From the NCBI GenBank assembly GCA_010093605.1, contig MU004198.1, forward strand, positions 498,726 to 562,725: 64,000 nucleotides of DNA, read 5' to 3'. Both the position numbers and the translations under genes were made by a program. The notes under the pieces are model-generated. The model ran no database searches, was not told where the DNA came from, and worked only from the letters and a program-made list of their open reading frames with translations. Every line of letters starts with the position of its first letter. Within the stretch, counting starts at the first letter, position 1. Of this stretch, positions 1 through 64,000 are shown one piece after another. This DNA is from Lophium mytilinum. Taxonomy: Eukaryota.

Positions 1-512
1 ACCCTCGCCTCCTACAGCTTCTTTCAGCGCGCGGCGAGCTAGTGTGTAACCAGAGCCACCATATCAGGCGTTGAAGAGGGGTACTCTTCGAAGATTACGC
101 CTTCCAGTACATAGCTTTCAGTAGGCTAAGCTCAGCGCCTGTAATATATACTCCGGAAAAGAGTTTCCTCCGTTGTAATCTTAATTACCTTGCCTGTGGC
201 GTTAAGAGGGCGCTAGTTCGCCGGACGTATGAGGATGCTATACCCTGGCGGTGATGGTCGTACCCCACGCACTCGTAGAAAGGTCGTCGTAACTCTAGTA
301 GCCTAACGCCTAGTAATCAGTTTTCTGGAAATCAGATGCAGTGCGGAAGAGCACAGCTCGCACATGCTGAAGCCCGCAGTATAAGAGCCAAGGTAGATCC
401 CAAATTATGAGTGAGCTTCATTCCTTATCGCGCCTCTGCCAGAGTCTGCAAACCTCTTCAAGACACATCAACACGACTTGCTACAATTCCACCCACGTAA
501 ACAACCAGGACC

Positions 513-1623
513 ATGGCTACCCCTCAGGACACCACAACCTACCATGGCGTCTCCGGTGACGTTAAACCCACGACAACAGCACTACCAGCCCTTGGGCCGA
601 AAGAAATCCTGATCAAGATAACCCATACTGGACTTTGCGGAACCGATCTTGCCTACATCCCTTACGGTATCGCCCTCGGCCATGAGGGTGTGGGAACCGT
701 ACTCGCAATTGGCAGCGACGTCACCCAATTCGCTGTCGGCGACCGTGCTGGGGGAGGATATCATCGCAACAGTTGCGGGCACTGCTCTTACTGTCTTAGC
801 GGCCAGGACATATGGTGCTACGAGCGAACCGTGTACGGGGAAAAAGACTACGGTAACGGAACGATCGCGGGTCACTACATCGGTGTTGAGACATATCTGC
901 ACAAGATACCAGAGGGACTCGCAAGCGAACACGCTGCACCTTTGCAATGCGCTGGTGCGACGGTGTACAACGCCCTTCTAGGGGTGGCAAAGCCTGGTGA
1001 GCGCGTGGGGGTCGTGGGTATTGGCGGATTGGGCCATTTGGCAGTCCAAATGGCGAAGAAAATGGGTGCAGAAGTTGTCGTGTTCAGTACCAGTCAAGAC
1101 AAAGAACAAGAAGCGAAGGGATTCGGTGCGAACGAGTTCTACTTGCTGAACGAGGTAGAGAAAGTGACGAAGCCGATCAACACACTGGTCGTTGCCGGGA
1201 ATAAATATCCAGATTGGGACAAGTGAGTCTTCGCGTGCTACCGACTGTACCGTGTACTGATCAAGTTCAGGTTCCTGGTAAAGAGCGTTCTTGCGCGGGC
1301 TGGAACGATCATTCCTCTCGCAGCACCTCAGGGCCGTCTCGATCTTCCGTAAGCACGCTCCATTTCATCCGATTCTGCCAATCGAAGCAGTAGTATTGAC
1401 AGATTGTAGTGCCTTCCAACTCTTCTTTGATGGATACAATGTCAAGTCGAGCTTGGTGGCTTCGCGCCGCGCGCATGATGATATGCTCGCATTTTGCGCT
1501 TCGCACGATGTCAAACCGGTTATCGAGAAGTTCGAGCTCACTGAAAGTGGAATTCAGGAAGCAATCGGAAAGCTTACATCAAACAAGATGCGGTACCGAG
1601 GCGTATTGGTGGCTCCACAGTAA
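513..1623 (+). CDS. Zinc-binding (MDR) alcohol dehydrogenase, CAD/AdhC-like; 3 exons
   Basis: Motifs GLCGTD, LGHEGVG, CGHCSYC...C, APLQCAGATVY, GIGGLGH. Introns ~1223-1270 and ~1349-1409 join the two ORFs; C-terminus MRYRGVLV. Confidence 0.93.
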
Positions 1624-1843
1624 GTCGGAATAGCGTGCTGCTTTCGCAGCACGGTAGTCCTTGCTCGAGGGCACTATCGGACAAAGACTGAGTGAAAGGA
1701 CATCGTTGGAGGAGTAATATTTGGGAAATTAGAAGATAGTAAACGATCTGTGCACTCATTTCCATATTATGCTTTGTCTTGCCTATGTTCCCAGCAGGTA
1801 CGCTGTCCATGAATGTCGAGATACGATGCGATTATGCGAGGCG

Positions 1844-3282
1844 TCAGGCAGAAGCTATACCCTGCTGTCCCCTGATGTACTCAACACACCACTGTATGTA
1901 GGGCTTCCACAATGGCTCGATCTGGCGGGAAATTTCTTCCACTAAGCGAGAACTCCACCCCTCAATGAACCAGTACCCCTCCTCTTGGTTGAGATGGAGG
2001 ATGATGCAATAATGAGCCAAGATTGCAAGAGCGCCGGAGTCGTGCCGTTTTAGTAGCAGCATAAAGTCAGAAGAGATCTTGATCGGCCAGGTATAAGCTA
2101 TACGAATCGGGCGATCCCCAGGGTCGTCTCCATGGTTGGTCGCTTGTCGAATGTTATAGATAGCTTCGACACAGATGCGGCGGTAGGTAGGTTCAAGATC
2201 AGGGTCTTCAAGTAGTGCCGTGAGCTGATCTACATGCAAGAGCATGTCCACCATTAACGGCAGCGGAGGCGGATCAAGCGCTGTGCGAACAATAGGGCCA
2301 AAGGTTCCTCGAAGTATTCGAATGAATGCAGAACTCAAGATACTGTGGTTGCCTCGGATCAGCTGGAAAAGGCTGACTATATCATCGATGGGATTATCGG
2401 TAGTTTTAGATGCAAACGCAGTGAGGGGCATGAGTGTGGAGGTTATAAAGAGGGCGTCGGAGTTCTCTGGTATTAGTCCTGGTAGGGCTTTGCTCATGGC
2501 ACGGATGGACTTATTCTGGTGGCCTGCTGCGATCAGCGAGTATTTTAGTTGGTCGGCTGATCGTACGTGGGCAAGATGGAATGCGGCGAACGCTAGTAAC
2601 TGGTGCATCAGAAACGGGTGTGACACCGCGAGCTGAGGTATTTCAATTTTCCATAGGTTCTTGATCTCCTCGTTGCCAGGAACGGACCAGGCCGCGAATG
2701 CAGTCCAATGATGCATGAGCTCCAGATCTTGGGCCCAATTAGCAGACTCGGTGTAATAAGCCCTGTTGACGAATCTGGTTAAGAATGGAAAGGAGTCCGG
2801 GGTGGAGATCTCGGAATGAGACTCTGCGTTTCCCGGTACCGGGTTGAGAACAAAATTGATAGGTAATGACGACGTGGGTGTCGGGCGGGCTGGTGTTTCA
2901 TTGACAGTCTGATTGGTAGGGCTCTGGAATAAAGTCAAAATCTTTCCTTGATAGCTCGGAAGCATACACCGGCTTTTACCATAGTGTTCAATGTCGCTCC
3001 GACTTACCCCGAGTTCGTCTGCCTGCATCGATCCCCGAGCACTTGAAGATGGTGGTGTGCTGCTCATTGACTGTGTACCACCAGGCGCCCAGGTTAGGAG
3101 GCTGCATGGCACGCCATGCCTCGTACAGTTACCGCAAGGGCGGTTCTCGTCGCACTGCAGGTAGGTAGAGTATCAGCCATTGGGCCTTTGAGACTGCCTT
3201 TCAAAGAACACACTTTCACATGGCGCGCTTTGCAGCTACGACAACCGGCGCGCGACTTCTTGTGGCCAAGTCGAGGAGGCAT
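1844..3282 (-). CDS. Zn(II)2Cys6 transcription factor with fungal-specific TF domain (UPC2-like C6 family)
   Basis: Exon 1 MPPRLGHKKSRAGCRSCKARHVK, intron ~3213-3157, then CDENRPCGNCTRHGVPC. Downstream DLELMHHW...HPFLMHQLLAFAAFHLA and ALAILAHY...W are typical of the family. Confidence 0.92.
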
Positions 3283-4109
3283 AGAGGGCCTAGGTGTAGT
3301 TCGGAGTGATAGAATGGTCAGCCTGCCCCTCCCTCAGGCCCCGCTAGCGCAGTAGTCTGCTATGGCAGACTGACTGCCCCAATGATATATGCTAGACTTA
3401 GGATGAAACAATAAGCGAGCGTGGTGAAGATGCGCAACGTGTTGGTTTGATGGAATGGAAATGCGAATGCGAGTGACCCTGAGGCGGATCGCTGCGGCTG
3501 AGCCCAGACGATGCTAACCCGAAAGATATACCTATGGTGAGCACAGTCCAGGCCCCTTCTCCAGCTGTAGGCGGTGTCTTTGGAGAACATCATTCTACAC
3601 CTTATATTCTTTAGATATCCATGGACTTATTGCCACCCAATTTTCTGTGTGCCTTCCGCAAAGTTGAATGTACACGAGGTTCGTCAAGGCAATGAATTGG
3701 CGAAGAGCTCACAATCTATCATCATTTTACCCATCTTACTCCAAGCAGCACCTCTAAGCAGGTAGAAGAATCTCTTAAACGTTAAAATCTCTATGCTCAG
3801 ACCCTTGACCGTGTGGGGAGGAACCTATTGTGTGGAATATCACATATCACGTGATCTTGCGATACTGCCCCACTTAGACCAAAAGTAGGTACCCGGGTTG
3901 GAAAATCCATGACACCAATTGTATTTGAAAGAAAGAATTCAAGGGTATCACGTCCATTATATCTCTTTGTATCAGCATTTCTTCATCTGGTAGAACCAAG
4001 TCAGCATAAGAAGCAGTCATTTTGGTTTCGAAAAAGAGGTGAAATAAGCTTGAAAGCAGTTTCAGCATTGAGAGGTCCAAGAAACTAGAAGCAAAATCTC
4101 TCTCATCAT

Positions 4110-4943
4110 CTACCACGGCACTTCCGTCATTCCATTCCCTTCATTTTCCCAAAGAGCACTCTTATACATCCCCCTCTCGCTCAGTGCCAATTCAACCGCA
4201 ACCTCCGCCCCTTCTACCGGATCCCTCGGTCCACGGAACCCATTGAACGCGGTCTTGCAATGTCCAGGACTCACTACGTAGAACAACATCTCCGGTTCTG
4301 CTTCCGCTATTTCCATCGTCAACATGTTCAGCGCCGCTTTTGACACGCAATACGGAATGGAGATCGTCTTGGGCATTACTTTCGCCGTCAACCGCGTAAT
4401 GGATCCTCTTGCCGACGAAATGTTGATGACTCTCGGATCTTCTGATTTCTTCAGAAGGGGGAGGAATGCATAGGTAACGGCTGCAACTGAAGTGACGTTG
4501 ACGGACAGAACATTGTCGTATACTTGCCGGATATCCGAGTTATCTGGCTTGGGAACGCCAGCAGTGGCGGCATTGTTTACTAATACTAACCTCAGTCAGC
4601 CGGAGACGCTCCGTTTGGAAACTTAGCTTATACTCACGATCAAGCTTTCCGAACTTTTCGCCTACCCGGGCGGCCGCTCCTGCAATTTGGGCATCGTCTG
4701 TGACATCCATCAGGATACCTTCGAGTCTCGACGTGATACCGAGTTCTCGCAGTTTGCGTATGGCTTGATGACCAAAATCGAGGGATCGTACTGCGAGAAT
4801 GTATGTGTGCTCAGGGGCACGTTGAGAGAGCGCTTGAACTATGGCGAAACCGATGCCTTCCCTTCGTCAGTGACTGAAGTTTCAGCTGTTTCCAAGGACA
4901 AACCTTGGTTAGATCCCGTCACCAGGATCACCTTTCCTGTCAT
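4110..4943 (-). CDS. Short-chain dehydrogenase/reductase (carbonyl-reductase-like), spliced
   Basis: Starts MTGKVILVTGSNQG; VNNA, VINISS, catalytic YCVSK, SPGHCKTAFNG; ends EVPW*. Confidence 0.85.
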
Positions 4944-5419
4944 TTTGGGATATATGCTGGAGTATTTTAGACTACCTATTTGGGAAAGTTGGGAAACTAG
5001 ATGGAGTTAGATGTGGACCGGCAATTGACGGAATATTTCGGTGATAATCAGAGTCTGTAAGTGCTGGAGTAAGAAAAGGTTTGAAGCACAAAACAATGCC
5101 CCATCGTCTTTATATATTCAGAAGTGTATGAACCGGCGAAGTGCGGAGTTAACTTAACTCCCGCTGACCACAACCCTAACGGTGCGCTACCGAAAGGACA
5201 ATATGTTTTATCCAATCTTGAAGCCCGTTAGAAATGATACCATTTTCAGGACTACCAATGCGGCTGCTGAGAGGGACTGATGCACACCATTCTTGAAGGT
5301 CACGTCAGCGTCACGTGGTGATAAGAGCTGATAACTCGGCATCAGGTGCTCCCCAATATCGCGAATCCGCATTGATGCATTTGTCAACTCTCCAACGTCT
5401 TTCACTATCCATCCTCCTC

Positions 5420-6742
5420 ATGAGCCTGCTCGCAGCTACCATCCGACAAAGCTCGCGTTATCTATCTAAGCAACTAGTCACACGGGTAAGAAGGAATCCC
5501 GAAACGAAGCTTCGGAGTTAACGTTCATCAGCCCTCACTCGCACGCGCCATGCATATTCAATCAATCCCCATGTGTATTTAAGCCGCAATCTGATTCCTG
5601 GGACGTATGCTGATCATTTGGACAGGGGAGGGGACGGGAAATAACTACGCATATCTGGTCGTCGACGACAAGACGAAAGAAGCCGTGATCATCGATCCCG
5701 CCCATCCTCCCGAGTACGCAACACACTCTACTCCCTCATCGCGCGAGCATCAAGCTAAGACGAAAGCTCTACAGAGTCCTCCCAGTCCTCAAGAAGCAGA
5801 CAGAAGACGGATCGATCAAGCTCACCCAAATAATAAACACACATCAGTATGCTCCCCGCTCCATCACCCCTCACCTTGGTTGAGCGCATTCTGACATCTT
5901 GACAGCCATGGTGACCACGCGGGTGGTAACTCCGAAATCGTACGCTCAAGCTCCCATACCTTCTTTCTAAGCTGACAATACAGCTCGAACAATTCAAACT
6001 TCCCATCATCGGCGGCAAAGACTGCGACAAGGTCACGAATACCCCCGCACACAACTCTACCTTCTTGATTGGCGAGAGCATAAAGGTCACCGCGCTTCAC
6101 ACACCATGTCACACGCAGGATAGTATATGCTACTTCTTCGAGGACGGTGCGGATAAAGCGGTGTTCACTGGAGACACGCTATTCATTGGTGGTACGTTAT
6201 GTTGGCTGTGCAAGCTTGAGAAAGCTCGGAAAAATGAAGCTAAGGCTATTAGGATGCGGACGCTTCTTCGAAGGCAACGCGGCTGAGATGCACAAGGCCC
6301 TTAACGAGGTGCTAGCATCGCTCCCGGATGACACCAAAGTCTACGTATGTCTCGACCAATCTCCGGTCAGGAGTGTACTAACAAGACTCTGATAGCCCGG
6401 TCATGAGTACACTAAAGGCAACGTCCGTTTTGCGAAGCGAGTTTTGCAGAACGATGCTATCAAGAAGCTAGAGGAATTCACACAGAACAACAAGGAGACA
6501 CAGGGGAAGTTCACGATTGGCGACGAAAAGGTATGGTTCCCGCAGATCTTTCCGGTTATATCTGCTAACACTATACTAGAAACACAACGTATTTATGAGA
6601 GTCAATGTACGTAGAGACTGCATTTGTTCGAATATGGCAGTACTAACTAGTGTCGCAGGATCCTGCCATCCAAGCGCTCGTGGGCCACACAGAACCCGTT
6701 CAGGTCATGAAGACGCTGCGAGAGATGAAGGATAGGGCTTGA
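5420..6742 (+). CDS. GLO2: Hydroxyacylglutathione hydrolase (glyoxalase II), multi-exon, with N-terminal mitochondrial presequence
   Basis: [23 protein letters not shown], a THxH.DH metal motif split by introns, [33 protein letters not shown]. Confidence 0.92.
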
Positions 6743-7051
6743 AGCTTGACGCGTAAGCAAATGAATCGAGAACAGTGCTGCGGAAGACCCATCTGAACCG
6801 CAAAATCAAAATAACAAAAGAATTCTAAATTTGAAGCCAACTCCCTCATGCAAAAGCGGCCAGCGCCACCATAACTACTATGAAACCTTTCCTTCTAAGT
6901 CTCCCGCCCGGTATTCATACTTGCGTATCGTTTATACTCTAGCAGCTGCTCCCATCAATCCGCGAAGCGTCCTGATATGTTTCCCTTCGGTATGGCGACG
7001 CCGACCATCATCATCCCCCTGCGAAGCGCGGGTCGAAACCTTACTGATTCC

Positions 7052-9246
7052 TCAAGCGTGTGTCTTCGCCCAATCCCGATACCAGTCAAGGCACTCCGCA
7101 TTCGCCACCGACGCGCTAGTCTTCACATTCAACCCACAAAGAATCTGCTTAACAGCTCCTTCCACCCTAGAATCTCGTTAGCCATCTGTCCCCGCCTAAG
7201 CCAAAACCAGGAAACTCACTTCTTCCCGTTCGTCGTAATCGGAATCTCGGGGCACGCCTCAATAATACCAGGCACGTGTCTCGCACTCAGCCCCTTCCTT
7301 ACCGCCGCTTTAATCCTCTCCACGAGCTTCTCATCACACTCCTTCCCCTCCGCCATCTTCAAAAACAGCACCACAGTCTCGTCGATATCCTCTCCACGCC
7401 GGCGGCCGATACATAGCGCATCCGCCACCTCATCCGTGAAATGCTCAAGGAGGACGTTATAGATCTCCGCGCTCCCGAAGCGCACGCCGCCGGGCTTGAG
7501 GATCCCATCGCTCCGCCCGAGCATGAAGACCCCGCCAGTCTTAGGGTTGAACCGCACGAAATCCCCATGGTGCCACACGCACTTATCTGAAAACGCCTCG
7601 AAGTAGCTGGAGCGGTACTTCGCGTCCCCAGTCGGACCCCAGAACGCTACTGGCTGGCAGGGAAATGCTTTAGTACAGACGAGATCGCCCGCCTCGCCGG
7701 TGGTCGTGATGTCCGTGCCAGTGTAGTCCCAGGCTGCGATCGCCATGCCAAGCCCCGACACTTGGATCTCGCCGATGTGCACGGGGTTGAGGGGGGAGGG
7801 CGCGCCGAAGAGGGAGATTATGTCGGTGCCGCCGGTTATGCTGCCGAGGTTTATGGTAGAGGGGAAGGCGGAGTAGATGTAGGAGAAGGTGGAGGGGGCG
7901 AGGGGGGAGCCGGTGCTGTAGATAGCTTTGAGTGTCTTTAGGGATACGGTTCTTGTCGGTATTAGGGCCTTTTGCTCGAGCACGGAGAGGTACTTTGCTG
8001 AGGTGCCGAAGTGGGTTATGCCGACTTCTTCGATGAGGAGGGGCATCGCGAGGTCGTTTGGTATTGAGGTCGATGGGTCGGTGGGCGAGATGGTGCGGAA
8101 GGGCGAGCCGTCGTACAGGACGAGGGTTGCGCCGCTTGCTAGTCCGGAGACGAGCCAGTGCCACATCATCCAGGTGCAAGTCGTATAGTAGAAGAGGCGA
8201 GAGCCAGGGGTTATCGAGCAGTGGAGAAGATGCTCCTTTTTGTGTTGGAGGAGAGTACCAATGGCACCGTGGACGATGCATTTCGGTGCCCCTGTTGTCC
8301 CGCTGCTGTAGAGAATATAGACGGGGTGATCCGGGGGTAGTTGTTTGAAAGTGAGGACTGATGGGGGAGTCTGGAGACGTTTGAACGCGTCGTAGGTGTA
8401 TGCTTTCCCGGAAGCCACTGCTATAGAGCTCAGATCTGTTTCAACGGATGCCACCGTGGGGAAAACAACTGCAGCCTGGAGTGTTGGGAGTCCTGCGACT
8501 ATCTCCACCACTTTCGGAAGAACAGGGTGACTCCGACCATTGTAGAATGCTGCGTTATCCGTGAATAGCAGCACTGGCTCAATCTGCCGTAGCCTCTCAA
8601 GCACAGCGTGCACGCCTGTATCAGGGCTCACGGCCGTCCATATGCCTCCCAACGACGTAGCTGCGAGCATTGCTACCAAAGCATTGGTGTGGTTCGCAAC
8701 GTATCCCGCGACTCGGTCTCCAGCTTTTAGCCCTATGGCCAGCATCCCAGCCTGGCATTCTTTCACTTGTTGTCTCAGCTCCGCCCAGCTGACCGTCTCA
8801 CGTGTCGTCTCTGTTGCTGCTATAACCGCAGGACTGTTCGGGTCAACGTCTTGAGTAGGAAAGAGGAGGTTCTCCGCGAAATTAAGCTCGGCTCCTGAGA
8901 AGAAAGGTGGTCGCGGGTACATAGGCAAGCTTTCATCGACAACCTATCACACCATCAGCATTTGAGTCATATTACATGTGTGTGTATACAGACCAAGGAC
9001 ACTGGTGCTCAGACTGACCTCTGTATACGGTTTCGACGCTCTCACACCCGTGTATTGCCATACCTCGCCCCAGAAATCCGCGATGTGGCTGATACTCCAT
9101 GCGTGGAGATCTTCATAGCTGTTCAATCGCACGTTGTGCTTTTTGTTGACAGTAAGCAGGAAGTCCCACATGGGCGTTGATTTCGGGGATGGGTGCTTCC
9201 AGAGCTGCGTGCTACGTTTTGCCGTGCCATTGGTAAGGATAGCCAT
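7052..9246 (-). CDS. Acetoacetyl-CoA synthetase (acetoacetate-CoA ligase); 3 exons
   Basis: LNFAENLL, YILYSSGTTGAPKCIVH, WMMWHWL, SITGGTDI, GRSDGILKPGGVRFGSAEIY, T.NGKK; last exon ends ANAECLDWYRDWAKTHA*. Confidence 0.95.
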
Positions 9247-10738
9247 GATTGAGTTCTGTATAAAGGATATAAGGGCTGCGTATGGAGGACAATGAGCATA
9301 TATCGTAGCGTGCGGTTGGTGTCGGTCTTTATCCCAGGATTGCTGAGCTGCATGGATCCTTGCGTCGATCATCGCAATCGGCCCCGCTCGGGAACTTTCG
9401 GACCTCGTGGCTGTGCGGGGGGTTCTCCGATTCATTCCCTTGCCTTGGCTTAACGGTGGGAGGGGGAATTATGCGTTGACTTCGGGCTGTCTTCGAATCA
9501 TCTTTGATGGTTTTATAGAAGCTTTTTCTATTACGGGGTGATTCATAGACCGGGAACTGTTTCAGGAATGCCGCGTCCTGTCGGAGGTGGCTTCTGTTAG
9601 ACCTGCCAAGTCAGATATCACTTGAAGTCGTGCTTGCAGCTTGGGGGTAGAGTCAGATTATCGTCATCCTTATTCGTGTTCCTGCGTAGTCATTGGATTC
9701 AAGTACTGATTTCCTGGGAAATGATTGGGGCCCAGCATGTGATTTGGGGGAAGAAGATGTGAGTCTGCAATCTGACGACCATATCAGAGTGAATTCAACT
9801 CGCTTCGAGGTCTTTTGCCAATCATAGCAGCGGAACCTTAAATTAAACCTTTGGTCAATGCGTAGAGATTCACACCTTGTTTCAGAAGTGAATGTAACGT
9901 TGAGAGCTCTGCCCGAGGCTCGATCTCATGACTGGGAATAAAGTCACAAGTATGATCAAGCTAGCCTGGTAAGTAACCACCAAGTCAACCTAACGTGACA
10001 TGTGATCCTGAAACAGCTTCTCACGCTTTGACCTCGCCCAACAGCTCTTGTCACCCTGTACTAGAAGAATCCACGTGATGCTCACGTGATCTTTTGCTGG
10101 CAAGAAACTATGTACCGGTTGCACTTCCTAGAGGAAATACTTAGTTGAGGCTCTTATCACTTCCCCTCTGTACATTCCAATTGAAACAATGAAATAGATT
10201 AAGCGAGGACTGTTACCAGAATAATTTGGGTGACATCCATCTCAGGTCTAGTCAATACGCTAGTATTTCTCCATACCTCATCCCGACGTTCTTCAAACCC
10301 CATCTCCTTTCTATCTCGCCGATCTTCCTGCCAGCCATGATGGACCAGGCTGAGCTCAACGTCATTATATTGATGCTTTTCCACACCGTGGCGCGGACGT
10401 GATGTCTGATTGGTCTGCAGCTGCTGCAGGCAGACCTCAGCCTTCCAAGACCCCTCCCCAAGAAAGAGATGCAACCATACGAGTCTCGATGCTTCCCTTC
10501 CGGCCAGGCTGGAGAAGTGGCTCAACAGACGCCACCATGCCTCGTTCAGAGCAGAGCGCGTGATCAAGATAAGGGGGCTTGGTTACCAAGACGCAAGGCT
10601 GACTCCGTTGTGATCTATAGCGAAGGTTGGGTAGTAGAGTGAGGCTTGCGCGGCCTTGCTACGTAGAGCACTTCATGTCACCTTCTCTTCTTGTCCTCTA
10701 AACAATCCAAGTGTGTTCTGTTTTGCTCTCATTCAAAT

Positions 10739-13156
10739 ATGGATCCATTGTCCGCATTCACGGGAGTCGTCGGCCTATTGGATGTTGCTACTCGAGCATC
10801 TACAAAAGCATGGCACCTAATCGAGGAATAGCGGAACGCACCAGCGCGGATGCTAGACCTCTCAGAGGAGATTCGAACCGCAAGAGAAGTTGCCTCGCAG
10901 CTGCAAGCGGCGTGTGAAGCTATATAGACTGATTCTGAGTCCACGGGTCCGTTTGTCGAGGCCATCGCTTCTCAAATGGAAATTGCACGCACAACATGTA
11001 AAGATCTGGAGCTGATCCTATCCTCGGTCATAGTGACCTCTACTACTTCTCGCCGTAAATTTCGCAAAGAGAAGTGGATCCAGGCGAAGTCAAGAATAGC
11101 CGACCTTCGAAGCCAGCTTGGGAAGGTTCGATCTAATATCATGCTGTTTTTGTGTATTCATTCAGCGTATGTTTATTAAGTCTGGCCATCTTCTACACAA
11201 CCTAACATTTTCAGGCTCCGTGGGGTACAACTTGAGTCTCTTCTTCGAAGCCAGCACGAGATAATCTCAAGTCGGCTCGATCAGAGGACTGAGACCACCG
11301 TTATGATCGCCGGGCCAGTCATTCTTAACGACCCTAATAAGGAAGGAGATTGGGAGAACAGCTCGTCAGACTCCGAGATTGCGTTCCCGCAGTCTGGAAG
11401 TAATGTAGCCGGCTTCGCAATACGAAATCGAGTAATCTGCAAGAGCACCTGCTACTGTAAATGCCATCTTTCTCCTTACTATCGCCGCTTTCGCCTGACC
11501 GGATTCGGACACGTCATCGGATCTGTCACAATGAAGTATTCGGCCGGTGGATTTTTCACTCACGAACATTCTTGTCGGAGGGCGAAGTCTCGATCTTTTG
11601 AATTATCCTATTCGTTCCCGCCTTGGCTCTTCAATTTATCCGTCCTTACAATCATATCTATGTTTCAAGGACTTCCCACCGTCGGCCTTACCGTCCGGCG
11701 TCGAATACCAAATAACGAATGGGACCTTTCTCAAAGCGTGGTGGGACGTACCAAGAATGGAGACTCTATGGGAGTAAGGGCATTACTTGAAACGCACGAA
11801 GCTTTAGTACACGACTTAGACCTACAGACCGGAAACACCGCCTTGCACTACGCCGTTTACATGGGTGATGTCGCTTGCATCAAAATCGTTCTTTCTGCGG
11901 GAGCTGACCCTTTCCTGGAACATGACGACGGCCATTCGGCGATCGGTCGCGCAGAGCGCTGGATAACCGGTGGCTACCGGAGTCCATCGATTGGCCAAGA
12001 GATGAAAAGACTACTGCCGTGGTCTAAATATCTCGACGACATGGACCTCCCGCATCTTCACAGAGTCGTCACTGGGATGCGGCCTATCTCCCTACAAGAC
12101 GAACTGAGAAAGGCGGTGAATCGTGCCCAAATTAATGCCACGGACAATACCGGACGTACGCCTCTCCACTGGGCTGTACACCAGCGTGACGCTGAGGCAA
12201 TTCAAGAGCTTGTGGATGCTGGTGCGGACCCAAATATGAAGAGAACGGGTCATTCCGACGGCTCAACGCCCCTAATGGATGCTTGTAGAGCCGACTCCGT
12301 CTCCTGCGTCAAAGTACTCTTAGATGCGGGTGCGGATGTGAGTGGACGCCGGCGCATGGATGGCCAGCAACCTATTCACTACGCATCAGAATGGGGAAGT
12401 ATCGATACCCTCGCTCTGGTGGTCTCCGCTGGAGCAGACGTCGATGACGCGGAAAATACCTGGAGGTCGGCACCACTCGCAGCCGCCGCCCGCAGCGGCG
12501 TTGCACAGAACATCGCTTTCTTGCTAGCTCATGGTGCGGATATCAACCACGCTGATCGAGACGGCGATACGGCGCTTACCGAAGCTATCTACAACAATTC
12601 GGTTGAGTCCATCGAGGCATTGCTCGCCAGCGGTGCCAGATACAACGATGCTAGTTCCACGGATGTAAACGAGAACGGTTTCACGATTCTGCACCAAGTA
12701 GCCTTGTATGGTGAGGCGAAGACGGCAAACGCCCTTGTAGCAGCCGGGCTGGTGGGGCTTGATCGAAACGCGAGAGATGCCAAGGGGAAGACGGCGCGGG
12801 AACTCTTGGATGAACGGCCGGGGGTTTCTGATGAGTTTTTGCAGGCGTTTAATGCGCTTGCGATGAGTATATCGAAGAACGTGGTCCTTCCCAATGATGT
12901 GAAACAGAAGGGTAACCGTGAAGCTGGGGTCACAGCTGTGCCCGAGAGCCGAGCGACGCGGTCTATGAGTGCGCATTTCCGTATATCGTCGACGAGCTCT
13001 CGACTTCGATTTTCGTTGACTCGAAACAGTCGTTATCGACTCTATCTTGTGAGTTTTACTTTGGTGGTAGCGATTTTGTTTTTTATTTTGAGTCACGTTG
13101 ACTTGTTGCGGAGTCTATGGCGTCAATGGGAATTTCCTATGAAACCTTCGCTATGA
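10739..13156 (+). pseudogene. HeLo-like (fungal STAND N-terminal) domain plus ankyrin-repeat protein with two in-frame TAG stops in exon 1
   Basis: ATG 10739 reads MDPLSAFTGVVGLLDVA... with TAG at 10829 and 10925, in frame with ORF 10976. Intron 11167-11214 splices in frame into ORF 11303-13156, which has several ankyrin repeats (GNTALHYA, GRTPLHWA, GSTPLMDA, GDTALTEA) and a hydrophobic C-terminal segment. Confidence 0.8.
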
Positions 13157-13594
13157 CTTATTATCGGAAGAATGTAGTATGTACCACCTCTCAATCTCTC
13201 CTCGATGTGCTGTGTCATCGATTGTCCTTGCAAGATACGTATACCGATCATAGCAGTGATTTTCAAGTCTGTGTTCCTCTTCACGTGGCGCTCAAGAGTC
13301 TTCTCAATACCATCATCGTTTGAGTGTCATGATAACGTTACTTCAACGTGAAACGCGCTTTCATATAGTCATAGTGCGATCAGACACCTCTTCCTCCGCA
13401 GTCAGCGAATCTTGGCAAGCGTATATATGGGGTTTCTCAAGTTGCCTAACGGTCAATATTTTCTCATTACAACACAACCTCGAAATCAATTTCTACGAAC
13501 CAGCACCGATACCAACCCCTAAATTTCACAAACTCGAAATCTTACTTTCGTCTCTGTACTACCAATTTGAAGCCCACCTTCACAACCCACAGCA

Positions 13595-14911
13595 ATGTGC
13601 CGCGCAAGATACTTCCAAGTCTCGTCAGATGCGTCGAATTGCGACAACCCCACCGCGCACCGACACAATGTCGAGATCAAACCCTGCTCCGACAACGCGC
13701 CTGCCATGGAAAAATTCAAGCTTGAAAAAGACAGATACTGTGTGCTCACCAGCGTGACGAAGTCATCATCCTCTTCCAACCAGTGGGGAATGAATGTCGT
13801 CAATTACAAATACCAATTCCACCTTGAGCAGCAGGCTGATCTTGAGCCCTGCCCGCAGTGGCAGAAGAGCGGCGAAGAAATGTTCCAGAAGAGTAAGCGG
13901 GCGGGGGGTCGAACCCACTACACTTCTACCCCTCCTCGGTATGAGGTTGAGCACAAGTGTCTCTCTTGCAGCCTTGAGAGAAAGGCTGCGAAAAATGCGA
14001 GAAAGGCTGCGAAGAACGTCAGTAGTGCTACGAATGGAGGTGGAGAAAATATCCCACGAGCGGGCAGTAAGCCTGGCACTGCTTCTGCAGGAAAGAGTCC
14101 GGATATGGCGGCGGAGCTCGATGGTACGGCCGTGAACGCTGATGACGGGAAAATCCAACATGTTTCGGCAATGTACGCGGAGATGAAGCTGGAGACAGCC
14201 CCACAGACGAAGCCGGAGACGAAGCCACAGGCGAAGGTAGAGACAGCTCCAGCGAAAGCCCCAGAGATAGCTCCAGTAAAAGCCCCAGAGATAGCTCCAG
14301 TAAAAGCCCCAGAGAACACCCTGGAGAAAGCCCCAGAGGCGAAGTTAGAGGCAAACCCAGAGGCAGCCCCAGAACAAGCTCCAGAGAAAGCGCCAGAAAA
14401 GGCTCCAGAGATATCCCTAGAGTCGAAGCCAGAGGAAACTCCAAAGATAGCTGCCGAAGCAGCCCTAGAGACAGCCCCAGAGTCGAAGCCGGAGACGAAG
14501 CAGATAGCTCTAGAAGAACCCCCAGAGAAAACCCTAGAGGCGAAGCCAGACGCTGCCCTAGAACAAGCGGCTGCACAAGTGCCAGAAAAAAGTCCAGGAA
14601 AAGCCTTGAAGACAAAGCCAGAGACAGCTCCACAGATAGCTCCAGAGCAAGCTCCAATGGTAGCCCCTGAGATGCAGCCGGAGACGAAGGCGGAGTCAAC
14701 TCCAGAGAAAGTTCTAGAGACGAAGCCAGAAACGCCAGAGGCAGTCCTAGAGACATCATCGGAGGGGAATTTAGAGGCAGCTCCAGAGAAAGCTCTAGAG
14801 ACGACGCCAGAGGCGAAACTAGAGGTAGCGTTAGAAACGAAGCTAGAATCGGAGACTACGAGCACTACGACGACGCCTCCTGAGCCAGACAAAGAGCCTG
14901 CTAAGGAATGA
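13595..14911 (+). CDS. Cys/His-motif family paralog 1, with long C-terminal 4-aa (PEKA/PETK-type) repeat tail
   Basis: Intronless 438-aa ORF; MC-x13-C-x5-HxH-x6-C...C...CLSC, followed by ~230 aa of P/E/K/A/T repeats. Confidence 0.8.
   Translation: MCRARYFQVSSDASNCDNPTAHRHNVEIKPCSDNAPAMEKFKLEKDRYCVLTSVTKSSSSSNQWGMNVVNYKYQFHLEQQADLEPCPQWQKSGEEMFQKSKRAGGRTHYTSTPPRYEVEHKCLSCSLERKAAKNARKAAKNVSSATNGGGENIPRAGSKPGTASAGKSPDMAAELDGTAVNADDGKIQHVSAMYAEMKLETAPQTKPETKPQAKVETAPAKAPEIAPVKAPEIAPVKAPENTLEKAPEAKLEANPEAAPEQAPEKAPEKAPEISLESKPEETPKIAAEAALETAPESKPETKQIALEEPPEKTLEAKPDAALEQAAAQVPEKSPGKALKTKPETAPQIAPEQAPMVAPEMQPETKAESTPEKVLETKPETPEAVLETSSEGNLEAAPEKALETTPEAKLEVALETKLESETTSTTTTPPEPDKEPAKE
14190..14860 (+). 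repeat. Coding minisatellite of degenerate 12-nt units (e.g. CCAGAGAAAGCC, CCGGAGACGAAG)
   Basis: Direct reading; includes an exact longer duplication AAAGCCCCAGAGATAGCTCCAGT at ~14255 and ~14279. Confidence 0.85.
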
Positions 14912-15430
14912 GGCAAAACCCTGTTCCCGGCTTGTAGTTGGCGTGTAGGATTGTTTTAGGTTTTAGATATCGTGCTGGCTTTTGGCTTCTGGTTCTTTCC
15001 TACTCTTTGAATTCTTGGATTGGCTTATGACTTGCAAGTACGGTTGTTTAGGGCTGTGGACTATTATTAGACTTTCTACTTCGGTTTATTGCATTCTTAG
15101 ATTCTTTGGTAATGCTTGTAATTTGCGTGAAAGACAGTTTTGGGTTCTGTCTTAAATTATATTCTTTGGGCTTCTCTTGTCTCTGTACTCTTGTGTACAA
15201 GTTCTCAACGGATGCGATATAGACATCAACGTGGCCGCTAGCCACTAGTCGTTCTAGATTACAATATGTTATATCTAATAAAACGGCTTGTTAACCTGGT
15301 CTACACTCTGCTTTGTATTCAAGAACTCGGGTACTATTGCAACTCGTCATCAAACTTTGAGTATGACTACATATCACCACTCTTGAGCAATATAGCATCT
15401 TAGCTTTAACATGAAACATGACTCTTCACT

Positions 15431-15475
15431 AGTCACGACCTGAGGGTTTCAGTCACGACCTGAGGGTTTCAGTCA
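15431..15475. repeat. Perfect 20-bp tandem duplication AGTCACGACCTGAGGGTTTC x2 (+AGTCA)
   Basis: Seen directly, upstream of paralog 2. Confidence 0.95.
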
Positions 15476-15632
15476 TTCTCGCAGTCATCATATCTTAGGA
15501 GCAGAGTATATGAAGTTGCTCAAACGCCAGCCAATCTGAACCTTCAAACCCATCACTCGACAGCCCTCTTACTTCACAAACCTGTATCTTTACAACGTTC
15601 TTCTTAGCACTCAAACCCGTAACTTCACCACC

Positions 15633-16079
15633 ATGTGCACCGCAGAATTCTACCTCATGCCAAAAAACCCCCCGTGCCGCGACCCCGCCAACCACAGCCA
15701 CTTTGTCAGAATGTTCCCCTGCAAAACCAAACATATGCGCCGTGCCCTCGGCTCCACCAACGGCTTCTCCGTCTGGGTCCTACTCGCGGACGTCACTCAA
15801 GGCGCCGACTCGCACTACGACTTCAGGTTCCTACAAGAGGACGCTCTGAAGCAATGCTTCGCTTACTCCAGGAGATCTTTCGAGGCAACGCGCTTCGCAG
15901 AGGAGAAGCACGAGTTCATTTCCGCCGCAGTCGGGACACGGAAGACGCGAGATCGGGCTATGGTTTGGAAGAGAAGCTGTCCGCTGTGCGAGGGCGGGAA
16001 TACGGTGGAGAAGGCGGATGGGACTGTGTTGGATGTGGGTATACAAAAGCCGGTGGTACGCAAAGACGCGGAAGAGTGA
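15633..16079 (+). CDS. Cys/His-motif family paralog 2 (148 aa)
   Basis: MC-x12-C-x5-HxH-x6-C...VTQ...YDFRF...ALKQC...CPLC; start context CACCACCATG. Confidence 0.82.
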   Translation: MCTAEFYLMPKNPPCRDPANHSHFVRMFPCKTKHMRRALGSTNGFSVWVLLADVTQGADSHYDFRFLQEDALKQCFAYSRRSFEATRFAEEKHEFISAAVGTRKTRDRAMVWKRSCPLCEGGNTVEKADGTVLDVGIQKPVVRKDAEE

Positions 16080-17235
16080 GAGGGCGCGCTGAGGAGGGAT
16101 TATGTATACGTAGGACTCAGTCAATACGTGTACGGCTACAGACGCTGGTAGTGGGGAGAGAAAAGATAGATTTGAGATGGACGAGGAGATTTATGTGCGG
16201 CGGCGGGGATAGCTGGCTCTGGAATCTTAGGTCTGGGTGTCTAAGTTACCGTGAATCTCTACGTTGAGTTCAGTTTGGACGTGGCGAAGGATGCCGGTAG
16301 CTTAGAGAAAGAGGGCAGCGGAATGAGGCACCTAGTGACTTAATTCCAGCGGCAGGGCCGACTTGTGTCTTACTTGTTTCATAGTTTTGCAATCCTGCTG
16401 GTTTTTCTCTTTTGGAATTCCTGTCATTTCTGTAATGTTATTCTCGTATTGCTTGGCTTGGCTTGTAACGGGCGTAGATCATTGTCTTGGGCTGTAGATA
16501 ACGTGCTGAATATTCTCCTTTAGTTTCTCTTCATTCCTTCTTTTATGTAGCTTGACTAGTCATTCGAGGATATATTGTTTAGGTTTTGAATTACGCGTCA
16601 AATGCTTTCTTTGCATTTATCTTGTTCCTGTGTACTAGGCTCAACGTGGCGTGCAAGTCATTAGCGGCTACGATGTAAGCATTAACGTAGCAATCAGCTA
16701 TTAGTTAATCATAGTACACCATCTTCAATAATACCACTTATTAAACGCGATCTATTTGTTAATTCGTATTGAAGAGATCAGATACTAACGCACCACTTCA
16801 GTCCGTAATGGCTAACTGTTGGATGATAAAGCACGCCTCGCCTAAGATTAGGGGGTCCGGAAAATAAGCGACATTATATACTCCAACACTAACCCTAAAC
16901 TCGCCCTCATCACCTGCGTATGACTGCATATTATGATTATTCAAGCAACACAGTATCCTAGCTTTGACCTAAAATATGACTGTTCGCATAGTAGTAGTGC
17001 AAGTTAAAACCAGTTATTCCAGTAGTTAATAAGTTCTAACCGAAGTATATAAACACCTCCTCCAACCGTTAAACCCATTTCTCTATCAACACAAATTCGC
17101 TTCTCAACTACAACCCATAAACTACAACGAAAGACAGCCATTCTCTACTCTCAAGCCATCTCTTTACAAATCTCCATCTTTAAAAACCACAATAGAAAAA
17201 ATCTTCCAACCCCTCAACCCCACAACCTCACCACC

Positions 17236-17637
17236 ATGTGCCGCGCAGAACCCTACCACATCCTCAACGCTACCACCTGCTTCCACCCCCCCTCCCACGC
17301 CCACTTCATCAAAATCAAGCTCTGCTCCCACCCCAAAACACTTCAAGCCCTCAAAGCTACAGCCGGAACGAACATCTGGGACCGCGCCGAGCAAGTCACG
17401 AAATACGAAAACGGTCGCTACAGCTTCAGCTTCCGCCTCGAGCCCGCTCTGAAGCTGTGTGACGCGTATAACAAGACAAAGCTGGCGGCGACTAGAGTCG
17501 AGGAGGGCGCTAAACCAGACCCGGGCCAAGAGTGTATTGTTAAGAACGTTTGCCCGCGTTGCGCTACGCCATCGGAGCGGGAGAAGGAGAAGAAGTGGGA
17601 GAAGGAGAAGAAGCGGGAGAGGAGGGTGCGAGGGTAG
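17236..17637 (+). CDS. Cys/His-motif family paralog 3 (133 aa)
   Basis: Same motif spacing; VTK...YSFSF...ALKLC...CPRC; basic tail; TATATAAA at ~17046. Confidence 0.82.
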   Translation: MCRAEPYHILNATTCFHPPSHAHFIKIKLCSHPKTLQALKATAGTNIWDRAEQVTKYENGRYSFSFRLEPALKLCDAYNKTKLAATRVEEGAKPDPGQECIVKNVCPRCATPSEREKEKKWEKEKKRERRVRG

Positions 17638-17711
17638 TGGAGAGGAATAGGATGTTTTCGACATGGAGACGGAGATAGAGATGGGATGATAGATTGACAC
17701 TCATCCCCTGT

Positions 17712-17900
17712 GTATGACTCCGTATCATGATTCCTCAAGTAATATAGCATCTCAGCGTTAACATAAAACATGACTCTATATATTGTCACAGTGTTTAGAG
17801 CAAACACCAGTCATTCCAGCAATCCATGAGTCTTGATAGCAGTATATAAACACTTCCGTCAACCGTCAAACCTATTTCTCTATCAACACAAATCTACTTC
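17712..17900 (+). promoter_or_regulatory. Duplicated upstream promoter block (TATGACT...TAGCATCT...CATGACTCT plus TATA box), shared with 15362-15426 and 16918-17100
   Basis: Visual alignment of the regions upstream of paralogs 2-4. Confidence 0.7.
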
Positions 17901-18026
17901 CGAACCACTTCCTACGTACTATAAAAGCCAGCCAGTCCAAACCTCAAGCCCATCACTTTACAGATCCCCATCTTCAAGGACCCTAACAGCACTCAATCTT
18001 CCAAACCCTCAACCCACAATCTCACC

Positions 18027-18488
18027 ATGTGCATCGCAGAATACTACCGCATCCTCAACCCTTCTTACTGCCATGACCGCCCCAACCACGGCCACTTCGT
18101 CCGGATCACATTCTGTAGCATAAAAATGCGCAACAACCTCGACATCGGCTGCACCGATCCAACCTCTCTCTGGATCCTGCTCGAAGACGTCACGCAAAAC
18201 GAGGCCAACTCCTACTACAACTTCGACTTCCCGCAAGGGGACGCATTAGCGAATGGTTGCAATAACTACGATCCGGAAGTTTTCAAGAACACGAGGTTCG
18301 AGAAGGCGCAGTATAACACCCACGGAGAGAAAGAGACGAATCGGGCGATGGTTCGACCTTACTGTCCGCTCTGTTCTGCGGCAAAGGCTGCTGCGGCAAA
18401 GGCTGTTGCGGATGCTGCTGCGGAAGACGCTGCTGCGGAAGATGCTGCAGCTTGGAGCGATGGGGAGGATACGGCGGAGGAAGAATGA
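18027..18488 (+). CDS. Cys/His-motif family paralog 4 (153 aa)
   Basis: Same motif spacing; VTQ...YNFDF...ALANGC...CPLC; Ala/acidic tail; TATATAAA at ~17843. Confidence 0.82.
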   Translation: MCIAEYYRILNPSYCHDRPNHGHFVRITFCSIKMRNNLDIGCTDPTSLWILLEDVTQNEANSYYNFDFPQGDALANGCNNYDPEVFKNTRFEKAQYNTHGEKETNRAMVRPYCPLCSAAKAAAAKAVADAAAEDAAAEDAAAWSDGEDTAEEE

Positions 18489-19248
18489 CAGACTCCTCCC
18501 GCATCCTCAACATCACCCTCTCTCTTAACCTCCCTTTCAACTCTTTTTACCAACCTCCTCCTCCGCCTCCTCGTCCTCAGCCTATCTCTTTACTTCCACA
18601 CCTCCCTCTCCTTCGGTCCCACCTCCCCGCCCGCTCTGCTCCTCCGTTTCCTGTTCATAACCTGTACGACGTGGTCAACGAGCGGGATGCTCTGGCTAGC
18701 CGAAATCGGGCGGCGAGTGCGGCTGTGGTGGGTGGGATGACCTGTTTCTTGCGTGTACGATAGGTATAGATTTCTTGCTTATTTTCCTCTTTTGGTTCGG
18801 GTTGGTCTTTGTGGACTTGCGGTGGGGGGCGTGGTGTGTAATGTTTTTGTTTGACGGTGGCGGTGATGGGGAACTGGCTTTTGTTTTGCTTGGATGGGAG
18901 ATGTAGACTATGCGCTGGATTTTTGCTTTAGAGTGTTATGGATTCTTGTACCTATGCTTTGATTACCGAATAGCCTGTTTTGAACATCCTGAATCGGCCG
19001 TCGGCTACGATATAATATCAGCGTAGAGATCAGACATCACACTCCAATCCGCAAAACACCCTCATCAATATCACTAATCCTTAATCTGGTCTACTCACAC
19101 TTCATATCTGAATCCCCAGACACGAATGCACCATCCCGTTTTTAACTCGAGCCTATCCGAACCACTAAAGCCAACCCAACCCCTTCCCAATGCCGCTTAC
19201 CCGTCCCCACCCCCCTAAACCTCAAACCCGCCCCCCAACCTTACCCTT

Positions 19249-22200
19249 TCAACGATCCTTCTCCTTCAACTCCTCCTCCGCCACCTTCAACATCCCCTGC
19301 AAATCCTTCTTCACCCAATCCCAATAAACCCCCCACGCCCTCACCCTCGCATCCTCCGCACCCCCATCCGCCGCAAACCGCTTATTCAGCGCCACACTAA
19401 CCTTCAACACCCCCTTCTGTCCCTCCGCCAGCTTCTCTACCTCCTGCTTAACCGCGTTCTCCTTCAGCTTCGTCGCCAGCACAGCGCGGAAGTTCTCCGC
19501 AATCGCCTCGAGGCGCGCGAGGGTCGCGTCGGGGGCGAGCGCTATGAGTTTCGTGAGCATGAGGTTGCAGAGGATGCGGATGTCGTGCTCGTCGGCGATG
19601 CCCGCGACGATGCGGTCGAAGCAGTCGGCCAGGTCGGTGGGGTTGAGGCGGGCGAAGGCGGTTTCGAGGAGGGCGTAGAGGGTTTCGTAGGCGCTCTGTG
19701 CGGTAATATTAGTATTTGAAATGGACGGATGGATGAAAGAGGGGGGGGTGGCATCTACCTTTCGGATCTCGAGCCCGTCGTCGACCTTGTGCTTGAACGG
19801 GCCCATCTGGACTTCGCGGACGAGTTCGGGCTTGATGACCGTCTCCTTCATCGCGAGCGGTAGCAGCTGGTCTAGTGCCGGGAGGATAATCTCGGGCTTG
19901 TTGTGCATGGCTGAGTTGAAGGTCGTTAGGGCTAGACGGCGGTTCTCGAGATCGGGCTCGCTTAGCATTTGCATGAGCATGGGCACGACGATGGGCCGGA
20001 GATAGTCGTCGTAGGTCTCGTCGGTGTCTGCCAGAGTGTAGCGTAGCGCGGATATGACCATGCCGCGGACACTTGATGTGCGATCGTTGAGAAAGGCCTG
20101 TTTCGGGTTAGTTGGGTTACAAGGGTGAAGAGGAAGTGAGGACGTACTTGAAGCTGGGGCAGATAAGTCTTCGGGTCGATGATGGCAAGACGGCCAATGC
20201 ACTCTGCGCCAATTGCCTTGTTGTCTTCGGTCAGAGAAGCCGCAACGAGGTTCTGCCACAGGAGGCCAGCAAACGGAATGATAGCCGATTCAGTGCTTGG
20301 TTGTTGAAGGATCTCCTTGACGGAGTGCAGGAGCAGGTATTGGGGACTCGAAGGTTGACCCATGGTCTGCAAAATGACCGGCAAGTATTTTTCAACATTG
20401 CCAGCACCTGCACGACCAAGCGCAACAGCAGCTGCTAATGGCACTTGATCTGACTTGACCGTGAAGTACTGGATGAAAAGCCCAGGTTCCAATGGAGACT
20501 GGGCACCAAAACGGAGAGATGCTTCTCCAAGCACAGCCAGAGCAAGGCACTTCCGCTTCTCGTCGCTAGCAGTCTGTAGCTCCTGGATGAAATCTTCAAG
20601 CCGCACACCAACGGTCTTGCCACCGTAGACTAGCAGAGTTCCAATGACTTTGCCGACGACCTCTGGGCTTCCTGCTACACCCACATCTTTTAATAGTGAC
20701 TGCATCAGAGCTTTTCCAGCACCCTGCTCACCGACGGACTTGACAAGAGCGAGTAGAGCTTCAAGGGGGCTCCCAACGAGAGATGTGATGACGACTGCAC
20801 AGACAGCCTTGTTGAGGTCGTCATTGACGACGGCGCTCGCATCGTCCTTGACGAAAGTCGCTAATATCACAAGCGCAGGACCAAGAAGGTGTAGATCGAC
20901 GTTGATCAAAAGCGGCAGCAAGAGGTCGACAATGCTCTTCTTCGTCTTTTTGTCGAGCTGCTTTCGTGAGACGGGGTTGAGCGTAAGGGTTCGCAATGAG
21001 CTCAAGCTAGCACCCCGCAGGGATCGGCTTGCTTTCCGCAACTGAGCACCAAGTTCCAATGCAACGCTTCGAACCCAAGTGGCCGTCAACTCATTCTCTG
21101 CCTGGGTGAGGGATAGAATAGTCTCAATGGCTCGCACTGACGCAAGTCGCGTGAGCTCGTTCCGTAGTCGCTCCGCGAGCAAGTCCAATCCAGCTGTTCG
21201 CTTGTCGGGAGATATCAAGCCTTGCGTGCCCGAACTCCGCCCTAGGAGAAGACCTAATACGTGAATAGCTCGTTGTCGTACCTCAAGATCGGCATCGTTG
21301 GCAGCAATGCGGTTAACCAAGGCACTGTAAAGCTGGTCCAGATACTGCTGGTTCTGTACTCCTGAGTCAACGGAACGTGGAGGCGTGAGTGCCATGATCA
21401 GTTTCTCAGTGGCGGTCAAAGCCTCTATTGAAAGTTTGCTATACTTGTCCTGTGCGCCACTGATCAATGCGGGTATGATCTTGGATAGATATGGTTGAAT
21501 AGACTTCGAGGCGTGGGTGTCGGCAATAGCTCCGATGAGTTGCAGAGCCTGAACACGAAGTCCATGAGCAGCTGCAGAAGATGCTCCGCTTGACGAGGCA
21601 GATCCGGACGCTTTTGCTGCATCGACGACGGGTGTGAAGATTTGGTCTAGATAGTCTTGTAAGCCTCCTCGCTGCGTGATAACAATGTCCTTGAGAAGGA
21701 CGATTGAGGCTTGTTTTGTCGCCGGGGGTCCAGTCTTGAGGAGTTGAGATACTCCGCGCACGATGTCCGGACTCAACTTAGCAAGACTAGCATACGGTCC
21801 GGTTGTGGGTACAGCTGTAGGTCCGGAGTAGCCGTGGGACAGGGATGAATTTGCATGAGCATCAAACATGCTCGCATCGCTGCCACCTCGCCTCCGCTTA
21901 CGGCTAGGAGGTGGTCCCATCGCGCCGTTCTCCTCAGTCGACCCAAATGCGGAACTGGAGCCAGTCCCCGTGTTTCGAACAAGACGTGAAAGGGTCGCAA
22001 GAACTTCCAGTCGAACGTTCTCTTCTCGTTCTTTGAAACGCGAAATTAGAGCAGGCGCAACCTTTGCATACAGAGTACCGTCTTCAAGCAAGTCTCCATT
22101 ACTACGGGTTGCGATGATGGTGTATAGAACCTTGGCGGCGCATCGGCGGACCTTCCAGCTGGCGTCGTCTTCATCGTCAAATCCACCTTCTTCCTCGAAG

Positions 22201-23363
22201 TCTTCGTCCGAGAGTGCATCGTCCTCATCTTCTTCAGCATCCATATCATCATCGTCGTCATCCTGGGCCAGATTTGGATCGTACTTGAGGAATCGTGAGG
22301 CAGCATTGATACAGTCATCCGTGTATAAACGCATGTCGTTGGAGCATGACGCAAGGAAACCCTCGATGGCGACAAGCGCAGCCTCTCGAACTTCGTCAAC
22401 TTCGGGGTCCCTATCTCCCTCGTCGTCAGACGTGTCCATCTCTTCTTCTAACTCTTCTGCGCTCAGAGCGCTAAAGACGAACGGTGCGAGAGTCTTCAAG
22501 TAAGGCCCAAACTTCCTAGGAATCGATCTAGCCATTGATCCAAGGATGGTGATGTACAGCTTTCGCTTGCTCCGAGTCAAATGTGAGTCTCTTAAATATT
22601 CGATGAGGCGAGAGATGAAGTTGCTCAGTAGAGTATCGGAGAAATAGCTCGCGAGGGTTGAGATAGCAATAACGGACTTCTTCTTCAAAACAGAGCCTGC
22701 ACGGTCATTCTCCAGTATCTCCAAGGTGATCTTCTGTAGGGCGTGGACCTCGGCGTCCTGGAGCATGGGCCCGAAGCAACGGGCAACTTCAGTGAGCACA
22801 TCGATAGCATTGCTATCGGTCCCAGTTTCTAGATCCACTTGCAGCATGCCCTTAGGTGGGGAGCTCTGATGCTTCTGCGACGAGTGAAGCACATTGTATC
22901 CGACCAGACGCGGTATCAAGACCTTGCTGATGGCTGTATATGCATCCAGTACCGACTTCGAACGAGGAACTCCAGTAACAGGTCTTGGCAGTGAGACCAC
23001 GACCTCTCGCAGGGCCAACGCAGGAATAGAGTTGTCCACAGTGTTGTCCGTCTGGAGGTTTGACAGCTTCTCGATCATGGGACACAGGATGGTCTCGGGG
23101 ACTTTGTTGACGAAGGGACCCAGGCACTTGATGGCCATGTTCTGAACCTCGCCATTGGTGTCATTGAGGGTATTGAGCAGCCCATCCACAGTCTTTGCAC
23201 TCGTAGTATAGTCGTGGTCGAGGAATTTCGCGTGGGCGGCGAGGAGGATGCCCTGCAGGTCGTTCAAGGCCATGAAGCGGAAGTCTGGATCCTCATCGTG
23301 CAATTTGGGGAGGAGATGGGCGACGTTGTGGGAGGTCGGGTTGACCGGCACGCTGGAGGCCAT
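19249..23363 (-). CDS. CAND1: Cullin-associated NEDD8-dissociated protein 1 (CAND1/TIP120), full-length single gene; 3 exons
   Basis: DPDFRFMALNDL, NGEVQNMAIKCLGP, DDEDDASWKVRRCAAK, FKEREENVR, LRNELTRL, VQMGPFKHKVDDGLEIRK; introns near 20145-20098 and 19758-19696. Confidence 0.96.
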
Positions 23364-24083
23364 GGTGAGCAAGCACACCAGAAGAGGTGCTCGCGGTCGG
23401 GAAGGTGTAGGTAGCTAGACGGTGGTGTTGACAGCGCCGCCGGAGGTGTCTTGGTGGGGTGGTTGTGGGGTCAGAATGCGGGCGAGGTTGGCGAGAGAAG
23501 AAGAGGTGGTGAGAGGGCGAAGAGAGGCGGCAGTTTTGTAGCCAGGCAGGCTGCACGCTGTGCCTCGTAGAATGGAGTCTGGGCGAGGTGAATTAGAAGA
23601 ACCAGACCTGCTGCCTGCCGTGATATTGACAGTGCCAGCGCGAACGTGAGGCATCAAGAAGCACGGACACCAAACTACTAGGAAAGTACGGCCGACTGGG
23701 CTGGATATAAAGTGGCAGTCGAGTTTGATTCCGTCTGGGGTGGCCCAGAGGGCTACCAGCCTTGTCAAAACTGTCGTTTTCAAGCATTTGATAACGTATC
23801 AAAGGGCTTCATGCTGTACTAAGTCAGTGTACATACATATAGAGTAGAAAAGATCAAGACTTCTGGGAGTAATTAAATCGTTGTTGACTGCCACTTTCTG
23901 TTCAAGGACCCCTGCTCGGCAGCTCTGCAGCTCTCCAAGTTGGTGCGGTCATTTGCGGTCATGCCATTGCTTCCTTCGGCCCAACCACCGCGAACCTCTT
24001 CATCTCCACTTCTCACTCCCCGCCGTGCCATCTCGCCGTCAATTGCGCCCATCAGAGCCAATTGCCCTTCCTACAGCTTCACA

Positions 24084-25130
24084 ATGGTCCTCATACGGCC
24101 CGCCGCCTTCAGGGCGCCGCTCGCACGCTTTGCTCGCCCGGCCACAAGGGCTTCCCCGTGGCAGCAGTCGTTCCAGCGCACAGCCCGCCGAGGATACGCC
24201 TCTGCCTCCGATGTGACGGCGAAGGCGTCGAGCGACTTGCCATGGTATGAATATTTCATTTAAGGATATCCGTCTACGCCGACGCGACGTCTGCCGGCTT
24301 GCCGAATACTCTCGACTGGCACTGCAATACGCCATTCCCGAATCACAGCTGACGCAATTTGCTCGTCCAGGATAGCAGTCGGAACCATCATCACCGTACC
24401 CTCAGTCTACTACATTCTAAGCTCGATTGAAACGGGAGGTCACCACGCCGAGGGCCACGGTGAAGAGCATCACGAGGAGGGGGAGAACGAAGCCGAGTCG
24501 GAATCCAAGGACGAACCGGAGGCCAAGGAGGAGGATAGTAAATCGGACGACTCTGAGGACAAGGGAGAGTCCAAAGAGTCGGGCGACGATGAGAAGCCTG
24601 CTGATGACAAGGAAGACGAGAATGCACACGCGAACGCCGACAAGGTCAGTGCTGAAACATAAAGCATTGATTTGCCGAACACACAATTCCTCGCACCAGT
24701 TTACGTACATTTGTTGGCCATTCATTGGGCTTTGATACGTTTTGCAAATAGTCTTAGCACTTGCTTTGCGCGTCCTCGTTTTTGAAAGCGTTGAGGCGAT
24801 GCAAATTGCAGCCTACAAGTACCCCCGAAAAGCGAGTATGTCTAACGCAGAACAGCCCGACGCGCGAAAGGAGCCCGTGAAGCATGGCATGTCCGACAAG
24901 CAACAAGGAATCAGCAACGCCGATACCAAGCACTCTACAGACACGCACGATGGCTCAAAGAGCACCAAGGGAGAAGGAGTAGCAGAGACGGCTAAGCTTA
25001 AGGGCACCGTCCAGTCCGACAGGCCTGGTGTAGGTTCCTCAGTGTCCCTATCCGACGGCACAGAACGCTAACTTCAAAGCAGGCCGAGAGCGCGCAGAAA
25101 GGCCAGGCGAACCAGGACAAGAGCAAGTAA
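24084..25130 (+). CDS. Hypothetical mitochondrial membrane protein (Arg-rich presequence, one TM, acidic/charged tail); ~4 exons
   Basis: MVLIRPAAFRAPLARF...RRGYAS presequence; SSDLPW|IAVGTIITVPSVYYIL TM; His/Glu-rich region; GISNADTKHS...KGEGVAETAKLKGTV. Confidence 0.7.
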
Positions 25131-26415
25131 TCAGGCATCTGCATTCCATAATGTCGAGTTCAGCGTGTCAAAGGTGGCAGCAAAAAGCAGTCCGTCCAGC
25201 TGTAGTCTACCGTGTACAATTCTGGATAAAAGCAATCCGCATAATATATATATTAAATTCTAAGCTTCGTCCACAACTTCACACCACGCTTTGCCTCATC
25301 ACATGTCTATCACGAGGTCTACACCCCATTTCCGCCCCCAGATCTAGAAGTACATGACAGCACCTGAGAAACGCATGTGGGAACATCTGCAGATGCACGA
25401 TTGGAACATGTCTGCGGCAAGAGAACCAATGCCACGATGTCGATGGTCTGAATTCTTCGTCGTTTCCCTCTGCTGCACCAACCAGAGCCAAGTCCAACAG
25501 CTGTGGCACCATCATAACGTGAACTGGCGGGTTCCTGCGGCCACCAACAGGCTGGTACCGCCATACTGCGCTTTTCATGACGACCAAGATCGACAAGCAT
25601 TTATATATACCAAGGGCTGAGATAGGGCTTGGTGTCCGTTAACCGCATGCGGATAGCCGGCGTCAACGGGCTGCGCCGGGCGAATTGAGGCGTGGCAGAC
25701 CCCGGATCCAACTCGTTGCTGTGTGTTTCAAGCGTCGGGTGTGCGCAGGGGAACGCAGCGACTTGGTGGTGCGTCGAGTGCCTGGTTCCTGGAGTCTTTT
25801 TAAGCGCCCGTTTGGCCGCCAGCCGGGCCGTCACAGGTGCTGATAGCGCGCATTGGTGTGAGCACTGGTGAAGCTGCGCCGCACGAGGGTCGTCATGCAG
25901 CATCCGACGAAGTCACAGCAGCAAATGGACGCCTCCGGAAGCGCACACGCCTCTCATACGCCTGATACGCCGCCGGAAAGCTCGGCCAGCGCTGCCGCTG
26001 TGACGGGCGAGGGTCCAAGCGGTGGAGGGGGATAATTCCCAGCCAACCACCACCCAAGCCAGGGCGTCGACAAGACCTCTAGCCGTTGCGCATACGACCC
26101 TTTTTCTTCGTCTCCTGCAGCCCACAAGTCTTCTTCACAACATCCGCACTCCTCTCCTGCCTGTCTGCATTTCCTGGCCTCCAGATCTTGTCGCGTGTTG
26201 GTTTTCTTTAAGACGAAACAGAGCTCCATCTCATTGCATCCGAGCTGCATATCTGCCCACATCCATGCTTACTTTCTCGTAAACCGGCGACAGACATCTT
26301 TCCAGCGTCAAATCACCATTCTTGAGCTTTGCGAATTCATTTTCTGTGAGGCAATTCTTGCTTCCGTTGCTCGACCTTCAAATCCTACAGATATCGCCGA
26401 AAAGCACACACCGCC

Positions 26416-28055
26416 ATGTATCCCGGACAGCCCCCACAGCAGAACCCCCGCCAAAATCGACCTCAGCAACCTCGTCTCCAGCTCCCAGACCGACAACACA
26501 AACGCTTTTCATGGCAGGCCTCGACCGAGGACGTCTCGAAGCCGGCAAATGGCCACCGTGCCACTGGATCTATGGACAGTCAGTGGTCATACGAAGACAC
26601 TCCAATTCACATGAAGGGTGGCCATCCTAGGGATCCCATCCAACGACTCGCACGCGAACCCGATATGTCGACTATTGCTCAATCACCCGTCACCCCCATT
26701 GACACACGACCTCAGTCTATCTTCAACGCACAGATACCTCAGACGGTGACGGTACCGGTACTTTACGCTGCGAACGAATACCCGCCCGAGAAGTCTGGGT
26801 CAGCGTTCCAAGGACCTCCTCCACCACAGGCACCGCATCCACCACAATCGCCCGTAAGCCCACTGCCAATTGGGTATCCCCAGGAGAAGCCCTCCTCTCC
26901 CTACAATGTCCCGCCTCCTTCGCAAACACATCCAGCAATGTACGCACCAGTCGCCGAATCTAGGACCCCGGTATCGCCGCTCCCCCAACACCAAAGAGCA
27001 TCTCAGTACGCACCCGTCGCAGAACCCAGGACACCCGTATCGCCACTCCCACAGCCAGAGCGAGCATCTCAGTATGCCCAACCACAGCAACCGCGAGCAT
27101 CCCAATACGCCCAAGAGCCTTCCCACCAAAGCATACGCCCCCAAAACATCCCGCGCCAAAGCCTCCCCTTTATGCCCACTCCAATCCAAATCCCCTCCTA
27201 CACCCGTCAACGCACCCCAAACCAGACTCCCATCTCCCCTAGCCGCATCCCAGACCTCCCCAAAACCCCCCTATCCGCCCACTCCGCCGCCCCCTACTCT
27301 CGCACCCCCGTCTCGCCGCCTCACTCCCCCGGCGCCCTCCCACTCAAGAACCCAATCGACTTCGACCTCCCCTCACCGACCTTTATGAACCGCCAGCGCC
27401 CCCTCTCCTCCCACACCGACGCCCCGTACTCCCCCACCTCCGCTCTCTCGCCACAAGTCCCCGTGTTCTCGCCGAACGCGCCGACGGGGCCGAATGGACT
27501 GGAGCTGGAGCGGCACCAGCCAGGGCAGATTGCACACCCGAATATGGATTTGAGTGCAAGAGGAGAGTCGCATGAGTGGAAGCATGGGCTGTGTGAGTGC
27601 GGCAGCGACGTAGGGACGTGTATGACAGGGCTGTTTTGTCCATGTGTGCTTTATGGGCGCACGGCGTACAGGCTCTCTCAAAGAAGCCAGAAGAAGGATC
27701 CTACGGAGTTGTTGGGGTTCAGTGCGTTTAATGGGCAGTGTGGGGTTATGGCTAGTGCATGTGGGATTTGGTGTAAGTCATCCCTCCTTGAGCGCTAGAG
27801 GAAAGAGACGCTAATTGTTGTAAAGGCTTGTTCCCGCTAGTCCAGCGGACACGCATCCGACATCTCTACAAACTCACCGGCTCCCTCTTCTCCGACATCG
27901 GAAAGGCATGCTGCTGCTGCTGTTGCGTCGCCATCCAGAACGAGAGGGAGATTAGAGATCGAGAGGAGAGCTCGAGACGGTGGGCCGGCCCGGCGAATGC
28001 GGAGACGTACAGTGCGCCGGGACAGATGGTGTACGCGCCGCCGCCAAGGGGATAA
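26416..28055 (+). CDS. PLAC8-family Cys-rich protein with long Pro/Ser-rich N-terminus; 2 exons
   Basis: W.HGLCEC...GLFCPCVLYGRT, then QRTRIRHLYKL.GS...CCCCCVAIQNEREI; intron ~27773-27826. Confidence 0.9.
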
Positions 28056-28504
28056 AACCCTCAACTCTGGTTTCGGAGTTGAGAATATGCGAAAGAAGAA
28101 AAGAGTATGATCGAATGCAAAGAAGACGAGGGTAAGAGGAGAGAGATGTTACTATTGTTGATACCCATTTTCTGTGCTACATATCCTTCGGCCACGTTTT
28201 GTTACTGTAACGACTTTATGTATTATGAGTCCTCTTCTTCGTTTCCTTTGTTAGATAAGGTGTGTAGTGTAGCGTACTGAATTGGCAAATGTCTATACCC
28301 CTTCGCACTTTTATTTCTCTTGTGTGCTGACGATGATCGCTCGGGATCAATGTCGGGAAACACAATTTCCTTACTGGCGATGGTCATCGGTTGCTATCAA
28401 GTGTCACGCAACATGATGTATAGCAGCACTTTCTACACCCCTATCCACCAGCATCGTTCAAAGATTCTCTTCCTCATCATCATCACCACGTAAATCCACT
28501 CTTC

Positions 28505-31500
28505 TCCGCCCCATATCACGGTGTTCACTCTGAATTGCACCTCCATCATGAATCTTGCAAGTCTGTTTTGTTCTCTACCGACCCATGGCGCATCGTCGTA
28601 CGCCCTGTCCAGCGCACCGCCCACACACCCCCCTCCAACTCCATTGCATCCAAGTCAACAGTCGTTGATCTCCCACCGAACACCATATACCTTGGAGCAG
28701 TTCCGTGTTGATCAAACCACCCACAGCCTCCGACGACTCTATCAATATTGAGCCGTTGTGTTGTTGATCCCATGGCACCCTCTCGGTCGAAGATTTTGAT
28801 CGAACTTCCCACACCCCTCTCCACCCATGAGTTTCGAAGAAAGAGGTTTTGCAATCTCCAACGACTCCATGTTTCTTTATGTCCTCTCTGATTTCAATGC
28901 AAGGAGCCGAATCTCTTCCAACTCCATTGCGAATAGGTGCCGGTAATTCCAAACTCTCCAACAACTTCATAAGCGAATTCCTTCATCTAGTTTCGATGAA
29001 ACAAGCCAATACTTCTCCAACTCCATGTTAGCGATAGATAGTGAGTTTTGTTTCGAACTCTCCAGCGCATCCATATTTTTCTTCCAATTTCTGATTTCGA
29101 TGCAACGAGCCAAATCTCCTCCATGCGGACTATTCTAAGCAGGGTATGTGTCGGGCTCCCCAACGCCTCCATAGGCATACCTCACTTTCCGAGTTCGATG
29201 CGACGAGCGAACGCTTCAGCGTCCCTCCGACTCCATAGCCCTCTAGAATGAGAGTGTTCACACCCTCCTCCGACTCCATGAAGGTTAGTGTAAATGGCTA
29301 TTTGATCTCCCAACAACTCCATTAGTGTGTTACGAGAGGTTTGTTGATCAAATCCCCCAAACCTCTCTCCCAACCATTCCAAGTAGGAGATCGATTTCTC
29401 AATCCACAACGACTCCATTATTCGCTTTTTTTACTGATCTTGATGAAAGTATAGACAGCTTCTCCCAACTCCATGCAAGGAGGGAACGAGCGGTTTGAAC
29501 CCTCCAACGACTCCATCGCATACTTTTGTTCAACTTTTAATGCAACGGGCAAACCCTCCGGCGTCCCTCCGACTCCATTGGCTTTCCTTTCTGGACGATT
29601 TGGCACCCTCCACCAACTCCATCGGTATCAAACCTAGGTCTTTTTATGCGACGAGCCAAAACGCCCTCTGACTCCATGTACTTTTCGTAGTTTTGTTTCG
29701 ATCTCTCCAACAACTCCATATCGATGTAACTGGTTGTGATTTCGATGCAACGAGCAAACGCTCCTACATCGCTCTGGCTATTGAATAGTTTGCTCGGTTG
29801 ATTTGACCCACTCCACCGACTCCATAGTTGATGGCAGCGGGAGATTTTGACGGAACGAGCGAATGCTCTGGCGTCCCTCCATACCATGATGGATTGGGCT
29901 AGGTTGAGCTCACACCCTCCACTGCCTCCATGGGGCGTAGCATATGTACAAGATGTTTTAACGCGGCGAGCCAACCCTCTTCGAACTCCATTTCAGGCTG
30001 TGGAAACCCTATTTGAACCTTCCAACAATCCATCGGTTGCCGCGTCTTGACGTTTTGAAGTAACCTTACACCCCCCTCCAACTCCATAAGTCTACTCCCA
30101 GACTTGTTTCGAACTCTCCACTCACTCCATTAAGTCACACAAGGCACAGGCTTGATGCAATGAGCGAACGCTTCAGCCTCCCTCCGACTCCATGAAGTTG
30201 TATCCATAGTCAATTTGACACCCTCCACCTCTTCCATAAATAGTGTTGTCTGAATAGGATGTTTTGACACAAAGAGCCAACCCTCTTCCAACTCTATGCA
30301 CGATTGCATCAACGGCAATTTGAACTCTCCACCGACTCCATCAATCGGCAACTTGACTTATGTTGATGCCACGAGCCAACACGTCTTCCCACTGCATAAT
30401 TCTTTTTCTTGTGCCAATTTGATATCCTCCACCGACTCCATGAACGTGTGTAGTATTGGTGATGTTGATGCCACGAGCCAACACCTCCTCCGACTCCATA
30501 TGTCTGATTTCTGTAGCGGTTTGACACACTCCACCGACTCCATGAAACTATGGGATCGGAATGTTTTAATGCCACAAACTAATCTCCGACTCCATAAGTG
30601 GTTTCATCTGCCAATTCGACACACTCCACCAACTTCATGGAAGGTGGCATCAGGCTAGGATGTTTTGACACAACGAGCCAACAAGTCCTCCAACTCCATT
30701 CTGCGAACTGGACGTTTTGGTGCGATGAGCCAACACGTCTTCCGACTCCATGAGTGGATAACCTCGTGCCGATTTGAGAGACTGACACACTCCACCAACT
30801 CCATGGGTTTTCGGATTGGGAGCTTTTGATGCGACGAGCCCAACCTCTTCCACCTCCATGCAAGTTCTGGCTTTGATTTCAAATCCTCCGCCAACTCCAT
30901 TAGTGGTTCTCCATCTTTTTTTGATGCGACAAGTCCAACGCTCCAACTCCATAGTTCATACCAGCAAGCGCAATTTGACCCTCCACCGACTCCATGAGTC
31001 GTATATACACTTGTTTAATGCAACAGGCCCACAAGTCCACCAACTCCATAAATCGATATTCTTGTACCGACTTAACACCCTCCACCACCTCCATTGAAGT
31101 CTAGGGTCGGGTGCTTAGAATGCAACAAGCCCGACCTCTTCCAACTCCATGGTAGCAGCGTACGCCTTAGTTTTCAAACTCTCCACCAACTCCATGTTAC
31201 ACCATCTGGTCGACTTTGATGCGACGAGTCCAACACTCCAACTCCATACGACACCGGTGAATGCCATTCGAACTCTTCGCCGACTCCATAAGCCGTAAGG
31301 TTATGAGTGATGCAACGACCCAACCCTCTTCCCGACTCCATATCCGCTTTCTTGCACCAAGTTGACTCACTCCCACCGACTCCATGAGACATGGGTTCGG
31401 ACTATTTTGACACAACGAGCCAGCCCTCCTCCAACTCCATCGGTCTCTCAATTGTATCGATTTGACACCCTCCACCTGCTCCATCACATATAAAATGTGG

Positions 31501-31735
31501 TGCTTTGACACAACGAGCCCAACCTCTTCCAACTCCCTAAACTATGCCGGTGAATGTATTTTGAACCCTCCACCGACTCCATGCGTCGGAAAGTGATTTG
31601 TTCAATGAACGGACCCAAGCGTCCTCGGACACCATGCACCAGTCGTACAACATGGTTTGATCTCCCACCCCGACGCCATGGGTAGCCCGGTTGTTCGTTT
31701 TGATCCACCCAGCCAACCTCCCAACTTCCCATGAG
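28505..31735. repeat. Interspaced dual-box repeat array: ~30 units of ~100 bp, each with box A (~32-42 nt), a ~20 nt spacer, box B (~23 nt) and a ~20-24 nt spacer
   Basis: Box A ~TTGATGCRACGAGCCAAC..CTYCCRACTCCAT (e.g. 30465-30499); box B ~TTTGACACNCTCCACCRACTCCAT (e.g. 30520-30543). About 60-66 boxes counted by eye; spacers mostly non-repetitive. Confidence 0.93.
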
Positions 31736-31988
31736 AAAGAAGGTCTGAGACGCTGAGGGATTGGGGTTATATAGGAGAAAAGAAGTGACGGACGCAGGGG
31801 TTAGTCAGCACGCGTGTGACACCTGCGATGACATGGCAAGATACCACCGCACTGATCACAAGAGCAAGATCGGGAAACATCGGAACGAACATCTCACATG
31901 CCGGGATGATACGCCTGCTAACGTACTACACTTTTACCCCTCACCGCTCCTCCTCCCCCTATCAATCCCCCCCTATCAACCCCCCCTA

Positions 31989-34900
31989 CTACTCCCCCTC
32001 CCCCTCCCCTTCCGCCTCCCTCCTCTCCATCCACTCCCTCTCCACCGCCCTCACCCTCTCCACCCCCTTCCCACCCTCCTCCCCCTCCTCAAACTCCACC
32101 CACCGTCTAAACACCACCCCCGCCCGCCTCCTCTTCACCCTCCCCTTGACCATCCTCTCAAACAACCCCCTCACATACCCCCTCTCCCCATGCGCCCGCT
32201 CCAACTCCACATACACATCCCACGTATCCCACTTCCTCGGCTGCGCCGCGACTAACCCCTCGAAAATCGTGCGCCCGCGCTCCGCATCCCCGTTCGGGGA
32301 CTTGTACTCCAGCGCCGCGAACTTGGTCGTCAGCTGGCGGTGCAGAGCCGCGGGGACGGACTGGGTAGCGCGTTGGAGGAGGGCGCGGGCGCGGGTGGGC
32401 GATGGGGGCGTGAGGGTGGTCATGAGGAAGGTGGCGTAGGAGAGCCAGAGGGTGGGGGAGGGGGTGAAGGATTTGTTCTTGATCATGGCTTGGTAGAGGG
32501 AGTCTGCTTTCTGTAACGGGATCTCTGTTAGTTGATGTTTACTTACGTGAGGGAGATATGTGGAAAGGGGGGCTTACATCAAGCTTCCCAGACGAGATAT
32601 AGATCTTGATCAAGCGGTCATGCATCTCCTGCGCGTTATTATACTGGCACGCCTCCTTAAACACCTCGTCAACGGCGTCGGCGCTGCTGAAGTCGTTCTC
32701 GAGATGTAGCAGCGCGGTCCACACGTCCAGCTTCGCGGCTTCTTCGCGGGGGAAGATGGAGGAGAGGGCGCGCCGGGCGATTTGGCGCGCTTTTTCGATC
32801 TCGTTGAGTTCGCGCTGGAAGACCATGTAGCGGACCCACAGCTCGGCGGAGTTGGGCTGGCCCATTAGGAGGCGCTCGAAGTCGGCGACGGATTGGGGGC
32901 CGTTCTTGTCGAGGTCGCCTGTGCGGTCGATCTTGATCTCAGGTTTACGGTGCTTTTTCTTCTTTTTCGTGGCGTCCGCGGAGGAGTCGGAGTCTGATCC
33001 TGCGGCGTTGTTGTTGAAGCCGAGGTCGGTGCTGTTCCAGTCGAAGCCGGATGTGCTGAGACCGAGGACGGCTTTCGTGGAAGGCTTTTCGTCAATTTCC
33101 ATTTCGTCGGCGGCATCAGACTCCTCGTCTGATACGTCATGGACATCTCTCGTGTCGGCGTCGTCTTCTGAGGCTTCGCTTTCGGAGTCGGCGTCTGACA
33201 CTCCTTCCATGAGATCCACGCCACCGATCTCACCATCCGAATCACTCCCTGCGGCGTCCTCTGAGCTACTCTTAAAATAAGAGTACTTTAGGCCTAAACT
33301 GATTCTTCGCAACTTGCTGTCAACCTTTAGAATCTTGGCCTTGACTGCATCACCCTCTTTGTATAAGGATGCGAGGTCCTCGACTTTCTCATCGGCAACC
33401 TCACTGTGATGACATAGACCACTGACGTTGTTCGAATTATCGACGACAATGAAGACACCGAATTTCTCGACTTTCCGGACTTTGCCTGTGACGATGTCGC
33501 CCTTATTCAGATCGTTGAACTCGACAGGAGGGACATAGTCTTCCACCAGAACAGAAGCTTTCAAACTCATTGAGATTTGCTTCTTCTTGCTGTCAATTGA
33601 AGTGATTCTGCCAGTGACAAGCTGATCAATCTCGTATAAACTCTTCCAATCCTTGATATAAGCATCAGAAAGGTCGGAGACACGGGCATATCCGACGATG
33701 TCGAGACCCAAGAAGATGAATAATCCACTGTCAGCAACCCTCTTTACAAAACCTCGTACAACTTGGTTGGCCGTTAGTTGAGAGAACTCTGTGATTTGCG
33801 GATCCTTGACGGGGAGAGAAGAGCTGAGAACGTTTGAAGGCCTCGTGGAGAGTACGACCTTCTTGTTCGGTACATCCACGTCGACAACGCAAACTCGAAT
33901 GATATCTCCTCTCGCATGAACGGTCGGATTTGCTTGAGAGTAGTCGTCGGCGAGTTCGGTAAGGAAGACACGTCCTACAATATTTTCGTTGATTTGAACA
34001 AGAACAGTAGACTCTGTCACTTTTAGAACGAGTCCTCCTACCACCATCCCCTTGTTGAGGTCTTTCAATGTAAGTTTGTTCTGCGAGGATTCGACGGCAA
34101 GATCTAGTCGGTTGGATGCAACATCAACAGCTTTGACAGAGACCTGGAGAGCGGTGCCGATTGGGAAGTTCTTCTCGACATCTGCAAGCAACGACACATC
34201 ATCGGACAGATCCATGAACTCGATTCTGCCACGCACGACAGGCGTCAAATTGACCCAGAGGTAGGTTTCTCCGATATGGTTGACGAACGCTGTCCATTTG
34301 GATCCGACAGTTACATTTTCCAAGGTAGGGATTTCTTCTGCCGAAGCCAATTTTGGGAGTTTCTTGGCACTGAGTTCGTAGACTGGATTCCTCCCCTGCC
34401 GATGAGAGATTGGCAAGAACCTGTGATTTTTCGCGTCGTGGAATCCTATTATCCTCACTTGAACAATCTGATTGGCATGGAACTGTCGAAGCGGGCGCTT
34501 CTTATCTCTGATTTCGTCCCAAGTATCGAACGCCTCGGTGGCATATATCCTGCCGTGAATGTTCTCGGAGACTTGAACATTCACTTGCGTGCTCTTCACT
34601 GATTTGACGCGAACAGAAATCGTCTTTCCGAATTGCAAATCTGTGACCGCCTTGATGGAGGAGTCTACAGCCTCGACGATCTTTAGCTCTTCCTTGACAG
34701 GCGTCGGGGGAATCGCCTCGGCTACATCGTCTTTACTCTTCATGGTGAGCAAAAATTGACGCTTGCTCTCGTCTATATCAAGTACTCGGGTCGTGATGGA
34801 CTGATATTGACGAAGACCAAAATCCGGAAGCTGGGCCATCTCGCTGGTCATTTGAGACTTCAACAACAGGCCAACCATTCCGCCAGCGAATTCGACGAAG

Positions 34901-37492
34901 ACTCTTCCTGCTTCGATCGCCCGAACAAAACCATGAGCCTTTTGACCTTTTACAACGTCTTCAAACTGTGTAATTAACTTCTTTGCTCGTGCGTCCTTGA
35001 CAAGGCTAGGTTTATTTGTGAGGCCCACAATTGGCTTCTTATGGTTTTTCGATAGAACCACCAAGTCTCGTAACGGACGGCCAACTTCTACGCGCTCTAG
35101 TGCGGACTTGTTCTTCTTTTCAGAGCCGTCTGAAAGCTGTGCGAGCCTGATGATGCCCCTGATTCCGTCTCCAAGGTCAACAGTCACCGAGTCTGCTGAC
35201 TTCTCCTTGACATTGCCACCAACGAGATCTCCAAGTGAGATCTTTTCGAAAGCAGTCTGACGCTCAACATCCGCAGACTCCGGATCTTTGCAAGAGACGA
35301 CCAGCTTCTGGTCTTCGCCTTTCAACTCATTCGAGAGCACTCGAACGTTCACCACCTGCCCGACCCGGAAGTGTATGGTAGGGTCATCGATGTAGGCTTC
35401 GCTCATTTCGGATATGGGCAACCAGGCCTTGATTTCGCCATAGAATTGAACAACAGCTCCAGCGCTCGTGACTTTCATCAGCGTACCTGGAGACTTCATG
35501 CCAGAGGTGATTTTGTCGTAATCCGTCCATGGCTGTGCTTCTGAGTTGACCAATGATTTCTTCAGAGTAAGCCGTATTTTTCGTCTGCTGAGATCGACGG
35601 CAAGAACTCTTGCTGTGACTGATACACCTTCTCTAAACTTCCGGTCGGGGTGTGATAGATGAACGTCAGCAAGGTGCATTTCTGGAACGACACCTGTAAT
35701 TCCTTCTGCTAGGTTGACGATAACAGCCGATCGTCCTTCTCCAGTGGCAATCAACTTTTCGACTTTACCCTTAACGATCTGACCAACCTGCACGTCCTCG
35801 TGGCGGAAGAACGGCTGGTCCAGGACACTCGTTTCTAGAGAGACCAAATATAGCCCATCCATAGGGTTGTAACCAATGACGCGAGCCCGGTGTTTCGACT
35901 CAAGTTTGTAAGGACCTGACGAGTCAGTCAAAGACTCGATTTTCTCGTTACTGATTCTTGATATGTGAGCAAAGGCCCGAAGGCCCTTGACGCCGACGTC
36001 AAGAAAAAGCCCTGTAGTAGGCTCGACCTTGGTCACCCTGGCGTCTTCAACAATGGAAGATATCTGGAGAGCATCTAACGGGTCCTTGAGGTCCTTCTTC
36101 TCCGTGCGAGGGGCCAATGCGATGACATGATCTAGCAAGGAGACACCAACCTTCCTGGGCTCGCTGTCCGGAAAGGTGCATATGACTCTAGCGCGACACT
36201 TTGATCCGATCTTGTACTTGTCAGAGAGATTGGCTTTGCTCACAGCTGCGCCAGATTGGAAAAGATCCGCAGTGGCATCTAAAAGGCCCATCAGCTTGCC
36301 AGTAACTCCTTCGGTCGATGTGTCAGTAATGAGCACTTCGACGGCTGTTCCGGGTAGGAAGAGGTCGATATTAGGGGCCTGTCCTAGGAAGGCAAACTTT
36401 TTGGGGTTGGCGGCTTTTTCGTGATCTGCTGACAGTTTGATGATTCTGCCGTCGGAGCTGAGGCCAGTAACCAAGCACAAGAAGACTGCACCCTCCTGTA
36501 CTAGAGAATGGTCTATTTGTGAACCCAACTCTTTTGACGACATAAATCCCCTGACAGTCTGGTCTTCCAACCCGATATCCATGACCAGTCCATGTTCTTC
36601 ATTGCTAAGCACAGACGCCTGTAGCATGCTGTTCTTCACGATGTCGGACTTCGAGATGCCTCGGTTGACCAGCGTAGGATTGGTGGAGAGCTCTATTCGT
36701 TTCTTGCTTCTGGCAATCCCCTTCTTGTTTTGCGCCCTCTCCGTTGCTGTAACATAGGCTCGCAAGTATTGACCCACACGAAAGATCTCCTTTAGATCAA
36801 TGTCGTCTTCTTTATCAGAGCCAGCAGCGTCCTCGTCTCCCTCGTCTTTTTCCAAGAGCTGCTCTATCCTGCTGGTGAACTTGTCGGATATAGCGGTGAG
36901 GGGAATGAATCCGGAGAGATTGTTCGGGAGCGCGAGAACAACATCTCGAGAGGTAATCTGTGTAACCTGTCCAAGGACCATAGATCCAATAACGAGTTTC
37001 TGCGACTAGTCAGTAGTGTTCAAGTCGTCGGCGCAAACTGCTCACTTTGTAGCTCAGCCCCTCAATCTTCAACACAGGCTCTTCCGGCAACTGTGCGTCG
37101 GCCTTCTTGTCCGCCTTCGATTTCTTGTGCTTCTTGCCCCTTCGTACTTCTGGTTTTGGTTCACCATCATCTTCATCCTCGCTGTCCTGGCCTTTTGTGG
37201 TCTTTTTCTTCGCAGATTGCTCGAACAGGACGTCCTGGGTCGCCTCGATCTGAATCTGCTTGTGTTCCAAGGGGGTAAGAACACTAGCGCCACCTCGAGG
37301 GAAGGATGTCTCCTCGCTCTTCAAAATCGTGTTCTTTGGTAAGTTTCGTACGTCCGACGTTGGCTTCGCTTTGCTTTCGTCGGCGGTCGATTCGACTTTG
37401 CGCTGTCGCTTCGAAGCGCGATTGTCGGACGAATGCTTGATTTTCTTTGCCTCGGAGCTTTCGCTATCCGCGCCTCGTTTCAAGGGCGCCAT
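31989..37492 (-). CDS. RRP5: rRNA biogenesis protein Rrp5 (S1 repeats plus HAT repeats); 3 exons
   Basis: FPRGGASVLTPLE, many S1 repeats, PQSVADFERLLMGQPNSAELWVRYM, GDAERGRTIFEGL. Confidence 0.96.
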
Positions 37493-37755
37493 GTTGGGAG
37501 AAATGTTGCTGCTCGAGCTTCGAGAAAAAAGTTTAGAGATTGGAAAATATGGGGCGGGGTGGGAGTTTTTCCGGGGCCGTGCATCTGGTCCGTGCACATC
37601 CCTGCGCACGGGCTAAAAAGTCACGACCTCACTCGCTGCTCTGACCGTGATGACTTTCTCCCACATCTTTCTGTTCCCTATTTATACCTCTGGAACAGAT
37701 GTATCGTTAGTAGTACCTACTCGTTGTTCGGGGAGCCTTTGCTGGAGCGGATGCC

Positions 37756-40700
37756 ATGGCAGGATCACCTGCGGAAGACTCTGTGAAGGGTCAAAGCCTC
37801 CCACAGAATTCTTTCTCCAAACTCCGCAATGCCTGGAATTGGCTGGACATCGATTTGCAAGCCTTTCTGCAAATGGTAAAGTTTGCTTTCCCGCCAACTA
37901 TTGGTCTATGCATCTTCCAGTCGGACAGTATCTCAAGTACCTTCACGACCGTAGGATACTTGATTGCTGTCGCTGGCGTTCTGGCCTCAACTTTGACTCC
38001 ACGAGCCGCCTTCATTCAAAACATCATTGTAGACGTCTTCGCAATTTCATTGGCTACCGCGGTCGCTTTGCTAGCAATGTGGAGTGCAATTCAGGCTCGG
38101 AAACATACTACAGCTCCAGGGGCGCCTTTGACTGATTATAACTCGTCAGCCGCTGCCGTCGTTGGTGTATGGCTTTTCGCTACGGTATATTTTATCAATG
38201 TACGTCACTTTTGTGTGTTTCGTTCTTTTGTACCATTACCCATCGACTAAATCCTGTTCAGTGTCTAAAATCAGCAATGCCGCAATTCAGGTTTGCCTAC
38301 GTCATGGCCTCGATAATCACTGTCGTTACTTTGGCTTCTGCTCCTCAGATGACCGAAATAGGCGCAGCGCTCAGGGTTGCTAGACAGCTGTTCGGGGCTT
38401 TGCTGCTCGGCCTTGCTATTGCTACTGGTATCTCTCTTCTCTTCCGTCCATCGACTTCGCGGAAGCTAGTTCTTCGGAATATCACCGACTATTTGGACAG
38501 CATACGGAAGGTTCTCGAAGCACAGTCCACATTCTTGAGAAGTATAGAGAACAAAAACATGTTTCATTCATCTTCAGAGTCGAATTCGCTCCGCAGTGAA
38601 CTCAAGAAGCTTCGACTGGTCAACAATAAGCTGTTCTCTGACATGAAATTCGCCAAGAAAGAAGTAGCATACGGCTATCTCGATGCCAAAGATTTGTCAG
38701 AAATACATCGCTTGCTCCGTGCTGTGTTTCTTCCCATTGCTGGTATGAATCAGATGATTGACATTTTCGAAAGGTTGGCCAAAATGCATGGATGGAGTAC
38801 CCTTTCCCGAGACGAACGAGCAGCTCCTGAAACGGAGAGCGAGCGAATCATCATGGGAGAGTACGAGGGTATGATGCAAGCTCTCCACAGCCCGATCGGA
38901 GATATCTCCAATTCTATGTACGAAGCTATCGACCACGTCTCGACTGTCCTGAAGCTTGCAAAGCCCGCTTCACAGCCCGCTGACGAAGAGGCTAACTCGA
39001 CTTCTTCGCCAGGTCATGACAATTTCTCGCAATATCTACAAGGACAGATTGATGTGTTTGACGAGAAACGCAGGAGTATTTTGAAATTCTGGGTTGACGA
39101 CACAAGCGTCACCCTTTCGCCAGTCAAGACAAGAAACAGTATGTGGCCAGACACATCCATTGAAAATGACGATCTTTTCGCAACACACAAACAACGACAG
39201 CTTTTCGTACTACTTTACGTAAGTCTCATTTCATTAGGTCATACCCAGTTCACACCCGAATATCGAGACATATGTTTGTGTATGCTATAGTGCTTCTATG
39301 AAAGTATTCAAAAGAGTTCGAAAGCGAGAAGACTCTGTTTGGAGACGCTCCGCTGGGTAGACGGTCACCAGAAAGCGTTCAAGCGCCATCCCAACTCCGG
39401 TGATATTGAGTGCCACACATCGTCTGTAGCTTTAAGATATGCATCACAGTGCTTTGAGTTTGGAAATCCGGGTACACTGGAATAATTTCGCAAAAGTCTA
39501 GATGTATTCCTGCTAATGAGTAACGATTCGTACAGATCCTCTATCTATATTGGGCATCAAGCCAAGCCTTGCTTAAGCTTGCCCAGTTTGCCGACGCTCG
39601 ATTAAAGAACGGAACCATGTCTAAAAAACGGTTTCTTTTCCCAGGCCGCAAAAATTTGAAGAAATTTCTGAGACTCTCGTCAACAGTCACCAAAGATGAA
39701 AATGACGATTGTGAATCAGCGCCCGACCCAATCCACGATCTAGGGGAAGCATTTAACTCTCGTAAAGATCCAGAACACCTTGCTGCCGAGGGCTGGCTGC
39801 AAGAAATCGGAGAGGTCCTGCGAGCCATCGCCAACATGCTCCGATCTAAACATTCCTCATTCGGGTTCCGAGTGGCATGTGCAATTATGTCCGTTGCCAT
39901 CATGTCCCTCATACGAGAAACTCAGCATTTCTACGTTGAGCAACGTATATTCTGGGGAGCAATCTACTGTGCCCTATCCATGGTCCGAACGGCGGGCCAG
40001 TCGATGTTCATCTTCTTCCTCCGTGCCTGTGGCATTCTTGTCGGAGCAGCCGCTGCATACCCGGTGTTCTATATCGCCGATGGCCATAGTCCGGGAGTCC
40101 TCGTAATTTACTTCCTTTGTGTAACAATGTTCGCCTATATTCCAGTCAAAGCACCACGGTTTGCTCTAGTAGGTATCATGGCTACCGTGACTACCACCAT
40201 CATCATTGGTTACGAGCTGCAAGTAAAGAAGATCGGACAGACTGTGGCAACATCTAACGACCAAAAATATTACCCGCTCTATCTTCTGGCCCCGTACCGA
40301 GCAGTAGTATGCCTTGGTGGCATCGCAGTCGCCTTCATATTTACAGGCTTTCCGTTTCCGATTTCCGAGCGTTCTGAGGTCAGAAAGTACCTCGGCAGCG
40401 CACTTTACCTTGGAGCCCGTCATCACGCGGTGGTGCAAGCTACGATAGCGGCACGCATCCGTGGCGATGAAGGCGACATGAAGCTGAAATCGAGCCCCGG
40501 GCGCAGACTGGAAACGGAGCGAACAAAACTGTTCACGAAACAGTTGATACTAGTATCCAGATTGAGAGAGCTCTCAGACTTTACAAAATGGCAAGTTCCT
40601 CTAGACGCCAGATTTCCGAAGGAAACTTACGACTCAATCATCAACGTATTCGAAAACCTATGTACTTACACAGCTCTTATTGGATATGCCTCGACTTCGT

Positions 40701-41192
40701 TCGTAATTCCACAGGAGGGACTATCAGAGGAGCATTCGGCTTGGCAAACGACGCTCACGAACCTGCTCAAGAGCCTTCAGCATACCGCCGACGACGTATC
40801 AAGCGTGTTGTGCCTCCTATCCTCGAGTATTCTCAACGCACAGCCGCTCCCACCGCATCTCCGCTTGCCACGGCCTTACGAACTTGTCAAGCGTCTGCAG
40901 ACCATGGACAGGGATGTGCTCGATGTGGAACATGTTACGGAGCCAGCGTATTCGGGGTTTGCAATTATGCAAATTGCGAGCAAGGCTGTGATTGCGGACT
41001 TGCGCACACTTACTGAGTGAGTTGGTGATCTTATGACGTTCAATTATGTTTGACATCACAGCTATAATTATGGGCCCTTTAACTAACACACATAGTCTTG
41101 TTAGGGAGCTCGTGGGAGAACTTGACTTCTCTTACCGCTATAACGGGCCATGGTCGGATGCAGAAAGTCAGGAAAAGGGAAAAAGGTCTTAA
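37756..41192 (+). CDS. ArAE_2/FUSC_2-family multi-pass membrane protein (Bre4-like); 4 exons
   Basis: Several TM segments; FGFRVACA, IIIGYELQV.KIG, Y.P.Y.LAPYR, FPKETYD, PLPPHL..P; final exon ELVGELDFS. Introns ~38200-38261, 39219-39535, 41016-41095. Confidence 0.85.
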
Positions 41193-41835
41193 ATGATTTC
41201 GACGAACTTACCGGGGCTGGGCTGGTTCGATATCCCGATTCCTCCTCCGTCACCGGGAAGAGTGAAGGATGGGTGGCACATCCCGCAATAACCATCTCAT
41301 GACATCTATCGTTGCCATCTTTGTTGTTCTTGGAACCTTTCGATGCTGTACCATCAGAAGTGTTGGCATCTATGTAAGCTGTATGATATTTCCATCGCTC
41401 TAGAAGTCTGCTGACGCCCCTGCGGGCCCGTCCAGCAATGCTGCATACCAGTCACCAGAAGCGACTTTAACACCTTCAAGCCAACGGGCATTCAGCTTGT
41501 CAAGGACGTAGTTTGGGTCTTGTATACAGAGAGGCTTCTAGTGCTGATGAAGTGGGCAGGATCCTTCGATGAAGATGCTTGCATAGGGAGTCGAAGATTG
41601 AGCCATGGCAGAATAGCAAAAATGGCATTTACTTATATACAGAAGCAGTCTCTAGCGTTTGCGAAGCGGCCTTGGCGTCCGCGGATAGCAAAACAATCCG
41701 CCGCCCCTGCGCCTCGCTTTGCACCTCATCTTCCTTGACCGCGCTCTTGATTGCACGACACCCTACTTCACATAGTACCTACAGTCTCGTCAAGTGTAGA
41801 TGATATTCCTATCGGAATATTCTCTCTTGGTAAGA

Positions 41836-42300
41836 TGGTGAGCGAAAGGGCCCACAAAAATATCGCTGCCGCCATTAAAGCGCAGAATGCGAGAAACGCG
41901 ATCAACAACGCCAGGATGCTCGCGCGGAGGGCCGCGGAGTTGGCCGAGCGTAACGCTGCAGCTGGAGCGTCATCGACAGCTGTCGCAGGGACGCTCATCA
42001 AGAAGGAAGAAACGCATGCGGAGCCAGCTAGTTCGATCACTCCTCGATACGGGGATGGGCATGTTTCGTGAGCTACAAAAAAAGCTCATCGCCTTGAGAG
42101 ACACAATCGATGATCTCGAAGCAGCGGTCCAAGCAACTGACACCCAACTCAGCGGGTCCAGCAAAGCTTCGGAAGCGTGCAAGGACGTTTTCAAATTTGA
42201 AGGCATGCTGGAAGCTATCTCCATATCAGTGGAGAGCTTTGACACGAGCCTCATTGAAAGTACGAAAGCTCTCAATCGTTTGACGACGTCGGACGAGTAA
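41836..42300 (+). pseudogene. Possible small coiled-coil gene, split by a frameshift or unrecognised intron near 42030-42070
   Basis: MVSERAHKNIAAAIKAQNARNA... in one frame is followed by helical ELQKKLIALRDTIDDLEAAVQ... in another. Confidence 0.35.
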
Positions 42301-42359
42301 AGCTCGTACCTCACAGTCACTCTGTCTCAGCTAGGTAATACTTTTTCCTACAGGCAGAT

Positions 42360-42840
42360 TTGTCCGCAAAGCTTCTCTGCGCCTGTGCAGCTTACGCGTG
42401 GCTGCTCATGGCATTTCCTTCTCTCTTCTACAATCTAAATGTCGGAGAAGCCTTTTTGCGCCCGTGCAGTTTGCTCGCGGCGTTCTCTTCTTTGGCAGCT
42501 CATGTCATTTTCCTTTACTTCTTCAACGACAGCTATGTCGGCGAGGCGTCTCTGCGCCCGCGCACTCTACGCGTGGCTGCTTGAGTAACGTTCGTTGGAC
42601 GAAAGAGTCTACGAACACATCCTGTGCATTAACATGCACCAAGCTACTACATCGAATAATGAAGTGGTATTTATGGCGACGTTTCCTTTACTTCTTTACG
42701 GATTCATGTCCGCGAAGTCTCTACGCACCCGCGTATTTCGCGCATGGTTGCTTGAGTAACTTTCTTCAGACGAAAGAGTCGACGAACACATCGTTTGCAT
42801 TGAAATGCACGAAGCTATTACATCGAATGATGAAGTAGTC
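42360..42840. repeat. Degenerate direct repeats: two ~130-bp copies ~170 bp apart (42536, 42707) plus two partial copies (42361, 42440)
   Basis: TGCTTGAGTAAC...GACGAAAGAGTC.ACGAACACATC...TACATCGAAT.ATGAAGT occurs twice; the TGTC.G...GCGCC.G.GCA head occurs four times with variation. Confidence 0.8.
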
Positions 42841-43777
42841 TTCACGTCGACGAATGTCGTCCTTTGCGCTTTGCTAACAGCAAAGCGCATTAAACTTCAG
42901 TGAATTGCTTGCACTTCTACGTAGTGCTGAGGATCATTAACCTGTTAAGGGTGAAGCTAAGTCAAGCAATCCGATAAGGAATACTCCCATCGCAATACAG
43001 AACTCTTTTGACAGCTCACGCGGATAGATTCTGAAACCGCAATTTCAAATTACCGGTACCCTCGTCCCAGTTCTACGACAAGACAGTGGTGCCGATGATG
43101 GATTTACACAGGATCGAAGGAAGGATGATACTGAAACATCATCTGATGATGGCATGGGGGTGATGTTGGGAGACCTAGCATAAGCGGAAATGTACGACCG
43201 GCGCAATGCTCGCATTTCCGGACGTATCCCTCGCATCGTTCATACGCTTTTGCTATTATCCTGCTGAACGTGCTGCATAAGCTTGTTGATCAATATCTGA
43301 GAGATCGGTCATAGGTCACGGGAGCTAGCTACGGACCCTTTCCTCCTTTGTCTCCAGATGGCGCCGGTCCACCTGGAAAGGCGCACTTCATCAAATCTTG
43401 AATCCCTGCGGACACTGATGCCAAATAACGTTCATCTATATTTCCCGCTACCTTTGGGTAAGCTTAGCGTACACATGGCGGGCACCAATTGGAAATCGAC
43501 TTCCGAACGTGAACGTTCCCTTCCCGCGCCATCACGGCGGATGCAGTTACCGTTTTCCTGAACTACTCGCTAATCTCCACTTGCAGCACCTACCCTAACC
43601 TAGGAAGCTTTTGGGAGACGCAAAACATATCTAGTTTGTTGGGCTATCCGGCGCCAATTGATATACTTTGCTCCGTGGAATTGAGCTTCTTCTGATAGCC
43701 CTCAAAGTGTTAACATATAACTCAAGAGGCAGGGGACTCCTTCACCTTCCAAGTGAAAGGATCTGTCTCATCTAGAA

Positions 43778-44857
43778 ATGTCTCATCTTGAAGCTGGAAA
43801 TCTGTTCAATGTCAAAGACATGGTGTTCGTGGTCACCGGTGGAGGGACCGGAATCGGTGCAATGTTTGCAAGAGCTCTGGATATCAACGGCGCCGCAAAG
43901 GTCTATATCATCGGCCGTCGGCTCGACAAGCTCCAGGAAGTTGCGCAATCAGCGGTATGGACATTCTCTATTATCCGCTTGGCGCCAGCTTCTCTATTTC
44001 GGTCGTTGCTTGTAACCTCTAGTTGATGGATCCAATGCAGACAAATCAAACCATTATTCCCATCCAGGGCGATATCACTTCCAAAGAATCCCTCACAACC
44101 ATCGCTGAGCGGATCACCTCCGAAGTTAGTTTCGTCAACGCCGTAATCGCGAACTCGGGCGCCGCGGGCCCTAGACTCGACGCTCTTCCGAAGTCACCAC
44201 CACCTTCTCTTGCAGATCTTCATGCTTTCCTCTGGGCGACACCCCCTGCTGAATTCAACGAGACCTTCTTTGTTAACACCACCGCGGCATTTTACACACT
44301 GCTTGCGTTCCTCCCACTCCTCGACGCAGGCAACAAAGACGCAAGAAGCCCCACGGTCCGAGATGGAGGTAGTGTAAAGAGCCAGTTCGTTGCAACGAGC
44401 AGTATTGGTGGGTTTAGTCGCAGACCGGGAATGGGGTATGCGTATGCAGCGAGTAAAGCTGCGATCATTCATCTGGTGAAGCAGATGAGCACGTGCTTGG
44501 CAGACTACCACATCAGGTGCAACAGCTTCTGTCCCGGCATCTATCCCAGTGATATGAGCCAAGTGAGATGTTATCGGTCATTCGAGTAAGAACTAGCTAA
44601 TGATTTTATCTAGGGTATGATAGGTAAAGATGACCGCACAGCAATGGGCTCGGTCAGTGGAGATATCGTTCCACTTACTAGAATTGGTAATGATGAGGTA
44701 GGTTCCGCTCTGCGATCGCTGAAGTCTTCCGGGCTAATGTCTATAGGACGCCGCTGGGGCGCTGCTGTTTCTTTGCAGTCGGGCTGGCGCGTATATCAAT
44801 GGGAATATCTTGATCTCAGACGGCGGTAGGATGTCAATTGTACCGGCTACCTACTGA
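43778..44857 (+). CDS. Short-chain dehydrogenase/reductase; 4 exons
   Basis: VVTGGGTGIG, ANSG, catalytic YAASK, IRCNSFCPGIYPS, YINGNIL.SDGG. Confidence 0.9.
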
Positions 44858-45084
44858 GCCTACGAAAATCTGGTTGTTGCAAGCATCTAACCGACTTGAA
44901 GAGGTCTCGTAGCCGAAGTCCTTAGTGCACTAGAAACTCGATTCTATTCTACAAGATCAACCCTCTTGATTCAAATCAAGCATCTGAAGCCATGAGAATC
45001 AAACATAGAAGATATTCCGCATAGAGCATTTAATTAGTACGTTATTAGACTATCCTTAAGTCTCCCCATCGACAAGATAAACGA

Positions 45085-47260
45085 TTACAGGTGTGTCTCC
45101 TCGATATGTTTACGATGATACTTCTCGCCTACAGTCTCCTCATCCCCCTTCCGTCCCTGCAGAGTTGCAGCCACAGACCGCGTCATCAATTTATCAATGT
45201 CGGCGATGAAGAAGGAGACAATAATAGCCAGCCCTCCGAAGGCAATCGACACGAGGAATATCGTTCGATACGCATCCATGTATGCGTGTTGGTACGCCTT
45301 CCCGCCTGCTACAAGGACTTGAGGTGTGAGGCCTTTCACGGCGGCAAGGAGCTTGGGCGAGCCCCCAGCTGCAATTGCGGTCCTTGAAGAATGATTAGTC
45401 TAACTCGGGTGGAACGAGTGGTGCAGCAGGGCGATAGGATTTAGGTCTTACATGTAGTCGAGAACCGACGTGGCTGGTAAGCCTGCCTTGATGACAGCCG
45501 CCGGGACTTGGGCGGGAATGGTCTTCCCGACTCGAGTAGCAAGTACGACGCTGTAGATGGTGCTAGCGACCGTGCTGATGGCGCTACGAGAGGATCCCGC
45601 AATACCGGCAGCGGTACCAATCTCCTGCTGATCGGTGATGACGATGGTGCAGATAGGTAGGACCAGAGCCTCGTTCCAGCCGACGAAAATGGTCGCGATG
45701 AAGACAATTCCCATGGCGGTTCCAGGGGTTTCGGGCGTGCACACAGCCATCAGACCCAACAGAAGGGTGCCGAGGGAAATCACGGTGATACATTGGTATT
45801 TCCTGTGGACGTTAGTAGAGCTCACTGCCAAGGCTGTATAATCAAAGGTAAGCTTACCAGAATCCGAGATTCTTTGCGATACTTCCTATATCACCATCAA
45901 ATTAGCATCACTCCAAAGACCATAAACAGTCAATACACAAACGTACCGCCGATGATCTCTCCGACTGTTATACCAACACCGACAAGGCATGATACAATTC
46001 CAACCCAGGAGGTCCGGCCGTTGCCGTATACAGATGCTGCCATCTGAGGCCAGATGATTGCTTGCGAGTAGTAGACACTAGCGCCGAGAGAGAGAGACAA
46101 CATCGCTGGGGTAAAGCCCTTGGTCCGGAAAATGTGCATTGGGAGCAAAGGCTCCTTGAGATCGACAAGAGTCTCGTAGAGGAAAAGTGCCACGAGGGAT
46201 AGGAAGCCCACAACAATGAACGAGATGGTTTTCGGGTCTGTCCATGGGTAGAGACTGTCACCACCTGATGAGAGACCCAGAATGAACTGCGTTGAGGATT
46301 GCTGTTAGTCTTGTCTCTCCTTCGAGGTTACGTATGAAGGTATAACTTACTAGGATCAGGCCTGCAGTGTACAGGAGAAGACCGATATAATCGAAGTTCT
46401 TTATATATTGCATCTTGGAATCTGTACCGTGCTTTTGGTGGAAGTTTGGCGGGAAGTAGAATATGCCATATAGGATTGCCGTTAGGCCGTTAAGGATGAT
46501 CAAGAGGTAATAGCACCACCTCCATCCGGGACCAGTTTTGGTAATGAGCGATGTGGAAATAGCAGCACCGAATCCAGCAGTAGGCAAACTGAAGATGAAG
46601 ATGATGGCGTTGGCGATGAAACGATGTCGAACTGGCACGATCTCCCCACTGATGAATGAATAGGAGTAACCCGTGCAAGCGGACAACCCGACGAGTGTTT
46701 GTCCGCCAATGAGCACAGGAATGGTTTTGGCTGTGGCTGCGATGATGGCACCGATGAGGCCCAGGATCGTTCCTCCTATGAAGAACCAACGGCGACCGAA
46801 TATGTCCTATTGTCGGATATTAGCATATTGGAGACGAAAACTATTCGGTACAAGCCGAGTTTGGATGATGAAGATTCAACTTACAGATAACCGGCCGACG
46901 AGGAGTAAGCCAACAGCGAGACCAATTGTATACACGAGTGCGAGCCAGATGATGCTACTGGAAGGACCCAAAGCTACACTGATATCGCCAAGAACTGGTG
47001 CGATCAATGCAAAACCAGCAGTCGAGGCCTGTGAAAACGTCAATTAGCTTCGAATTCGAGGACGACGACAAGTCACTTACCGCCAAGTTCATTCCAATGG
47101 CCAGGAAAGTTCCTATAAAATACGGCGATCGCCAATAACCCGCGGGCAACTCTTCAGACTCGACGGCGAAGCCATGGGCAGCGATAGTATCTTCGCGTTG
47201 CAACTCGTTGCTGTTGTTGACGTGCTCGATAGCTTCGGAGTGCTGCTTTTCGACTTCCAT
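45085..47260 (-). CDS. MFS transporter, TRI12/trichothecene-efflux-pump-like family, multi-exon
   Basis: LPAGYWRSPYFIGT, IFGRRWFFIGG, GWRWCYY, FYFPPNF, YQHAYMDAYRTIFLVSIAFG. Confidence 0.9.
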
Positions 47261-48257
47261 GATGACCTGTCGTTTAGGCTTGGTTGAGGGATGCAAGTTA
47301 CAAGAATGATACAAATTGGACTTGATATGGCAATATATCACCAAGTCACCGGAACTTAAGTCACAAGGACGTGGTCACCGGATTTCCGCGGATGTTAAAT
47401 ACTTGACCGACTCTGGCAGGCATTCTAAGCGCGGAGCATCCATTGTCTTGGAACTCTGAACCGTCTACCAATTTGTCGGGACGGCATAGCCGCGATCAGG
47501 GGTGGTCTTCATTCTGGACATGCTGGGTCGAGATCGATCCATTCCGTGCGCCGCAGATTGATGCTATTGCCCGAGAGAGACCGAAACAACACCATTCTCG
47601 AATGACAGGATATGGATGGGAGACCGTGAGAGGACTGAGAGAAAGTGGCGTCAAGCCTCGCGCTGACCTTTCCACAAGCTACCCCAGACATAGGTCCCAC
47701 TTACCCCAGGTGTGGGACCGGTGTTGCGGATAATCTGGGGACTAATTTAAAGCGTGCGGGGGTGGGTCATGAGTTGCCGTTAGCTCAGATATGACCCTCC
47801 GCGGGCGGCTTCAGTGCGGCTGAAGCCATGCTCAGCAGAGAAAAAGCATCTAAGTGCTACTGCAACTATCTTGCAGATTGCTCCATTTCAGGTCATATCC
47901 AGCCAAACGATAAAGGCTTCCGTGAATAGAGTTAGTACGTCTCGGACGGTCCAAACGACCGGACGTAAGCCTTTTGCGGAGCTATTATTGCGAAGTCGTG
48001 GTGTGATTGTTTTCCGAATGGCGGAAAAGTGTACCCGACTCAACACTATGCACGTCCCTATCGAGGATGTTCTGTTCGGGTTAGGAACATTTTTGTGACG
48101 CGTTTGTACCCAGGCGGTCTATGGTGCTTCAATCCATATGCAGGGGCATGTGTCAAATCTAATGGAATACTTTTATTCGTTTCAAGTCTAAGTCAACAAG
48201 GCAACGTAATCAGTCCTCTCAAAGCACCTCTTTCGATTCGATTCTAAGTCTGTAGCC

Positions 48258-49444
48258 ATGTCTACGCTGCCACTCCGTCGTCTTGGGACAAATGGTCCTC
48301 TGGTATCCGCCATAGGCTTCGGCGCCATGGGCCTAAGCGTCTCATACGGCAAGGTTGACGAAAACAGCTCACGCTTCGAGGTTCTAGACAAGGCCTTGGA
48401 GCTCGGCTCGACTTTTTGGGACACTTCAGACGTGTGTTAGTATTTGCAGACATGACCCCTGGTGTAGATTACCGAAGCTGAGTGTTGCTAGATGGAGATA
48501 GTGAGGATCTTCTTCGGCTGTGGTTTGAGCGTACAGGAAAACGTGACAGTGTATTCCTGGCCACCAAGTTCGCAGTCACCAAAGATGCAGACGGCAAGGC
48601 TACGGTCAGGTCCGATGCGGAGTTTGTCATGCAGGCTTGCGAAAAAAGCTTGAAGAGGCTTGGAGTTGAAAATATCGATCTTTACTACTGCCATCGCGTG
48701 GATAAGACTACACCGATAGAGAAGACAGTCGCAGCGATGGCTGTACTCAAGAAGTATACCACCCTTCTTATCTTTGACTAGTCATCATGATGCTAACTTG
48801 CTAAGGCAGGGCAAAATTAGGGCGATAGGACTGAGCGAAGTCTCTGCTGCCACTATCCGGCGTGCGGAGAAGGTCCACCATATCGACGCGGTACAGCTTG
48901 AGTACAGCCCATTCATGCTGGACATTGAGTCCCCTGAAATTGATGTCATGCGCACCTGTCGGGAGCTGGGAATTGCAATTGTAGCATACAGTCCTCTCGG
49001 AAGAGGCTTTCTGACTGGTCAAATCAAGTCACCGGATGATTTTGAAGAAGGAGATTTCCGAAAGCATGCACCGAGATACAGCAAAGAGAACTTCCCGAAG
49101 AACTTGCGGCTCGTGGAAAATCTTCAGAAAATAGCAAAAGGGAAGAAGTGCACTCCTGGGCAGTTGACTCTTGCATGGATCTTGGCTCAGGGAGAAGACG
49201 TCATCCCAATTCCGTAAGTGAACACTCACTTCAGAGTAAACGTTTTGAATAACCATTGTATAGTGGGACAAAGAAGGTGAAGTATCTGGAAGAGAACGTC
49301 AATGCAGCCAAGGTCAAGTTGTCGCCTACCGAAGTTCAAAACATTCGAGATGAGATTGAGAAAGTTGAAGTCGTGGGCGACAGGTATCCCGCTTTCTTTC
49401 AACAATACAGCTTTGGAGACACGCCACCTCTCGAGGGGACATAG
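48258..49444 (+). CDS. Aldo/keto reductase (YakC-like)
   Basis: [58 protein letters not shown]. Confidence 0.94.
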
Positions 49445-49658
49445 GCTAGTCCGAAGTGCTTAAGGATGTTTGATGGATGATAGTGTGTAGAGAGTTTCTT
49501 TTTCCCACTGGGTACCTAATAGCAGGGCGACTTCTGACAGTGAGTATGATTGTGGTGAAGCAGTGGTATACCAGTGTGCCCAAACGTACGATCTATTGCT
49601 GTACCTCAAGATGAGCCGTGATTGAGCTTTACAATGCGTTTGTTGGTACATGTATCTA

Positions 49659-50469
49659 CTAGCATACCCATCCGCCGTCAATTATCTGTACAGTACCAGT
49701 GATGTATTGCGTCTCATCACAAAGCAACCACGTAATCAACGACGCGACTTCCTGCGGCAGTCCTTTCCTCATAATCTGACATTTCCAGACCTGTTCTCCG
49801 CCTCTCGCAGCCACAGATTTCTGCTGCATTGGACCCTCAATCATGCCACTAGCTAGAATTAGATTCCATTGCAGATAGATGTCAATGTACAACTTACGGT
49901 GCGATACAGTTGATCCTAATTTCTCTCTCTCCAACTTCTTTCGCCGCCGTCCTGCTCAACCCAATTACCGCGTGCTTACTCGCCGTGTATGCCGCATTCT
50001 TCGGAAACCCAATCACCCCACAAATACTCGCCGCGTTGACCATACTCCCCTTATCCTTCATCTGCGCCAGCTGAGCCCGCATGCAATACATAACCCCATG
50101 CAGGTTAACATCGAGGACGAAGTTCCAGTCCTCGTCGTTCAGATCCTGAACTCGTTCCTTGTTGATGACTTTGGGAACCACCCCGGCTAGGTTGACAGCG
50201 CCATCTAGCTGGCCGAATGCTTCGACTGTCTTCGCGATCCAGGAGTTGACTGCGGCGCTAGAGCGCACGTCTACGACCGTGGAGAGGACTTTGCCGGTGC
50301 TGACGGCTTCGATCTCTTTCGTCTTTTCGGCGAGCGCGTCGGCGGAAATGTCGCAGATTGAGAGGTGAGTTCCTTGCCGGGCGAGTAAGAGGGCGGTTTG
50401 GAAGCCGATGCCTGAGGCGCCGCCTGTGAGGGCAATGACTTTGCCTTTGATGTCGTAGTCGACAGGCAT
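49659..50469 (-). CDS. Short-chain dehydrogenase/reductase; 2 exons
   Basis: ALTGGASGIG, NLAGV, YTASKHAVIGL, IRINCIAP|G, YITG...IDGGW. Confidence 0.93.
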
Positions 50470-51236
50470 GATGATGAGACTGTTTGGAGTGGCAAAAAGA
50501 GCTCTTGGAAGGTACGAATGTGATAAAATTGACGTCGGGAAGCTATCGGATAGTAGCAAGATAAAAAGTGGTGGCCTTCAAAACAGCATTATGTCAAACA
50601 AAGCTGATTATTCTCTGCATCAGGCTACCGTAATCGGACAACCCGCAGTACTCCTAATTCCAAGCTCTCGCGTCCTATCTTCCACATCAGCCGGAAAAGC
50701 TGATACGTATTGTGTGGAGAAGTACACCCGCACAGCCAGGCACCTCCGCATGTCTCCTTTGCCGCAACTCTCCCGTCCAGACTTCCAGGAGGAACGGAGG
50801 GGCCGAAGTCATGAGTTCTGTTGGACGCGTAGGAGGGGTTTATGAAGCAGTCATGAGTTGAAAGCATATGCGGGGTTAATGCAAGGCTCCACAATTCAAG
50901 CTAGCGCTAGTGTCTACTGTAGTGTAGATCTAGTGAACGTGTTATCGATAGCCGTTCGTAGAGTGTGGGGTAGCGGGGAAGTGGATCGCGAGGCTGACTT
51001 ACCCCTGTCTCTCACGTTGGAGAATGATATCCGGCATAAAGGGGCTGGGAGCGAGTGGGGGCAATATTGGAGTAGCCCAGACCAAGGCGCATGTGAGGCG
51101 CCGACCAATTCACGGGGAGCATCCTAGCATATCCGCCTTTAGCATTCGTTCCTAGCCCGTAGGTAATTTACACCATGCGTCCGTAACATGAACTGAGAAG
51201 GCTCTACGCAATTTACCCTACGATTGATATTTCAGG

Positions 51237-52389
51237 ATGATGAAAGCAGCGCAATGGGATCCGGTTCGCTTCCCTTCACTGAGTCAATACGAATTCCTAT
51301 TAACACTCGCTGCAGTCCCAGAAAAAGGTCGTAGTCAACTCGATTCCAATACCCTCGCCGGCAGATAACCAATTTCTTGTAAAGATTGGATCTGCCTCGT
51401 TATGCCACAGCGATTTCATGTCTATGGCTATGCCGCACAAGGAGCCCATCACTATCGGCCATGAAGGTGCTGGATACATCGACAAGCTACACCCATCCGC
51501 TGAGAACAAAGGCTTCAAAGTTGGCGACGCTATTGGCTTTACATATATCATTGATTGTTGCTTTGAATGTGAGGGCTGCAAGGTCCATAACAACCACTGC
51601 CTGGTACAAGAGAGCCACACGCAAGGGTTCACTGCACCGGGACTATTCGCGGAGTATGCGCTGGTGGACTATCATAGTGCGATTCTACTACCTGATTCTC
51701 TCTCTGTGAAGACGGCGTCCCCTATGTTCTGCGCGGGCATCACAGGTACTGATTCTCTCATTGAATGTCAACAAGAAACCTCGAAAGATGCAATGCTGAT
51801 ATTCTATATAGCATTCCATTGCGTCGACTCTTGCCACCTCCAACCAGGCCAATGGCTCGTCATCATCGGCTGCGGTGGTCTCGGGCAACTAGCAACTCAA
51901 TACGCAAAAGCGATGGGTATTCGCGTCGTCGGCGTCGACATCAACGATGACATCCTCGCAACAGTGAAGCGGCAAGGTGCGGACGCAGTCTTCAATTCCA
52001 TCACGAACCCAAACTACGTAGACGAAGTGAAAGCATTCATGGACCGGGGCCCGAATAAGGGCGCTGATGCTGTGGCAGTTTTCTCCGCTGCAGATGCCGC
52101 CTACAGGAGCGCTCCGCCGCTGGTGAAGCTGGGAGGTATGATCATGGTTGTGGGTTTGCCAAAGAACGGAGTAACGTTTGATGCTCTGGATATTGCGAGA
52201 GGCACTTTCCAAGTCAGAGGAGATAGTACGGGAACTCCAGACCGGATGAAGAAGGCGATAGACTTCTCGGCGAAGCATGGCATCGCGTCAGAAGTGGAAG
52301 TATATCCTAGTTTAGAGAGCGTGAATGATATGGTGGAAAAGATGAGAAGAGGAGAGAGCACGAAGAGGATGGTAGTTTCATTTGATTAG
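51237..52389 (+). CDS. Zinc-binding alcohol dehydrogenase (MDR), spliced
   Basis: MKAAQWDP exon, ASLCHSD, IGHEGAG, CFECEGC, PMFCAGIT, GCGGLG. The start could lie in a short upstream exon (~51175). Confidence 0.9.
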
Positions 52390-52467
52390 ACTATAACAAG
52401 ACATGTCTATATTCCGCCTAGATGAAATGAGTGCTGCGTTTCTCGTGCTTCAACATTGACCAATGCT

Positions 52468-54501
52468 CTAAAATGTCCTTGGCCTTAACTTCAACTTCAG
52501 CGATGGCTTGATCCAGTTATTGTACACCACCATGTTCTTGTAATCGCCCACTGGGTTCCAGATCTCGTTCTTCCCGTACATTTCCACGTCGTTATGCCAC
52601 AGAAGCTTACCCACTAGACTTATTAGCAAACGGACATGAATAGAGCGTCAAAAATAACTCACTGATTAGTCTCATTTCCATGTACGATAGACTAAAGGGA
52701 AGCAGTCAGTGATTGATCAAAAGTCGTTGACAAGGGACAGTGACGTACTTTCGCCCGATGCACCCTCTAGGCCCCAGTGAAAATGCATTACTTGCTCCCA
52801 ACTTATCTGTAGGATTCTCTCTATCAAACCAGCGCTCCGGGCGGAAGACATATGGGTCTTTGAAGTTTCTTTCAGAGTGTGTCGCCGCCCAATTGCAGAC
52901 AGAAACGGTTGTCTTTTGAAGTGAAAGTCAGCATAATGCCGTTCAAGCTCACGACCAAGATGAAAGGAAGGAAACACTCACTCCTTCAGGAATGAAGTGC
53001 CCACAAATGGTATCACCTCCCGCTGGTACCGTTCTCACGAATCCGATCGGGGCTGACGGAAACATTCTGAGGCCTTCGTCGATCACGGCTGTCATATAGG
53101 GCAGTTTGACGAGGTCTTCGAAGTTGAGGTCGCCGTCGGACTTGAAGTTTGATCGAATTTCATCCGTTAGCGTGTGTAGGATGTGCCGATTCTCCGGGCG
53201 TGTTATGAGATTGAAGAGACCTGTGAGGAAGCCAGCGGTGGTTTCCGTTCCAGCAATACTGCAAGTATGTGAGACTATGAAGCTTTGCATAGGATGCCGA
53301 CTTACATGAACAGCGCGCCATTCACAATCACCTCGTTGAGATTCAGTTCACCCTTATCTTGTTGTTTCATTACATAGTACAAGAAGTCCTTGTTTGGGTT
53401 ATTTGTTTGCTCTATGCGTCTGCAAAGCCGCGATGGTCAGTAAAGCCTCACCATTCACGAATCACGGTGTTCCACTCACTTCAAGATTTTCTCTCGACTA
53501 GTATCCAGATGCTTTTGCCTCGTCTCGCTGATTCGGCCAGGTATGCAAGACTGGAGGAATGTCTGCAGCGGACTACCGGCCGTTGCGACTCTCCGGGTGG
53601 CTTGCTCAATTGCTCCAGCCTTGATTGATTCACTGATGAGGGGAACCCAGTATCTGAAGTCCTCTACACCACATTAATTACTGAAGAACAGTCATCTCAA
53701 AGGAAACTTACTATTTGTAAGGCAGCCAAAAGGTTCGCCCAACGCCAGTTCTCCGATGACATCGAAAGTGGTGTACGCGAACCAATTCGTTACATCTACG
53801 ATCCCGTCCTTGGCTGCAAATTCTTTCATCTTGTCTGAGAAGATGTTGATGTACTTCATGACGAGATACTCCTGCTCTAGCAAAGCTTTGGTCGAGAAAG
53901 CATGAGACAAGGCCCGTCGTTGGCGGGCGTGATCTACATCATTCGCCATTGTTATGGAAGAGACGCCCGGGACCGCTGCTATGGATCCAACGTGGATAGG
54001 ATCTGATTTAGTATTAGGTATGGAACCTGTCGCTGATAGTTTTGATATCCGCACCTTTGTGAAAATTTTTATGGCCTGGACGGCTGCCGTAGATGTCCTT
54101 CCATGCCGCTTCTTCGTCAAAGCAGAGTTCATTCGGCGACACGCGGACTATAGGGCCAAAGTTGTCATGCGCAGATTTCATGAAGAATGGTATGCGGCCG
54201 CGGAGAAGGCTGATTGTGATTGGAATCTGCCATGCATCATTAACATCTTTTTGGGACTGAGCTGCGAGCTGGCACGTTTTGCGGTACTCACTGGAGAGAT
54301 TCGTGCTAAGAAAGGACCTGGATATTTCGCAAGGGGATGAAAATAGAGCCGGTATATTACAACTACAGCATAATACACGAAGACCTGATCTGAATCAGCT
54401 TAAATTATTCTTATTCGGAGAGTTGAACTCACACAGCTGCCAAATAATATTGCAAGAGTGTTACCGAAAGGCGCATTTTCCGTTTCACTCAAGACCGCCA
54501 T
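52468..54501 (-). CDS. Cytochrome P450 monooxygenase (CYP65/TRI11-like), multi-exon
   Basis: HPLAKYPGP, HARQRRALSHAFS, I-helix AGTETTA, EGLR (ExxR), FRPERW, heme motif FSLGPRGCIG at ~52755-52785. Confidence 0.93.
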
Positions 54502-54960
54502 GGTATGAAAACTTCCGAAGGATTGACTTTGGAAAGAAATCTGGCTAAGGAAATGGTTCTCTAAGATATATGCTATTTAATTAGAAATATCCGATCTTGA
54601 GTAAGTTGTAATGAACTATAAAAGAAGCCCGCACTACCACTACATTCTTGACGGCCAACAATGTCAATAAGTTCAGAAAACAACGACTACGTGAAATAAA
54701 GTCGGAAGACTGCCGAGCTTCCCCGTTGCCCCAGTGGGGACCCCGCATATTGTTGGAAGTCACACTTCCGGAAATAGTTCTCCACTCCAGCCGTGCCAGG
54801 GCGCATAATCATTCTGACCAATCAAGTGCGCCTACCTTTGATGGCCAATGACTACTACTTTACGGGCATATCACTTTTGCATGCGAATATTGATTGCAAG
54901 GACTTTGAAGCTTCCGTCGAGATCGTACGAAATCTAAACTTGCGCGAAATATTCACTACA

Positions 54961-55501
54961 ATGACTACCTCTCAACCACCGAAGTACATAAAAGTTTCTC
55001 TCATGCTCAAGAAGAGAGATGAAGTGACGGATGAATTCTTTCACCAGTATTGGCGGGGCAATCATGTTGACCTCGCTATGGCAAATCAGAAATTCATGGA
55101 GAAGGTGGTTCGATACAATCAGGTGAACTTTCTCTTAGCTCTTCGATTCCTACTCGAGACAGGTCGACTAAACAACCGGTCCCTGGCTAATCTGGAGTCC
55201 ATTATAGTGGCACACAAGCCCTGACCTGAAGAAACAAGCCGCAGCATTTGGGATCCCAGTGCCTGACTATGACGGGATAGCGGAGGTCTGGGTCAAAAGC
55301 ATAGAGGATTGGGTAGAAATAGTATCGGACCCCGCTTTTATTGAGACGATTGCACGTAAGTACTCGGTCTCTTGCTCATTCGCAGGCTTCTTGCAATTTC
55401 TAACGTCCTGGAAAGCGGATGAAGCGGTGTTCATAAAGGCGCCGATTAGCATAGCCTTAGGCTACGATGAAACTGTGATTGGGGAGAAAGCACCTCAATG
55501 A
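54961..55501 (+). CDS. EthD-domain (dimeric alpha-beta barrel) protein; 3 exons
   Basis: LKKRDEVTDEFFHQYWRGNH...RYNQ, YDGIAEVW, ADE..FI. Confidence 0.85.
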
Positions 55502-55794
55502 ATGGCCTAATTTCCACTATGCATAAACTTATGCGTTCTGTCTGTTCTCAAAGACCTCGGAGAGTTCCCCAAGTAGCGGCAAATCCATGTGCCTATGCCT
55601 TTGACTAAGTGCTGTATCTAGTGATGTGAAATCAGTTAGATTAGTCCCGATGAAAGGAAATTCCAGCAGGGCTTACATTTACGATGGAGGCACTCTCACT
55701 TGATGTTTGCTAGCCAAATCGTGCTAACATGGTTATATATTTCCCATCCTCGAAACGTGATCAATAGGTGCGTTACTACCGCTAGAAGTCCCCT

Positions 55795-56592
55795 TTACCT
55801 ATCATAAGCTGCCAAAATTTCGTCAAAATACTGCTTCGTGCGATCCTTGAGGTCTGGGTGCGTAGCCACCCACGCCGCGTCCTCCTTTACTCCCCTAACA
55901 ATCTTCTCTGCAACCTCACTCGGTGGGATCCTTCTCGCCTCTCTTTTCTTGACCTCCACAGCAAGCGGCTCTCCGAACCTCTCGGGTCGACTCCTCTCGC
56001 TCTTCATAATATCCGTCTGCGTCCCAGCCACGATGACCGTCGTGACACCAACACCATGGCCAGCAGCTTCTGGCCTCATGGCTGACCCAAGAGCATGTAC
56101 CGCCGCTTTGGCGGACGTATACGGGCCATGTTGCGTGACCCAATTCGGCACCAGACCTGCCTGTGAGCCTGTGAGGACAATATGCCCGCTGCCGCGCTTG
56201 ACCATGTCCGGGTAGAAAAGTTGGATACAATTCGTAGTGCCGTCCAGAACCACTCCATACACCCATTTCCAGTCTCCCTCCCGATGCAAGTGGAAGTCCC
56301 CACTCGTGGTCACGCCGGCGTTGCAAACCAGCAAGTCGACAGCACCCAATGCTTTCGTAATTTCGGCGTGGAGATCTTTGACAGATGCTAGATCGGAAAC
56401 GTCGCATACGAGAGGCAGAACTTCTGGAGAACCTGCTGAGCGGACTTGGGTGGCAGCAGCTTCTAGGCGGTCCATGTTGGTGGAGGCGAGGACGATTTTC
56501 ATGCCTTCGGCAGCCAGTTGGAGGGCTAGGGCTAGACCAATGCCGGTGGCACCGCCCGTGATTAGAGCGACTTTGCCTTTGAGGTCTTTCAT
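55795..56592 (-). CDS. Short-chain dehydrogenase/reductase, intronless
   Basis: MKDLKGKVALITGGATGIG, CNAGV, GHIVLTGSQAG, YTSAK. Confidence 0.93.
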   Translation of the reverse strand: MKDLKGKVALITGGATGIGLALALQLAAEGMKIVLASTNMDRLEAAATQVRSAGSPEVLPLVCDVSDLASVKDLHAEITKALGAVDLLVCNAGVTTSGDFHLHREGDWKWVYGVVLDGTTNCIQLFYPDMVKRGSGHIVLTGSQAGLVPNWVTQHGPYTSAKAAVHALGSAMRPEAAGHGVGVTTVIVAGTQTDIMKSERSRPERFGEPLAVEVKKREARRIPPSEVAEKIVRGVKEDAAWVATHPDLKDRTKQYFDEILAAYDR

Positions 56593-57123
56593 GGTATTAG
56601 GAATGAAGACGAAGAAGTGGGAATGATAAATGTGACAGCGTTAGAATGATTGAAAGTTTGTGATTGTTGATGACGAGACGTGTCTCGCGCGTCTAAGAAC
56701 TCATTAGAATACACATGCATATCGACCTACAACCGAATCTAGCATGCTGTCGAAGTGGAAATCGACAGCCGAACCCCACCATGTTGACATCCTATCCGAA
56801 TCTGTTAGAAGACCAGCATTTCGAGTGTCGATGGTCAGGAGTTCGACGGAAGGAGGCCGGATTAAAATGAGGAGCGCTAAATATTTATGCGGGGTTGAAG
56901 AGCTCCACTTAAACTTGCCAGCCTCTCCTATCTCCAGCACGTGTTGGCAAAACATACCCGCGGGTCGACGTTCCGCTGTCATTCTTTGAGTACTCGCGGG
57001 TTATGAATCTCTTCATCTCAGACGCGTTCCCGCGTATATATCAAAGGTCATTCATTCCGTCGAACCTGCATTGGCATCACTGTACGACTCTATTCATCAG
57101 CAAACACTCACCCAAAGCCCACC

Positions 57124-57982
57124 ATGGCCGATCCAGCCGTAGTCAAAGGCCCAGGCATGCTCTGGGTCATGTCTTCAATTTCACGCCCAGATATCATGGA
57201 TGAGAAGACCTACATGAAGTGGTATGACGAAGACCACATTGCGGAGATCATGGAAACCAGCGGCATTCAGACCGCGTATCGCTACAAAGACGTGGACATC
57301 GGCAAAGTCGACAAGCCATATCTGGCATTTTATCCGATGAAAGACTTGGCCTTCACAACAGGGGAAGATTTCAAGAAGATCAGAGTGAAGAGCGACCTTT
57401 TACCAGGTTCGAGACTCTGCTACGATCTTGCGGACATCGATGTGAGGTATGTGGGCCTGGTTGGGAAGACCGAGTACGCGGTGCCAAAGAAAGGTGAGAA
57501 TCTGCTATGTGCAACACGTTCTGGAAGAGTATACTTATTATTGTCTAGAAAGCGCACCGTACGTCCTTCTTGCGGGCATATACCCGTCAGACGACACCCC
57601 AGAGTCAGAAGTCGAGAAGTATTACGACGAGGTATTTATCATAGCTTGATCGACTCCATGCAGGATTTGACATTTCATTCTGTAGCAAATCAAGGAGCTG
57701 TCAAAAGCAAAAGGCTACATGCGCAGCACTCGCTTCAAGTTGCTCTACGCAAGGTCTAATGCTCAGTCAAGAGCACTCAAAGGTCTTCCTACGACCGATA
57801 CGCCACCACCAGAGCCACCAACCAGGATGGTTCTACACGAGTTTTCCGAAGAGCCAGATTCTGGGATCAGAGACAAGCTACGGACGGATAAGTCCAATAA
57901 GATTGTAGCCGATGCAAAAGAGACGGAGGCGATTCTCTACAAGTTGGTCGTCGCTCATGGTCGGAAAAACTTCTTTGAATGA
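57124..57982 (+). CDS. Conserved fungal protein with two EthD/DABB-like half domains; 3 exons
   Basis: KWYDEDHIAEI...RY, PYLAFYP, D.DVR.; second half EKYYDE...MRSTRFKL. Confidence 0.7.
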
Positions 57983-59050
57983 AATCTCGGCCTTCGTTGC
58001 ACGCTTTTCTTCCTTTCTTCGAAGTAGGATGCTACTATGTGAAATTGTTAGTGCGTTTCATCTTCTTCTCCGTATCGAGCTCTCCAACGAAGGACTTTGC
58101 CGTAATCTCATTCACGGTCGGCGAGCGGAGCTTCTAGATCCGCAAAGTCGGCAGAGCCATGGTCAAAGGTTCTAGATAAGTGAGATCATATTCAACTCAA
58201 AGTTTAGCTTACTCGTCATGACCTGGACAACTAATCTTTGCGATCCCGATCGGTGTTTAACCTCATTAGTACCTAAGAGTGGAGATGGAAGGACCATTGA
58301 GCACCAGCCCGAAGCTAGAGAGTACTAGTACGGCTCCCTGCGTATATTTTGCTTACCATGTCACTAGTTCCTGGTTGTAAAAATTTCAACGAGGTCATAG
58401 AGACCCTTCTTATGTCATGCTACGTCCGAAATTGAACGAATCATCTTCCGCATCATAGTTTCAATTCTAAGAAACCTGTTTCGAGATGAAACTCACGCTT
58501 ACCAACACCTCGACCGAAAATTGAACCATCAGTCGTGATTGTGGGGTATGTGGGGCGCACGAGGGTCGGGCTGCGGTCTGGCTATGGAGCCTAACGAGAC
58601 CCTATTTTATCTACACCCCCCTCTTTTGCACGTGAGCTACTACTCAGGAACTTTGTTGATCAGCGCAGAAAACTTTGTGGGACGATTCTCCTTCTTTTGG
58701 GCATTCATCCACGAACTTCTCTTCTCATTCAAATTATTTTCATCGCCGAGCAGAGAAACTAAGAGGATAGCTTTATGGCAGGGCCCAGCAATTTTAGCCC
58801 AGGTAATATGTCCAGGGCTTCTATCGAAGATCAAAAAGCGTAGTACCATTTGTGTGGCATAGCTTTAACGTCATGATATCTTCTAGTCCCACGGTAGTCC
58901 GCTCATATCAAGCTTCGTCATTTGCCCGCCCTGGAGCTGTGATGTGGGCCATGATATCTCATATGCTTTCAACTTATTTACTTCCGAGAGTCCCGCAGGC
59001 TCGATCTTCTCTATCTCGTTGACTGGTTTCGCTCCCAAAGCATCGGCAGC

Positions 59051-60899
59051 ATGTCATACAGAAACGGGTCAGCAACGAAAGATGCACGAGCATCGTTAGC
59101 AAGCTCGCAAGACACAAGAGAAGTCGAAATCAAACGTGAGAGGCAGGAGGTTGAGATACACACGTGGAGCGGGCCCGACGACCCCGGAAATCCGTGAGTA
59201 CATATAGGTCGAGTCGTCATTTTCACGGCTAACCTAAATAGCTTCAATTGGTCGTTCAAGCGTAAATGGATCCTTACGGTGACCATTTGCTTCATATCGA
59301 TATTGACCGGTATTCCGGCGGGAGCCTACAGTTCTGGCAATGAGGAGATGTCCGCTCGGTTCCATGTGCAGAATGTACCCTTCCCCAATCTGTCATGGGC
59401 TACCTGTAGCTGGAACATGGGCGCTGCATTCTTCCCCCTGATATTCGTTCCGTTGACTGAAAATACTGGGCGCATGCCCGGATACTTTGTAAGTGTTTTC
59501 CGTCGAGCAAAGAACTATCTTTTAACTCTTTGCTCGTGCAGTTCGCGTACATCATTTTGGAGCTTTTCTTTTTCGGATCAGCCTTTGCCCAAAACTTCGG
59601 GACCCTCGTCGTAACCAGGTTTTTCGGCGGCGGAGCTTCATCCGTATCAATCAACATCGTCGGCGGAAGCATCAGCGATGTATGGAAAGGAGACAAGGCC
59701 CGAAGTCTTCCGATGTCTCTTTTTGGTTTTACCAGTGTCGCTGGTATTGCGCTAGGTCCTTTTGTGGGCGATGCCATCGTTCAAATCAGAAACCGGTCTG
59801 GTGACTTGGATGCGCCATGGCGATGGTAAGCTGGGGGTCTCTTGCATCAGTTCATGTGTTCACTTTGTGTCTTTCGCCTTTCCTTTGGCTTTACTACCCC
59901 ATGTAAAGCTAGTCCCAGATTTAGCTTCTAAGCACGCACTGACGCGACCGAAACAGGATCTACTACATACAGATGATCTACAACGCTGCCCTTATACCCG
60001 TTTTCTATCTAATCCTCCAAGAGACTCGAGGCGATGTCATCCTAGCCAAACGCGCGAAGAACCTCCGCAAGCTAACCGGCCGCCCAATCTACGCCGAGGC
60101 CGAGCTAACTCAGCCTCCTGTCCTCGAGCTTCTCAAGATCTCGTTCCAGCGACCAGTCAAGATGCTGCTCACCGAGCCTGTAGTCATATTTTTCACTCTC
60201 TGGGTCAGCTTCGCGTGGGGAATCCTCTTCCTCTTTTTTTCTTCCGTACCCCAAACCTTCGGCGCCAACTACGGATTCACGACTTTCCAAAACGGCCTCG
60301 TCATGCTCGCTATCAGCGTTGGTGCACTCGTCGGTACAGTCGTAAATCCATTCCAGGACTGGCTCTATCTTAGAAGCGCTGTAAGAAATATCGAGCGGCC
60401 AGGTAAACCAATCCCGGAAGCACGGCTTTACACGAGCATACCCGGTAGCCTACTCTTCACTGGCGGCCTCTTCATGTATGGATGGAGTTCGCAACCAGAC
60501 ATCCACTGGATCGCGCCCACCATCTCTGTCGGAATTATCGGTGTGGGAGTCTACTCCATCTATATGGGCGTGGTCAACTACCTCACTGATGCATATGAGC
60601 TGTACGCTGCGTCTGCGTTATCTGCTGCTTCACTCGGACGCAACGTCTTTGGCGCTTTCCTGCCTTTAGCGTCCTACCAGCTCTTTTCGACGCTTGGATA
60701 TGGCTGGGCAGGAAGCTTGCTTGGCTTCATTGGGCTGGCGCTAAGCATTGTGCCAGTTGTGTTGATGATTAAGGGCAGAGAGATCCGGCGGAGCAGTCCG
60801 TTCATGCTGGAGTCTACGTTCTCTGTGGAGGAGGCTGTGGAGCGAAGGGAGTCGCTGAATATGGGGTCTACTGGAAGAGGCATTGTCTATGAGGTTTGA
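59051..60899 (+). CDS. MFS multidrug transporter (DHA1 family), multi-exon
   Basis: WSGPDDPGNP.NWSFKRKW, PLTENTGRMPGY, GGSISDVW, ETRGDVIL, PEARL, YLTDAYELYAASALSA. Confidence 0.93.
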
Positions 60900-61545
60900 T
60901 AGAATTATGATGTTTCAGGTGAGATGCCGGAATCGTGATATGGGAGAAGTAATGCTCTGGGTGAGATAAGAAAACTTCGGCGTTGTCCAAGGGATGAAAG
61001 ATTGGAAGAAGCAATGTTCAATATATTGTCGCTTTTTTGATGTAGTATCTCTACAATCTTTTACCCAGATACCACTGCTTTTCCGAAATCAAATGGCCCG
61101 TGTCTGGTGCAATCCGCTTTCGGAAGTCTACCAACCACTCTTTGCATGCGTCACCGTCTCCACTTGTCTGAACTCCTGACCAACGGAAGTCGATAGCCAT
61201 GGGCCCGAAAGCTTGAAGGGAGCTACGCATGGTTCCCGTGAGTCCGTCAAGGGTATGCATTAGTGTTTCTCCCCACGTTGCGGGGAATACGTTCTAGGAA
61301 ATGCATTTCCTGGACGCCACATAAACAAAAAACATGAAAGAAAATATCCATATGAAAGCCGTAAATGAATACCGATATGGCAAGCACTGCGAGGACGAGT
61401 CGGAACAAGATTACCCAGAAAAGCATCATTCATCGTCCAACAGCAGTAGTAGTGTGTTTCATCCAAAGCTCCAAATTCATCTTAAGAGGACTTTAGAACT
61501 CAGTATCGACAAATTCTACTTACTTCAAAACCAATTGACCTCATC

Positions 61546-62148
61546 ATGTCTCCTGTCAGTTACTTCCTTTAGTCTAAAGATTCTCCCACAGTGAACATAC
61601 CCATCTAACCTTCCCAGCCTATCCACAACCACGTCTTCAACCACGTCGCTATCTCCGTCGCCAACTGCGACGAAGCCGTAGAATGGTACAGCGAAGTCTT
61701 CGGCTTCCGACGAATCCGGTATTCTAAACCCCCTCCCACCCCTCCCTCCCTTCTCTAACCACCCCCACCCAGCAACGACCGCACAACCACCCGCACCGAA
61801 ACCCCCTCCGGCCCCATCTTCAAAATCTACGGCGGCACCCTCCACGCCGTGAAAATCGCCTGGCTGGGCACGGGCAACAGCGTTGGGTTCGAGATCTTCG
61901 AGTTCATCGACCCGCCGCACGAGCCAGCGCCCTCGTTCCAGTACAACCGCGCGGGATTCTTCCATATTGCGGTGACGGCGCCGGATCCGGATGAGACGTG
62001 TGCAAGGGCGGTGAAGGAGGGGGGGAAGCAGGTGGGCGAGACGATCGCGATGGGGAAGGAGAAGGCGTTATATTTGACGGATCCGTGGGGGAATGTGGTG
62101 GAGGTGCTGAGTTGTAGTTTTGAGCATTTGATGGCGAATGTTGGGTAA
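61546..62148 (+). CDS. Glyoxalase/bleomycin-resistance/dioxygenase (VOC) family protein; 3 exons
   Basis: FNHVAISVANCDEAVEWYSEVFGF, GFEIFEF, GFFHIAVT, YLTDPWGNVVEV. Confidence 0.9.
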
Positions 62149-62373
62149 GATGGTTTTGGGCATATGGGGTTGTGTTAGGGGGATATGAGATGAATGAAAG
62201 TCGCCACCGTGTATCAACCTTTTTCTTGTATCCGCCGAAGTCTTCTTAATCCATTACTACTATCTACCTATCAGTTTCGGGGTGCGCAGACCTTTCTTGA
62301 ACTAGCGTGTTGGATTGCTCGACCACCGCGTTATTACATTACCACCCTTCGGCCAAGAACACGACTCGCCGTA

Positions 62374-63546
62374 CTACCCGACCACGCCCACGATAATCCC
62401 AACCATGACTGCCCATATACCCACTCCGGAAGTACGCACGTGAAATCTAGGCCTTGCTGCATTTGGCGTCGAGGTCGGTTTCGCACTTTCAGTAACTCCC
62501 CTCGTCGTCGATGCTACTAAAGTCGCTGCTCCTGTCGAGGACTTCGTTCCAGAGTGCTGAGAGAAAGAGTAAGTCACCAAGGTGCCAATGGTACCGAATG
62601 GAGAGAAAGATGTCGTGGTAGTTCCATTTCCAGCAGAAGGATAGGGCGCGAGTGCGGTCGAGAAAGCGTATCCCAACGCCGTGGAACTGGATCCTGTCAC
62701 TGCTACCGAAGCAGAATAGGGCAAGCCGGCCGAAGTTGAATAAGGCACCCCGGTAGGCAACACCGTCGCTAAGAAGGTGTATCCAGATTCCCCAAATGGA
62801 ATTGATGAGGGTTGTGGTACAGCAGTTTCTCCTGGTGCGAGGGTCGAATGTTGCACTCCCGACGCTGGTGCAACATAGCCGCTAGTACTCCCCGTTGCCT
62901 CATTACCAGCAACGGCCACCGACGCTGGTGTTCCCGGGGCGATAGGAGCAGCTGTATTGCCTTGTTGATGATTTGGGATAAGAGCAGCGGTCGATGGCGC
63001 GTTTACGTTCTGAACTGGCGTCGCGGTAGTTGCTACGGGCGCTGGTGCTACGACTGAATCACCACCGCCATTCCCACCTCCACCTCCACCGGCACTTGGA
63101 GATACCACGGGGGCCGGATCGATCTGGACCGGGTTGGCTGGTTCGCTTTGGATCGCGGATGGCGTTGAAGCAGGCGGCGCAGCAGCAGGAGCGCTGGAAG
63201 ATGCAGGGACTAACCAGGGTTCGGTATGCACCGCGATCGGGGCTACAGGAGTGTTGCCAGATGGGTGGTTAATGCCCCCTATGCTTGGTTTTACCCTGGA
63301 GGAAGTGGGTGTGATGGAAGTCGATGCCGGCGCGGGTACAAATGCCGCGCTTTGCACTGCTTCAGGATGCTGAGGGCTTATGTGTGCATGGATAGACCTT
63401 GAGGTTGCTACGACAGCGGAGGAGATGGTTTTAGATGTGGGAAAAGCGAGCAAAGTGATGGTCCCAGAAGCGTTTGTTGCTGTTGCGACGTTAGCACTAC
63501 TGTTAATAGAATAGTAGGGCATAGTCCAAACCTGCAGAAGTTGCAT
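62374..63546 (-). CDS. Ser/Thr/Pro-rich putative GPI-anchored cell-surface protein (true start probably in an upstream exon)
   Basis: Low-complexity S/T/P/A body; NAA followed by a hydrophobic C-terminus VGIWAVMVGIIVGVVG; hydrophobic N-terminal stretch. Confidence 0.7.
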   Translation of the reverse strand: MQLLQVWTMPYYSINSSANVATATNASGTITLLAFPTSKTISSAVVATSRSIHAHISPQHPEAVQSAAFVPAPASTSITPTSSRVKPSIGGINHPSGNTPVAPIAVHTEPWLVPASSSAPAAAPPASTPSAIQSEPANPVQIDPAPVVSPSAGGGGGGNGGGDSVVAPAPVATTATPVQNVNAPSTAALIPNHQQGNTAAPIAPGTPASVAVAGNEATGSTSGYVAPASGVQHSTLAPGETAVPQPSSIPFGESGYTFLATVLPTGVPYSTSAGLPYSASVAVTGSSSTALGYAFSTALAPYPSAGNGTTTTSFSPFGTIGTLVTYSFSQHSGTKSSTGAATLVASTTRGVTESAKPTSTPNAARPRFHVRTSGVGIWAVMVGIIVGVVG

Positions 63547-64000
63547 GAGGAACGAAAGCAGTGAGGATCTGTAAAGACAGTGTTGCGACCCTGAAACGGG
63601 CGCTGGACATTAGCATCGTTGCTAATAATTGAAGCCTTTGCAAACGCGAGGAAGAGTTCAAAATGAGCGACTGGTAAGCATAGCCCCAAAGTCTGGGACT
63701 AGCAATCCTTTAGCATTATCAACACCGCAAACATTCAGCTGAACAACCCGCTTCCGCATGAATGCATACAGTATCACGTTCGAATTTCCGATATTTGAGT
63801 ATCCCCATGTCAGCGTAACTTGCTTTTCCCGAAATAAGATAGCCGAGGACGGCGGGTCAGCTATTGTGCTTGGCCCCCACCGGGAACCAACCAGCAACCC
63901 TGGCAAGACTGGCAAGATCATTCGTTGCGTAGGGCCGAGAGGGTGTTGATACCTTGAAATTAATATCAGTGCCGCTCTACTAGTACGGCGATGGTGTCCA

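Follow-up and report, generated by a model that had tools for sequence, protein, structure and literature searches.

What is a 3.2-kb stretch of DNA, in which two conserved boxes alternate on one strand with variable segments of nearly constant length, doing on a fungal chromosome? A first-pass annotation of this locus in Lophium mytilinum likened it to CRISPR and TIGR arrays, and saw in it a polycistronic precursor of guide or small RNAs, a phased array of protein-binding sites or an array of recombination sites. We analysed it within the 64,000 nucleotides of contig MU004198.1 that surround it (hereafter the window, whose numbering is used throughout). The array is an old tandem repeat whose boxes and spacing have been kept, and it resembles an array of binding sites and not a CRISPR-like guide array. 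The flanking genes that had been proposed, a PLAC8-domain gene (+ strand) and RRP5 (- strand), were confirmed, and they are convergent, with the array between them:

26350 to 28055, + strand: last two exons of the PLAC8-domain gene; an RNA joint confirms its intron at 27773-27825, and the contig of its mRNA extends to 28274.
28547 to 31732, + strand: the whole array, which spans 3.2 kb between the two genes and has 64 units, 32 of type A and 32 of type B, arranged head to tail.
28547 to 30130, + strand: degenerate left half of the array, with the core exact in 10 of 32 units.
30131 to 31732, + strand: better-conserved right half, with the core exact in 21 of 32 units and a recognisable higher-order repeat of ~300 nt (three A/B dimers).
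30465 to 30499, + strand: an example of box A (35 nt), equivalent to box B with an insertion of 11-12 nt after TTTGA.
30500 to 30519, + strand: an example of a linker, or 'spacer' (20 nt).
30520 to 30543, + strand: an example of box B (24 nt).
31989 to 37005, - strand: RRP5 (S1 domains and HAT repeats), in at least two exons; the intron at 32511-32577 is confirmed by an RNA joint.

Each unit begins with a linker of ~20 nt and continues with a box, which opens with TTTGA and closes with the core CC(A/G)ACTCCAT; the consensus box starts are TGATGC for A and TTGAC for B. The 64 units, all on the + strand, agree with the earlier estimate of 60-66 same-strand repeats, and the boxes and spacers then cited as examples, including the spacers at 30194-30213 and 30442-30464, read as described. 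The tally of 32 A and 32 B units counts unit 30752 as B, relabelled from the first parse. A and B alternate in 61 of 63 neighbour steps, the exceptions being B-B at 29237/29280 and A-A at 30639/30700, and the A/B dimers measure 86-112 nt, which bears out the proposed ~100-bp dimer. The end-to-end spacing was also reproduced, with A units of 50-64 nt (52-64 nt in 31 of 32) and B units of 41-45 nt in 27 of 32. The spacer length of 18-24 nt, however, proved too loose: linkers are 19-21 nt long in 22 of the 31 locatable A units and 24 of the 30 locatable B units (46/61 measurable), with a median of 20 in each type. The median box length is 24 nt for B and 35 nt for A, the latter ranging from 29 to 43 nt. 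The stretch 28455-28546 may hold one or two more units in degenerate form.

Of the 64 units, 31 carry an exact core and 44 one with at most one mismatch. With up to one substitution allowed, a search of 28400-31800 finds the core 44 times on the + strand and never on the - strand, and in the remaining ~60 kb of the window there are six matches on each strand. A spaced pattern of three cores gave five matches in the array, compared with 0.00 in 100 shuffles. Read-based contigs of two DNA runs, probably made from the source sample, reproduce the array with 0 differences, and RNA contigs of another study contain part of it, so that an artefact of assembly is excluded. It is single-copy at ≥80% likeness in the DNA contigs examined.

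Conservation differs sharply between boxes and linkers. In 11 B units of identical length (44 nt), compared without gaps, identity is 0.28 in the linker (positions 1-19), 0.65 in the box (20-34) and 0.85 in the core (35-44), and box positions 20-34 played no part in the anchoring of these units. The box blocks TTTGA, GATGCAACGAGCC and CTCC, which lie outside the anchoring, are likewise conserved. Mean pairwise linker identity is 0.26-0.27, against 0.257 expected from composition. Thus, as the first-pass annotation held, box sequence and linker length are kept far more than linker sequence, and the array is not a simple decayed satellite in which spacers align as well as boxes, since the linkers align much worse. 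In global alignments, boxes of the same type are only 0.67-0.76 identical. Within them, invariant positions interleave with freely varying ones (e.g. R in CCRAC), and indels occur inside box A (29-43 nt) while linkers stay at 20 ± 1 nt. As judged by comparison within the array, among paralogous units of one genome, these features suggest that the boxes and the 20 ± 1-nt spacing are under purifying selection.

The spacers had been described as unique. This is correct for their overall pairwise identity, which is near the composition expectation, but linkers six units apart, i.e. at an offset of ~300 nt, are significantly alike. The likeness is weak (4.72 vs 4.25 ± 0.14 for the whole array, and 5.20 vs 4.26 ± 0.23 for its right part), and in both cases 0 of 2000 permutations reach it. 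Furthermore, the ~300-nt blocks align with one another, and the A/B consensus shows that the two boxes differ by an insertion of 11-12 nt, which box A carries. Given this insertion and the linker similarity at the six-unit offset, the array grew by ordinary duplication and not by spacer uptake. It consists of head-to-tail monomers with a higher-order repeat structure, as in satellites and minisatellites, and contains a short invariant block within otherwise divergent monomers.

Its history began with the duplication of a monomer of ~44 nt, one copy of which then gained the 11-12-nt insertion that makes box A. Amplification of the ~100-nt A/B dimer followed and, later, that of the three-dimer block of ~300 nt. 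The linkers have since drifted almost to randomness, the short linear blocks and the 20 ± 1-nt distance being retained, apparently by purifying selection.

The array is non-coding, as had been proposed, and unstructured. The dimer length modulo 3 is 0, 1 and 2 in 9, 10 and 12 of 31 dimers, respectively. No Pfam family was detected in ten array ORFs at E ≤ 0.1; three array ORFs have no protein relatives at E ≤ 0.01, and a fourth gave 0 matches among 1.84 billion representatives. Units in multiples of three, an open frame and homologues, the hallmarks of a repeat-protein gene, were not found in these analyses. The fold z-scores are 0.33, 0.14, -0.38 and -1.68. The covariation check of the boxes that had been suggested came out negative, with RNAalifold giving 0 predicted pairs and no hairpin for 20 dimers on either strand, and a search of 27500-32500 against Rfam gave 0 matches at E ≤ 1. 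Base composition differs strongly between the two strands of the boxes (C 0.39, G 0.11), which are devoid of dyad symmetry. Neither a RIP signature in the array (TpA/ApT of 0.52 vs 0.72 in the window; (CpA+TpG)/(ApC+GpT) of 1.21 vs 1.18) nor terminal inverted repeats flanking it were found. In line with the earlier remark that no cas-like or nuclease gene is visible, nuclease, Nop, Argonaute, reverse-transcriptase and transposase domains are absent from the 23 + 100 window ORFs scanned (123 in all). The Nop-domain scan covered ORFs of ≥110 aa, and the 11 of 139 that it left out are all alternative frames over the two flanking genes.

Some candidate identities of the boxes were rejected. A tRNA 3' end with CCA in box B would call for a complementary T-stem or acceptor strand, none of which lies upstream; ARAGORN predicts 0 tRNAs. 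A G-quadruplex on the - strand was dismissed, as four G2 tracts are present in only 27 of the 64 boxes. No known RNA motif was recognised. The motifs Whi3 UGCAU, YCAY, GGAG zinc-knuckle sites, DRACH and Mmi1 DSR each fit only some units in a by-eye comparison.

The array is transcribed. The RNA contigs that document this, from run X3 of an independent study, are new here, and we list with them a neighbouring sequence element:

28579 to 28922, strand not told by the contigs: second X3 RNA contig (344 nt), of very low depth (2.5).
29523 to 31666, strand not told by the contigs: unspliced X3 RNA contig of 2,144 nt, with a depth of 24.5 and 0 differences from the window.
31767 to 31773, - strand: TATATAA, 35 nt upstream of the first - strand unit (31732); the RRP5 stop codon is at 31989-31991.

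X3 was taken as an RNA run because spliced joints occur in both the PLAC8-domain gene and RRP5. Contig depth, a poor measure of expression, is 24.5 for the array, which amounts to ~3-8% of that of its neighbours, the PLAC8 gene (318) and RRP5 (788). Other intergenic bins of X3 have depths of 0-1.9, so that the array signal does not represent a uniform DNA background. The 2,144-nt contig spans the better-conserved part of the array, and the gaps without cover at 29008-29341 and 31680-32013 are uninformative. The array thus lies in a long unspliced RNA without coding signal, and in being transcribed within a long non-coding RNA it matches the repeat modules of lncRNAs such as XIST repeat A. Depth is low towards the PLAC8 gene, which speaks against read-through from there, and the transcript most likely corresponds to the - strand, entering from the RRP5 side. 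The TATATAA element is presumably either the TATA box of a - strand array transcript or a poly(A) efficiency element of RRP5.

We found no counterpart of the array in the metagenome, prokaryote or viral collections searched. The three-core pattern retrieved 62 metagenome loci, all of them short-period (spacings of 6-48 nt) or coding-type repeats, with an A- or B-box in 0/62. One metagenome locus, L051, is a homogeneous, AT-rich 48-nt satellite that starts with TTGATGA and ends with CTCCAACTCCAT, and another, L052, has repeat lengths of 45/60 nt, which are multiples of three; both were taken as chance. The 15 loci retrieved from prokaryote genomes and the single one from viral contigs are all short-period repeats, none of which has a B-box. 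Loci L074 and L077, with a single match (≤3 mismatches) to the 19-nt A-box pattern, were also attributed to chance. Our literature searches returned no paper with any of four 15-nt box strings, and nothing alike among fungal repeat lncRNAs with conserved motifs and spacers.

How, then, should the array be read? Our preferred reading, a tentative one to which we give a probability of about one in three, is of a long non-coding RNA with many linear binding sites, a multivalent array whose boxes and distances are maintained by purifying selection. The conserved blocks would be TTTGA...CTCC...CC(A/G)ACTCCAT on the + strand, i.e. ATGGAGT(C/T)GG...TCAAA on the - strand, and the array gives rise to a long, unspliced, unstructured non-coding RNA. 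From the fold z-scores, the 0 predicted pairs and the strand-asymmetric boxes, this RNA would be linear. It could serve as a multivalent scaffold or decoy that offers ~64 single-stranded copies of the motif to a sequence-specific RNA-binding protein, with a mode of action like that of the tandem-repeat modules of known lncRNAs. Selection, the strand, action at the RNA level and the existence of such a protein are inferred. A precedent is XIST repeat A, which has a conserved GC-rich core in 7.5-9 copies, together with a variable T-rich spacer (PMC12101419). Like repeat A, the array is transcribed and non-coding, its conserved core alternates with sequence-free spacers, and the same multivalent logic is proposed here (PMC12101419). 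It differs in being fungal, in having 64 units vs fewer than 10, and in its lack of predicted structure, a feature that repeat A does have.

Some observations run counter to a scaffold RNA. The array RNA may simply stem from RRP5 transcription that continues beyond the poly(A) site, strong selection on each of 64 redundant sites is hard to explain, and the left half of the array is decaying (core exact in 10/32). The uniform orientation of the boxes is automatic in tandem duplication, and hence uninformative on RNA.

The phased array of protein-binding sites put forward in the first-pass annotation is a live reading, and such sites could also act at the DNA level. It is possible, if rather doubtful, that the boxes are double-stranded sites, at fixed spacing, of a sequence-specific DNA-binding protein, with transcription being incidental. 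The array could then be a transcription roadblock or terminator, an insulator, a fork barrier or a chromatin-organising satellite. The evidence of conservation and spacing that speaks for a scaffold RNA applies equally here. A spacing of 20 bp amounts to about two helical turns, and the array is located exactly between two convergent, well-expressed genes. The higher-order repeats of primate alpha satellite, with their CENP-B box and alternating A-B monomers, share with the array a head-to-tail arrangement, a short near-invariant block and degenerate edges. Further precedents come from nematodes. Meloidogyne monomers that are 32-51% identical between species share a fully conserved, CenH3-bound 19-bp box, and these holocentromere repeats resemble the array in their head-to-tail monomers, dimeric or higher-order organisation, near-invariant block and degenerate edges (PMC8097292). 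Conserved motifs in higher-order repeats are also described for nematode satellites (PMC3694981).

Unlike these box-bearing satellites, the array occupies one locus of 3.2 kb, flanked by two housekeeping genes, and is neither high-copy nor centromeric; it has two box types and a fixed 20-nt variable part. Its strand asymmetry and lack of dyad symmetry do not suit the usual needs of dimeric DNA binders. The length of box A (29-43 nt) is too variable for box ends in a fixed helical phase, and we thus discarded helical phasing. No known fungal DNA motif was matched; by eye, SYGGRG of CreA, TTGGRG of Adr1, CTTTGAT of HMG proteins and the Rap1 consensus each fit only a subset of the units.

It is unlikely, although the anatomy of the array is that of an ordinary satellite (monomer, dimer, higher-order repeat, degenerate edges and better-homogenised interior), that it is a neutral or nearly neutral decaying minisatellite whose RNA is read-through noise. 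Box conservation would then be non-selective, caused by short-tract gene conversion, by unequal exchange that starts where segments are most alike or by mutational cold spots. Box identities of only 0.67-0.76, low expression and the lack of relatives in the collections searched agree with such an origin. Nevertheless, homogenisation by unequal exchange involves entire units, the linkers included, and patches of 24-35 nt are very short substrates for gene conversion. The interleaving of invariant and variable positions is the pattern of a recognition motif, unlike that of block conversion. Moreover, the linkers are held at 20 ± 1 nt in spite of their saturated sequence, while indels do occur in box A, and there is no RIP signature to explain selective scrambling.

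The analogy with CRISPR and TIGR arrays is not supported, and we consider it highly improbable that the array serves as a precursor of guides or small RNAs, from which processing at the boxes would release RNAs of ~45-55 nt, each with a 20-nt guide flanked by CCAU and UUUGA, for an effector encoded elsewhere. As in CRISPR arrays, conserved elements alternate on one strand with variable segments of constant length (20 ± 1 nt), and the array is transcribed. CRISPR repeats, however, are near-identical direct repeats of one type, about 23-50 nt long. Here there are two box types, which are not near-identical (0.67-0.76, with an exact core in only 31 of 64 units) and form no palindrome, no leader or cas genes were found among the window ORFs scanned, and the neighbours are fungal genes with spliceosomal introns. 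Against the polycistronic guide proposal, the linkers descend from one another by duplication and drift and were not acquired independently, and the boxes have no hairpin.

TIGR arrays have repeats of 8-12 nt, spacers of 9(-12) nt, a 36-nt unit and an adjacent Nop-domain Tas gene, in prokaryotic or viral hosts (PMC12045711). The array shares with them two alternating conserved elements and two variable segments per unit, and a (U)UG start and CCA end on the + strand, where linkers lie between ...CCA(U) and U(U)UGA in the same order as the TIGR CCA ('box C') and UG ('box D') of that account, these being motifs of 2-3 nt only (PMC12045711). Its dimensions are far from those of TIGR or CRISPR arrays, with boxes of 24/35 nt, linkers of 20 nt and dimers of ~100 nt, on a fungal chromosome with no Nop-domain gene among the window ORFs scanned. 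The boxes start with TTTGA and end with CCAT, and these motifs hardly vary, which leaves no covariation to score; in TIGR repeats the UG start and CCA end form a covarying pair, and the arrays are processed to 36-nt tigRNAs. Clusters of box C/D snoRNAs also have units of ~100 nt, variable stretches of ~20 nt upstream of a UGA-containing motif and a long precursor. In contrast with them, the array has no RUGAUGA/CUGA pair, terminal stem or k-turn, no conserved CTGA, no Rfam match and 0 predicted pairs. Furthermore, the RNA seen is one continuous contig of 2,144 nt. Linkers matched elsewhere in the window, at ≤3 mismatches, in 6 of 64 cases vs 1-6 for shuffled ones, a weak test over 60 kb. It also seems far-fetched that a eukaryote should have an array of many guide RNAs here, each variable guide lying between a 5' CCAU and a 3' UUUGA handle in the order of the box C-like and box D-like anchors of TIGR and box C/D RNAs. 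A Nop-type or other effector from elsewhere in the fungal genome would bind these RNAs, and linker duplication and drift would supply new guides.

Lastly, a frameshifted repeat-protein pseudogene or the internal repeat of a transposon is largely refuted: the dimer of ~100-102 nt is close to 33-34 codons and the - strand boxes open with ATG, but dimer lengths are spread over all three remainders modulo 3, the variable box positions, read from that ATG, are first and second codon positions, the array ORFs gave no Pfam matches or protein relatives, a pseudogene would not keep its boxes, and for a transposon there are no terminal inverted repeats, no transposase in the window and no second copy ≥80% alike in the DNA contigs examined.

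For pattern searches, the array is a caution that boxes with variable spacers of constant length can arise by tandem duplication with motif-level constraint, and residual paralogy of the spacers at the higher-order period is a test that tells duplication from a guide array. If the boxes and the 20-nt ruler are truly selected, the locus would be a natural fungal array that displays a single linear motif with a valency of 64, and a ready handle for finding the protein that binds it. It would then also be a candidate fungal counterpart of repeat-module lncRNAs or box-bearing satellites, which are known mainly from animals.

The array of Lophium mytilinum is strictly one-stranded and lies between the stop codons of a PLAC8-domain gene and RRP5:

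28053-28055, + strand: stop codon of the PLAC8-domain gene, left neighbour of the array
28547-31732, + strand: array of 64 units
31767-31773, - strand: TATATAA, 35 nt ahead of the first - strand unit
31989-31991, - strand: stop codon of RRP5, right neighbour of the array

Inside 28400-31800, the + strand has 44 matches to the core CC(A/G)ACTCCAT, one substitution being allowed, and the - strand has none; in the remaining ~60 kb of the window, there are six matches on each strand. The spaced three-core pattern gave 5 matches in the array versus 0.00 in 100 shuffles. Cutting the sequence at the cores yielded 64 units, each composed of a linker and a box; half of them are long (A) and half short (B), 32 each, after unit 30752 was relabelled. 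The types alternate in 61 of 63 steps, the breaks being an extra B at 29237/29280 and an extra A at 30639/30700. The two-box array with variable linkers described in the first-pass annotation is thus confirmed, and its example coordinates were correct when the sequence was re-read. Box B has a median length of 24 nt (22-25 nt in 28/30 locatable units) and box A of 35 nt (34-36 nt in 22/31, with variants of 29-33 and 41-43 nt), and the median linker is 20 nt before both box types (19-21 nt in 22/31 A units and 24/30 B units). Both boxes start with TTTGA and end with CTCC..CC(A/G)ACTCCAT, and consensus box A corresponds to box B with an 11-12-nt insertion (TGCAACGAGCC-like) after TTTGA. The boxes, unlike the linkers, are rich in C (0.39) and poor in G (0.11). 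Linker edges are not fully free: purines occupy the three positions that follow CCAT in 64-70% of units, and positions 7-8 are T-rich. In the neighbouring PLAC8-domain protein, the N-terminal region (26350-27400) is long and rich in Pro and Gln, and includes a tandem repeat of 33 nt (27049-27114; 2 copies, 81% matches).

Eleven B units are exactly 44 nt long. In an ungapped comparison of these, pairwise identity rises from 0.28 (positions 1-19) to 0.65 (positions 20-34, which took no part in anchoring) and 0.85 (core). Overall, linker identity is 0.26-0.27 versus 0.257 expected from composition, and the mean local alignment score is 4.24 versus 4.18 +/- 0.02 for shuffles. This contrast between boxes and linkers excludes a uniformly decaying satellite. 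The exact core is found in 21/32 units of the right half and 10/32 of the left half, and the outermost units are degenerate at both ends. Invariant positions are interleaved with free ones in the box interior, and the linker distance stays at 20 +/- 1 nt despite indels inside box A. These features of paralogous units of a single genome point to a recognition motif plus ruler, and to a linear site whose many copies are under putative purifying selection.

Nevertheless, the linkers are not independent. Between units six apart, their mean similarity is 4.72 versus a permutation null of 4.25 +/- 0.14 over the whole array, and 5.20 versus 4.26 +/- 0.23 in its right part, values reached by 0/2000 permutations in each case; the same test at offsets 2, 4, 8 and 12 revealed no raised similarity (p 0.24, 0.59, 0.44 and 0.98). 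For instance, linkers at 31248 and 31539 share CCGGTGAATG, and others form a CTTGTGCCAA-like family. In the right part, the 19 pairs of same-type units that lie six apart have a global identity of 0.51 in their linkers (background 0.45) and 0.76 in their boxes (background 0.67). Four A units of the older half (29173, 29517, 29826 and 30131), with boxes of 41-43 nt, share one additional insertion of 7-8 nt (GCTTCAGCGTCC-like) and recur every 305-344 nt, a second trace of a ~300-nt higher-order repeat. The offset-6 paralogy excludes spacer acquisition, and the history of the array is therefore that of an ordinary satellite. A monomer gave rise to an A/B dimer and then to a ~300-nt higher-order repeat of three dimers, followed by drift.

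The array is present in three public sequencing runs, compared as read-based contigs. Two of them (X1 and X2), probably of the source sample, are DNA runs with 0 differences. The third (X3), from another study and at first a guessed RNA run, is RNA, since its contigs skip introns of both the PLAC8 gene (GT..AG, 27773-27825) and RRP5 (CT..AC, 32511-32577). Its contigs, which reveal neither strand nor ends and whose depth is a rough guide only, include an unspliced 2,144-nt array segment (29523-31666, depth 24.5, 0 differences), a 344-nt one (28579-28922, depth 2.5), the PLAC8 mRNA ending at 28274 (depth 318) and RRP5 (depth 788). Elsewhere in the interval, bins have depths of 0-1.9, and a uniform background of DNA thus fails to account for the 2,144-nt contig. 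The low PLAC8-side signal argues against read-through from that gene, and, in the simplest reading, transcription enters on the - strand from the side of RRP5. TATATAA at 31767-31773, a heptamer that occurs 9 times in the window with both strands counted, may be part of a promoter; equally, it may presumably be an RRP5 poly(A) efficiency element. The RRP5 3' UTR (about 31750-31990) has no cover among the X3 contigs listed, because the RNA assembly breaks at a C/T-rich low-complexity tract (31955-32100) encoding the Glu/Gly-rich C-terminal tail of RRP5 (- strand). Look-alikes of 30-60 nt of this tract occur in several other X1-X3 contigs.

A structured RNA was rejected. Fold z-scores are 0.33 (+) and 0.14 (-) for 30298-30595, and -0.38 (+) and -1.68 (-) for 30901-31195; RNAalifold predicted 0 pairs on either strand for 20 dimers, Rfam gave no match at E<=1 and ARAGORN no tRNA. 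Because the best-kept part is transcribed, structure is absent and the boxes are strongly strand-asymmetric, we tentatively favour action at the RNA level (probability roughly 0.35). The array RNA would act as a multivalent scaffold or decoy presenting many copies of a linear site, on the model of XIST repeat A, whose conserved-core/variable-spacer organization is similar (PMC12101419). Somewhat behind comes an array of sites that acts at the DNA level and is placed between convergent genes, a possibility with a precedent in divergent Meloidogyne tandem repeats with a fully conserved 19-bp box (PMC8097292; PMC3694981). Selection on box and spacing rather than linker sequence, as first proposed, is plausible from the box/linker contrast and held spacing in one genome, and a non-selective origin of box conservation appears unlikely.

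A guide-RNA function is very improbable. In TIGR arrays, two types of 8-12-nt repeat, starting with UG and ending with CCA, alternate; their spacers measure 9 nt and their processed units 36 nt, and a Nop-domain gene adjoins the array (PMC12045711). The likeness is limited to alternation and trivial (U)UG...CCA ends; the array differs from TIGR and CRISPR in every dimension and associated feature tested. No nuclease, Nop, Argonaute or reverse-transcriptase domain was found in 23 + 100 window ORFs, a scan that left aside 11 ORFs in alternative frames across PLAC8 and RRP5, and linker matches to the rest of the window are no commoner than for shuffled linkers. The CRISPR/TIGR interpretation thus finds no support, in agreement with the initial observation that no nuclease gene is visible in the window, and its main attraction, acquired spacers, is lost given the ordinary satellite duplication. 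The scan shows ordinary fungal genes (Zn2Cys6 factor, ankyrin protein, CAND1, PLAC8, RRP5, transporters, dehydrogenases, P450). The gene run at 44000-63600 is typical of a secondary-metabolism neighbourhood, with three short-chain dehydrogenases, an aldo-keto reductase, a zinc alcohol dehydrogenase, a P450 in pieces, MFS/TRI12-type transporters and a glyoxalase-like ORF.

An origin from a coding sequence or a transposon is the least probable of the readings weighed, which together leave some probability unassigned: the array is non-coding, as initially proposed, with lengths modulo 3 of 0/1/2 in 9/10/12 of 31 dimers, a longest open frame of 151 aa, none of 10 ORFs matching a Pfam family at E<=0.1, no protein relatives for three ORFs and 0 matches for a fourth among 1.84 billion representative proteins; and there are no flanking inverted repeats, no transposase among the window ORFs scanned and no further copy at >=80% likeness in the DNA-run contigs compared. 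The array is not RIP-mutated.

Using the three-core pattern, 62 metagenome loci were collected, all of them short-period or coding-type repeats and none with an A or B box; 15 loci of prokaryote genomes and 1 of viral contigs are of the same kind. One metagenome locus (840-1300, -) is a homogeneous 48-nt AT-rich satellite without any variable linker, whose units start with TTGATGA and end with TCTCCAACTCCAT, like both box A ends, a likeness taken as chance. In another (1077-1350), 45- and 59/60-nt units, all near multiples of three, alternate and end with CC(A/G)ACTCCAT; it resembles a coding repeat from some eukaryote, and its boxes are unrelated to those of the array. The array of L. mytilinum is an unusual, transcribed, motif-constrained tandem repeat with a putative binding partner.
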